Shown here piece by piece: positions 1 through 64,000 of a stretch of 64,000 nucleotides of DNA. This DNA comes from Marsupella aquatica (Eukaryota > Plantae > Marchantiophyta). A program made the translations under genes and the position numbers. The notes under the pieces were generated by a model that saw nothing but the letters and a program-made list of their open reading frames with translations, was not told where the DNA came from and made no database searches. Numbering within the stretch: the first letter of the stretch is position 1; the number at the start of each line of letters is the position of its first letter. The DNA lies in assembly GCA_973895155.1 (NCBI GenBank), contig OZ316893.1:7588963-7652962 (forward strand), given 5' to 3'.

Positions 1-1296
1 ACCTATGCTAGTGCAATTGCAGCTGCCTCACAACTGGCATTACAGAATGCCATTGCAGCCCATGCTGCTACTCCTACTACTTCCCCTCCTACTCCAGTTC
101 CTACCACTGCGCCAGTTACTCCCACTATCTTGGCACAGGCTACATCAGGCATTTCTCTCACTATTGATTCTCCTGCCTTTGCTGATCCAGTGGCTGAGTT
201 TTTCCAGGTTCTTGAATTGGAATTCCCAATCAAGAGTGCTGACAAAATCATGCAGTTGGCTACCTTTGTGAGGCAGCGCGATGAAACATTAAAGATGATG
301 TATCACCGGCTTCTCAAGCTGAAAGAGGACACCCAAAGCATCACTGACCTGGAGGTTGCGCATTGCTATTGTTGTGCATTGGAGGGCACACCAGCTCTCC
401 ATTCGCAAGTGTTGCAGCAAGTATTCTCAGAGTTTGGAGATAGCTACACATTGCTCAATGTCTATGACACTACTGAGAAACTTGAGTTGGTCCATGCACA
501 TTATGAGGCCAGTATTGTGCGTCCACCGCGATCTAGGTACCAGGCTGCTGCCCCTACACTGGCCACCCCTTCCCATGTGCCATAATATGGTTCCAAGACC
601 AAGGCAGCACATGCTGCTTTCATGCTGCCATCTTGCAACTACTGTGGTAACCCCAATCACAAGGCTAATGAATGTGATATTGTTGTTGAGGATCTGTCTT
701 GTGATTTTTGCGGGAAAGTGGGTCACTTGGAAGCAGTTTGTTTTGCCAAATTCCGAGAGTGGAAGCAGCTATGACAATAGGCCACTCATCCTGCTCCTAT
801 TTCCACTCCCCCACCAGCTAGGAGGGCTCCTACTGCATCAGTTGCTCCTCCTTCCAGTGGCAAAGCACCCAGTGCCAACAAGTTGCCCAAGCAGCAACAG
901 AAGCAACCAGCTCAGAAGGAGGCTCACAATGCACAGGCAACTCAACTCCAGTCTCTAACTCATGAGGTTGAGTCCTTGCGTGCCCAACTTGCCAATATCA
1001 AAGGCAAGTCAATTGCCTCTGCTGGTCCTTCTCAACCGGCTGGTCACGTGCAACCCATCCCTGGCTCAGGCACCACTGACAGTTCAGCACCTCTACCCCG
1101 CTCTTTCTATGGCTTGTCATTTGATGCTCATATGGGTGAGTGTGTACTGTCCTCTGCTACACAGCCTGGCCTTACGGCAGAATTTTCAGATTCATTCTGC
1201 CCTTCCTATTTTGCTTACCAGCAGGCCAGTGCTGCTTCCTGTACTACTCCCACCCGTCGCATTAAACAGGCTGATGGCTTTGCGCTGGTCCTATGA
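1..1296 (+). pseudogene. gag-like ORF with two CCHC zinc knuckles, interrupted by premature stops
   Basis: Frame 1 is open from position 1. CNYCGNPNHKANEC at 634-675 and CDFCGKVGHLEAVC at 700-741 both fit CX2CX4HX4C. In-frame stops at 583 (TAA), 772 (TGA) and 778 (TAG). Confidence 0.85.
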
Positions 1297-2405
1297 CTAG
1301 AGCCAGGGGAGCTCGGGCTGTCATGCCCCAATCCTTTCAGCCACTCACACTTGCTGAAGAGCGCACCTTGTTGGCGAAGGGGGAGGGAGCTGCAGCTACA
1401 TCCATTCCACCACCAGTTGCTGCTAACATTTCACAGGGAGTTGTTTCTCCTGAGCTGCTTGAGCATTTCACCTCCGATGTGGCACAAAGGATTCTTACAA
1501 CTCCACTTTTCAGTTGCCATGATTTACAGCTGGATGCTAGAGCTATCATCAGAGCGCTAGAGGGCTCACTGCATTCTTCATCAGCCCCTGTGACACCGGT
1601 TTTGGAGGTCCAATCTCATGTACATACTGGACCTTCTTCTTCTCCATTACATGCTTCCACTGGTTTGGCTATCCCAGTACCAATTTCTAGTGGTAGCGAT
1701 GACAGTATTGTTACAGATTGTGTGACCAGAGCTACACTGGATTCTGGTCATGCTGCTCCATCTTTCCTGACTATGCTGTTGAGTGGAAAGACCGTGGATA
1801 CTAACTCCCTTCACAAGGTACCTCATCATCTGCCAAAAGTGGTGCCTAGCGACAGGACTTCAGTTTCCACCACCATTGCCATTGTTGACAACAGGAATTC
1901 AGCGGTCAAGTTGGAGGGTCACACTCCTCAGGTGGTCATGCTAGACACAGGCGCTCAACCAGTGATATTGGGCATTCAGTTTGCCAAGAAGATGGGACTG
2001 CTGACTGATCATTTATAGCAATCCAGGTGGCATATTCGGACTGCTAGTGGCACTGTGGAGGATGTGCTGGGTGAGAGTTCTACTTTACTCACTCTCACTT
2101 TTAATGGAGGTACAGATCAGGAACTGCATTTCCCAGTCAAATGTTTGGTTACCAATGCCACTATGTATGATGTGCTCATTGGCCAGGAGGCTTTGTTCCC
2201 ACCAGGTTTTACCATTGACAACTGGCATGAGCATGCATACTACAGAGTTGATTGGCATACTGATGGCTCACACTTGGGCTACATTCCACTTGATTTGCAT
2301 GGTGCCCATACACCTATGGCTCACCACTGTGTGTTGAAAGCAGTGCACACAACTACCTATGTCAACCACCCATTGCAGGATTGGATTGAGGAGGATGACG
2401 ATTAG
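1293..2405 (+). pseudogene. Retroviral-type aspartic protease region of pol
   Basis: VMLDTGAQPVILG with DTG at 1944-1952, flap IRTASG after the TAG at 2016, and C-terminal DVLIG at 2169-2183. Same frame as the downstream MTase. Confidence 0.85.
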
Positions 2406-2609
2406 GTGGCTGCTGCACATGCTGCTGCACGTATAGCAGCACTTTCCAGCAACGTGGATCATCAACCAGAGGTGGTACAACGGCTCCAAGCAGCCCATGG
2501 ACCTTTGGTGGCTGCATTGCGCAAGTTTGAAGACCTTGGGCAGCACAATGGACAGCCAATAGCCCCAATCTTGAGCGCACCAGTTACATGGACTCCTGCT
2601 CCAGATGGC

Positions 2610-3560
2610 CTTACATTGCTTGAGCTTTTTGGTGGCATTTTTACAGGCTTGGAAGCTCTCCTACAGTCCGGCATGGTGGTGAAGCAGTACATCTACGTGG
2701 ACATTGATCCAGGTGCAAGGCAAGTGGCTGAATCCCATTTGCTGGAATTTTCAGAACAATTTCCCTAGCAGTTTCCACACAATGCATGGAAGTCTGCATT
2801 TTCTTTCTTCCCTCCAGATATCCAGCTTGTCCAACACCGACACTTAACCCTTCTTGGTTCCCTTGATTTGATCATAGCTGGTTGGGAATGCCAAGGGTTT
2901 TCAGCTGCTGGTCATGGTGCTAGATTGCATGACTCTCGTTCTGGCCTTTTCACAGCATTGGTTCAGATTCTCACCTGGGCTCAATCCCTTTATCCTGCTG
3001 TTGGTTATATCATTGAGAATACTCCATCTCAGTTTGACCAGCGTCCACATGTCAAAGAGGATTTCAGTGTGGTCCAGCACTACTTGGGACCACCCCTTCT
3101 CATTGATGCAGTGCACTGTGGTTCTTATGCACATCATCTTCGTAACTTTTGGACTAACCTTGCACCACCTTCCTTGTTGGAGTTGGCTCTTCACCACACA
3201 TCCAGGGACACTAACCTCATAGTGGACCAGATTTTGGATCCTGACAGTTCTTGCCAACAAGTTATACGGCAAGAGCTAGCACCTTGGTATCCAGCCAATA
3301 CCATTGGACAGCCCCGTGCTGCTTGGCCTACATTTGTATCCTTTCCAGGTGCACATGCTTTTCAGGGTGATGGTCCTGGCCTGGTTTATCGACATTCTAC
3401 CGGTACATGGGATGAACCTAGTCCTAAGGAGAGAGAACGGGCTATGGGCTTCCAACCCGGTACTACAGGTCACACCAAAATCACCAGGTTGGCCAGGAAT
3501 GCTTTACTTGGCAGGGTAATGGATCTCAATGCTCTCACTTGGCTTCTGGTCACTTGCATC
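2610..3560 (+). pseudogene. DNMT3-like DNA (cytosine-5) methyltransferase domain embedded in pol
   Basis: Motifs in canonical order: I LTLLELFGGIFTGL (2610-), II YVDID (2694-), III DI (2817), IV DLIIAGWECQGFS (Cys at 2889), V SGLF, VI IIENT (3009-), VIII AHHLRNFWTNL (3129-), IX ERERAMGF (3429-), X RLARNALLGR (3486-). One internal TAG at 2766. Confidence 0.9.
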
Positions 3561-3954
3561 CTTTTTCAGATGTACATTCATTCAACATCTGGAGTTCCAG
3601 CCCTACCACTCCATGGTGTTGTTACATGGCATCCAGACCAGGTGCACTTACCTCTATTCAACACTCATCGCTTCAGTCCAAGTGTTGGGGGAGGAGGTCC
3701 CTTGTAATGTGGCTGACATTATTTCTGAGTTTCATGGTGTGGACCAACCCAGATCAGCAGGTACAACAGGCCTTGGAGAGGCCTCATCACCTTATCAGCA
3801 GCATGCTAGCAGCTTGGACAGTGGAGAGGCTAGCACTTCTGGTTCTTCAAGCATGAGTACATCAGGTCCTATACCTAGTGTTGCCAACTACACATTCATC
3901 ATGGGCAACCACCTGAGTAAAAGACAGAAGGACCGGACTGTAAAGACTGAATGA

Positions 3955-5330
3955 CGAGCTGGGCGGAGCTGATGGACTGTGTGCACTCAGGTCTGGGATT
4001 TCTTGGTTGTCGTTGCGGATTGATTCTGCTGCTGTGAACTACTGTCCTTTAACCTCCTACGTGGAGGTCTCGATTACTATCTTTGAAGCCAAACCTTGAC
4101 TCTTTAGGCACTCTAACGATGACGATCTAGAGCTTGCTTAGATTAGGGTCTGCCTTCATCTTTTGCTGTCCCATCAAGGTACTAGGGGTTTTGCGCAGAG
4201 GAAGTGCTTGGGGGTGACCGTAAGGATGGGCTCGTCAAGGAGGTGACTAATCAAGGCTTGCTTGCAACCGTGGACTTCTATCTGGACCAGAGCGAAAAGA
4301 CGTGTCTGGACTTACTTACGGGGAGCTGGTTGCGTGATTAGAGTAGTAGATGTGAAGCTTCGTAATCCTCTCGGACCTCGCGGGGCTTTCGAAGATCCTT
4401 TTCACTTGGAGTTTGAGCTGTGAAGGTGCCGGATAGATGCTCCATATCTGTGATTGGACAAACTATTGGGAACTCTGACTTAGCCGAATACTGCTATGCG
4501 AATAAGGAAAACGGGATCGAATGCATGGCACTGTTGACATTGCTGACGACGTGTGATTCCTAGGGTAGAATGCCCTTGCTTGACTCAACGTGGCTTAACT
4601 CTGCGGGGCAAGGTGAGCTTGCGTCTTCCTCTTTCTTTGCCTGATTCACAAATTTTCTTTATTCTTCTGAGCTTTGGAGCGAATCCCTTTCCGACGGCTG
4701 CCAATAGAAGATGCCTTTGGTCCTCTACGTTAATTCTTATTGTTCTACTTTCCGTTACCGGTGGGGTCCTGATTGTGAGGCTCTATGGCGGGGTACCGGG
4801 GGGAAATTACTGGTGGCGGCCGTGGTGACCTCATGAGATACCCATCCCTCAGGAGGGATGCGGAAGGTGGTGCTGGGCACTGGTCGAATTTGGGCTCCCG
4901 TGCTGCTGAGAAGGGGGCACAACATCTAGCAGCTGATACGAGGCACTCAGAACGGACTGATGTTACTTTCTCTCATCAGGATGTTAGATCTGATGGAATT
5001 CCTGAGGGGAGATTGAATAGCAATCAGGTGATTACTGCTTCCACTTCTGCGGAACGTACCTCTGGCACCAATGCGGACGGATTTTCACGTTGCCCTGCCC
5101 CTATTCCGGATGAGAACACGATAATGGACTCTCTGGAGGGACGGGGCAAGGCGGACTACGGGGAATACTTCCGCGAGGACATCGGCAAAAGGGATGAAGA
5201 AGATATGCTTATTGATCAATCGATCGATGCTACTCCACGTTTGAATGTCCCTGGCGCTCCTAACAGACCCTCTACGAGGGGACCTTTTGCATCTTCATAG
5301 ACCCCATTGTCTAGGAGACAAAGAATGTTT
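3955..5330 (+). other. Unassigned degenerate coding-like segment, probably TE-derived
   Basis: Long near-open frames broken by TGA/TAG, a Cys/His cluster (HC.HC...ECPC near 4525-4580), a possible GT-AG intron from ~4613 and the 171-aa ORF 4785-5300. No family recognised. Confidence 0.3.
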
Positions 5331-5433
5331 GCTTTCAATTAATTGCTATTAATTTTGCAATAAGTTTAATGAGTATGACTCGGATGTTCTGTCCCACATG
5401 TTGTACATTTTCTAGAAGTCTGCTACCTCAACT

Positions 5434-6960
5434 ATGCCTTGTGTTTCACAATGCCAGAATCAATTGACAACAATGAGGCATGAACTTCAACTTAATATTG
5501 CATTGGAGTCCTCGGACAATTCATCTGATGTAGACTCACTTGATCTATTAGTGGGGTATGTGGAGGCAAAGGATGTTGGCAATGTGTCCACTCTATCACT
5601 GTCAGACAATGACCTGCCTATGGATTCTAGTTTGGACTCAGAGGATTCTCAGGATGCACATGAGTTTGAAGAATTTAGTACTACTCCTACTTCCCTGTTT
5701 GAATTGCACTTTGTGATGCACAACATCAGGTTCTTTATTCCTAGACATGTCACCGGTAAGTTAGATGAGTTTGCTACCAAGTTCTTCCATAACTTGCCTG
5801 CCACATTGTTCAGGCAACTTACCAGGATGGACAAAGCACATTCTTTGGCTTAGTTGACAAAATAGAATCCCACCCCATATTTGAGAACCATTCTCATCAT
5901 ATCCAGGCCCCCGTCATTAGGTAGCTAGCAGTTTGTCTGGACAGACTAGGCCATGATGGTGATGGTAATGGGGCCTGTATCAACCACTTGATTCCAACTT
6001 GGGGAGTAAATTGTGGTAGCCTTGTCAATTTTAGCAAACAATGTTTGCTGGCTTTGGAGGCAATCATGCATGGCTGAAGAAATTGCTTGGCCAGACATCA
6101 ATGACAGAGTTCACATATCATAAGCATTTGCAGCACATAGCTTCCAAGGATGTGTAGGACTCATTAATTGATGGGTCACTTATGCCATTGACTCAACGGC
6201 CAAAGGAGCATGGAGAATGTTACTATGACAGGAAGGGTTGGTACTCCATCAACACTCAAGTTGTCTATGACCATAGGTGGAAAATCATTTTCATGTTCTC
6301 AGGTATGCATATTTCACTTACTATTCATATTTTAAACTGCACATTATTATTATTACTGCTCTTACTAGTACTTGAATTTGTGGCTGACCCAACATAAACT
6401 ATGAATTCTTTCAGGAATGCCTGGATCTTATGGTGACCTCACCAGCATTAGGAGGTCTCCCTTGTGGCATTATTGTAACCAGGTTGATAGGAATGTCTTG
6501 TTCCAAGAGGGCAGTAATTATTGGGTGACTTTGGCTACCTACAGGTATGCCCCCATTTAGTATGTTCCTTCAAGAGCCTGGCAGATATATCAAACAACAA
6601 AGAGGATTTCAACATCTGTGTTGCAAAATGTCGTGTCACCAATGAACAGTGTATTGGAGTTCTTAGATCTATCTCATTGGCATTCACTGAAAGAGGTGAG
6701 GGTTCAACTGAATAAAAAAAAGATTCAGTTTGGATGATTGGTTAGATGGATAGGCCTTTGTTGTAGACTGCACAATTATGTCATACGTAAGGACTACAAA
6801 TGGACTGAAGATGATCAAATGGAGGAAGTGGAGTCATTAGTACTGGACAGGGCAGACTCAATAGACAACGAGCATTAGCCAAGGAGTACCAGGCGACCAA
6901 CATCACAGGCAGGGAATGCCTTCCTAGTGCAAGTCGTGGACCATGCACTAGCATTGAATA
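5434..6960 (+). pseudogene. PIF/Harbinger (DDE_Tnp_4/HARBI1-like) transposase with one intron, frameshifts and stops
   Basis: Motifs FRQLTRMDK; LAVCLDRLG; FQGCVGLI..DGSLMPL; YYDRKGWYSINTQVV; intron ~6303-6414 (ag|gtatgc...ttcag); MPGSYGD; LLGDFGY; FNICVAKCRVTNEQCIGVLR; CRLHNY. Confidence 0.88.
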
Positions 6961-7109
6961 GAGCCCCAATATCAATGGAAACTGAGTAGGTTGTGTACTA
7001 GTAATGTTCAATGCCTGGTGGAGTGTAGTGAGCATATGTTTTATTTGGGCCATCCTCGTACTTTGCTTTTCATTTGTCTCAACTTTGATGAGAACGTTGA
7101 ATGTTTGTA

Positions 7110-8540
7110 TCAAAGTTGTTGGTTTCCATAGCAACTGATTGACTGACTAAAATCTTTAGTCCACAATGTGAGAGCAATAGAATGGAGAATCAAAAGCTTT
7201 GGCATGTTAGGAGGGGGGCAGCCGATGCATCCATGTGGGCTGCAATTCGAGGGTTCCCCACATGGCCATTGGGCCCCCATCTTTCCTTCTAGACAATTTT
7301 TGGTCATGTTGAGAATTTTGACCCCACATTTCATGTATGGTGTGCAAGTGTTGGAGGTCAAGAGCAAGCGAGCCCTCATGGGCATATAGGCTGTGCTTTT
7401 TGGGAGAGAGGAATGGTTGGAGGGATCGAAGCTCCGTATGGCGCATCTCCCAATCATCAAGATTGAGGATTTTGCAGAGGAAACGTCAAGCAACTTGACA
7501 CAGGTTGATGGGACGGGGAAGTGGATTCAAGAGAAAGTATGTTCTAAGGAAGGCGGAGAGGTACAAGGGTGTGAAGCAAAGATTTCTACCAACGGAAACA
7601 CGAAGGAGTGATTCACATGTTTGGTCGCCGTGTGCTTACTAAGGGTTTGTAGGTAGCATTTTGGAGGCAAGAAGAGCACTTCACATTCTGCAGCTACCAG
7701 GTCCCACTTACTTTCAATTGTAGCATTTCCCACTAGGCAAGAGGTACATTGTAGTGTGGGCCATTGGAATAGGCTAAGGCCATCGTTGAAACTCTCATAG
7801 GATATCATTTTTGGATGAGTTTTGCAAGTATGTTTGGTGTGTCATTTCATGGTGTCCATTATTGCATGCCTTGTTGAGAAGTATGCTCTTAGTTTCTGTA
7901 CAAAATAGAAAAGGGAAAAGTGATGAAGAATGGAAGCTTCAAATGATCGAGACTTAAATTATTGCAAAATATCTAGAAGCTTTGCAGAGCTTATAGTTAC
8001 AACAAGAAGATAGTTTGGCATTAGGAATACATGCTTCACTAATTGGAAACGCTAGAAGTGACAACAAAGTGCGGCCACAACAAGCTTTCTTGCTTCATTC
8101 TTGCAAGACCCAAACTATGGTTGCTTTTAGTCGGAGTGTTGATGCCAACGGTAGCCATCAATGAGCATGCCATCCCCCAAGTTGTCGTCGCTATCGTGTT
8201 GTCCCTTGCATGCTTCCTTCTCCCTTTCCGCCTTTTTTTCCCTCTCCTGTTTGGCTCTCCTAGCAACGCGTTGCTGCATTTTGAGCTTCAAACGATGAGT
8301 CCCTTCTGTCATGAGATGTAGTAGATTCCTCACAATTCTTCATGTTCTGAACTTGTTTCTTTTACACGACCTGATTGAATGGGTGTCACTTTGCAAGGTT
8401 GCACTTTAGGAGCATTTTCTTCTTGTTGTGTTGGCTCATCGTCATCGGTGAGGTCTATAACAATGGTTAGCTTTGAACGAGGCACAGGAGGAATTGGAGA
8501 CTTAGAATCTGCTTTTGCCTGACTTGTTTGAGGAGCCATT
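7110..8540 (-). pseudogene. Third, unassigned gene inside the Harbinger element (SIM-like motif, charged helix, Cys/His-rich C-terminus)
   Basis: ORFs 8330-8581 and 8127-8333, a probable intron at ~7900-8030, then ORFs 7527-7808 and 7110-7493 in the same frame, separated by one TGA. Confidence 0.4.
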
Positions 8541-9079
8541 GAGCGAAAGAAAAAGCAGGGTATGAGCACAAATTGACACAAAATCAGAATTTGCCAGTTT
8601 TGTCTACAAAGATTACTTGCTCAGTGGATTGCAAAATGGTAGTGTGTGCAATGGCTAGGCAGACTCTTTTTTTTCCCACATACTCGACCTTGGATTCCCT
8701 CCCATCCCATGAGTTTTCATACTTAGGCAGAGTAGCGTATCATGTGAGACTGGCTGTTGTGGGAATGTCACAGTCAATTGAACCTCGCACTTGGTCCTTG
8801 CCCTAGATCATTGACAAGACCTGTCCCCTACGTGTCTTGTGAAGTACCCTTACAAAACTTGTGAAGCCATTGAGAGGACTTCATTGTACATGAGTGAAAT
8901 ATAAGCTCTTGTACCATTTACAACATGTGCTGTAAATTTATTAAATGTCTGATTGAAGTAGGCATACACAAGAGATAAGTGGGACCTGTGCCACAACAGG
9001 TTCTAAATAACTCCATGTCAGAAATGGAATAATATGTCACACTACAACACAATTGAACATAATTGAACATTTAATTGTT

Positions 9080-10683
9080 ATGGGCCAACTGAGTCGGGGA
9101 TAGTGGTAGCCCCTTCATCGATAATAGCCTTGAATTCCCTAAACTGTTGCGGAGTTCAATTTTTCCTTACAAGCTCTGTCAACAATACTGTGGCTTGTTG
9201 TGCCATGATGATAATAGCCAGCTGGTGAGTCAAATCAACTCTAGCTCATGTCTCCTCTTGTTTGCGCTGAACACGTTCCCTTCTTGCCACTTCTATAGAT
9301 TGGGCATCAAGTAAAGCTTTCTTTCTAGTGGCATCTGCTTCTTTGGCCTCCTTTCGATCAGTGATTTCTTGGGCACGCCATCTGTCCTTGGCATCAATCA
9401 TTTGAATCCTAAAGCCATTCTTCCTGCTAATTTCTCAGCATACACCTCAACAAGATTGGGCCTTGACGAGGCTTGTGTGGTTGATGACCTCTTCCCCTAT
9501 CGGGGTCGTTGGGTACGGACCTTGTTCAACTGTCACAGTTGGATGAGCAGAGCTTGTGCCTTTGTTTCGTCCTTGTGTCTGTGTGGGTGCCGATGCTGGG
9601 GTGGATGCTGGAGTGGACGTTGGTTCCTTGAAAATAGGTTGAGTTGATGTAGGGGTGATTGGTGGTCACCTGGTGTGCCCAGGAAGGACTGATTCATCAA
9701 CCTTGTTGTTGAAGCTCGCAGGACGGTCAGAGTCATTGACCTTGTCATTGGATAGAGTTTGAGCAAACTCAAAATTTTCTTCACCTACTACATACAACTG
9801 AAAGGGAGGGCTAAATAAGTTGTGCTCCTACATAGCAAAAGTTGTAGGAATTGAGGAATTGAGGAATTTAAAGTTTGAACTTACGGAGTTTGTTATAATC
9901 GAGGTCATCATGAATTGCCACTTCAGATTGAGGCATCTTGTCATCCTCAGATCTTTTGTTAACATACAATTCACGGTGACCTGGCAGACCAACAACAATT
10001 GTGTTGGGAGGTGAAACATTCACTCTCTCCCCATAAATGGCATGCATCCGCTCAAAATGAGGGCAAATACTTATCGGCCAGAGTAAGACCCTGCCTCAAC
10101 TCTGCATTTGTCAATCTCGGGGGGGTCACTTCCATGGAAGTGGCATATCATGTGCGACGAAGTATAGGGCCATTTAAATGGTTTTGGCGGAAGACTTATT
10201 AAGTATTCTATGGAAATATAGGGTTGTTTAATTGCAAAATGCATACGTGTCATCACATGATTGGTGCTGTACAACTTTATAGAAAGTGACTTAGGGGGGT
10301 CATAAATGACCCAAACCGTCGCACGTGATGTATGACCCTTCATATAGTGACCCCCCCGAGTTGTCAATCCAGCACCAGAGTCTCGCTTTATCGCCAGTGC
10401 CTTCTTGTGTTTTTTGATGGATGAAATGATGAAACTGTTTGCCAAGGTTATCGCCTGTTGTCACAAATTTGGGGAACCCGCCGTCATGCACGTCGATGAG
10501 CATTTTTTTGAACACCATCTTCTTTGAAGGATGTTTATCGGTGACAGACGGGCGACTACTGGTCCCATTTAGTATGGCAAAGTTCTCAGGTACTTCCAAC
10601 CAATCAACAATGTGAGCGAGATGTTGTGGCAACAACTTCCGATTATCTCCGCCTGTGGCCATTGTTGAAACTGGAAACACCAT
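9080..10683 (-). pseudogene. Harbinger companion Myb/SANT-like DNA-binding protein
   Basis: N-terminal IVDWLEVPENF; GAGLTNAELRQGLTLADK after removing the MITE; CPHFERMHAIYGERVNV at ~10015-10065; charged coiled-coil-like C-terminus near 9100-9400. Confidence 0.7.
10116..10360. mobile_element. 245-bp MITE inserted in the Myb-like gene
   Basis: Perfect 15-bp TIR CTCGGGGGGGTCACT (10116-10130) / AGTGACCCCCCCGAG (10346-10360). Flanking duplication TTGTCAAT at 10108-10115 and 10361-10368. Confidence 0.92.
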
Positions 10684-11169
10684 GTCGACTTTGGTTTTCA
10701 GGAAGTTGAGAGTCCAGAATCACAACTTCAACAAGTGAATAGCTAGCGGGGTCAATTTGGATAATGGACAGGCTGATTGTTCAGCTTCAAAATATCCTCT
10801 CTAAACGTCATCTTTGCTAATATTGATCCTCAACAATTCTGATTCAATGAGATCCGCGCAATGAGCGAGGGAACTCAATTTTCAAAGTTGCAACAATTGG
10901 CAAATGCATTCATGGAGCTTCAAAACATTTGCGGCGTGTTCAAAGAGTTTAGCGAGGGAACTCGTCCCAAAATGTTGTTGTTCATTTGTTTGAGTTAACC
11001 ATGGTTAACTCAAAACCCATTGGCATTTTCACGGTGACCCGTCTCATGATTCACTACCCCAAAAAATGTTGGCCCGCATGAACCCTGTCGCGGTGGGCCT
11101 GACTGAATCTTGGGCCGCCCGTGTTTGAATTTTTTTTCATATGTGAGACACCCTACTAAGGTAAGCTTA

Positions 11170-11645
11170 GTAGGACCTGTTTGTCTAACTCCATAGCCCT
11201 CATCACCCTGCTCAGCACATCCCCACAAAAAGGAGTGATCAACCAGGTCGTAGGTTTGGTGAAATCTGTTAGAGGCGGGGTTAGAGGAAAACTAGAGGCT
11301 GCTGATGAATCAGTGCCAGCCCTTGAGCTAGCTTACAATAGATCATCATATTGTAGAGTATATCCTTTCCTTCCATAAACCCAATCTGTTGCCTGTCAAC
11401 AAGTCTATTTGCCACTTTCTTGATCCGGTTAGCCTGCAAATTTGGCTAGCAAAAAGCCTGCAAATTTGGCTAACATTTTTGCTGTTAAAGTGAGCATATA
11501 TGGTCAATGGCCTCCAGTTGACAAACTCCAGGGTGTCTTGATTTGGTATCAGTTTGATTACTCCACCAGAAGCCCGAGTACGTTGTGAACTTTTTGTCTC
11601 TCCAATAAGCATGTACCATTGCTGTGCAGGAGAGGTCACTCCCAC
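11170..11645 (-). mobile_element. LINE (L1-like) reverse transcriptase relic
   Basis: Frameshifted GVIKLIPN..VNWRPLT, FHQTYDLVDHSFLW (cf. DFxKAYDRVDHxFL) and GVRQ.GP in the expected RT order. Confidence 0.65.
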
Positions 11646-12166
11646 GTAGTAGGGAAGAATCTATAATTGCATGATTTAGAAAGTTGTTTTGTCTTTTTGT
11701 GGATATCCATCTCCAAGCCCAAACACACCGGTTTATGTCATTCTTGGTCCACTTACAAACATACAATAGATGTAAATATAAAATTTTAATATGCATTTGA
11801 AGCATAAAAAGTAATGTGAGGACAAAGCAAAAATAAACTATCAAACGGGTGGAATTTGGGAACATTTCTGAAGTCAGTATAGTAATGTAAATAAATAGTA
11901 AAGAATAAATAACCAGAAACCCTTTGTTTGACCTCCTTTGAATCACTTGGCAATTGATTATTGAAGTGTTTACGGTGGGTCCTGACTTGCTACCTGTCAC
12001 TATGTACCTATCGTGTTGGGTGACCCCGCTTGTAGGAAACTATAGGCAGATGTTGGGTCTTTCCAGTAGGGCGGCTGCTGTTCTATTCACACATCTGTAC
12101 CTGGTGAATCTCATTCCAACTCAATGCATGTGATCTGAGGCTCCTAGAGTAGCTACACTCTTTACA

Positions 12167-12330
12167 GTATTTAGTTCTTAATAAACAATTACTCTCACAC
12201 ACACACAAATTATTGGATGCACCTGAATTTTCAGGCAAGTGACACTTTGTATTTAGTCTTAATAAACAATTACTCTCACAAACACCAGTTATGGGATGCC
12301 CCTGAATTTTCAGGCAAGTGACACTATTTG
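12167..12330. repeat. Tandem duplication of ~82 bp (2 copies)
   Basis: GTATTTAGT(T)CTTAATAAACAATTACTCTCAC...CCTGAATTTTCAGGCAAGTGACACT occurs from 12167 and from 12249. Confidence 0.85.
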
Positions 12331-15300
12331 TTGTCACCCCCAATTTCCTGTCAAGTCTCTTGAATGAAACAACATTTTAAGTGCAAAGCAAGTAAATAAA
12401 TGCTCTTAGAAGTTTCATGGCTTGGCCACTCAGGCTTAGTTTCCCCTGAGCTCTCTCATAGAAAATTGAAACACATAGAAATAACCAAAGATATAATTAG
12501 TTCACTGCTTGGAAAAGCTGGCAGAAATTAGCAAGATTACCACAACTCTTGAAGATATGTCCTTATATTATTCAAGCTAGGCAAGGTGGCAACTGTCTCC
12601 CTAGAATGGGAGCCTATTTAAAACTGACCAGGATATCTTAGGTGTCAAATACCCCTTTCCCAAGCATGGTTTCTAGGCAAAAAGCTAACCATGGACCCCT
12701 GCCTGGAACGTATTGTCATTGTTTGGTCATAAGCATTGGTTTGCAAAGGGGTATTAAAGCTAGCCAAAACCGTGCTTGGTCAATGATTGAAAAGAACCCT
12801 TTTGAATTTTATATCAGCAATTGTAATCCCCACAATAATCTCTTGCTTTCAGACTTAGACTGTTCCTGGACCTAATGTTAAGCCTGAGTGGATGGGTTTG
12901 ATGTGAAGCCCATTCCAAAGCTCTGAACATAAAAAATGCTCGGATAGCACTCCTTACAGTTTTGAGTGAAACCTGTAATTGGGCTCCTTATCATTTGCAT
13001 CTGGTGATCATTAGTTTACATAGTGGTAAGCCGCAAGTCACACACAAACTATTCGGGATGCCGTTAAAAAAAGTGAAGCAACCTATCTGAAGATGGTAAG
13101 TAGCTGCTCCTGCCCAAACTACAGAGGGCTTCCCTCACAAAATTGAAACGTCTATTGACAGTTAGTGTACAATATTTGACCATTTAAATTGCACTCATCA
13201 GCAATGGGGTACATGATCTCCTAAAACTTTGAAACTTGGTTAGAATACCTGTAGATTGGACATCAGAGAACATGTTGGAAAAATGAGCTTAAATAGAGAT
13301 CCACAAGTCATTCAAATAATTGCCCATTCAAATCTACAAGAAACCAACATTTTATAGATGGTCGGGACACCTGGGAGGAAACTACTTGGGAGTTACTTCT
13401 CAAAAGTGAACTTCTTCCAAAGATGACCAAACAATGTGAATTCTGTGAATTTTGGGTGTAGAGTGAAGTAACATGTGTCACAGTCCATAGGGATGGTCAA
13501 AACAAACCCCTATATATTAAGTACCGTGCAGCTCACAAGCGCTCACCTTAAAAAATAAAATAGAAAGTACCCGGTTAACCCACACGCGTTCCCCTTTCTG
13601 AAGTATTCTGAAGTTCGAACCCCGAATCAGTTGTCGTGAACTCGTGATACATTTCCGCGCCCTCGAAACGCGAACATCGCCGGGCAATAGGAGAAGATAT
13701 GCCGGCAGGGAAAAAGCACACACTTCTTCTGCGCACTCCCGCTATCGAATCCCGGCGAACACTCCTCACCGGCGTGACAGCCCGGCGACAATGGCCGGGA
13801 GGGCACTGAAGGCAGCCAACCCCGTTGCCTCACGCGATTTAAACCGCATAATTATGTCGACACGAAACTCGCGATTTTCTTTATCCTGACCGTCGTTTAC
13901 CCGTCTGCTCCCGAGAATCCCGTCCATCAAAATAGATGTGATGCACTACTATTCACGAATTCGTCGATTCTCGCCTTCCCGGGTTTTGAACGGGAAGATT
14001 CCCAAAGGCCGGCGTTGCGGTAGAATCCTTGCCTGGAAAACAGCGCGGCACGGCACGAATGAAGGACCGTGCGGGTTAAGCACCATTCGGGAGACGTGCG
14101 TTGGCGAGTTTCGCGCTTTTGATTTTACTTGTTCTGAAAAAGCACGACACCGTAGGACCCACCCCGGTACTCTGCTAAATAACCCGTGTATGGTTACGGA
14201 ACCTCACCCCTCAACCTCAACCTCAACCTCAACCCGGGCCACACAGTCGTCACTTGAGCCGTTAGTCCATCCATCCAGCACCGCACCGACGACGGTGCTG
14301 ACAACCGGTCCATCGAAGGGCGGTGGATGATCCCAGCCGGTTCCCGGTTTCCGGTACCTCGGGTAAGGTTACATGTTACATCGACCGTCACTTGCGTTTA
14401 CGGTCGCTAAATGCAATTAGTAGTGTAAGTCTAATCTGGGCGTCTGGACCGTCCTGGACAACCGAAACTATGGGAATCGTTCTTTCCTTCTCTTCTCGAC
14501 TTCTTTGCTTTGCTTTGCGTTGCTTTGCTGCTGCTTTGCTTTGCTGCTGCTGCTGTTCCTCTTCCTCCTCCATCTCCTCCGAATTCTCGAGTCCATTGCT
14601 GTGGTTGGCATCCTCTGCATCGGTCTCTCTGCATCGGTCTCTCCACTCTCTCTCGTCTATCGGTCTTTCCAGCGTGGAGGACGTCTCGTGGTTGTGAGGT
14701 TAGGATGCGGCAGGCGCGCTTGCTCCGAGAAAGGTAGACAAAAGCACTCATCACAGATTCTTGTGTTTCGTTCTCTTGACCATACGCTAATTATTCTTCA
14801 TTCCGGGAATGCTCGATACTCTTCCAGTGCTGGTGGCTGGCTCGCTGGCTGGCTGATGGCTCGCGGGCCGGGCCATTCCTGCGTTTGCGTTTGCGATTAG
14901 TCTCGTGATTCTCCTTCTATGTCTGATTGCCACGGAGAACTACTCCTACTGCTGCTGCTGCTGCTGCTGCAAGCCGCGCCTATGCTTTTTTTCTCTCTTT
15001 CATATTCGGGACCGCCATAGAGATTACGTGGAAGGACGGAGGAAAGCACGCACGGAGACGGAAGGACGGACGGACGGACTCGGCCGGAGGCAGCGGATTT
15101 GAGGAGCGCCTTGCTAGCGACGACTGTGTGTGGCTGCCAGTGCGATAGTCGAGGGAGTAGTTTCGGTACTCGTTGCAAACGAAATCTTCGGATCGAGATC
15201 CAGAGACGGATTTGCGATTGCTTTGCTTGGGACGAGGCTGGATGTCATACGGACGGGATATACTGGGATGTACGAGGAGAGACAGAACAGAGGAGGAGGA

Positions 15301-15685
15301 CGAGGAGTAGAGCGATTTCGTTAGATTAGGTGCGATTTGATGAGATTAGAGGAGATTGTGATGAGATTCGGCGATGGGATGGTGCTGGCAACCAAAGCGT
15401 GTGATTATGTAGCGTGCACAGAAGGGGAGGTGGCGGGGACGTGAGATGAGATGAGGTGAAAGAGGAGGACGAGAATTTCTGGCGGTGGCGGGCGGGAGGC
15501 ATTCGAGAAATAGTGATTACGAAGACCGTAGAAGAAGTACAAGAGAAGGAGGAGGAGGAACAGGAACAGGAGAACGGACGGTCCAACGGATGAGCCAGAA
15601 AGGGCAGGGAACTAGGAAGGCAAGGGAGAGCACCGCGTTGATGATGTGATGTGATGTGATGCTATGGCTTGGCTTACAAGTGGAC

Positions 15686-18600
15686 ATGTTGTCGTCTACG
15701 TCTCCGCAACCTGAGGTCCAACGCTCCAGAGACTCTGTCGTGATCAGGACGCATGTATTGCTTAGCCGGTGGTACAAAATTCTTTAAAGTGGAACTGTAG
15801 TTGTACGGTTTTATCTCTCGTTCCCTTCTCTCTCCCTTCCTTCCACCTCCCTCGGGATGCCTATTTCATTCCAGAAGGCGATTAATAGTGTTGCGCGAGT
15901 AAGATTTGTAGCTTGAAACATTTACTTCCATCTTCTTCACATTTCTACGGCGAGGCATCCATTAGGCCTTCGGCTGTCGGGCTTTCCTCAGGCCAAAAAG
16001 AAAGAAACCAGAGTTTTGAAAAGTAGCCTAGTTTTCCCCCAGTTTCTTCTGCTCTCCATCGTATCTTGGGGTCGGTCGAATCATTCCGCACCTCGACCTG
16101 TGGAAGATGCATGTACATGATCGTGGGTTTTTAAAAGTCGTTGTCCCTCTTTTTTTATGACCCCTCTTCAGCCTAGTTCTAATCCTTCCCTTATCTCTCT
16201 CGTTTTCCGCATGCACTGCCTTTCTCTCGTCTAAGTATACCATTTAACGTTCACCCTAGGACATCCTTCGCAACTACATATGATTCACTTCTCATCCCCG
16301 CGAAGTTGAACCTCTGTGTGAATTACACCCTGAAAGCGTATCTCTCCCCAAATTGCCCACATATCACCCCGACGAGGAGCTCCCTTGTCAAGGGGCGGAT
16401 CCTCTCGGCTTGCATCAATAGTAATGGACACTTAAGCCTATGAGGTCCATCGAATCTTTTTAGTCTGTCGGTGGTACCAAAGCGCACGTTTGTACGAAGG
16501 CTGAGGGGAAGCTCAGGCGTTCCCGTTCTCGTGAACAACAGTAATGGGGCAAGAAGTTGTCAATTCAGAGGTCGCACCGAAAGGATTACCCGATCCCGAG
16601 CCTCCAGCAGGCACCAAGTATCCTTTATAACGTCCTGTACGAGAAAACAACTATGAATTGTGCGATGAGTCTTTGTATTGGTGCGGGTTTTTTCCTTTCC
16701 AGGTTTGCCATCTTTTTGGTGCACTTTCCCCGGCATTCCCTAAAACAAAGGGGATGGATTATAGTCTACTGTTTTAGGAAAGTAGCTTCTCCCTGCTAGA
16801 TTTTATTGTTTTTTAAGAGTTGCAGTGATCAGACTGTAACATGAATCCTGAAGAGCACATAGCGAACTGCATTTGCGGTGCAATTGTGCCTGTTCTTCGG
16901 GCAGTATGTCTTCCTTGACTGGACGCAGACGTGTGGAGCACTCATACACCAGAGAATTGCTTTTGTCTTTCGCTGATCTGGAAGTTTGCAAGAAACGACC
17001 GGAAAATCTCGACCCAGTTGTTTGGAGGTAGGTGCAACTTTGGTTTCTGCAGTCTCCTGTTCTCTGCCTACGTGCGGGGATCCTAATTGATGCTGAAGTA
17101 TGTCTTTCTTGTTTTGTGTGATGGATCCCACATGCATAAGTCACATCTCGAAGGCATAGTTGCAAACATTGTAGCAATTCTTGTCTAATTTAGAGTTGTG
17201 ACGTATCTTTGGGTGTATCTGTATTCTCTTTGACTTGAATGGGGTTCCTCAATATAGGTTACTCCTCTGATTCACACGGGTCTTATACTTGATGCAGAGA
17301 TGCCCCTGCCGCTGATGCCGTAGAGGGTGGAATTGCGATACCAGCGCATTCTTCTCGTGGTTTGGTCCGCAGAGACAGCAGAGAAAGGTAATTGCCTGCT
17401 TCACAACCCTAAATGTCACGAAGAATTGGCAAGCTGGGGTTTATGTCTCCTTCAGTAGAATCTTTATTCATTCTTCTCTATTGTAGTTGAGAATTGTATA
17501 ATTGGTGCTGGTTGCCCTCAAGCTTCTTAGTGGACAGCCTAGGATTCTTTGGTGTATGTCTTGATTTACATTCATTGTTTAAATGAGTTAGGATCTGTAT
17601 GTGGAGTGGTTTGCCCGGCCTTTTTGTGACATGTGCGACCGTGATCAATGCAGTGAGGCTTTCAGCAAGTCGCCTGTGGACATTCCAGAATGGCGAAAAG
17701 ACTCCTGGAGATCAGCAGGTAGTGGTGCCTTAGTCCCTCAAGGTCCTAGGCGCAAGCCATATGATGAGGAACCTCCTGGGAATGCCTTCTCGACGAGCTA
17801 TCCACCAAGACCAGCCGGAACCTGGGGGGAGAATGGTCATCAGCGTAACAACTTTGAGAGGCCTCCTCTACAAGGGCAAGGGTCTGGTCGATGGGAGCAC
17901 CGTCCCGGATTTCCAGATAGAGAGAGGGAACCAGGACGGCCCCTACAAAAGTGGGATAGCGAAGAAATAGGTATGTTACCCATTCAGCAGGAGTTCCTGG
18001 TCGGTGATCAGCGGATGTCTGGGGTTTGTGGGCTTGACAGATTAGCAAAATGGATCGAGTGAAACTTTGCAATTCATTCTGTAAAGTTGACAGAATATTG
18101 AGACATCTGCCTAGTCAATTCTGTTTTCTTTCTCGGGGATTCTTTTACTTGGATGGAATCTTAACAATGTTAATTTTCGAGGGCTGGATGGTGTGAATCT
18201 TTACTGCTTGTTCACAACCGTATTGCACCCAGTCTTGCATTTTTTTGGGCCAGAGGTTCTCTCGTAGGTCATTGTCAGTCCTGTCGGAGGTGCACGGAGC
18301 AAAACTTTGTACTCCGTTTCTTCCTATATTTTTCTTGCGTCTTGTTGAACGTGGCATGGAGTATTACTGAAATCAAGAACTGGGCTCCTTGTGCTCTAAA
18401 TGCAGTAATTGTTCGAGTATGGTTTGAATGATCCTCTATTTTGTCGATTCTGTGGATCCTTTATTTCGAGCAAGAGTTACAAGTTTGCAACTGGATAAGT
18501 GGAGATTTTTGATTGCTTCCAGGAAACAGATTTGTCTGGCTTTGACAGATACTAACGGTGTTTAGGTTTGTTGGCCAGAGCTACTACTCTTAAGTATGTT

Positions 18601-21600
18601 TTTTCCGAACTTCTAGTATTACGTGACATCGTTTGTACCAATTTATATCCTGACAGCTAAATTTGGTTCCCAGTTGCAGCACCGATTGTGCCACTTGAGG
18701 CCCTTCGCCCTGATGTGCCACGACCATTTGGAAGTACTGGTACTGTTGTGCGCCCAGGATGGCTTCCTGCAGAACGTGATGGACTTTTGGGAAGTGGGGG
18801 AGTTCTCCACAGAACTTACACAGGAAATTTCCCCACACCGAGTGCCCTCAGGGCTGGTCCAGAACGTCAAATGAGCATGGGGCCACCCGAGCGTCAAATG
18901 AGCCTGGGGTTACCAGAGCGTCAAATGAACATGGGGCCAGCGGAGCGACAAATGAACCTGGGGCCAGCGGATCGGCAAATGAGCCTGGGACCACCAGAGC
19001 GTCAAATGAGCATGGGATTACCAGAGCGACAAAATAGCTTCGGACGTGGAGTTGCCAGAAACACTGAGCCGTATCATCCATCTCGTCCACTGAAGGTGAT
19101 GATTCATCACTTTATGTACTTGATGCTATCTGGCCGTAAATGGTACAAACAACACATTGGTGGGTCGCATTCGAGTTCTGAAATGCTGCTGTTTTTGAAT
19201 TTCAGCAGGGACCTACTTTTGGACGACGAGAAGAGACTGATTTTGTCAACGATGAAACGTTTGGCTCCGAAAACAGTACAACAGATGATCGATCTGAGCA
19301 GGAGCGAAAGCGCAGAGGTATGATTTGCTATGGCATCTTATTTTTACTCTGCGGGATAATTTGGGAAATTTACTCTGTTTTAACAATCCTTGCTTCAACA
19401 CAGCGAATGCTGGTACATCAGTTGGTAGCCTTTTATATTCACCCGACTGGATAGTAACTGTGTTATTTCTTCCATACTATAGTTCATGGTTGTACTTCTC
19501 GATTTTTGTGTATGGTTTAACTTGTGACGAGCTCGCAAAGTATTTGAAACTTTACAATGCACCTGCTGTAATGGCGAACCAAACTGCAGACATTCCTATC
19601 CGAAAAATGCATGTATTTTCTGTGATGGTCTTCTGCCACCCGAACTTAGCGAGAGCGCTGATCCCAGAGTGCACCAATGAATCTTGCTTTATATTATCTT
19701 GCATGTATATTATCAGAAGCTAGAACAGAAACTGTCGTACAGGCTGGTGTGGGTATTGCAACCTCACCATTGGTAGCTTTGATGGTCTGCTTGCGGAATG
19801 AAGGGAAAAATTGGCCGAATAAACTAGATGTCTTGCGCCGATACCTTCTTAGACCACCTGTATATTTGCACTCTTGAGAATTTAACAAGGTGTAGTCGTT
19901 TGTCTGGATGATCCTTTTGAGCTTCACGAAAACTTCTTACTGTTGTCACTTATCTCCTACCTGAAATGTAACCTGTACGCAGAGTCATTCGAATTGATGA
20001 GAAAAGATCATCAACGTCTACTCCAAAAGCAGCAGAAAATTCTCTCACAAAAGCATGAAGAGAGGCTGGCCAATCCAGAGTCAAATGCCAGCAGGAAGCA
20101 TGATGAGAGCGCGCTTTGGGATTCTGGTCTTTCTTCTGATGTAATTCCATCTTCTCCACCCAGGTCCCCAGAGAAAAGAGTCTCTGATTCTGAGACTACT
20201 TCAGCTTCAGTGTCGACACCTTTGGTGGCACCATCAACCCCTCGGCCGGCCATACCTCCTGGATTTGCTAAAGTCGTGCAGCACAAGCAGAGCACTCTAA
20301 AGGCATCTTCCACACAGGAGAGTCTGTTGGAGGTATGTCGACATTCGTTTGTTGTCTCCTAATGGCAATGCAAGCTTTTGGAATATTTTTCTGATGTATG
20401 TAGAGGTTTTGCTCATTGCTTTTTTTGAAACTAATGTCTGTTTGTACTCGTGTGTGCCAGGGAACCAATATGGAGGCAAACGATATTCAGAAGCAGATTG
20501 GGTTGCAGGGTGAGTCTGCAGCTTCATCTCAGGAGAAAGGTTTTGGGGATGGTCCTGTCAAAGTAACTGACAAATTGTTACTCAAACCTCAAGATTCTTT
20601 GGACAAGCCTGAAGTAGGCGATCCTTTAGTACCCAAGATGCCTGCTGAGTTGGTTTCGCTGGCTACCCCTACAGAAGCACATGATGAGATGTCACAATTA
20701 AAGCGTTCTATACCAAGGGCTGGTGAGGAGAAAGTGGACTGGGTCTTACCTACCGAAGGCAGACACAGTGACAAGAAGAAGGGGATTTCAAGCGATGAAG
20801 GGATGGAAGAGAATATTGTAATTGGTGAAGAGTACAATACTAGTCAAGAGTCGTTGCTCGACAAATTTTTTGGCAAGCCTAAATTGGAGAAAGAGTCTTT
20901 AAAAGACGGAGGGCTTCCTGTCCCTACTTTGGCCGAGGGGGTAAGTCTTATAACGTAACACCTTTAAGGTTGCTTTGAGCTACAATTTATCATTCGATTT
21001 GTACCCAGGATTTGATGTTGACGGAGTTGGTCTTGAAACGTTACAGCCCTGCAGTGTGATGTATTGTCTGGTTTGGTCACTCTGGCATTGGCCAAATCAG
21101 TACGAGTTCTGGAAATTCGATATGCGATCTGACCGTCCTATGCCTGGGGATTCTGGGTTTTCAGTCACAGATCAGAATCCCGAACGAGGATGCTTGGTCA
21201 GAAGGTGATTCAACGATGTCAAAGTTTGCGCAGTGGTTCCATCAAGAAGGTAAATTGTCAGTTTGCAAGAGTGCGGACAATCCATTCTCTCTTGTCTTTG
21301 TTGACAATTTACGGATAACGATCCCAAGTTCAACTTATGCATGAAATAATTGATAAGTTTCTTGTTAATTTTTTTATCTTCGCAAGAGTCGTAATTTGGT
21401 GGCTCATTGAAAAGTTTTGAGCACTTTATCCCTTGAGAATCCACCTGGAGGTAGAACTCAGGAGAATTTGGAGCTCGAGTAGATTGGATTGTGCCAAGTC
21501 AAGCAATGTTATGTCAGTTGCACACCTGTAATTTCTCCTGATAGTTCTTTTTTGAATTGTTTGTGCCGCAGAGAAGCAGTCGAAAGACGGTGCAGGAGTG

Positions 21601-24327
21601 TCACCTGATATGCTGTCATTGTTACAAAGTGGTGGTATAGCGAAGGGGCCTTCAAATTTACCTTCAGAACATGCTCTGTCTGGTCAAGAGGGTCCACCAA
21701 AATCGAACCGTGTAAATGTGCCCCGGAATCATGGCCGGATCGTGCCGATGCCATCTGGACCTTCGCTGGAGGATATCGAGAAGGGTCTAAAAGAAAATGC
21801 GAGCTCTAGTCAAGAACAAGCTGTTACCAAGGTGCCAAGTTTTATGGGTACCCTGTCCTTGAAAATTCTAGATGTTGAACCAAAGGGTGATGCTATGAGT
21901 GGTGTTTTTGGAGAACATTCTCCTGTTGGAAAATTTAATTTTCGGCCTCTCCCATCCCAGAGACAATCTGCGTCGAAATCATCCCCTGTTTTCCTAACTT
22001 GTGAGGATATTGAGCAATCTATGCTAGCTGAGGCTGGGACGACTGTCGAAAAAGTCCTACCCAACTTAACTCGACCTTCACGGGCACGTGGCCCGTCAAA
22101 TGGAAAGGATGGACAGGCTGCTGACAGTGCGTCTCGCCATCTTTTATCTCTTCTGCAAAAAGGCGCATCTGGAGGGAAGCTTTCCCCAGGGAAGAGTTGG
22201 TCCGGTCACGCAGAGCCTAGTGGGGCTGCAGGAAAGACTCTTGTCGATCGCTACCATGATGCCGATGACAACGACCTGAGTGAAGCTAACAAGAAATCTC
22301 CCAGCGATAATGCTACTCTGGAGGCTTTGTTTGGAAAGGCATTTATGAGTGAATTGAGATCAGTAGAGGCACCGCTTTCAGCTAATGCTAATGCGAGTGA
22401 CTATCTTGGCAGCATGGACGGACCACAGGCTTTGCCTGGTATATACCCGATCAGCAGGCAGTCGACTGGGAGGGCAAATAATGCACCTGCCAACACCAAT
22501 GTCTTACAGGAGTGGCCAGGTACATTAGGGCCTTTGGCCAGTATGGGTTGGATGGATAATAATGTACTCGAAACTACCAGACTTGGAGCTGTGAAAGATG
22601 TAACTGGTCCTAATACAAAGGTCAATCATTTTGTGGCTCTTGACAAAGAGGATGGTCGCACAGTAACCTCATCGGGGCACGGGTTCTGGGGAAATGGCGT
22701 AAACTCCCATACATCTGATGGAAGCCTTCCAATCAATACCGGTGTTGGGAATAAGGGCAGTTTTGTTAGTAGTGCTGAAAGCACTTCATTTAGGGTAGGT
22801 GATCTTACAGGGAACTCTGTGAAAGGTAAAGGGCATCTGAGTAGGGTTCATAATTCTGATTTAGATATTCGTAGCGGTTCTAACGTAATCGGAGATGGGA
22901 AAATCTTACCATCAGGAAACTTCGTATCTGGGCAGTTGAGGGGTTCAGAAGACAATTCTTTGCCTGTGAGTCCGGGGAATGTTCGGTCTAGTGACGAGCC
23001 TGTCATTGGTCCAAGTGCAGCCCTTGATTCATCTGGACTACCACAAAATTTCAAAGAGGATGGCTTGGCTAAAAGGGTAGGAGACATTTCCACGGCAATG
23101 TTTGGGGTGGGAGACCTCTCAATCACGAGGGGGGAAACTAGTGCAGGTGTTAGCCAGGGCATTGATGGTTTTCTCTCAGCGTCACGGAAGATAGATCGGA
23201 TGGAGACTCTGGAGGATATTCTTGCTGGTGACAAGATAGGTTTAGGGGATACTGGAAATTCTGGAAGTGATAGGAAGATGGCAGATTCCTTTTCAGATAC
23301 GTTGGCTTTTATTGGAAAAGCGAAGGATGCGAATTCAAGAGTGTCACCTATTCCGACAGGAGGCTTACCGGAGCAAGCCAACCCCGGCCTGTCACGGTCA
23401 AATAGCAATTCCATTAGGTTTAAGAACAACGTTGGACCACTGCAGCTTACTTCGCAGTTCAACGCTTACCCAGTTGGCTCCCCTCTTCAGCATCAGCAAT
23501 CTATTGGAACATTGTACAGATCCGATTCAGCAACGTCGCTTTCACTTCAACGCCAACAACAGTCAATTCCTGTTCAGCATCACTTGCAACAGAGTCCAGG
23601 TTCTGGGATGCCAATGTTCCCTCCGCAGCAATTCCACCCTCAGCCTGGTCTACCTCAACAGCAACAGCTCCTGGGTCGAACTTTCAGTAATGGCGGCTCA
23701 TTGGAGTTTCCTCATCTCCCATTTGGTCATGCACCTTCAACTCCACCAAACAGGCAATTATCAGCGGGGCCTATGCATTTCCCACCAGTACCACATGGAC
23801 ATCTATCTCCACCTGGGGCTTATCCTCCCATGGGACATATGGGTCCTACTCCTAATCACTTTTTGCCTTCCCCTCAGATGCCCCAGCGTGGACCAAACAT
23901 GTCTCCAATGGGTGACGGGCATATGTTTATGTCTGAACAGTCTATGCATGATCCACATGGTCTTGGTTCCAAGCCGGGTTCTCAGCAAGGCCCATCTCTT
24001 TTTCCTCTTGGTGGCCATGCTTTGCCGTCAGGACAAGGACCTATGTTCCACCAGCCTCTCCCCCACAATCTGCGAGGACAACAGAACCAGCTTCTGCCGG
24101 GACCTTCTCCATGGGATCTGCGTTCGTATTCTTCTGAATTGATGAGAACTTCGAGTAAGGGCCAAGAGTTAAGTGGTTTTGTCAATGGTAATGGAGGGGG
24201 AGCCAATTCATTGGACAGGTGGTTTGGTATGGAGCTGTCTCGAAATGTCTCTGGCATACCTACCCCTGGTCTCTTGCAAGTATCACCCCATGTGTTGGAT
24301 GCCGATAGTAAGGTGCGATTTGGATAG
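15686..24327 (+). CDS. CBE1: CBE1-like eIF4E-binding protein (Conserved Binding of eIF4E 1 family), multi-exon
   Basis: Exons read with consistent phase: 15686-15768 (tentative start, alternative ATG 15659), 16929-17027, 17298-17387, 17654-17970, 18680-19095, 19206-19317, 19983-20332, 20461-20940, 21165-21249, 21572-24327. Family motifs: YTRELLL (eIF4E-binding YxxxxLphi), DGLLGSG, EPYHPSRP, NDETFGS..ERKRRESFELMRK, IPPGF, SKFAQWF, LTCEDIEQS, ASRHLLSLLQKG, TLEALFG.AFM.EL, LDRWFGME. Confidence 0.85.
18859..19047 (+). repeat. Coding tandem repeat, 7 x 27 bp (PERQMS[M/L]G[P/L])
   Basis: PERQMSMGP-PERQMSLGL-PERQMNMGP-AERQMNLGP-ADRQMSLGP-PERQMSMGL-PERQNSFGR within the exon at 18680-19095. Confidence 0.92.
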
Positions 24328-27036
24328 AGACTGGGTCGCAATAGCTCTGCCTGTGTTCTGAACAAGGTGTAGTAGGCTGTTTAGTAGCTGAGCTTTGTAG
24401 TCGTACTTTATCCCTTTCGGAAGTGTCATTGGCTTCAATGATTTCTCAACGTACGTAAACTGTATGGATATTACTGTTTGGATATGTATATGTAGTCTTT
24501 TAGATGTTGTGTCCAGCTACAGTGACAATTCTGGTACGTTTTGCACATATGGTAGGTATACACCTTTGTTGGTGAGGTTATGGCACAAGGTTTGTAGTTA
24601 TGTTCCACGCAAACTGTAAAGGACATTTCTCTACTATAGGGGAGGAGCCGGTGGATGGCGAAGGGTGGAAACCTAGATTATCTGACTTTTAGGAGTCATT
24701 GGTGGGAGCTGGATACCCAACATTATAAATAAACTTGCGGTCTCACTTAAGAGACGTTGTTTTTGTTAGCGCTGATCTTTTAGCAGCTCCCGTGGCTCTT
24801 GAGTTGTTAGTAACATGATCGTTGAATCAGCCCCAATCATGGGAAATCATGGGATCGACAGATCTGGAACACTGGTTTTGTGAGACATTTGCTGAGCCTA
24901 TTGTAGAGTTTTGGCTAATGGAGTAAAGTTCTAACTGGAATCCTCCAACACAGGCATTTTTTATTTTCAAACAGTTCATCATTGCTCGACAAGAAGCGAT
25001 GTTATGTGTTGTGTGAGTTCGGTCTGATTCCAAGGATAGAATTATATTTGCTGACTTGACTACTGCATGAAAGTAAGAGTTACTCCAGTGGGTGAACGCA
25101 AGCAAAAGGTAGTACGGTGGAAAGTTATACGGCGAGTTTGTATTGTTGCAGATTAGTTTTTCAACCTCGACGCAACACTTCGTGTTTAGTTTGTGGAAAC
25201 AGTTGTGCCTCTTTTCTCTCCAGTTGAGCTTGATTTCCCTGTGGAGCTCGGGGGTTGGAGCCACATTACTTGTAGTATTTAAGACGTCTCTCTGCAGGAG
25301 ATTAAGGCTCTTCTTGCAGCCGCAGTGGTAAAATAGGTGGTGGTGTAGTCTCTACTGGTCTACTTGTGTTGATGGTGTGGATTGGGAATAGATCGGAAAC
25401 TGATTGTGTGGAAGCCCTAAGATAACTATGGGGTAGCAAGTAGGTGACGGGAGAGATATGACTGTCAGTTCGACTTCCCAGTTCCCTAGTCCTGTGGATG
25501 ATTATAATCTAACACAGAATCGCATATTGCTTACGTCGTTGAAATCTGGAGCAAGAGCAGAGAATGCGACTTTCTCGTCCTCCGTTTGTGACGCAGAACC
25601 GCGAGTGCTGTGTTCCGCCAAATGCACGAGGCAATGAATTCGTGATCGACATGAAGGTTCAACGACAGGATGTGCCAGTAACAACCAGGAGTTCGACTCT
25701 CACAAGGTTTCTAGTGTTCTTGAATTGTGAATGTTTAAGTTTCGCTATTCTTATGATTACTTATAACTGTTTCTGTTCAAATAGTGACAACGCTCCCTGT
25801 TTCGGAAAATGCTTCATCAGAGTCTTTTGGACCCAGCGAAGATCGAGTATTGTCGTTAGTCTCATAAGAGGGACTCATGAAATTGATGGAGTGGTACTAT
25901 TTTTGTGACCACCTAAGCGACGTCGGGGAAAAGATATACGGCACTAGTGAGTTGAAGTTCAAACTACGATGGCTTTAAATTGTCTGGACAGGTCCTTCGT
26001 TTCCGGGTCGGCCATTCCATGAAAAAAGTTGGTGGTTCCGCATGAGATGATTGGAAGTTCTGAAGTTCAAAGTACTCCATCATCCATGCCATGGACGTTT
26101 ATACGGGCTTTGAGCAATACCAATTGTAGTGTACAGTATTCTGTTCGGGTTGTTTCGGAGAGATTGAACAACACTTCCACTCGTAATGAAGTGTTACTGT
26201 ATGAGACTTCAGAAAGCTGGCTTACTCATTCTTTAATTGTTTACGGCACGTTTGGAGAACATGTACCTTGGATGATCAACAATACCGATTCTTATGTAGA
26301 TTGTCAAGTTTGGGTTCTTTCCCAAGAGCATTCCCATTAATGCTAAACTCTATGGTTGATGTAAAGTTTCACTTTCTGCCCGAATCTGTTGATTTGATTA
26401 CAAATCCTTCCGATGTCGACTTTTATCAAAATCGTGAGAAAAAAATGCAATGCATAGTGTGAATAGATTCTCTTTTGACGCGCATGTTCACAGGTCTTGT
26501 GGGTACTGCTGTCGTTTCATGGAAGGATGGCAAGGTTTCTCAATCGACAGCAACGAAGCAGTGGACCGATTTAATCCATTAAGACCCAGCGTGCCTCTAG
26601 AGAAAGCTCACTCGATCGGTATAACCCGAACCACATTGAAACAACTGCCCTCAATCGATTGACAGACAAGTGGAAAAGAGCAATGTAGAACTCGTTGATA
26701 ATCTCCTCTCAAAACCGGAGAAAAATACAACCCCTCCAAAGCTGACGGTCTTCAACATTCGGAGTGTCTACAATTACAGGCAAACCTACATTCTCCCCCT
26801 ACCGATGATTCTCACCAGCCCCACTGAAATTCCGTCCGCCTATATCCTTTCTATGTTCCTACTGCCTATGCAGCTCACGATGGGCCCGTACGATCTGAAA
26901 ATTCGGCTGAGATGGTGGCGCACGTTTGCTGGACAAGACAAGGTCATGTGTCGCTCTCTTGCCAATGTAGAAGGCGTTTCTTGACGAGCTACAGAAAATG
27001 GCAGAGCGCTCTTAGTCACTTGAGGACTCCCATGAT

Positions 27037-29386
27037 CTAAACGTTGGCTTTGCCGTCAGTGACCATGGAGATGAGCTCGGGCTCCGAGTCCGAGGAGTGT
27101 GGGCGAGTGTAAGTTGGGGTGGTCAAGACGAGGCCCGGAGGATGGCGCTCATCCCCAACCACAGGCTCGTTGAGTTTGCCGCTGTTTGTGATAGAGCACT
27201 TGTTCCGGATCTCCCCTTTGCCCCCCGACGAAATCTGACTCATTTTCACGAACGACTTCGCGAATTGGGTGAAGAAACCGCTCTGGTTATTCGCCCAGGA
27301 GTTCACGAGACCCCAGGCGGTGGAGTCCTGATCCAGGTTTTGGTCCGACGCTAAGAGTGCTCCTCCGCTTGGAAGGTTCTTGAAGTACTGGTTGTCAAAA
27401 TGGTTCGGGGAGTAGAAGTCCAATCCCGTGGAGCCAGAGCCTGGAGGCGAGGGACACACATTGCTTTTGAGGTAGCCCGCGTAACCAGAATTCAACTTCG
27501 GGTCCACAGTCGGTATGATGCGTCCGCTGAATGCTCCGCAGTGTGCCACTCCCAAGGTGTGTGCACCTGTAGCAGCACAAGATCCAAGTTCTTCATATCT
27601 CTTCCCGGACTTCATCGAGGGAAACCTTTCAGATTCGAACTTTCAGAATCTATCCAAATGACTCGTTCAACACTCAATGCACATTGAAGAAGGGAGACAA
27701 AAATGTTGAAAAAGTTCCCAAAACCCAGGACCGACTGACACAATGAGAGTGAGGTAATAGTGATGGAGGTCAATTGGAAGTTCCATGCTTAACAATGACG
27801 TCGTGCTGTGAAGGAACAGTGAGATGTGCATCGGACAACTTGAGTATCATGTACCTGCAAGAGCGACGAGGTCGGCGGTATCTGTAAGACCCTTCTGACT
27901 GAAAATGGATTTCTGCTGGGCAAAAGTGGTTGAAGGCCCAGGTAAGTCCGTGGTTTGTGTGCTGAAGGCCAGAGCATCTAGTCGCCCTAGAGGAACACTG
28001 AAGGAGGGTCCTCCGCTCTGCACAGGGGACGAAATACCTTCTTCAGTTGGCAATAAAGCTAAGATAGCGTCAGTTTTGAAAAATTGCAAACTAAAGTTGC
28101 ATTCACACACATGCTGAACGAGGATCTCACTCACCTGCGTGACAGCCTGCTTGGCGGCGAGCACAACGATATCGGCACATGAGACGGTCTTTGGACAAGC
28201 GGCCTCGATCGCCGTCTTAATGCTATCGATAAGCTGCAGAGCGGCCGGGCGGATGGTCTGATTCGGGACAGCGTTCAGCTCGGATCCGCTGGCAAGCTTC
28301 AGAAGGATCGAAGCGTCGCAGCCCTGTCAAGAAGAGTACACAACATACAAACGCTTGAGCTAACAGAATCAGGCAATGTGGCAACTAGTAGCAACATCTC
28401 GACAACGAGGTCACACATTGTAATCGCCGAGATTCTCCATCCATTGAGCTCTCATGTTGCGAATTATCTCATGAATGACGGAGCTGAGCGAAGCAGCTCG
28501 AAAGTCGTTGATGTCTTCCAGTGTGCATCTCCGTTTCTACCGATTGGGACGTTTCTCCTTGTCAGGGATTCCTAACCAAAATTAAATCTAGTACGAACTA
28601 CGGATGATTTATGGGACACAATCATTGTCTGCAAGCAAAACCTCGTGACAGACACTAATGCATGTCGGTCCCGGGACGCGAGGGTGGATCCGTGGAGAAG
28701 TTATGAAGACTAAGTCCGACCGTACTTCAGAAAATTACACAACTGGCACGGCAGTCCCATAGATTCAATTGCCGTTCGTTGGAACGGTGATAGGACACAA
28801 GTCGTGGGGAAGCAGTCGTAGTCGGTCGGCCAGCAAGGAAAGGCCTCGTGTCAAGCCTCTCGAGGGAAGAACAACAAGGCTTCGACATCGCATACTCTTC
28901 AATCATGGCAATGGACACCGTGGAACGGATTAATGTTGTGCCTCTCTAATGCAAGACGAAGAAGAAGAAGAAGCACAGTAGAGCCAGTCAAATTCTCAAG
29001 CTACAGCTTTGTTGATCCCATGACTGGATTCATTGGCTTGTGGGCTGGAAAGAGCTTTCGTCCAAGTCCGCAAGCGAAAATGCGAGCGATCAGACATGCA
29101 CCTGGACGAAGCAGTCATGGAAGAACAAGCGAAGGAGTCCCGCCGCAACGCCACCATCGCTCTTTAGAGCTGCAGCGACTTTGGAAGCAACAATGGTCTC
29201 AGCGGTGGCGCAGGTCCCAGCATAGTATCCCCACGCAAGCCCTTCTGCCACCGGAAGCTCCTTCTCTAGATCCGACAGCTCCGCCCCGTAATTGAGTTCA
29301 TACTGATACTCAGCAGCGCTTCCAGCGATGCAGTAAGCCAAGATAAGCACCACCGTCACTCCCCCAAACAGCCCTTCCTTCCCCAT
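27037..29386 (-). CDS. Class III secretory haem peroxidase (~388 aa, 4 exons)
   Basis: Exons 29386-29102, 28323-28135, 28017-27855, 27566-27037 with the canonical three-intron layout. Signal peptide, RLFFHDCFVQGCDAS (distal His), VSCADI, LGRLD, LAGAHTLG (proximal His), FDNQYF, GEIRNKC. Confidence 0.95.
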
Positions 29387-31064
29387 TCTCTCTCTCAGTC
29401 CCTTCAATTGAACTGAAACAGCCACCTCGCCAAAGCAAGAGCCTTCTAATCCTACCGACGACAGAACTCTTCAGCTCAGCTTCGAGTCTAATGAATGAAG
29501 GCAGTGTGAGCTTGACAGCTTATAACTTTGCATTCGGTATAGCTCAGTGCTCTCTCAATCTCATCAGTCCCCTCATCAGTCCCCTCACAGACTCACAGTC
29601 CTCCGCTGCTGCTCCCGAGGGATATCATGAGGCTATTATTAATATTATCGTAACCTAGGTAGCCCAGGTCAAACACGGACCTACTGTGAGAACTGAGAAC
29701 AGCACGCTGCCGATGATACTGATAGGATGGTGGAGGACCGGAGGTGGGTCCGATCCCGAAAAGTCGGTCCAAACCTCAGATCTCGAGCTAAACGACTCTC
29801 TATCACCATTGATTGAATTGTCCTCGCCGCCATAATGTATCATAAAGCAGCATCGCCTGTAGAACCGCACTGTAGAAGAGGATAAAATTGGAGGCACAGG
29901 CAGCATCAGCACTGCAGCAGCTTCAGGCGTCATCGTTCTGAACTGCTGCACTCACGAAGCCAATTTATGACTCTCCTAGACTCAGACTCTTCAGAGCAGA
30001 CGACGAGACTCATCCCGCAGTCCTGCCATCATTCTATCTTATCGCAGAGCGGACCACTTGCCACTGAAACTTGACAGGAGTGCGCTGAGTACAGTACTGC
30101 TCCACTACTGTGCCATTACGTTCTGCAAAGTCCGCTGATGTTTTAGTATGAAATGGTCGTCACGTAGAGTGTGGCGATCGTGTCCTCTTGCGTCTCGATC
30201 TCGACCATCCCGGATCCCCGACGATGTTGTAATTGTCGACCGACGCACCGACGGAATCGTACTTTGTAGTTTCCAAATAATCTAGTTGGGCCTCTCAAAG
30301 TTGAGTCTTTTTACCCCGGTGGCACTGGAAGCAGGCAAAGGGGGTGACCTACAGTACTCGACGTCTGTTTACGAGCAAATTTTGCATATTCAGACAGTGA
30401 GATATTGAGGCTAATCTATTAAAATTAATGTCTATGTTCATGACCAAATGAAGCGATAGTGAGCAATTTAATAGAAAATATGATATCTAGACTAAGCTGG
30501 TGAGATAGGGGGGCTTGACAAGGAACTCTCAGGCACGGATGGTCACTTTTCACCCATTGGAAAAGTGACGTCCATTGCATATGCTAAAGTCAATTAGCCT
30601 GAGCCAAAATGTGTAAGGTGCGGGGAAAATAAATGCAAGATCCTTGGTAGAAGTAGGCCAAGAGGTGGTCTATGTTTTCTATAAAAAAATCATGGCCACA
30701 CCAGAAAAGTGGACCCACTACAGTAGTTAGTGAGTTGCGAGGATCTTGACTTGTTTTCCCAGCTTGGGTCCTGAAGGACAAGTGAACTGAAGTTTTGCTC
30801 CCACATTTGAGGAGAGATTTGCTTGGTGGGGTCTCACTTGAAAGCTGTCGACTTAACAGTCCCGAAAAGTCCAAAATGACTAGGTGGGACCTCAAACCTA
30901 TGCTCGACCGGGTTTAGTATGACTTTGCCGGCCCTGCACATGCCTGACACCTTACCCTATTGTAGAACGGCAAAAATCTATGTTGGCGCGAGGGTAGGGA
31001 GAACTTATTGTGTACCCATTATTTGGACCCCACTCCAGCGCTCACGGGAGGTGAAGTGTACCCA

Positions 31065-32062
31065 TTATCTGCTTGTAATAGACATAAAGGACTTGTGTTT
31101 GGCCCCACTGTACTTATTGACATGTCTTGCAGCCTCCTCCCAAGTCTTGTATATTCCTGGAGTTCTCCCTATGGCCACTGCATACCATTTTTGCTTGGAG
31201 CAAACTCCTAGGTTACAATTACATGGTCTGGTGATTGCGCTACCGAGAAATGCACTAGGTGTAGCGCAAGGAGTAGACACTAAACGATTGGGTGGATATA
31301 TGTGGACATTTCCACGAAGCTCTTCATTGTCGACAAGCACGACTCCTTCCACAGTTGTTGGCTTAGATTCAAGTGCAGTAGGGAGTGGGCAGAGACGCTC
31401 CAACATGAGACACACAGTGCCAAAAATGGCACTAAGTGCTCCTACAAGTAACCAGAGCAATGTGTTAGGATTTACTCTTAGGTCTAGAGTTACGACTATA
31501 CCGTAGTTAAGGCTAACTTTAGTCGTAGACTTGGTTAGGTTAGTCATGCTGTGCACACTGTATAACCAAACGGTATTTGCTTGGAGAGTGGGAACTCAGG
31601 CTCCTTGTTATGGAGCTAGTTGAGAGATAGGGAGAGCTTGCGCTGTGGATGCTTGGTATGGCCGGTCGACCTAGAGTGCAATAAAGTTTGTGTGTGTTCC
31701 CGTGGACGTAGCCTCATGTGGAGGTGAACCACGTATCTCTCTGTGTCGACTCTTGTGCGTTGGATAATTCATGGGCTTGTTGTTGTGATTGTCGTCTATG
31801 CTCAACACAATGCACGACAAGCAACCCAAAATTGGTTGTCAAAATGGTTCTCTATAGCTTTTAGCCATTGAACAGTCTTCCTCAACAGCTTACACAGAGC
31901 AAGCGATGCAATGTGTAAGCAGTGCAGCCAATGCAGCTTCAACCACAAATTAACTCCTCCCCCCAGATCGCAGCATGAAGCACCGACACCGCTCCCAGCA
32001 GTCCGCAGTGCGCTAACTTCTCTCCCCAGTAGAAGTCGATGACTTCTCTCTCCAGCACGCAC
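31065..32062 (-). pseudogene. ORF with RNase H1 N-terminal hybrid-binding (Cauli_VI/viroplasmin) domain, split by a solo LTR
   Basis: KWYAVAIGRTPGIYKTWEEAARHVNKYSGAKHKSF is the characteristic HBD signature. Removing 31463-31807 plus one TSD joins ORFs 31802-32062 and 31065-31556 in frame (..VACRAL|LWLLVG..). Confidence 0.8.
31463..31807 (+). mobile_element. Solo LTR (Ty1/Copia-like), 345 bp
   Basis: Termini TGTT...AACA; 5-bp TSD CAATG at 31458-31462 and 31808-31812; internal TATA-like and AATAAA signals; CCCGTGGACGTAG...GAACCACGTA motif typical of plant Copia LTRs. Confidence 0.9.
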
Positions 32063-33626
32063 CTAGTTCACTTCTCTCCCCGGCCAGCACACAGCTCAAT
32101 CACTTCTTTCCCCAACACGCAGCTCAATCGAGAGCTCAATCAGCTTCAGGCGATCACCGTTTCACTTTTCCAGTCGAAGCTCTCCTCATATCATCGACCA
32201 CATCACTCTGTACGATACTCACCCTCTCGCAGCCCAGCCCTGAAGCGTAGCGCAGCTTCAATCAATCACTCTTGATGATCAGTAATCCTCTAGATCCTCT
32301 TGATCAGTGGAGCGCAATTTTGACTCTTGACAATCCACCACAATGTATCAACATTGGGTTCTCAATCAATGGCAGTTGACGTTTTGGTTAGGAAGTCCAG
32401 GGCCTCGCCTCCCGTGAGTGGTGCAGTGGGGTCTTGCCTCCCATGAGTGTTCCAACGGGTACACACTACACAGGTCCTGCCCTCCCCCCCCCAACGTAAA
32501 ATTTTCCCGTTCTCACCTGGGTATGGTGTCAGAAATCTGCAGGGCCCGGCAAGTTCTTACTAAACGGCTCCACCTACGTTTGAGGTCCCACCGAGTCATT
32601 TTGGACTTTTCGGGACTTGTTAAGTCGGCAGCTTTCAAGTGAGACCCCACCAAGAAAATCTCTCCACATTTGAGTGGATAGGAAAGCATCTCAGAGAGTG
32701 AAAACAATTGAAACTCCACCCTCCAAGTTCTTGGAAAGCCTCTCTAAGGAAGTGCAGGGGAGTCTGGGTACAAGAGTCACCAGCTATTTACAAAGCAAAG
32801 CTCGAACAGTCGCACTAGTAAATTACTTAATTAAACCAATAATAAATGGACACCATGATGGTCACCACCTATTTACAAGCAAAGCTCGAACAGTAACATT
32901 GAGTAAAGTACTTCAACCCATAATGAACAGTCTAGAGGTGGGAGTATGATGGGGCTATATTGTCCCAGAGTCAAGTGGTCCGTGAGGGAAAAGTCCCACC
33001 TCCAAAGTTCCAAGAGCGTGAGTCACACTGTACTTCAGCTTGGGACCAGGGTCGCGTCGCCAAACACATTCCAGTCAGCTAATTTTTATAGCCAAAAAAT
33101 TCGCCAAACCCTTCCTTGGGATTAGGTACTGTAGATGAACAAAGAGAAGTTTTGACAAAGAAATATAAACATTTGCCACATGCTTAGGTAACAGAAGTGT
33201 CAGGACCACTCCTGAGAGTTGACTGTATAGGCAGGCAAGCCCATGCCAAGCCACTGTTGGGCCAGTGTCCTTCCACAAAAATGTACTTGATAGCCAGTTT
33301 CATCCCACTTACATAGTTACATGTACTTGACCACCAGCTCGTCCTCCTGCAAACCTATGTACCTGTAGCAAGTAGTTGAGCAGTACATCCGTTTGGAAGG
33401 ATGAAGGACTTCCATTCAGCAAATTACTTGCATTCCCATGTCAGCAAGACTTGATATGGTTAAGGTGTTTCTTATATGGTTTTACTTTTCCTCACTTCTT
33501 AAAGGCTGTGGTTCAAACTAACTTGCCAAATCTTCTGATAGACATCCTAGACTTGTTGCCACCTGATTCTTATGTATGGATCCAAGGCAACACACCTTTG
33601 GAGTGGGGCAAGAGATGGTTGCCCCC

Positions 33627-33854
33627 CAGTGTTTTTTTTAGTGGCTAATATTAGCTATTATTTTGTTGTCTCATTAGCCAGTGTTTCACCTAATCCCTGG
33701 CCCCATTAGCCAGAATCTAACGGTCAGCCTTAAATCTAGGGAGATCTGATGGTCAGGAAAATAATTGAATAGAAAATTTTCTGAGCATCTTTTCTCTCAC
33801 ACACTTTACATTCGCCACTCCGGCTAAAAAATGAAATCATTAAAAAATACGCTG
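33627..33854. mobile_element. hAT-family MITE, 228 bp
   Basis: TIRs CAGTGTTTTTT / AAAAAATACGCTG and 8-bp TSD TTGCCCCC at 33619-33626 and 33855-33862. Confidence 0.88.
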
Positions 33855-34529
33855 TTGCCCCCTCTTGAGGCATGCAACCATGAGATCTGCCAAATCTTAT
33901 GACAGACATCCTAGACTTGTTGTCACCCGATCCTTAGGGACAAATCCCGAAGTGCTCGCCAGAATTACACCTTGGGCGTGGGGCCTCCCATACTGAGACT
34001 TAGAACCATGAGATTGCCATGGTAGCTACTGGCAATCGACCTCAAGTACAAGTCCTGAAGTCCTGTACCTCAAGTGGTGTACCTCAAGTACATCCACCGT
34101 ACTGTCCTAGTCTAGTACGTGCGAATGATGCTACAGTAATCAATCCGTGCTTTGATTCAGCTCTAATAATACTCTACAAATTTCACTAGTTTATAATACT
34201 GTGAGATTCCAAATCGGCACAATCATTATCCGGAAATAGTATGTACGAAGGTTTTGTAGAGAAGTACATTAGCTTAGTTTTGTCCTGGAGGACCGCAATC
34301 CCGATCGTGCGATGAGGTGATGAGGTGATGAGATGATGATCATCCACGTCTGCGCGGTCCCCTTATTTACATGTCCGCATTGGTTATTACCCACTTGTCC
34401 GTCTCATCTACGGTGGTACCAAACGCTCATGTTTGCTAACGAATACACTGTTGACATGTGGATTGATCGACGCTCGACGAGAGCTGAGTGTCCGTAAGCA
34501 AGTCCTGTACTATAAATGTGCTTTTTCTG

Positions 34530-34714
34530 TTTTACATTTTCGCTTACAGAAGCGAAAGTTAAGCCCACATGAACCTTTTACATTTTAGCTTACATAAGCG
34601 AAAGTGAAGCCCAAATGAACCGTTTTACATTTTAGCTTACATAAGCGAACGTGAAGCCCACATGAACCCTTTACGTTTTAGCTTACATAAGAGAAAGTTA
34701 AGCCCACATGAACC
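34530..34714. repeat. Minisatellite, 4 x ~46 bp
   Basis: Unit TTTACATTTTAGCTTACATAAGCGAAAGTKAAGCCCACATGAACC. Confidence 0.9.
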
Positions 34715-37289
34715 GAGGGGTTTGTCTGCCCATTCCTATGGATTGCAATACAAATTACATCATTTTACATTCAAAATTCAGAGAGGTTGGCTATATTTGG
34801 AGGACTATTTGTTTGTTTTTGAGAAGGATGCCTCGAGTAGTTTTTGCAGTCACCCTGATCAATTGTGAAATGCTACTTTTGAGTATACTTGTGTATTTAT
34901 TTGGACAACTTTGGAATCTCTATTTTACATCAAAATTTTTGAGCATATTCTAAGATTTTTTGAGATCATTTGTTCCATTGCTGACAAGTGCGACAATGGT
35001 CAAATATTATAAACTAATGGATGCCACACTTTTGTGAAGGAGGCCTTGAGTAGTTTAGGCACAAATACTTACCACTTTAGAGAAGGGAGCTTCACTTACA
35101 CCCTGAGTAGTTTGGGCACAAGCAAAGACTTACCACTTAGGGAACTTCACTTTTGCGAAGGATGCAATGAGTAATTTTTCAATGGCTTGTTTACAGGTCA
35201 CATGATCAAAACTTTAATGAGTGATATCAGAATATTTTTTTGCGTTTTGAGTCACTCAATCCCAACTTTGGAAGGGCTTTAGAGGAACCCCCTAGGTACA
35301 CCCGGGCTTGACATTCTCCATAAGGGGGAACTGAATCATTATAATCTATAAGACTCTAGTGAAAATATATAAAAAAATAATTATAAATAAATAAATAAAT
35401 ATATATATATATGTTGGGAGCAGAGAAGTCCTTAAGTTGGACAATCACTGACAGAGTAGAGACCGTGGTCCTGGGTCTACTCAATACAGCGCACTGCCCA
35501 ACAACAGAAAGTGCCAACAAAAAAGTTGGATCACAAGGTGAGTAGGTGACATTGGATCTGCAATCCCATCAGAAGAGGGGCTGAGGGTGCCCAGGTGACT
35601 TGTGAGTTTTGGGCAGGTGACACTTGTGACGCACTGAGAAGCCTCCTATTAGCACAAAGTTTGTATATCTTATTATAGCCATTAGATTTCTGTATGGTGA
35701 AATCTGGGCCATTGATTTTGGCAAATAATCACTGAATTTGTAGCATTTGCAACACACTTAATCTAGTAGCAGATGTTCAGCACAGAAAAGAAACACTCAT
35801 GTCACCAAGCTAGTGGTCCCAAACTCAGTCCTCATAAGTGTCCCATTGGACATAGTTGTAGGAATTGTACAAAAAATTACAAATACATAGCCAAGGACTT
35901 TTCCTCACCTGCAAGTCAATCGTGTTAGATGGCGCCCAAAAAGTGAAATTCATTTGATGGGGTACGTTATGGATTTTTCTTCTATGGGAGCTTGACAATT
36001 ACATAGGGTGGTATTGCTTCATTGAAGGCCTTGCTTTCTTGTTGTATATACTGCAATATGAATTGACAATAAAACAAAGTACTCTGAGACCACCCAACAC
36101 TAAACGGGGTTAAGCCAGGGGACAAAGTGGACATGTTGTTTTTCTATGGATGCTTTTATCAAACTACTTACTAGGCTTGAATATTGATTGTAGTAAGAGC
36201 AGTTTTTCTATTTTACCACATTCACTATAAATGAGTAAGCGCTTAGAAAAATCATCTAAGTAAGCAAAATTATCTTAGCAAGGGTGGAAGTGGAATGAAG
36301 AACAGTGTGCAGGCTTGAATCCCAGCTTGGGAGTGACAATGGACATCACTGCAAACAAGGAACAATCTTATGTAGTAAGGGATCGGCTCGAACAAAAAAG
36401 GACAGTCCAGATAGATCCATGTCATCTAAACAAATTCCCTTCCCCAGTTAAAGCAACTCAATATCCAACCCCTGAAACCACAAACTCCCAACATGTGTTG
36501 CACAACAAATATATAGTGGTTCAAAATAACTATGCATAAAGAGACCCATGTTTGGCTAATGTTAGGAGTGGACCTATGCTCCGCTAATTAAATTAGCAGA
36601 CCTGTGCTTATAAATATTAGGGGAGTACTCTTGCTTGACTAACTTCAATGACAACGGGCCCTGCTTGAGTAATTCAATAGCATTGGACCCATGCTCAGCA
36701 CTGTCACACCATTCTAGGTAGTGTTAGAGTGTATCGTACTATCTAGATCCGTATGTTTGGTATGTGTGCTATATGAGCCGATAAGGTTCCGTCAGGTTTG
36801 TGTGAGAGGGTACTTCTCACTTGTGAGCCCGCTTGTGAGGCATTGAAAGGTCATCTTTCAATGTTGAGTCTTGGAGAGAGAGGAGCTTGAGTGGCTATGG
36901 TGGCTGTGAGCTCCGTTTGTGTAACGTGGATTGACATATATGTGTGTGATCGGATCGGTGTGGGATCGATGGGGTATTGTTGACCGGGATCGTTGTGCCG
37001 ATTGTATTGAGATTAATTGTGGGTTTTGGACATGTGTGGACATGAGTTCCACTTGTATTCCATTCTCTTGTGTTTGTGATGTGGCAGTGTGACTATGTTT
37101 GGATGTATGTGACAAGCGATGTATGTTGTGTAGCGATGTGTATGCGCACGACAGCACATGTGAGACTACAAATCATATCCCCTGCATATGACACTGGTTA
37201 CATGCTAGTAATGTAGCTAATAAAGCGCAATCAAAACTTATTCCCTGAGCCTAGTGTCTAGAGTGAAAACTCTGGACCCTGACTCTGAT

Positions 37290-37515
37290 GAGAGCAGAAC
37301 TGAAGTAAGGGTGAGGGTGAGTAGCATGGAACACCGTGACTCTAACTGAGCACAACAGAAAGCAAGGGTGAGGATGAATAGCGTGGAAGACCGTGACTCT
37401 AACTGAGCACAACAGAAAGTAAGGATGAGGGTGAATAGCATGGAATCCACTCTAGACCGTGACTCAAACTGAGAGCACAACTGAAAGTAAGGGTGAGGGT
37501 GAATAGTATGGACTC
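37290..37515. repeat. Minisatellite, ~4 x 57-65 bp
   Basis: Unit AAGTAAGGGTGAGGGTGAATAGCATGGAA..ACCGTGACTCTAACTGAGCACAACAG. Confidence 0.85.
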
Positions 37516-38433
37516 CTTTTCTATGCAAGGTTTTTTTCCCCTCCTCCTCGGCTCCTCTGTATTTTAGTTTAAAAAAAACTGGTATTAAAGCTAGTACAAT
37601 TAATACAACTTGTCATCTCACCTTCCACCTACGATTTTCGTAATTAATTAATCTGACTATTTCTTGTAGTGCGTCGTCTGTAGTGCTCTACAGTATGTGG
37701 ATTGATGTTATTTTATTTGCAATCGAAGTTCTGACATTAAACTCGTCCCTCCTGAAGTGCACCATGACGAGCAGAACAATTCGAATCCAATGTACCACAC
37801 TCCAACCCCCACCCCAGGCCATGGTCGTGGCCTGCTAGGACTGCCCGCTTCACCTTTTACTGTTCTATAGTGCTCCACAAGTAAAATCCACGTCTAACAT
37901 GAAGGCAAAGGAATCTTGATGTATCAACTTTTTTTTTATAAGGTGGGCAAGTAGGTGGCTAGTGCCATTGGCTTGCCTAGGAGAGGTGGCGATCTCATGT
38001 TTCCGTGCCTCAGGAGGGGTGCCGACCTCTTGCCCACCCAAGGTATGGATATGGCAAGCAATCCATCCATCTATAAGGATTGCGTAGTGACAAGCCTAGG
38101 GTGTGTACCAGAGCTTTTGGCAAATTTGAACCAGAGCCTCTAAGATGAATAAGTGAGGATAACTAAGGCCATATAAGAGACACCATAACTAAATCTCACA
38201 GCAATGTTAGCCTTGTGAATGTAAATTAATATTGTGTAATGGAATTGAACCCCTCCATGCCCTCAAATACACCACAGTTAACTCTCTCCAAGTGAATGCT
38301 CTTGGGAAGGCGGATGCACCATACCAGGTGTTGCATTCCTTGATAAGTGCACCCTCTCTAAAAAGTGACTTATCAATTAAGCGCACTTGATTTAGATTAC
38401 TTTGAAAAATTTACAGCCCCTCAGGAGGTGCTG

Positions 38434-38562
38434 CTGATGAAGTATATTTTTGTGATAGGACACTTGCAAACAAGCCCAACACTAGCTTGGGAGGGACTGA
38501 TGAAGTATATTTTTGTGATAGGACACTGGCAAACAAGCCCAGCACTGGCTTGGGAGGGACTG
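38434..38562. repeat. Tandem duplication, 2 x 63 bp
   Basis: CTGATGAAGTATATTTTTGTGATAGGACACT..CTTGGGAGGGA repeated head to tail. Confidence 0.9.
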
Positions 38563-39571
38563 GCGAGCCTACCTTGACTACAGTAGATACTTCTGTCACC
38601 TCGGAATTTGGCGAATCCCTTTGTTAACAGAGACCTACCTAATCCCAAGGCAGATTTGGCGAATTTTCGCCAATAAAAAAAACGCTGATCCGCATCCACA
38701 GACAAGGAGATGCTACAAAATACGAGTGCAATCAGATAATCATCGTTTGGGTCCCAACAACTTACTTACGTCCGGCCACAGTGCTGACATTAATGGAGGT
38801 CAGAGCTCAAAAAAGGCAGCTTTTTCTGCTTTCGTAAACTTCATTTGACGTCGGTCTGAAATACCACAACTCCGCCACATTTTCCTCGTGCTGATCCTGG
38901 GGACCATCCCGTTTTACTGTAGTCCCATACGCAGCCTGTCAGCTGGCTTCCTCCACTGCCGAAAGATATCATTCCTACTGTACTGTATGCTCTCGAGCAC
39001 ATGGGATTCTCCCCAGCATTGGAAGTCCAGTCTTGTGAACGTCCATGGCCAAATTAATGGACCGCGAGGTTTGATCAATACGCTTGGATAGAACGATTGA
39101 CTTCTAGCACCATTCTCGTGTGTTGTGGCTAGTTTCTCGACTGAAATTATGTTTCTGAAGTTTTCTGTTTCGCCTTGAATGGATGTTTTTGTTGTGGCAG
39201 TAAAAACCCAAGGTGCTAAGATGCCAGCCCAGCACATAGTATGGGACATTACTTTTTCAAGTTGCAGCGAGGTTTTGAGTCAATGTGGTGTTCTTTATTG
39301 TGCTCAACATTTTTCATTGAGATCAAGATTGTCATTTTATTGTCATAGAGCTTCTTGTAAAAGACTTGACCACTCCCCCAAAACCGAGGAGATGCAGACG
39401 AGATGCCAAGAACCTAGAAAAATGAACATTCACAGAACACAGGTTATAGTTTAATTGAGGAAGATTGTTTCACATTGAAGATCTCGTCCGAAATCTGTAC
39501 TCAAGTACTCTGTTGTTTTTATGAATTGACCCTTCGACCAGTTGCCTTCTTCAACTCAGCTCTACTTGCAA

Positions 39572-39743
39572 ATTCGGTGATTACCCTGACTTCTCATCTG
39601 TTCCATCTGATGCACGTGGTTCCTCTTGCACTCCTATAAACTTAGGTCTTCTGACTGCAATTCGGTGATTACACTGACTTCTCATCTGGTCCATCTGATG
39701 CACGAGGTTCCTCTTGCACTCCTATAAACTTAAGTCTTCTGAC
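39572..39743. repeat. Tandem duplication, 2 x ~87 bp
   Basis: AATTCGGTGATTAC.CTGACTTCTCATCTG.TCCATCTGATGCACG.GGTTCCTCTTGCACTCCTATAAACTTA.GTCTTCTGAC occurs twice. Confidence 0.9.
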
Positions 39744-40927
39744 ATGATCTTGCATTTATGGTTTCTGCTTAAATCGGCAATCGTACCAAACCAATCTTTC
39801 GATCATGAGTTTTTGTCAGGAGGAACGGTCAAGACTCTTAGTACATTTAAACGAGCCAAGTTTCTACTTTGCTGAGAGATTCCTGTATTCCTTCTATGTT
39901 TTCTTCTCCCGGGGAGACAGTAACTGCTTTCAGACGAGTTTCATGATTTGGAATCCCGGATCTAGCCACACGTTGAAAGCCTTCTTAACCGTTTCACAGG
40001 GATCCGAGCTTTCAGTGCTGCTGGTCACTCGAGACGTCTCCATAAAACCAGTTGTCATGGAGCTGCATCAGTCCAATCATAATTTCCCATCATGATGCGG
40101 GTCTCGGACAGTGCGAAAAGCTTACAATTCTCAGACAAATTCCATTGGTTTATAGAACCGTCCGTTCAGTTGATGACCTTTCGTGTCCGTCTGTTATAAA
40201 CAATAATACAAGGCTGGGCTCGTATATGATGGCAATCACAAAAGTCGGTAAAGCTGATTTGACGATATTAGTCGTTTATAAATCAAGTTCAGGTAAAACC
40301 TTGGCTAGTCCAGTAAGGATGTTCTTTCCGTCTCAAATCTGCATAAACACATCCCAAGCTTAAATTTTTAGGTTATTCAGCAGTTCCAATAATGCACATA
40401 TATGACTGGAACAGGGACGTGCAATCACGGCCCACTGGATTTCAAGTGTTTGGTAATGATAATGGAGAATCGTTCTCTGGTCCGTGAGGGAAAGGTCCGT
40501 TTTACGTCTATACTTTCGTTCTTTCCTGTTTAATCTTCTTGAAATGTGGAACCTTAATGGAGCACAAGTGGCCATGGACTGGCGCACCCGGCAACGAAAG
40601 GCCCCGAAGCGATGACTGTGCAGAATGATGGCTAAAACAGACACCAAACTTTCAGCTTCTCACTGTTACTCTCCCAGGTTTGTAACGATCTTAGCCACGG
40701 GCACGACAAACGTATCTGTCATGGGCATCGACCTGACCAAACATGGATTATCATCTAATGTCAAGACACGGACAAACTCCTCAGATAGCCGATCAATGCT
40801 GACGAAACAATGGACAAAGGAAAAGAAAGAGGACCCCTCGTCTCCTCCATAGTTGCAACGACATACTCCAGAAGTACAGTAGATCCTAGGAACTCCGACC
40901 AACAGCCAATCTATCTAAGTTGAGACA

Positions 40928-41100
40928 GCGGCCATCTCGAGCAACGACAACAACATCAGCAGCAGCAGCCGAGGACGATCGTAAATGAAACAGTGGCCAT
41001 CTCCAGCAACGACAACAACATCAGCAGCAGCCGAGGACGATCACAAATGCAATAGTGGCCATCTCCAGCAACGACAACAACATCAGCAGCAGCAGCGGCT
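40928..41100. repeat. Tandem repeat, 3 x ~62 bp with CAA/CAG tracts
   Basis: GTGGCCATCTCCAGCAACGACAACAACATCAGCAGCAGC occurs three times. Confidence 0.88.
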
Positions 41101-43259
41101 GCAAGGAATGAAAGTAGTGGAGTAGCGGCCCCTGGAACAGTCGAACAGAGCTCTGCTCTTGTTGGCCGAATGCAAGGTCTCGTCGTTCGGCTGACTGTCT
41201 TGCTACTGCCCTAAACCCTGAACCCTAGCCCTAGCCCTAGCGCGGCGCATTCTGCCGATTTCCTCTCATGGGGGGTGTTTAGGCCTTTATTAGGTTTCAC
41301 TTATTATAAGGGGCTATCGGGGCTTTATATGCTTTATTGGGTTGTACTTCTCTCAAGGGGCTATGGGGGACTTTACGAGGACTACAGTAGGAATGAGTTT
41401 TTATTTTTCTGTGTGTATGAGATGTAATCTTAACCATCCAAATGTGGGGTTAGCCAAACTGCACTATACATGAACTTACAAGCAAAATCTGGCAAAATCT
41501 GGCAAAATCTTTGTGTGTAGGAATAGGTCTTGTGGGGGAGGGGGGTGACTAGGTTCATAAACCCATGCAAATTTTTTCTTTGCATGTCTATACATGATTA
41601 CGAGACATTACCCTCGGATGAGGCAATGGAACCTCCTTGCCAGCATGGCCTGGGGATTCTCAAATTTGAATGGGAAATACTACAAGGTGCAAATGACAGA
41701 TGAAACTTTTGCAATGTAAAAATGTGTGATAGAAATGCACTAGGGCTTTACACACTGAGGAACTCATCCTTGGGCATAATGGGCTGTAACTCCCTCGGGT
41801 TGGGGATTATATCCCATCACCCCCTCTTGGAAATGGGTCACCCTATACTAATCATGTGTCTAGAATGTGAGAGCAAGTTGACTGATCTAAAATGGGCAGC
41901 TTTCAAACATTCAGGAGACAAGGTTATAAACATTTAGCTTGGGAAAAGTTATCCAGCTATAAATTTCCAGGCACAAGATTAATGAGAGTAGTGGCATGGA
42001 GTAGAAATGGTTACCCACTGTTAACCTTTGTTCTGTACAAAGTTACAATCCTATTCACCTGCAGTTAAGTGGGCCCCACTTTTGCTGATGTGGCCTTGCT
42101 TTAGTGCACCATGGAACCCCACAGATATTCAGAAAACCAGATGTAGCACGCTTTGGTGGGCGGCTTCCAGATGTATTTTGGCGCTTCAGCTGTGCTCCAG
42201 GTCCTCCCACTGGCCAGAAGTGTCTGAGGCAGGGGCTGGACAGGCAGGGCCCATTACACGGAGCTTAAAGTTTGACATCCAGATTTCAGCATTTAAGTGT
42301 CCTCTACCCTAAGTGCAGCACTCCTCTCCAACAGTCAAGAGGGTTGGGTCTTGTTGTTTGCTCCCACCCCAAGCCGCTTGACCCTCTCCTGGTTTGCTGC
42401 CTAAACCCACTCCCCCATCCCCCTTGGCGCCGAGGGTGGAAAGGGTGTTGAGATTGAGTTGAGGCAGTTATGATAGTCTGATGATGACTGGCCGGATGTT
42501 AACCATTGGATCATTCTAAGCTAACCATAGTTAGTACCAAATGAGAGACTAAGATCCCAAAACTCATCAACTTTTCACAATCCTAAACTATAATACACTG
42601 TTGCGCCTTTTTTTTTTCCCGTGGTCGTCATTCAAAAATGCAGGGCCAAGAAAAAAGGTAATCAATAGACACAAGGGATAAAACCAAAAAAGAATTAAAT
42701 ATAGAGTGGACCAAAAGTATAGTAATTTTTTCGCACAAAAGGGAATCAAATGGTGGACACAAAAGACAAAAATGAAACTAACTCAATTGTATGCACGAGT
42801 ATCAAGGAGAAACTTGACTGTACCATCATAGATACACAAGGAAACAATCTTGAGTGCACTATAAGTCACTATAATACCATTTACTCTAGAAATGGTACAT
42901 TTACAAACTCAAGAAAAAATGGGAACAAATCTTAGCCCTTAGTTGAAAATTTGTTTTTTTGCAACCTCCCGATCCATCCATACCCCTATTAATCTCAATT
43001 ACCTCTGCCCAAGCTACCCAAGCTACCCCTAGCCTACCCCCAAACTTGACAAAGATAATAAATTTATTGAATATTAATTAACAACTAATTATTAAAATTG
43101 AGTTTTAAAGAATTGGATATTAGCCTTAAAATTTTGGTGAAACTTGAGTATAAATAAAATGTATAAAATATTAATTTCTTAAAAAAATAATTTAAACAAT
43201 TTTTTTGTAACATTCGGTTGTGCTTGGACTCTAGTATGCTATAGTGACCATTATCTTGC

Positions 43260-43362
43260 GTCTCCAATTTGTATGTGCAAATGCATGAGTTGTTGAACAC
43301 CACCACAACAAGTCTCTAATTTGTATGTGCAAATGCATGAGTTGTTGAACACCACCACAACA
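43260..43362. repeat. Tandem duplication, 2 x ~52 bp
   Basis: GTCTC.AATTTGTATGTGCAAATGCATGAGTTGTTGAACACCACCACAACAA occurs twice. Confidence 0.9.
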
Positions 43363-43369
43363 ACTCTAC

Positions 43370-44270
43370 CTTGCCTTGACATCTCTCATCTCGCCTCACA
43401 TTTACATCTTTATCTCACCAAGACAAATTTTTTCTCACCCTCAACATCTTTTAGGTCCTTGATTTTCTTTCTTTCCTCCATATATTTTCTCATCTGACTC
43501 GACATCTTTTAGGTCCTTGATTTTTGTTTCTCTCTTCCATATATTTTATCATTTGACTCGACATCTTTTCCTCACCTCCACATCTTTTCTCACATCGACA
43601 TCTTATCTTTTTCTCACCTTACCATCTCGCTTACCATCTTTCTCTCACCACAACATCTTCCCCCCCCCCGTCTTTCCCTCACCCTCAACATCTTTTCTCT
43701 TCTCAACATTTTTTCCTCATCTTTACATGTTTTTCTCACCTCGCCATGTTTTCTCTCCTTGACATCTTTTTTCACCTTGACTTCTTTGCCTCACCTCAAC
43801 ATCTCTTTTTCTCATTGAGTTGACATTTGTTTTCACCTCGACATCTGACCTTTTCCTCACTTTCACATTTTTATCTCACCACAACATCTTTCCCTCATCT
43901 CCACATATTTTTCTCACATTGCCATCTTTTCTCTCCTTGACATATTTTTTGCCCCACTTCTTTTTCTCAGCTCGACATCTCTTTTTCTCATCAACATCTT
44001 TGTTCACCTCGACATCTTCTCCTTGCCTCGACATCTTTTTCTCACCTCGACATCTTTCCTCTCCCTTGACATCTTTTTCTCACTTCAACTACTTTTTCTC
44101 ACCACACCATCTTTTGTGCAACTTTTGTCTTAACGATATTGTTTTTACTTAACGACAGCTTTTCTCTTAACAACTTCTTGGGTGTCACAACGTCTTTTTT
44201 ATTAACGACATCTTGGGTGACACAACATCTTTTATTTTCTTAACGACATCTTGGGTGACACGACATCTTT
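43370..44270. repeat. Degenerate pyrimidine-rich minisatellite (~20-bp unit CTCACCTCGACATCTTTTT)
   Basis: Dozens of variants of TCACCTYRACATCTTTTT, grading into ACGACATCTTGGGTGACAC units at the 3' end. Confidence 0.85.
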
Positions 44271-44799
44271 TGTGCAACACACAGGTATTGAGCTAGTAAG
44301 ATACAATAAAATGTCCTCACTGCCAGCATTGAGCAGTGATTCAAAGTTGCATGAAAACTTGTTGGGTTCATTGTTTAGCCCTCCAAAACTTTTGATCCTT
44401 CCATTGAGTGATAGTGGGACAATGAGAGTTTTAGTGGCATGCTAAGTGTACTTGAAAGGCGACTAAGAGTTGCATAAAATGTTTTTCAGCACTATTCAGT
44501 GCTAGGAAACGTTTGATCCCTCTTTTGAGTGACAGTGGGAGGAGCGAGAAACCGAGCAATTTATATCCCCATTTCAATCACTTTAAATTTACACTTCTTT
44601 AAGATTCGAGTTAGTTTTTTTGTGTCACTGTTCACCAAAGCTGCATGAATTCTGCTTCACTTGATTGAAAGGTTGTTTATCTTAGAAATTCCTACACTCA
44701 ATCTGTGGTAGAAATTTGTTATTAGTCGGCCCATATTGATATATGTGTGCCTGAAGCAAGGCATAAATACATATATTTTCAAGTTTGTCCTAACACCAT

Positions 44800-47700
44800 G
44801 AATTCCATTGTAATCTGCTGTACATCGTTTCGCCTAAATGTGGAGATCATGTTGATGTCGGGAGGAGTGCCTGCGCAACAGGTTCACCAGTTAATAGATA
44901 CAGAAGATTGGAGATTGCTGCAATCAAGAAAGTTGAGCATGATGTCATGAACTAAAACCCAAGACCGACGTCACATTTGATGTCCAGGAAAAAGCGGAAT
45001 CAACACTACTGCTTGATCCAACAGTTCAAACACATGCTGGAAATAATAAAGTTGAAGCAATGATGCCAGTAAACAAAACCAAAGAACAGCGACAGATTTT
45101 ATGGCAAAGACAAGCGGAATCAGCATAGTTGTCAGCATTGTTTCCTTGATTCAATAATTCAAACACATATGCTTACCGATTACACAGCCTGACTTAGAAG
45201 CTCCAATGTTTGTCCTTACTAAACCAGGATGAAGACTGTTTACTGTAACATTATCAACACCTTAATTTTGCTCCCAATAATGAGCACCGCCTTAGTAAAG
45301 TTTGAATGGAACAATGAAATGGCCTCAGTTGACTAGAGCGCTCACTCACATGAAATTTAGCGAGTTTTGTGAATTTTGGTTCAACCGAGGTTTGTATGAA
45401 ACAGGTTTTGAACCCACGGAACTAGTCAAATGGAGAGATTATGGATCCATACAATGCTAATAATGCTTTAAAGAGTTTGAAATAGCCATTACCTGGAGAC
45501 GCTTTGCAAGCTCCTTTGTGTGTAGAATCTGTGCTAGCTTTGATCCACAAAAGTTTTTCGAAACGCTCAATGAAGTTCTGCACGACAGAAATTTTCCTCA
45601 ATGCTTCTTCCAACAGGATTTTTCCTGCACTGCAATGTTTTGCTAATCTCAGAATCTGGCACGGTGATAAAAACTCAACGATGGCTCCTGGAAGAAGTTA
45701 TAACTTGATGTATACTCCGTCCTGCTGCCTTCAAGCTGGTGCTTCGCTGAATGATTTCGAACACTCTGAACTTAGATCTAGTAAAATTCTTATAACATGC
45801 AATTTCATGCTCTTTCAGGACGAGATGGAGCCAACAGCACCTCAGTCAATCAGCATTTAAAATCAAAATCTAGAAAGCACCGTTATTACTATGGAAACTA
45901 TGACCCCACCAAACTCATTTTCAGCGCTGTGACGCAGAAAGTATGTTTCGATATACAATAGTTGAAAACAAATTTTGAAAACGGTATGCATAGTGAAGAA
46001 TTCGCCCTTGCACTTCCTTAACTTCGGTTTTAGTGAGTCGATGACTTTCATCGAATTTAATGCCCTCGTCGTAAGAAACTGCGTGATACGACACATTGAC
46101 AATACTCCCCTCAACACCAAATTCTGTGGCTCTCTTTCAATTTATCCAGCAGCAGATGCGTCAGAAGGAAATGGCCTACACTTGGCACAAGTGCAAGACA
46201 AAGTGTCTGATTGTCCATGCAGAGGGGCCACCATCTCATATCACCATGTTGCCTTTCCAGCTTTCGTGACCTCTCAAACAGTCCAGATGATTAAAACGGT
46301 AAGCTCCGAAGTACCTCTGGAAACAGATTCACTCACAGGGTACTAGCTGCGTTGCAAAAGTCGAGGAGGAGCCCCCTCAATCTTCAGTTTCTCCTCCAGC
46401 TCAGAGCATGAACTACACAAGCTGAAATACCTCGAGTAATCATTACTTTCACGAAGCGTCGCGAGTCACCACTCAATCTACAACGGAGACGATCATGTTC
46501 TGTCTCCAGGAAACATATAACAGTCAAAATTCCACCTTGTAGTTTAAATCACAAACTGGGCTCTTTGTGTACGTATGACCAGATTCAACATTCTTGATCA
46601 GGCCTAAGTCATCTGCTTCCTTCGCCTGCTAATTAGAATCTCTTCAATAATCTGCTATGATCATTGTGGATTTCGTTCCAACTGTCTCAGGCCAGTGGAC
46701 GTTGGTTAACTTGATGCGGAATAATACTCTTCCGTCCCATTTCCATCCCGCAACCCGGGGTTCGCATGCGTTAGCTGGTTGCGATATGTGGCACTCAGAT
46801 ACAGTAATCTGGCCAAATTGTAACCAGCTCTCGATGCAACAAGGCTCAGAAATAGGATAATCGGCGGTGATATATATTTACACTCACCGTTCGAGGCACA
46901 AAGAAATAAAATAAGATTGTCTATTCCCAATCAATGTGCTGTAACCCTTCTTCCCCAGCAAAGTAGATTACAATACATCTCAAAGTGGAGTTTCCAACAA
47001 AGTCCTTGTTCAGCCATAACTTCGTATTTACTTCGTTTTTCTTGACTGGGCCACTACGGAAGTGTTTCATCCGTTTGTTCCGCCTATTCCCCCAACAGAG
47101 TATATTTTCATCATTTGCAATACAACATCGACAAACTTTGAAAGACACAAAAGTGGTCACGGAAAGTATCTGCCTCTGAGAGAGAAACACTTGGCACTAA
47201 ATCGAGGCAGAGGAAGACGACCATCTGTAGCTCGTCATGCCGTGCCCACTTCACCAAAAGCACGCAGAGGAAATTTCATGTAATAATCATTCACTCAATT
47301 GTCTTGCACGTCTGCAGTCAGGTTCCTCGTTAGTTGTAAATGGAGCACCTGTATCACGTATCGTGAGTTTACTCGCTTCAATGCGTTCCGTCAGTTTCTC
47401 GGCCGTCTTGTTCTTCCGCATCTGCTCCACTAATTAACCTCCTAACTGTGACTGTAGAGTACACATTGTGAATTAAGCTAGTCGGCACCTCTGTTCTGCT
47501 CCTCCCACTTCACGAAAGCTTCACTCTGAAGCTGCTAGAGCCGATTTTACAGTGAGGACATCTGAAATCCACTGACAATTTCAGCTGATGAGACTCGTTA
47601 TGGATGAACTGTCGACCCCAAGACACGAAGGAGCGGGAGGGTAAAGGAAAAGAACCAGCGAAATCAATGTCTCGCAACAGCCAACAGCACACCTGCTGGA

Positions 47701-48800
47701 TCTGCTGTCCTGATCTGGGAAACTGTCAGCTAAGTCCAGCTGGGTAATCCTGTCCTGGAAGGCAACGATTGTACTAGGTCCCATCAAGCAAATACCTCGT
47801 AGCGATTGTACTCAACTATGTTGTCGTTCCATTTGAAACCCATGGAGCTCTGTAAGGTCTCATCCAGAGCAGGACTGTGATTAGCATATAGGGCCCCATA
47901 CCTTTGAAGTTGAACTCTAAACAGGATGGGATATTAACCATACTGAATGGGTAGCCGTGAAGAAGTTCACCTTTTCTCGAGGCCCCTCCTAGACTGCCAT
48001 TTCATGGTGCTCTGTTCTCCGTATTTCTGTTGAGAATGAACTTACCTTTGAGCTGAATCTGGCAAACGAGAACATAATTGAGCAAAGTTTGAATTGTACG
48101 TAGTATGTGCGGAGTCCTTACTTCATCGAATTTGATTTTAAACGCCACGGGCCACCACAAGAGGTATATGTGGGGCAGAAAATACAAGTAGTACAGATCG
48201 AGAGAGGACGAATACATTGTCCAACCATTTCTGTCCAAATTTGCATTTCTGATATCAACTATACTGTAATGGATCGGTTCCACGTCTTTTCTCTGGCAAA
48301 GCTTTCGTACCCTCTTGTACTTTCTGTCCATTGCCCCTGTTTCGGGGATTTCATAATTCTTGCATTCATTATTTTTTAAATTGCTGATGTTTCCTGGTCA
48401 AAGTTGACAAAATGATCACAGAAGTACGTCATCAGGGTTTTTCTTTACACATTCCCAGATTTGGCTGGAGTAGTTTCTGAACAACATCTTCGTGTCGTCG
48501 ATAGAAAAGAGATGAATATGATATTTACAAATTATCCTATTCTGTCCAACCCTAGTTTAACAAACTTGACTGTCTTCACAACCTCTGAGGCCTGTGATCT
48601 GCAAAGCATTTCCAATTTTCGCTGTTGTGCAAAATTTCTGGTAATATGGACCACCTGTCGGCTTTACTCACAATCTCTGATGCCTATGATCTGCAAAACA
48701 TTCTCAACTGTCGCTGTTGTGCAAAGTTTCAGGGTCCTAGCTAGGGACCACCTGTCGGTTTTGTGTCAAAGGCATAGAAGGCGTCATTGAATGAGCGATG
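44800..48800 (-). pseudogene. Possible highly decayed LRR-ROC-COR (TORNADO1-like) gene relic
   Basis: Many short minus-strand ORFs with faint resemblance, in the right order, to an LRR (ITQLDLADS), the ROC P-loop region (QVFLSQ..SVTTF) and switch II (IYFAGEEG vs xDFAGQEE). Weak evidence. Confidence 0.25.
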
Positions 48801-49677
48801 ATGACCGTGGTCCAGGTCAACCTCATTAGCAAAACGCACCTCAGTTGCTACTGACTTACTCGCGTTTCTGTACAGTTTGCAGTAGGAAGTGCTGTGAAAA
48901 GACCAAGAAATGTTCATGAAGCTGCTTTAAAACTTTGATTCCGTTAAAGTAATTGTTCTGCTCCTTATTTACCAACGAACTGTGCCCGATTGAACTGCTA
49001 CAGAAGCCGCCGGAAGTTTTATTCGAGACGAAAAGAGCAATCTGAACTGTATAAATTATTGAAGGGACATCCTCGGATCCACTTGTGGATCGACCTATTG
49101 ATACATTCTATGGCTTCTACAGCTCTACTATATATAGCTACTGATGATTGGGTTCTCATGAAATGCTCTTGCGTTCCGGTAGTAATGAAAGCTTATGCAA
49201 ATGACCTGACTAAATCAAAATCCGGTAGGACGATGTGTTCTCCTCTTTACTGGGTCTCCTGCTTTTGTGATCCTGTCTCCCCGTTTGGCTCTTCTTGTTC
49301 TTGGCAGTGTGATAGGGTGATGCATTAATCACATAATCTCGACCATAAATAGGTTGCTCCTGATCGATCCATTGACATGGCTGTCTCGGTACTGTAGTTC
49401 GCTGGCTATGATTTGAATCAAATGTCCTGGTAGCTTATCCGGAATTCCACTACTTACATTAAAAGGCTGGTCACTGCCAGTGACGGTCCTACAAGCTAGA
49501 CATCAATGTGTTTATGGCTTCAGCAGCCTACTGAAATGATGGACCGGTGTAAAGTTGAGACACCAGATAGTCCTTGATTAATTGGCTCCGGTCAGCTCGA
49601 TAAGTATCATTTCAGCCTGAAAAATGCCATGATCGCCAGTAAGGGACAGATGCGTGCATAGGTGATCAATGGATCGA

Positions 49678-51532
49678 TCAGACCGCGTGCGCTGGTTCCG
49701 GTGGTGGACGGCCACCAGGAGTCTCTGGACTAGCAGAGAAGAGCCTGCCGGTTGAGGGAACCTCATAAACGGTGTTATTCTCTAGCTCGGGGTCGTCCTC
49801 CAGTGGCGACGAGCCAGCCTCGAGGCCACCACGACCACTGCGAGTGGGCCTTGTCGACCACAGCCTGATTTGCGAAATCACATCCTTCTTCTCGGCGTAT
49901 ACTTGTTCGTGGTCGGACGGCACGGTGGCGAAGAGGAACGCCACCGCAAAGGAGGCGACGAAGGGGGCGAAGAAAGGCGGCCACAGACGATCCCACAGTG
50001 GCTTGCCGTAGGCGACCGCCGGGCCCAGGCACCTCGCTGGATTGAACACGGAGCCGCTGTAGCCTTCCCTGACGGACGACCCGAGATAGATATTGAGTCC
50101 GATGTTCAATGAGATGAGGAGCACGGCGATCTTCAGGCCCAGCGCCTTACGCTTGAGCGGGTTGGCCATCACCGCCGTGATGTACAGAAACGTGAAGGAG
50201 AAGATGAACTCGCAGAGAAAGTATTTGTGGTCCGAGAACCCGACGTGAGTCGTCGCTCCGTTCGGGAGGCGGACAGTTCTTCTGCCGAAGCATCCTCCAA
50301 GCATGAAGAGGTCGATTCGGTCCTGGGCAAGCAGTTCCTTTACGGCAAAGGATGCGAGAATTGCGCCCACGCACTGGAAGATGATGAAGAGCAGCCCGCC
50401 GACGAGCCCCATTGTGCCGTTTAGCATTGTCAGCGTTGTGATGGCCGGATTGAGGTGCGGGAGTGTGATGTTCTTGCCTTCCTTGCCCGACAGCGTCACC
50501 GCCGCGAGGATGTAGATGAAGAACAGCACGACGTGGACGAACGCGACCACGAGGATGGTCCGGCCAGGTAGACTGTTCCCCCAGTTCACGCTCTCGCTGA
50601 CCGTCAGGATGCTTGCAAGTACCCACATCCCGGTGAAGACTGCTTCCAGAACTGCCGCTCGCCAAAGCTGCATCAATTCATGTAATTGGAGAGATTTCTC
50701 ACGTTAAAAACTCGAAACTAAGTCTCGTGAAATCCCGATCTCTTAGCTAACCAGTGGGGACGAGTTCGCAATTTTTTATTATCCGTGAGATTCTGATTTG
50801 GTCAAGTTTCGACTCAGAGCTTATCAGAAGCTAAGGATACTTGCCACTGGTGCTACTTCATGAAATCAATGTGAGGCTTACTATAAAGTGTTTTGTTCAG
50901 GGCGACTGCACCGACAATTGGTCAGTCCTTGAAGAACATTTTTCAGCCGACCAAAGTAGAGTAAGTAATGTGCTTTCCAACTGAGATGAGACTAGAAGTT
51001 AACCGATTTTCCACTTTGTGAGCTGGGAGTGAGGATTAGTCCACTGCGATTAATCATCTGTGAAAACTTTTGCAGCATGCATTTCATCAGACCCAGTCTT
51101 GAGCAGAAGTCCACGCAGATGGATCATTATTTCCTAGCTTCGCACATGAATTCACATGAAATGAGTTCACCAAGAAGGGTGTCAAATCCCCTTATCCTCT
51201 GGACTTGACTGTGAGCTCTACACAATGAAACTACCATCAGTTAATTTATTGCCAGAGTGCGCCCTCAATTCAGTGGTCTGATCAGTAAGCGTTCCATATG
51301 GTGCAAATCAAGCACAATTTAGTACCTTCATTTTCTTGATTTGTGAGAGTTGCGAATAGAGGAAGGGCCCGGGTCTCCACGGGTCTCTGAACAACCGTGT
51401 AGCGGTGGACCCAAACCGAGGTTGTGCGCTTCTCGTAACCACAACCCTTGGTGTGCTTCCATTCGGCTCCCGCCCATTCACCTCCTTGGCAGGTGCTGAG
51501 GACCTATATATATATGTAGACATCCGAGACAT
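49678..51532 (-). CDS. XIP: Aquaporin, X intrinsic protein (XIP) subfamily (~398 aa, 2 exons)
   Basis: Exon 2 at 50667-49678 has six hydrophobic helices, HLNPA and FNPARCLGPA, and loop C LGGC; NPARC plus LGGC is the XIP signature. Exon 1 at 51532-51326 is tentative (AAG|GTACTA donor, phase 0, giving ..QIKKMK|LWRAAVLE). Confidence 0.9.
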
Positions 51533-54500
51533 ATATATCTCTCAAAAGACATTCTATATAACCATCACTGAAGATCGACAATGCACCATTGGCCACCAAA
51601 TCATTGAATCAAGCAACGTCGTTGAAACTAATAACTGATACATAGCCATTTAGTTCTAGCTATTGTCATGACGTTGCTGAAGCACTTTATATAGCACAAA
51701 GAACTGCTTATGACTACTTCATGAATCTCTGACAAATCAATTTGTAATACATCTATCTACTTGCTCATAAACAGTTCCTCAGACATTAGAGCTACCTACA
51801 TGTTCCAAAATTGGTTAGTATTGAAAGACCCACCTGCTTGTGGAACCCGGAGCAGGTGTACTCATTTTGCCAACCACGATTTCTATTTATTCAAACACAG
51901 CTGCAAGCTAGTCGAGAGAAGTGAATCGGATTAAACTCGAGCTTAGAAACTGATGCTTCGTGACTGGAGAGTACTGCGTAGGAAGATCACAATCGTAAGT
52001 CGAATAGCCATCTCTGAGTCAGTAGCTCCCCGGCTGCGATGTTGTATTTGGCACTTGCCTTGATGATGCAATAGCATGTTACAACTAAGTCATTCCCGGT
52101 GCTGATCAGTCCCATCGCTGTTTAATAGTTCATGTACTCGATCCGACACACATTAGTTTGCCCTGGCTTGAATGAGCCTATGAACAGGACATCACTTCAA
52201 CGGAACTATACCGTGCGAAGTCCTGAGAAATTAACATTAAATAGCTGCAGACACTCGTCGATCCTCGATTCAATGGATCCGAATTCTCTCGTCCCGAGCA
52301 CTCACAAAGTCATCCATCAGTTTGCATGTCGACAATCGACAACGTGTCATCGTCGAGGTGAAAGCGATTGGCTCGAGCCCCAAAAATGTGTTATGTTCTG
52401 TACCATGCAACTCAGTTCTCCATGTGTTTGTAGAATCTGTTCATGGATTTTACGAATTACTCATTAAAGGCTGTCAAGAGACGATGAGACATCTCTAGCG
52501 CGAGCCGACAAGCAGCCGGAACAGACATTACGTACCAATGATCTGATACAGAAACTATTCGAACTTGCTAGCTAGTGATGCCTGCACGCGCGGCGTGATC
52601 TGATCTGACGTAAAGTAATGTGAAACTAGGATTTCCCCCAAGCTATCAGATGCAGCGTATCCACCATGACGACCAGTTTCACTCACTGAACAACAGTGCT
52701 GTTTTCGGAGATTAATTATACACAATCCAAACAATGGATGGAGAGGAAGGATTGGAGCGGGCTAGGCATCGAGCTACCCCATCCACGGACTGAGTAGCAA
52801 GCTTCTACTGCAGAGAAGATTGATTGATCGATCAAATGCGTGGGTAAGGGGTCTGAGAAAAGATTGATTATCTGAAGGGCAGCTACTTGCGACTGGGAGT
52901 AGCTAGCTCACCAGCTCGATCCAACCCTCGCGTTACAGCTACTACGTGCTGCAGCAGACAGTCCTCTCTCGTCTGAATCTTCCAGCCCTGCCGAACATAA
53001 TTATGCAAGAAATTCTTGGCACATAAGATTGTTGGTAGGTGCAGTTTGGAAACCTTCGACAATTATGCGTTCGAAGAGACCGGCGTCAATTATTATTATG
53101 TGGAGAGGTTGTCCCTCCTGTTGATCCCTTGCTGGCTCTAGTCCTTGTTGTTTTGGCGGTTGGTTGGGACCTTTTTTGGCTCTTCGGTCTCTGATTTTTT
53201 CATTTGTTTAATCTCCCTCCTTGATTGTGTTTCTTGCCTTTAGAGATCCTCTCTCCCCTCTTTTATTGGGTTTCTTGCCTTTTGTCTCCATGTATACTAA
53301 TTATGTATGGTATGTAGCCTTTTGTTCTTTGCAGTATTTTATATTTTAGGGTTTCTTGCCTTTAGGAATGATTCCTGTTTTTCTCTTCAGGTATACCATG
53401 TATGGTATGGAGCCTTATTTTATATATTTTAGGTTTCTCATAAGGGAATCCAAACTGTCATGAGATTTTTTTTTGTAAATAATGGTAAGGTGTACTAATA
53501 TAGATGCTCCCTTCTAAGACAGCTATTAACTTATTAGGAGTTGGGATCATTAGGTTTGATATTCCTTGGGTTCCAGGATCAAACGTGTATCTGAGTAGCT
53601 AAGTATATTTCCCTAAAGTAAACAATTTGACTCAGGGAGTCCCCCTTTTAATGTGAGGAACCAAAAGTTGGGTGTTGCCTATGCTAGATGAAAAGATTAA
53701 ATTGGCCAAAAAGAGACTAGACAACGTAAATTGAGTTGTTGCTCAAATGAAATAGACATAGTGAAGACCCTACTACTTAGACTAATTAAAGCATTAATAT
53801 TAACCCAGAAAAAATAGTTTTCGTAATAGATTTGGTGGATTGGTCCCAATGAGACAAAGAAATCTAATTATTTCTAAACTTTTAATGGTGTACAAATAAC
53901 CATAATCACGTTGATGTCAACTGCCCAGGAGTCTATGTACTGTCGCAGGGTAGTATTCTATCACTAGACCAACTTAGAGTGTCACATAACACAAGCTAGG
54001 GAGCACAATACCAACTGCTCCCTCCAGGGCATCTAAAAGTTCCAGATGTGATAGTATTAACTCCCAATTTACAATTAGGAGCATGAAGAGTGCGGAGATC
54101 CCAAATTGCTCATCATCACCTTTGAACTGTAAAATGTAACTGTGAGCCGTGGCAATAAGCAAGCTTTACCCCCTAGGCACAGAAATAATAAAAACGCTCT
54201 ATTCCCTAAACAGAAGCCCTGGTGCAAAGCATGAATGGAACAAGCAGTGTACAAGGTGGTTTGAGTACACCCTTTGTATTTCTCGTCTTCGAGTCTAGAG
54301 AAATTCATTTTATTTTCATGCAGTTTACAGTTTCACTTCCGGGGATTACGAGGGGTCTTAGGGAATCAACCTTGGAGAGTGACCAACTGTAAAACAATCG
54401 TGACTAAAATAAACTCCCACTTTGCTTGTATCTCAAGGAGCACCTCCTAGCATCTCAAGGAGCAGCACTTTGCTTTACGGATGATCTGGGATGATAATGA

Positions 54501-54586
54501 CCCCATGAGGTAAAATGAACCACTGGGGTGTTGTTCCTGCGAGACTGAAAGGAAGGTTGGGGTTGCAGAAAGTAAGTCCCAAAAGC

Positions 54587-54660
54587 TGCTTCCACTGAGA
54601 GTTGAACTCAGGACCTCCCGCTTACTAAACGGGTGCTCTAGCCAACTGAGCTATAGAAGC
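54587..54660 (-). tRNA. trnT-AGU: tRNA-Thr (anticodon AGT)
   Basis: Reverse complement GCTTCTATAGCTCAGTTGGCTAGAGCACCCGT-TTAGTAA-GCGGGAGGTCCTGAGTTCAACTCTCAGTGGAAGCA folds as a cloverleaf with A and B boxes. Followed by TTTT on the minus strand (54581-54584). Confidence 0.96.
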
Positions 54661-55299
54661 ACACGCTACCGGTTTGAAGATTATACATTTTACCTAATTT
54701 TTTCAGTCTGAGTTACTTTACATGCTGCGTGTAGACGGTGCGCAGAAACCACATGAGAAATGTTTCTTGCTTATTTATTGACAGCTGATCTCTCAGGTGG
54801 TCATTTGTCAAGCTCACAAATAGTGTTTGAAATGAAGTTATGAATCAATGTATCCTTGCTCCTCAAGCTGTCACTAATGGGGCTAGAGTGATGTCAATGA
54901 ACTAACTTGACAAAGTGGTAAGTATTTCTGCGTGGGAGGGGCTGTCAGAATTGGGCCCAGTTATGATATTTACCGGTAGGCCTCTGGAAAATCAGTTGTG
55001 GACTAAGGTTCTGTAAACTAACTAAGGTTCCAGACTTCCTTTTCCAAATTGCATTACGTCCAACAATACTGGCACCCTAAGCATTTGAGTACCAATTTGT
55101 TTTGCTCATACCTAGTGAATAACAAACGAAGCTAGTCTCTGAACAGCCGCCACATGGCAGCTAAATCTATCATTTTTTTGTAAGCAGGACATCTTGAGCT
55201 TCCATGACTCAAGGCGAGCATGTGATTCACTTGGAAACAATCCCTAGTACACCAGAACCATAAAGCTTCCATCTCACTGTATATACCCAATCCTTATGG

Positions 55300-56250
55300 C
55301 CCAATTTAATTGACTCCATAGATACTTGCCAAGATTGCACACGTAAATAAATGACACAAATTAACATTCTACCTCCTCTTAAATTTTTGAAAGAATGTCA
55401 TGTGTAAATGGAGCTCTTGCTAGGGTCTTAAATAGCAAGACTAGTTTGGCAGCTATTTCAGTTGGATCAGGTTCGATAGTCAACTCACTACTTCTACTGT
55501 AAATTAGTGAAACAACTGAAGAACAATCTGAAAACAGTACCTTATTCTCGACAGATGAATATGCCCACAAAATGGTGGCTCCATCTGCACGTCCAGAGAT
55601 CAAAAGCTGTCGCTGGTGGAGCCATTTGCATTGGTCAGTATACCTTCCAGAAACCCAATGACTTTCTCAACTAATATAACCCACATAGTTGAAGGAATAG
55701 TTGGTTCAAGCTCTAAACTAAAAAAATCTCTGGTGAAGCAAAATTGAAGTACAAAATGGAGATAAACATTGATAGATGTTGCAAGTATAAAAACCACCTG
55801 AATTAACTTGATTACTACCAGGGAGCCACAGGCCACAGTTCAAAGTCCTTATGGCCTGAAAGACTCACCAGCATTTTGCTTCCATGAATATTCCATGAGC
55901 CTGACTGCCCATACTTCAAAGATTGATAGTAGTGATGATTCATTTTGACACATATATAAATAATAATATTGTTGTTCCATCTAGAAATTTTGGTGAGGCC
56001 CTGGAGTCACGTTCTAGAGGCTTGACTCTAGAAGCCGAGACTCCAACTCTAGCTTCTGTTCTCGATTTATTAGTAAGATGTTTACATTACTGTTGCAAAC
56101 TGAACTGAACCTTGCCCTTAGTAGTACACCTCGACCAAAACAATGACAAAACTGCTCAGATATCTGGGACCTCTTCGAGCAATACAGATTTATCCTGCTT
56201 AACACTGTTGAAAGAGTTTTTAATATACACATAGATCAACATTTATGAGA
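55300..56250 (-). mobile_element. Probable LINE ORF2 relic (endonuclease-RT linker region)
   Basis: Broken frames with L1-linker-like text (LTIEPDPTEIAAKL; RINLY..) in CpG-poor sequence. No catalytic motif intact. Confidence 0.35.
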
Positions 56251-59200
56251 TTTACCCCAGAAAATGGAAGCTAGCCTATGCAAGAATTAAAATACCTGAA
56301 CCATAAACCAAGACACGCTCCAAAAGCAGAGAAGGTCAGTATTGAAGCAAAGTGGACATACATAAGAACATCTCTAAGTAGAGCTTAGCGGCTAAACCGC
56401 GAAGTTGACAGCTACAGGAGGGCCCCCATTTAGCTGGTCACTTGCATAGACGATGGGAACCCCATCCATGAAGCTCAAACTTGACTGCCATTAGGCCAGC
56501 CTGGGTTCAAACAGACATCCACCCATGTTTTCCCTAAACTTTTCCAGCAAGTTCTTGTGACTTTTGAGCCATTTTCCTGTATGAGGCCCAATTCCAATTC
56601 TACCTTGCCACTCCAGAGCGCTCGCACTGAGTGGGCATAACAGAGGGACAAATTTTGCTGAGTGTTTTCTTGGCAGAGTAGATTGGGAATGGTTGACACT
56701 TGGGCTGACCCCAGGGCTGACATTGCCTCGACATTCTTTGGATGCTCGAAAGGTTTTGTCAGTTTTATTCTGCATAGCTTCTTGTCCTGCTTAGACATTT
56801 CATTTCTGGTTGAAGGTAGGCCCCAAGAACTCCCAGTGTCTCTTTCCTACCAGTCTAAACACCCTCATGTATACTAAGACAAATTTCAATTATATGGCCT
56901 TAGTATTTAATGCAAAATGTTCCTTGTTTGCAGTAGTGAGTTCAGTATAGTGACTGTTCAAAAGTGGAGCCGTGCCTCCTTTGCATCCTCCTTTTGCTTA
57001 GTGTTTTTGGTTTGATCCAAGTATGTATGAGATGACATTTATTTTTTCAGAATTTGATCATTGCAAAGACTAATTCTAAAGTTATCGAGATAGTTAGACC
57101 CAAAGGTACCCAGGAGTCTATTGAGTAATTCTCTCTCACATGTTTCATATTTCAACCATAAGGGGTAATTGAGAGTGCACGCAAACAGGAAAACATTTCC
57201 TGTTATGAGTAAAAAACCCCACTTTTGCTAGCAAAGTTAGTCCCTACCTGGTTAGTAAAATCCAATTTTGGGATTCCTCTTTTGACTAGGGAACTGGCAA
57301 GTCTTAAAAATGCACTAGAAATACAAAAGTCAGCAAAAATCAAAAGACATAAGAACCTCTAGTGAATTGCTAACAACACTCTCGTGGCTATCAAAAATTC
57401 TTGTTTGCTAGCATCACACAAGACCTCAACAGTATCTTGGGGTTACAGTTCAAAAGTTGTGCACTGTTAAGCTGAATATTCTTCTACCATTTGGTTTTCA
57501 ATGGTGGGCCTTTTGTGGAGCACTGAATATTTCATCCTCAACTTATACTATACTTCCTCATCCATTGAATTGCAAAGAGCAGAACCTTCTCCTACAACAA
57601 GGGTGGGGCCGGTTTATGTACTTTAGTGCTTTCACCGTTAAAGTTTGACCTATGTTTCTGGTCCACATCCTTCACATTCGATCTCTTGCTCACACAAAAT
57701 CTTGTCCTCGCATATTCTGTCTGATCCTTCCAATTTCTGGCTTATCCTCTCTAATTATCTCATTCTCTCTCATTCTCTAGCCTTTTTCTTTCGCCTGGCA
57801 TGAATGGAAAGCTGTGCTGATAAGCACTGACCCAAACTGAGCTTTGATACTCTTTATTCTCATTCAGTGCTCCTCTCCCCAGTCCACCTTGAGTTGTGTG
57901 ACATTCTCTCTCTCTCCCTGTATGGAGACGAAGACGGTTCACATTCTTTTGGGGAATCTGACTTCGTTGGCTCTTTCTCCACAACATTGCAGACCATTCT
58001 AGGAAATTAAAATAATGGGGTAGAGGAGGACCAAACCCATGAAATGCGGGGCAGAGGTCAGAGCTATGCATCAACAGTCTCGCTCCAGAGACTGATGTCG
58101 AAACAAGAGCCAACCATTTTACTTGCAGAAAAGCTGACGTCGATTCAGGTCCTACTTTTCAGGCTAGGAAATGGAAAGACGAATAGCTAAAAAGGTGGAG
58201 TTGGACAGACGGCCATTGGTTTTGGGTGAAAGGGAGGAGTTGGACAGAGGCCATTGGTTTGCTTTGTTTGTGAAGCTGCCAGCTTCCCGTTCTCCCACCT
58301 CATCAGCCCACAATCATCATCAACAACAACTACTGCAGTACATCATGAGCTGAAAGCACTTGAAGTGGCAGCAGCAAAGCTCGTGCTACTCTGCTGCTAA
58401 GTAAGCATGATGAGCAGCAGAGTCCCCCCTCTCTCTCCCTCTCTCTGTCTTTCTCTCTCCCGCTCTCGCTCTCGCTTTTCATCATTCATGAAAGAGGCAT
58501 AGGAGAGAAGAAAGCTCTCTCTGTCGCTGTCATCATTTATAAAGGTGGCATAGGAGAGAAGAAAGCAGAAATGTTGGCGTTTCATCGTTCCGTGATGAGG
58601 GAGCACACTACAGAGGAAAGCGCTCAGACAGTGACGGAGGAGAGGACTAATGAGACACCAGAGAGGAAGCAGAGAAAGTCTGGGTGAATTTGGCCACTGT
58701 TGGAAGTCCTACGTCCTCAGCTTGTGAATGACCCGCTGCAAAGGGATCGCTGATTGACTGAGCTCTCAGTACAGTAAGTCAAAACCAAAGCAAAATTCCA
58801 CATAAAAACATTCCTCCATGTACACGAGCCGCCGCAGAATAGGACATCTAGACTTCGCAAAGAGCAAGCCCGGGGGTTATTTTACCAGAGCTTTGGTTGC
58901 ACGAGTCATCAGATTCGGTGGCATTCTGCCTGCTCTGTTTGACCCACGGAGAGAGAAAGAGGGAGAAAGAGCCCATTGTGATCACCGCGTCCCTCCAGGA
59001 CAGAAGAGCACAGATATTGCAGAGTGATGGCGCAGTTCTCAATTTAGATGTCTAGCAGTGAGTGCCCCCATTGTTGGTTTAAGCAATCCACATTGCAGGA
59101 GCGAACTGAATTGCCGCAAGGCGGCTGGCTGACTGGCTGAAGAGGAAGGAGGATATGTATTGATCAAGTGAGGTGTTGGAATCCCAGATAGAGAATCGAG

Positions 59201-59277
59201 TGGGAAACGACAGAGAGGATTTGAATCTCAGGTGGTTTGGCTGGCTCGCTGCTGGTGGGTCAGATAGAAGTGGAGAG

Positions 59278-62200
59278 ATGGCTTGCAAAAGGGACGACGA
59301 GGCGGCGACAGCGGTGGCCAAGCATAGCAACGTGACAGTGAATGGGGCTGTCAAGCAAAATGGGCACGGCTTGGTGGTGGAGGTGCCGGAGCCGGACCCA
59401 AACATGAAGGTGACGGTGGGCGTTTGTGTCATGGAGAAGAAGGTGGGTCAACATACCAAACCATACCTCTTTTCTGCTCCCCGCTCAAACGAATTTGGGA
59501 TCACTGGGAAGACAATGTGGTTTGCATTGGGGAAAATTTCTCTCAATATCTACCGGCCTAGTGACTGGTCTCCAACCAAGTGCGGCTTAGAGTTTCTGGC
59601 TGTTGACTCAGTGCATTTGCCCCAGCAAGAAGAAACATGGAATTCAAATTGAAAGTAAATTAGGGTCCACTAGTTTGGTGATTCGTTTACAGGGTCTAGC
59701 ATGAACTTGTTTTCTCTTGGAGTTTAGGAGTTTCTACAGGGGCCAACATTTCCCTCAATCCTGACGCTTTCCGTGGTACCCGCTTGTATCCTTGTTTCGT
59801 CTCGCTGATGACCAATCAATGTCGTCAGACGAGAGGGATTTGGGGATTACACTTGGACTGAGAGGTTTCTCGGCCCTCAATGGTGAATCTTCCCTCGTCA
59901 AGTGTTTTTGTGGAACTACATTTTCCCTCGCCAGTCAATTTCCTCTGGTCTTGGGCCAGAGGACTTTTGAGAATTGCTTCTCTTCTCAGATGGTTCTCCT
60001 CTCGTCATCGTTTCGCAAGATGTTTGGCAAAACGTATTGATCGACAACATTTTGGAGAACTGCTCGCCCTTCTCGAGAATCTCCTCGCATCTTCGATTTG
60101 CAAGATTTTTTGTAATACTCCCTCCTTCCTTAAAAGAATTGCCTCTGCTTTTGTTTTACAACATTTAGTTCCGTTCCCGACGAATCTTGCCTCCTCATTT
60201 AGCGTGGCAAGACTCCTGGAGAGCTTAAATTTCGAGCGGGATCGTTCCGTGTGGTCTCTGCGTTCAAGCAACCCAGGCAGTGAGTGAAGCTCAACCACGG
60301 CAAATCGCAAGCTACCTTCGTGGAGCATGGGCGAGGATGCGCTGTAAAAGCTTTACGTCACAGGGGCCCCGCGGCAGAGAGTTGCCTTCGGCAACATTTT
60401 AATCCCGGAGAGTGCGCTCGTGGACAGAGTAGCAAAGGAACGACTCAATATTCTGTGACGGAGGCTCTACAATCGACGGGGCCAGCGAATGCTATCGTTT
60501 GTTACAAAACTGGATGCATGCGTTGTGCCCACTACTGTCCTGTCGCAGTCCAGCCGTCCACCAATTCGTCCTCGTCGGATCGTTCTTGTGCGCTCGGACC
60601 GTTTTGAATTAGAGGACTATCGACTCTAGGTGGATTGGAAACATTGGGAAGCTCCTGCTGGCGAGCGAGTGAGGATTGTTGATCTTGGCCCTATCTGACA
60701 GAGTCAAAGGATTTATCGTCGTCTTCAGTTCTTTCGCGCTCTGAAGAAAGACATGTGCGAATTACTGGGGTCTTCAATTCTTCGTCCTCTCTTCAAGAAT
60801 GAAGCGATTAATGGGAGTCTTCGTAGAACTAGATTTGGGGGAGGTCGATTTTGCACCTGAATTCGCTGCAGAAATCATGCATGTCCGGGAGAGACAGCGT
60901 CCTGGAGCTGGGGTTCCTGCTGGTGTCGCCCTCACACAATTTCTGTCCAGGAAGTGGATGCGCGTGCCTTCGTCAATCGAAGGACCCTTAGCCACACACC
61001 CACCCACCCACCCACCTCGTTGCCACCTGTGGCGTTCGCCTCGTTGCGAGTATGAATTTGGAGAATTGCTTAGGTGTGTGGACCTTGGAAGGAGCCTGTA
61101 GGACCACTGCGAGGTGTATCTAACAGTCGACCGATTCGAAGGCTCCTGTACATGTGCTTGTTCGTGGTCAACAAAGGTGGACTCACGGCCAGATCTGTCG
61201 TACTGTTGTGGTTGTGGTAGCCAGACAAAGGAAATCCTCAAGCAGCTCGACTAGGCTAGACCCATTGCTGTACTAACTTTGACTGAATAAATTTTTGTCT
61301 ATTGGAAGTAATGGCGGGCGGGTTGTTACAGTCGAAATCACTTCATGTTCTCGATTGTGGCGTACTCTTTAGACTGTTGGTACTGAATCTGATACATTTG
61401 TTTCACTTTTGAAAAGGCTAATTCGCCTCCAATGACTGAGATTCTGAAACGGCTGCAATCGTTCGGGGAGTTTGAGGTACGGATGTACTGTGCAACCCAA
61501 AACCGTTTTCTCCAAATATGCTTCTGTACTCTCCAAACTCTTTTGCGTTTGGGCACTCCCAGCTGGTGATTATTTTTTTAATGTTTTCGGGATCTTTTAC
61601 GCATTCTGTACACTTGCCACATTGGAGAGAAATTCTGAAATTCATGACTTCTGCCGCCGTACTTCGTTTGTGTTAGTCTAGTTTTTTTGGTACTTTTCGC
61701 ATTATCGAGATAATTCTAGAGAAAATGATCGTGTTTGGAATACCAAGAACAGGCAGAGTCCACACTTTTGCAAGGTATCCTGGATTGCACTGTATCTTTG
61801 AACTCGTCTTCATGAAATTGATGGATGCTTTTGATGTGGGAGCAGATCATACTGTTTGGGGATAAAGTTATTCTCGAAGACCCAGTTGAAGAGTAATGTC
61901 TCAACTTGCCTTTTTATGTTTCGTGGGGTTATGCAGAGAAATAATTCCAATTCCATCATTTTCCAGTAATTGTTGTCCACTTTTAATTCTCACGCAGTCT
62001 GAGCCTGGTTGGTGTGCCAGTGGATCCTAGTTCAGTGAAAATGTTTTATTGCCATGAAGCGCATCGAGACGATTTGTCTACGAGCTAAGACTTTTGTGGC
62101 TGCTGCTGGTTTCAATCAGCTGGCCAATCTGCCAATGTTTGATAGCATTTTATTCGTCGGGATACCCTCTTGAAAAGGCCGAGGCTTATGGAGAACTTCG

Positions 62201-63871
62201 AAAGTAATTCTCCTTTCAATCCAACATTGTCTCAGTTGTTTGCAATGTAGGAAAGAAAGTCCACTATGTCTGTTCCTCACAAACTTTCACCTGTGTCTAT
62301 ATTTTCAAAACCTGAATTTCTTGCATAATGAGGTTCCCTCGGTGACTTGCCTTGTGTGGCTGTCCTAAAAGCGGAGTACCTATTTCCAAAGTAGCATTTT
62401 CGTCTGCTCTGAGCCTACTGAATCGCCGCTACTCATTACTACATATCTCCTTGTTCACAATTCTGCAGACCCTTCCTAGTGAATGAAGTGAAATCTCAGC
62501 ACGTTCTCCATGATCGCCGGAAGGTGTATAATGTAAGTTGCCTGCAACGCTAGACTCCCTTTTCTTTAACCGTACTGTGCCAGTGATGTGGTAATTGCGG
62601 AAATATCGTCAGGTAGCATATTTGCAGGTGGTAGATGTTGGTACCAGATCCCTTCCTCCCTCCCTCCCTCCAGTTTAACTTAAATAAGAAGTGATTCAAA
62701 ATACGGAGATGCTTTTACTTTACTTTACTTTACTTTGGGATGCAGCTGTTCAACAGATCCACTCGTCTATGCTATTTGTTGCAAAGGCCGTACTCTAGTG
62801 GACTTTTTCATAGATGTGAAGTTGACCTTTTTACTTCTGAGGCAACGTCTTCAAGCTTGCTGTGGTTAATAACACAAGGCAATACTTTCAGACGAGTGTC
62901 CAGTTTGTGGAGCCTCATTATGGGGGATTGGGGATAGGAGAGGAAAACTAATGGGTAAGTGGACGCTAGTCAGGAGTTTTCAAGTCGCTTTAGTAGTTGG
63001 TGGAAATTTTAATCGTGGTTTTCTTTTTGGTTTGAATGAAGCGGTTGGAGGAATATGGTATTCCTATTCCAACCTATGCGTTGGTCAACAGAGATTATCC
63101 TGATCAGGAGTTAGACTATTTCATAGAGGAAGAGGACTATGTTGAGGTCCATGGAAAGAGGATTGTGAAACCTTTTGTCGAAAAGCCGGTAGATGGTGAG
63201 TCTTTCTGCTCCTATTGGGTAATTTTGTCTCTCAGATTGTTGGCATCACGTCGTTTTTGTTGTTTTTGTTAAGGGTTTGAAATTTGCCAAGGTTTCTCAG
63301 CAAGTCGGTGCTGTGATTATCAGCAGTGTAAAACATTCATTGATATAAACCTTGACTGAAACTTCTGAAATATTTGGAGTTTGATCGCCTCGTGCATACC
63401 GCTGGGGCGATCAGTTGGATTGTGCGTTCCGGTGTTGGCCAGCTTGGCAGAATCTGTTGAATGGTTTTACCTTTTAGCACTCAATAGGTAAATTACTAAG
63501 ATACGTTTCTCAACATATCATAGGTGACAATCATCGTGTAATGATATACTATCCAAGCTCAGCTGGTGGAGGCATGAAAGAACTCTTCCGGAAGGTACTA
63601 TTTGTTGGTGTTTGAACCTTTCATTTTTTATGATGTGTATACATTAAAAATCACAAATTTTTAGCTCAGTATGACATCCTGCTACTTTGAGTTGTCATTA
63701 TTTGCAGAAGTTCTTGTTTTAGACTGTGCTGGAGGCTGAGACTTCTCTGCATTGTGGTTGATTCAGGTGGGGAACCGCTCAAGTGAGTTCCATCCAAATG
63801 TGCGAAGGGTTAGAAGGGAAGGATCCTACATCTATGAGGAGTTTATGCCTACAGGTGGGACTGATGTAAAG
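59278..63871 (+). CDS. VIH: VIH/VIP1-type inositol hexakisphosphate and diphosphoinositol-pentakisphosphate kinase (PPIP5K), 5' part; continues beyond the window
   Basis: Exons 59278-59442 ([11 protein letters not shown]), 61417-61476 ([16 protein letters not shown]), 61846-61892 ([12 protein letters not shown]), 62120-62203 ([20 protein letters not shown]), 62469-62532 ([14 protein letters not shown]), 63042-63195 (KPFVEKPVD), 63524-63594 ([17 protein letters not shown]), 63767-63871 ([23 protein letters not shown]). Confidence 0.96.
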
Positions 63872-64000
63872 GTACATTTCTGTCCATTTCGTCCTGAAGC
63901 TACTGATATTAAGGAACACTCTTGAGCAAGGTAGATCGTCAATCACGTTGGCCTAGCAGCCTATGTGCTGAAGAGTAAGAAAGCTGTAGATTCCAAATTG

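Follow-up and report, generated by a model that had tools for sequence, protein, structure and literature searches.

A Ty3/Gypsy retrotransposon family of bryophytes with a DNMT3-type cytosine methyltransferase domain in Gag-Pol

Bases 1-3934 of the window (the whole 64-kb stretch of DNA analysed here) are almost certainly what decay has left of the 5′ part of a Ty3/Gypsy retrotransposon whose family encodes a DNMT3-type C5-methyltransferase (DNMT) in Gag-Pol. The window copy itself is just a dead fragment, with six stops, two frame switches and one catalytic Arg lost. How a retrotransposon benefits from bringing along the very class of enzyme that silences it is a question raised in the discussion of de Mendoza et al. 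2018 (PMC5890265); the sole printed Gypsy example, KnitGypsy-Dnmt3, comes from one alga, and its enzyme gave no signal in yeast.

The window copy and its host

All features of the fragment lie on the forward strand. The gag region (1..1284, frame 1) is 53% identical to residues 83-491 of the Calypogeia protein P0024 (tblastn); its 5′ end falls before base 1, and stops, taken from the ORF list, interrupt it at 583, 772 and 778. The two zinc knuckles predicted for gag were recovered as CX2CX4HX4C motifs at 634..675 (PF00098, E 1.8e-5) and 700..741 (read from the sequence, with weak zf-CCHC-type matches). A switch from frame 1 to frame 3 follows at 1284..1305; since relatives P0005, P0019 and P0024 have one open frame there, we attribute it to decay. 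The retropepsin occupies 1905..2195, with its catalytic DTG at 1944 and a stop at 2016, and the DNMT domain 2610..3575; further stops are found at 2403, in the linker upstream of the DNMT, and at 2766, inside it. When these three stops were replaced by X for the profile searches, retropepsin (PF13975, E 4e-7) and methyltransferase (PF00145) formed one frame, as had been claimed. A second switch, from frame 3 to frame 1 (3680..3690), is likewise decay and leads into a Ser/Gly-rich linker with the first residues of the leader before the RT (3688..3936; 42% identity to P0024 1305-1374). Over the whole fragment, identity to the Calypogeia protein is colinear at 42-64%; the DNMT cores of the window and P0024 are 77% identical.

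The copy breaks off at about 3933-3936, where we observed a step in depth and loose ends. Homology stops at 3934-3936, equivalent to residue 1374 of the Calypogeia protein, in which the RT match begins at ~1402. The element had originally been drawn to 3954, but this is merely the next stop codon. A tblastn search of the whole 64-kb window found no RT, RNase H (RH), integrase (IN) or PHD finger, and no LTR was found in the window: the copy begins upstream of base 1 and lacks its 3′ half.

To place the organism we used a host exon outside the element (21556..24327, forward strand). It is 82% identical to Calypogeia fissa, 55% to Marchantia polymorpha and 50-51% to Riccia, with a weak, partial match in Ceratodon. 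Because of its 82% identity to Calypogeia, the host is a land plant, in agreement with the original prediction.

The methyltransferase domain

The window domain matched PF00145 with E 2.4e-5, over the curated cut-off. Its assignment as an unpermuted, intronless, DNMT3-like enzyme was confirmed: motifs I-X follow each other in linear order, introns are absent, the top PDB sequence matches are all DNMT3A, DNMT3B or DNMT3C, and the three motif matches quoted in the prediction reappeared in the alignment. A profile built from 38 DNMTs of the family, the majority sharing 31-43% identity with the first, ranked DNMT3A (E 2e-24) and DNMT3B (7e-21) before DRM-type enzymes (5e-13), M.HhaI (4e-9) and DNMT2 (4e-3). 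The AlphaFold model (pLDDT 95) has the DNMT3A-DNA complex as its closest fold (TM 0.72/0.84). The ESM Atlas returned generic DNMT and RT clusters only.

Landmarks of the window copy are motif I at 2619, the catalytic Cys at 2889, the motif VI Glu at 3015 and the motif VIII pair, here His/Arg, at 3135/3141. Thus, the claim that all C5-methyltransferase motifs are present held for their order, but His replaces the first Arg of motif VIII, and Glu-Cys stands at motif IV. The motif VIII residue is Arg in 55 of 77 relatives, and the catalytic Cys and the motif VI Asn are each retained in 75/77 loci; changes at key residues of these 77 loci are nearly all of deamination type. Glu-Cys in place of Pro-Cys, on the other hand, is shared by the window and 72/77 loci, and among 158 wider relatives we counted 82 with Glu-Cys and 37 with Pro-Cys. 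The dipeptide changes ~10 times across 93 tree rows, indicating that Glu-Cys is tolerated. The bryophyte family lacks the Pro-Cys expected of DNMT3-type C5-methyltransferases and has the linear motifs, catalytic Cys, motif VI Glu and motif VIII Arg pair. Catalytic Cys, motif VI Glu, the Gly of the SAM loop and residues of motifs IX and X are invariant or nearly so in the 38 members, a pattern predicted for an active enzyme. Only one of 78 DNMT matches (the loci plus the window) is a stop-free single frame, so most copies are dead; the DNMT of live copies is quite probably an active enzyme.

The domain is under purifying selection. Between the window and locus L003, dN/dS values are 0.212/2.5 for the DNMT and 0.204/2.15 for the protease (PR), the DNMT ratio being 0.08 at a dS near saturation. 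Among 59 distinct copies, DNMT variants found in at least four copies comprise 13 nonsynonymous and 37 synonymous changes (pN/pS 0.11), compared with a pN/pS of 0.61 for singletons; the ratio over all pairs, which includes decay after insertion, is 0.33. The window-L003 and shared-variant ratios lie below 0.2, the Ka/Ks limit applied here for purifying selection in the KnitGypsy-Dnmt3 lineage.

Domain order, ends and origin of the family

A relative in Calypogeia fissa has gag, PR, DNMT and RT in one open frame, and CAM6101866.1 is a naturally intact liverwort copy. In 80 Sphagnum-like loci, PR lies upstream of the DNMT in 73 and RT downstream in 69 (10 of the 11 misses are at contig ends), and 25 loci hold all seven domains in the order gag-PR-DNMT-RT-RH-IN-PHD. 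The DNMT is thus present in many copies at a fixed place between PR and RT, and the position claimed for it is borne out in relatives, the RT being absent from the window. None of the three conditions named in advance as refuting (a single-copy methyltransferase unlinked to gag and protease, lack of a PF00145 match, an algal or contaminant contig) held. The relatives have a Gypsy-type RT, RH and a DDE integrase (rve and Integrase_H2C2), which rules out membership of the DIRS/PAT/Ngaro group; the closest match of the family RT is the Ty3 RT (E 4e-62). The PHD finger behind the integrase is closest to those of WSTF, KMT2D, KDM5 (PHD1), ATXR5 and BAZ2B, most of which read unmethylated H3K4.

At E ≤ 1e-30 the wider clade comprises 313 clusters with two DNMT positions. 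In the commoner order the DNMT stands between RH and integrase: it directly precedes the integrase in 68 of 150 representatives, and another 20 have it beside the integrase. DNMT and PHD finger co-occur in both orders. A scan of viral contigs gave seven pattern matches, none of them confirmed.

Instead of paired LTRs, Sphagnum-like copies carry split repeats in the arrangement A-coding-B-A-B, so the original designation as an LTR retrotransposon stands for the retrotransposon and not for ordinary LTRs. Among 34 loci that have a 3′ repeat, 18 read B-A-B and 14 show a short A-coding-B form. The copies are bounded by TG/CA and flanked by 4-bp target duplications; a polypurine tract precedes B, and repeat B ends in a run of CG-rich 15-bp units. 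Inspection of 15 insertion sites by eye gave eight perfect 4-bp duplications, three with one mismatch and four without duplication (three with damaged ends). Relatives thus show the TG...CA ends and 4-bp duplications of a canonical LTR retrotransposon and lack its two identical terminal LTRs. After A there is a 15-nt self-complementary primer site, significant against shuffled sequence (p ≤ 0.05) in 18/25 loci; in 19/25 the best site follows a TATA-like hexamer at a distance of 31-32 nt. Short motifs of a tRNA-type primer site had no match after A1 in 17/17 loci. Split repeats, TG/CA ends, 4-bp duplications and the self-priming site together suggest that a circular molecule, opened at a point within the LTR, is what integrates, and the window's own family presumably has the same ends. 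Two observations count against this reading in its simple two-repeat form. Such a circle should produce A-B-A-coding-B as often as A-coding-B-A-B, but the former was seen in 0/29 loci, and the symmetric model is rejected. It should also give identical B1 and B2 at insertion, which is contradicted by L010, L056 and L069, where a 15-bp unit of B2 is absent from B1. The short form is not the product of a one-repeat circle, since the same site occurs in a short form, L027, and a long one, L010.

We built the DNMT tree from the domain core, without flanks that depend on position (quick search, no bootstrap, moderate deep support), and in it a branch with SH-aLRT 93 sets 17 rows with the DNMT before RT apart from the rest; five such rows group together in the RT-RH tree with support 99. 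Both trees left out 49 of 150 representatives that have no neighbouring domain, and the DNMT rows are those of elements; the DNMT3 ranking comes from profile and fold. P0007 has its DNMT before RT yet groups with rows of the later position and was therefore kept out of the first group; including it, position requires two changes on the tree. Members with the DNMT before RT include Closterium spp. and the Klebsormidium nitens PR-DNMT protein GAQ93235.1, which from its species and domain order we take to be KnitGypsy-Dnmt3. Because the bryophyte DNMT groups with these charophyte elements, the window family is by sequence a bryophyte branch of KnitGypsy-Dnmt3 inside a much larger clade, and a separate land-plant acquisition is rejected. 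Our literature searches turned up no report of a Gypsy-borne DNMT3 from a land plant, the printed cases found being only algal, and in PMC5890265 the acquisition is treated as an event peculiar to the K. nitens lineage. That liverworts and peat mosses also carry this lineage contradicts such an origin and dates the acquisition before land colonisation. Search tools for paired LTRs would miss such elements, which may explain why they were overlooked.

According to PMC5890265, KnitGypsy-Dnmt3 shares with the family described here an intronless, unpermuted Dnmt3-type domain in a Gypsy Pol under purifying selection; its DIRS-like A-coding-B-A-B repeat order is seen here in Sphagnum-like relatives and would be expected of the window and liverwort copies. 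GAQ93235.1 falls on the window domain's side of the DNMT tree. It differs in host (an alga versus a leafy-liverwort-like land plant), in abundance ('fewer copies' in K. nitens, PMC5890265, versus high summed depth here) and at motif IV (Phe-Pro-Cys in GAQ93235.1 versus Glu-Cys); the available text of PMC5890265 mentions neither a PHD finger nor self-priming nor target duplications for it. SymbioDIRS-Dnmt3 and SymbioLINE-Dnmt of Symbiodinium are likewise C5-methyltransferases encoded by retrotransposons, and SymbioDIRS too has Dnmt3 in Pol and A-coding-B-A-B repeats (PMC5890265), but DIRS elements use a tyrosine recombinase where we find a DDE integrase, a protease and 4-bp target duplications. 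Tf1/Sushi-type Gypsy elements of the plant Tcn1 clade, present in mosses, also lack a tRNA primer site and are predicted to self-prime, but have a chromodomain and ordinary LTRs rather than a PHD finger, DNMT and split repeats (Neumann et al. 2019, PMC6317226). In bryophytes, the host enzymes PpDNMT3a/b also have a DNMT3-type catalytic domain with its motifs unpermuted (Yaari et al. 2019, PMC6453930), while host DNMT3 genes, as described in K. nitens (PMC5890265), are multi-exonic and stand alone, unlike the intronless domain within Pol. Identity with Troyka is rejected: it has CG...CG ends, a 3-bp duplication and a CX2CX8-10HX4C knuckle and is confined to animals (PMC12440569), compared with TG...CA, 4 bp, CX2CX4HX4C and plants here.

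Proposed role of the enzyme

Taken as a whole, the best explanation, which we consider probable, is that the DNMT methylates newly made DNA of its own element, either ahead of insertion or during it. The RNA would begin in the first A and prime itself, yielding a reverse transcription product B-A-coding-B-A; its ends would be joined, and the DDE integrase would open the molecule at a CA-NN-TG site within the repeat. The DNMT would reach this DNA in the particle alongside RT and integrase and methylate it, while the PHD finger would guide the complex towards histone H3 tails that lack methylation at K4, so that DNMT and PHD finger would restore the pairing of reader and writer known from animal DNMT3. 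Self-methylation of cDNA is plausible, cleavage of the enzyme from the polyprotein and its packaging being likewise presumed, and whether cDNA is the main substrate we judge evenly balanced. CG depletion was rejected as a sign of self-methylation, since the element (CG observed/expected 0.21) is less depleted than an adjoining Harbinger-like relic without a DNMT (0.13). More tentatively, and less likely than not, the family may belong to an old green-lineage Gypsy clade of hundreds of families, still intact in leafy liverworts, that would integrate from joined, circular cDNA cut open by its DDE integrase within the LTR, combine this with an active DNMT and an H3K4me0-type PHD finger, write its own methylation and perhaps be a source of de novo methylation in bryophyte genomes. 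Liverworts and peat mosses with this lineage, including a sequenced liverwort with open frames, are plants suited to testing cDNA methylation, PHD targeting and circle-opening integration.

An unlikely alternative has the DNMT, brought in together with integrase and PHD finger, act where the element inserts, on the chromatin of the host instead of on cDNA in the particle, seeding methylation around the new copy as self-limiting silencing or as a heterochromatic niche. The joint occurrence of DNMT and PHD finger in both orders and the commoner placement next to the integrase fit this, as does the de novo activity of the moss host DNMT3b in heterochromatin (PMC6453930); in the streptophyte order, however, the DNMT between PR and RT is distant from IN-PHD, and the few molecules per particle would presumably encounter cDNA first. 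It is quite improbable that selection maintains the DNMT for a structural role or for binding DNA, for example to hold a CG-rich internal attachment site of the circle, with catalysis weak or dispensable. Glu-Cys at motif IV and the CG-rich units of repeat B agree with such a role, and the Klebsormidium enzyme was inactive in yeast, a result its authors deemed inconclusive, human DNMT3B being negative too, whereas the related SymbioDIRS-Dnmt3 enzymes methylate CG de novo in yeast (PMC5890265); against it stand the near-invariant catalytic residues of the 38 members. A retrocopy of a host DNMT3 lying by chance beside a gag-protease fragment, or a contig of algal or contaminant origin, might account for the RT and terminal repeats absent from the window and for the junction at 3934, which no listed contig bridges with 31 bases on each side and which may be an assembly join, but has a negligible chance of being right, being refuted by the shared order (in Calypogeia in one open frame, and with PR upstream in most Sphagnum-like loci), the colinear identity over the whole fragment, the liverwort host exon on the same contig, and sequencing runs that contain the unique flank without differences together with the element at 100-1000x the flank depth.

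A decayed element copy in a liverwort genome

The element copy in the window is dead and truncated. Gag occupies positions 1-1284 (plus strand, frame 1; stops at 583, 772 and 778) and carries the two predicted zinc knuckles, both CX2CX4HX4C. A retropepsin and a C5-MTase follow in frame 3 of the plus strand (about 1290-3685; stops at 2016, 2403 and 2766), and when this frame was translated with X at the stops, both domains recognised in the original prediction were matched (PF13975, E 4e-7, and PF00145, E 2.4e-5, respectively). Among solved structures compared by sequence, the MTase is closest to DNMT3A, 3C and 3B, with M.HhaI behind; the first Arg of its motif VIII is replaced by His. The fragment aligns colinearly with a protein of 1549 residues from the liverwort Calypogeia fissa, CAM6101866.1 (P0024), with identities of 53% (4-1284), 64% (1305-3680) and 42% (3688-3936). 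One frame of P0024 runs open all the way from Gag into RT, so the two frame switches of the window copy are decay. Homology ends about 28 residues before the RT of P0024 starts, and no RT, RH, integrase or PHD was found on either strand of the whole 64-kb window.

For a 923-codon exon at 21556-24327, identity reaches 82% with Calypogeia fissa, 55% with Marchantia and 50-51% with Riccia, and a moss gives only a weak match. The host is thus a land plant, leafy-liverwort-like, and the 82% identity argues against the algal or contaminant contig that had been considered. Beyond this exon lie an intron-containing class III-type plant peroxidase gene (27037-28326, minus strand; PF00141) and a single-exon aquaporin gene (49678-50703, minus strand; PF00230, E 1e-25; CG o/e 1.03) with unusual motifs, NPA first and NPAR second.

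The unique flank was matched without differences in three runs, at depths of about 12, 80-110 and 70-120. For positions 1-3900 the contig depths add up to a value that is not a copy number but was roughly 100 to 1000 times that of the flank in all three, indicating a large element family, and falls at 3934. The window copy differs from others mainly by T/C and A/G, a pattern of methylation-driven decay. None of the contigs listed bridges the 3934 junction, which may therefore be an assembly join. A separate CG-rich (o/e 0.74), low-copy repeat occupies 3936-5400, beginning exactly at the element break; it has a different upstream neighbour in one run. Contigs from three runs skip a 167-base GT..AG stretch (4611-4777), and the ORF at 4779-5300 has no Pfam match.

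The family in peat-moss-like DNA and its wider clade

A metagenome scan gave at least 599 pattern matches, at least 521 of them confirmed. Across PR and DNMT, one locus, L003, shares 85-94% identity with Sphagnum magellanicum KAH9539057.1, so the loci are peat-moss-like. In the best 80 of the at least 521 loci, PR lies upstream of the DNMT in 73 and RT downstream in 69, which excludes chance juxtaposition with gag and protease and bears out the expected linkage elsewhere; gag-knuckle-PR-DNMT-RT-RH-IN-PHD is complete in 25. The same insertions recur from several samples (59 distinct DNMTs in 77). The predicted position of the MTase between protease and RT thus holds for relatives, including the P0024 frame, but is not seen in the window copy, which has no RT. 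The family RT best matches Ty3 RT (E 4e-62). Inverted pieces of the family's 3′ end adjoin several copies (L017 15046-15363, L016 6342-6659, L055 2866-4296, L031 9282-10887 and L075), as though insertion took place close to, or within, existing copies.

With a profile built from 38 DNMTs of the family, DNMT3A (2e-24) and DNMT3B (7e-21) score ahead of DRM-type entries (5e-13 to 5e-9), M.HhaI (4e-9) and DNMT2 (4e-3), in line with the DNMT3 rather than DRM likeness first proposed. The structure model of the sole stop-free locus domain (pLDDT 95) best fits DNA-bound DNMT3A (TM 0.72/0.84). All 38 members of the profile keep the catalytic Cys and the Glu of motif VI. Selection on the DNMT equals that on the protease in strength (dN/dS of window against L003, 0.08 and 0.09, with dS near saturation), and DNMT pN/pS is 0.11 for variants common to several copies versus 0.61 for private ones. 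Motif IV, Glu-Cys in bryophyte copies, has switched about 10 times across the tree (82 Glu-Cys, 37 Pro-Cys, 6 other and 33 unmatched in 158 relatives).

Searching with the family DNMT profile yielded 313 clusters (50% identity) at E<=1e-30 and 1003 at 1e-10, the weaker of which may include other DNMTs. Among the 150 best representatives, the DNMT lies between RH and IN in 68 and adjoins IN in 20 more; it precedes RT in 4 and follows PR in 9 more, and 49 are too short for placement. Rows with the PR-DNMT-RT order fall together on one side of a branch both in the DNMT-core tree (17/108 rows, SH-aLRT 93), built without host DNMT3, and in the RT-RH tree (5/52 rows, support 99). Four of ten PR-DNMT-RT members looked up were named (Klebsormidium nitens and Closterium spp.), as was one of ten RH-DNMT-IN proteins (Scenedesmus sp.). 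The row closest to the window DNMT is the liverwort protein P0024 (77%), followed by Sphagnum-like rows, the order that vertical descent predicts. One representative, P0007, has its DNMT before RT yet groups with RH-DNMT-IN elements; its domain moved to the front slot independently, a second move. Another, P0177, has a Tudor-like domain added behind PHD.

Repeats and ends

Relatives have no paired LTRs, unlike an ordinary LTR element; their repeats are split, in the order A-coding-B-A-B (A about 290 bp, B about 175 bp). The 3′ repeats of 34 loci are B-A-B in 18, B alone in 14 and B-A in 2; B stands ahead of the first A in 0/29. Copies begin TGTC and finish GACA, with a 4-bp target duplication that is perfect at 8 of 15 sites, has one mismatch at 3 and is absent at 4. 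A G-run lies immediately 5′ of the first B (B1), and the junction of B1 with the second A is CA-NN-TG. Fifteen nucleotides at the end of the first A can base-pair with a segment of A that lies 31-32 nt behind a TATA-like hexamer; this self-pairing is significant against shuffles in 18/25 loci (p<=0.05), two of which may be one insertion. Repeats of one copy resemble each other more closely than those of different copies do (A, 0.90 vs 0.83; B, 0.91 vs 0.88-0.89).

Since B1 follows the G-run and A holds the self-priming site, the unit duplicated by RT would be B+A, bounded by the purine tract and a self-priming site, with the integrase attachment sites within it. The simplest reading is that joined cDNA would be opened at this internal junction. 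It does not yet fit the missing mirror form (0/29), nor three copies (L010, L056/L068, L069) in which the end of B1 lacks one 15-bp CG-rich unit found in their own B2, a loss that standard LTR replication also leaves unexplained. KnitGypsy-Dnmt3, the K. nitens Gypsy element, is reported with the same repeat order (PMC5890265) and is in this respect like the peat-moss-like relatives; the window itself shows none of these end features, and only by this likeness and by homology would its family read A-coding-B-A-B.

The available text of PMC5890265 places the acquisition in the K. nitens lineage, and that of PMC12344493 and bioRxiv 10.64898/2026.05.21.726589 cites the element for 'streptophytes' with land plants unnamed; the data sets of the latter two could hold bryophyte copies. 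Our literature search, covering few subscription papers and not Repbase, turned up no account of this element from a liverwort or moss, nor of a self-priming or circle-opening reading. The window element is a real land-plant member of an already known kind. What it adds is a liverwort host, and the value lies in the family as a whole, not in this dead copy.

Possible mechanism and other features of the window

The analysis shows anatomy, selection, descent and ends; beyond these, the DNMT would be packaged within Gag-Pol and methylate the element cDNA. The PHD finger is closest to WSTF, KMT2D, KDM5 PHD1, ATXR5 and BAZ2B and, presumably like them, would read unmethylated H3K4. CG depletion cannot decide self-methylation, because a decayed PIF/Harbinger-like transposase (about 5400-7000, plus strand; PF13359, E 5e-6) has an even lower CG o/e than the element (0.13 vs 0.21). 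In yeast, the Klebsormidium element enzyme was reported inactive and Symbiodinium DIRS enzymes active on CG (PMC5890265).

A small DNA transposon-like unit lies at 30808-32668, where 94-bp terminal inverted repeats flank an ORF with an RNase H1 N-terminal (Cauli_VI) domain (PF01693, E 2e-15). Minus-strand ORFs near 10300 (10071-10719) have no Pfam match; they resemble the partner gene of the Harbinger-like transposase. Degenerate tandem arrays occur at 43380-44114 (19 bp), 34529-34714 (47 bp), 37291-37516 (57 bp) and 18835-19050 (27 bp), the last of which is coding.
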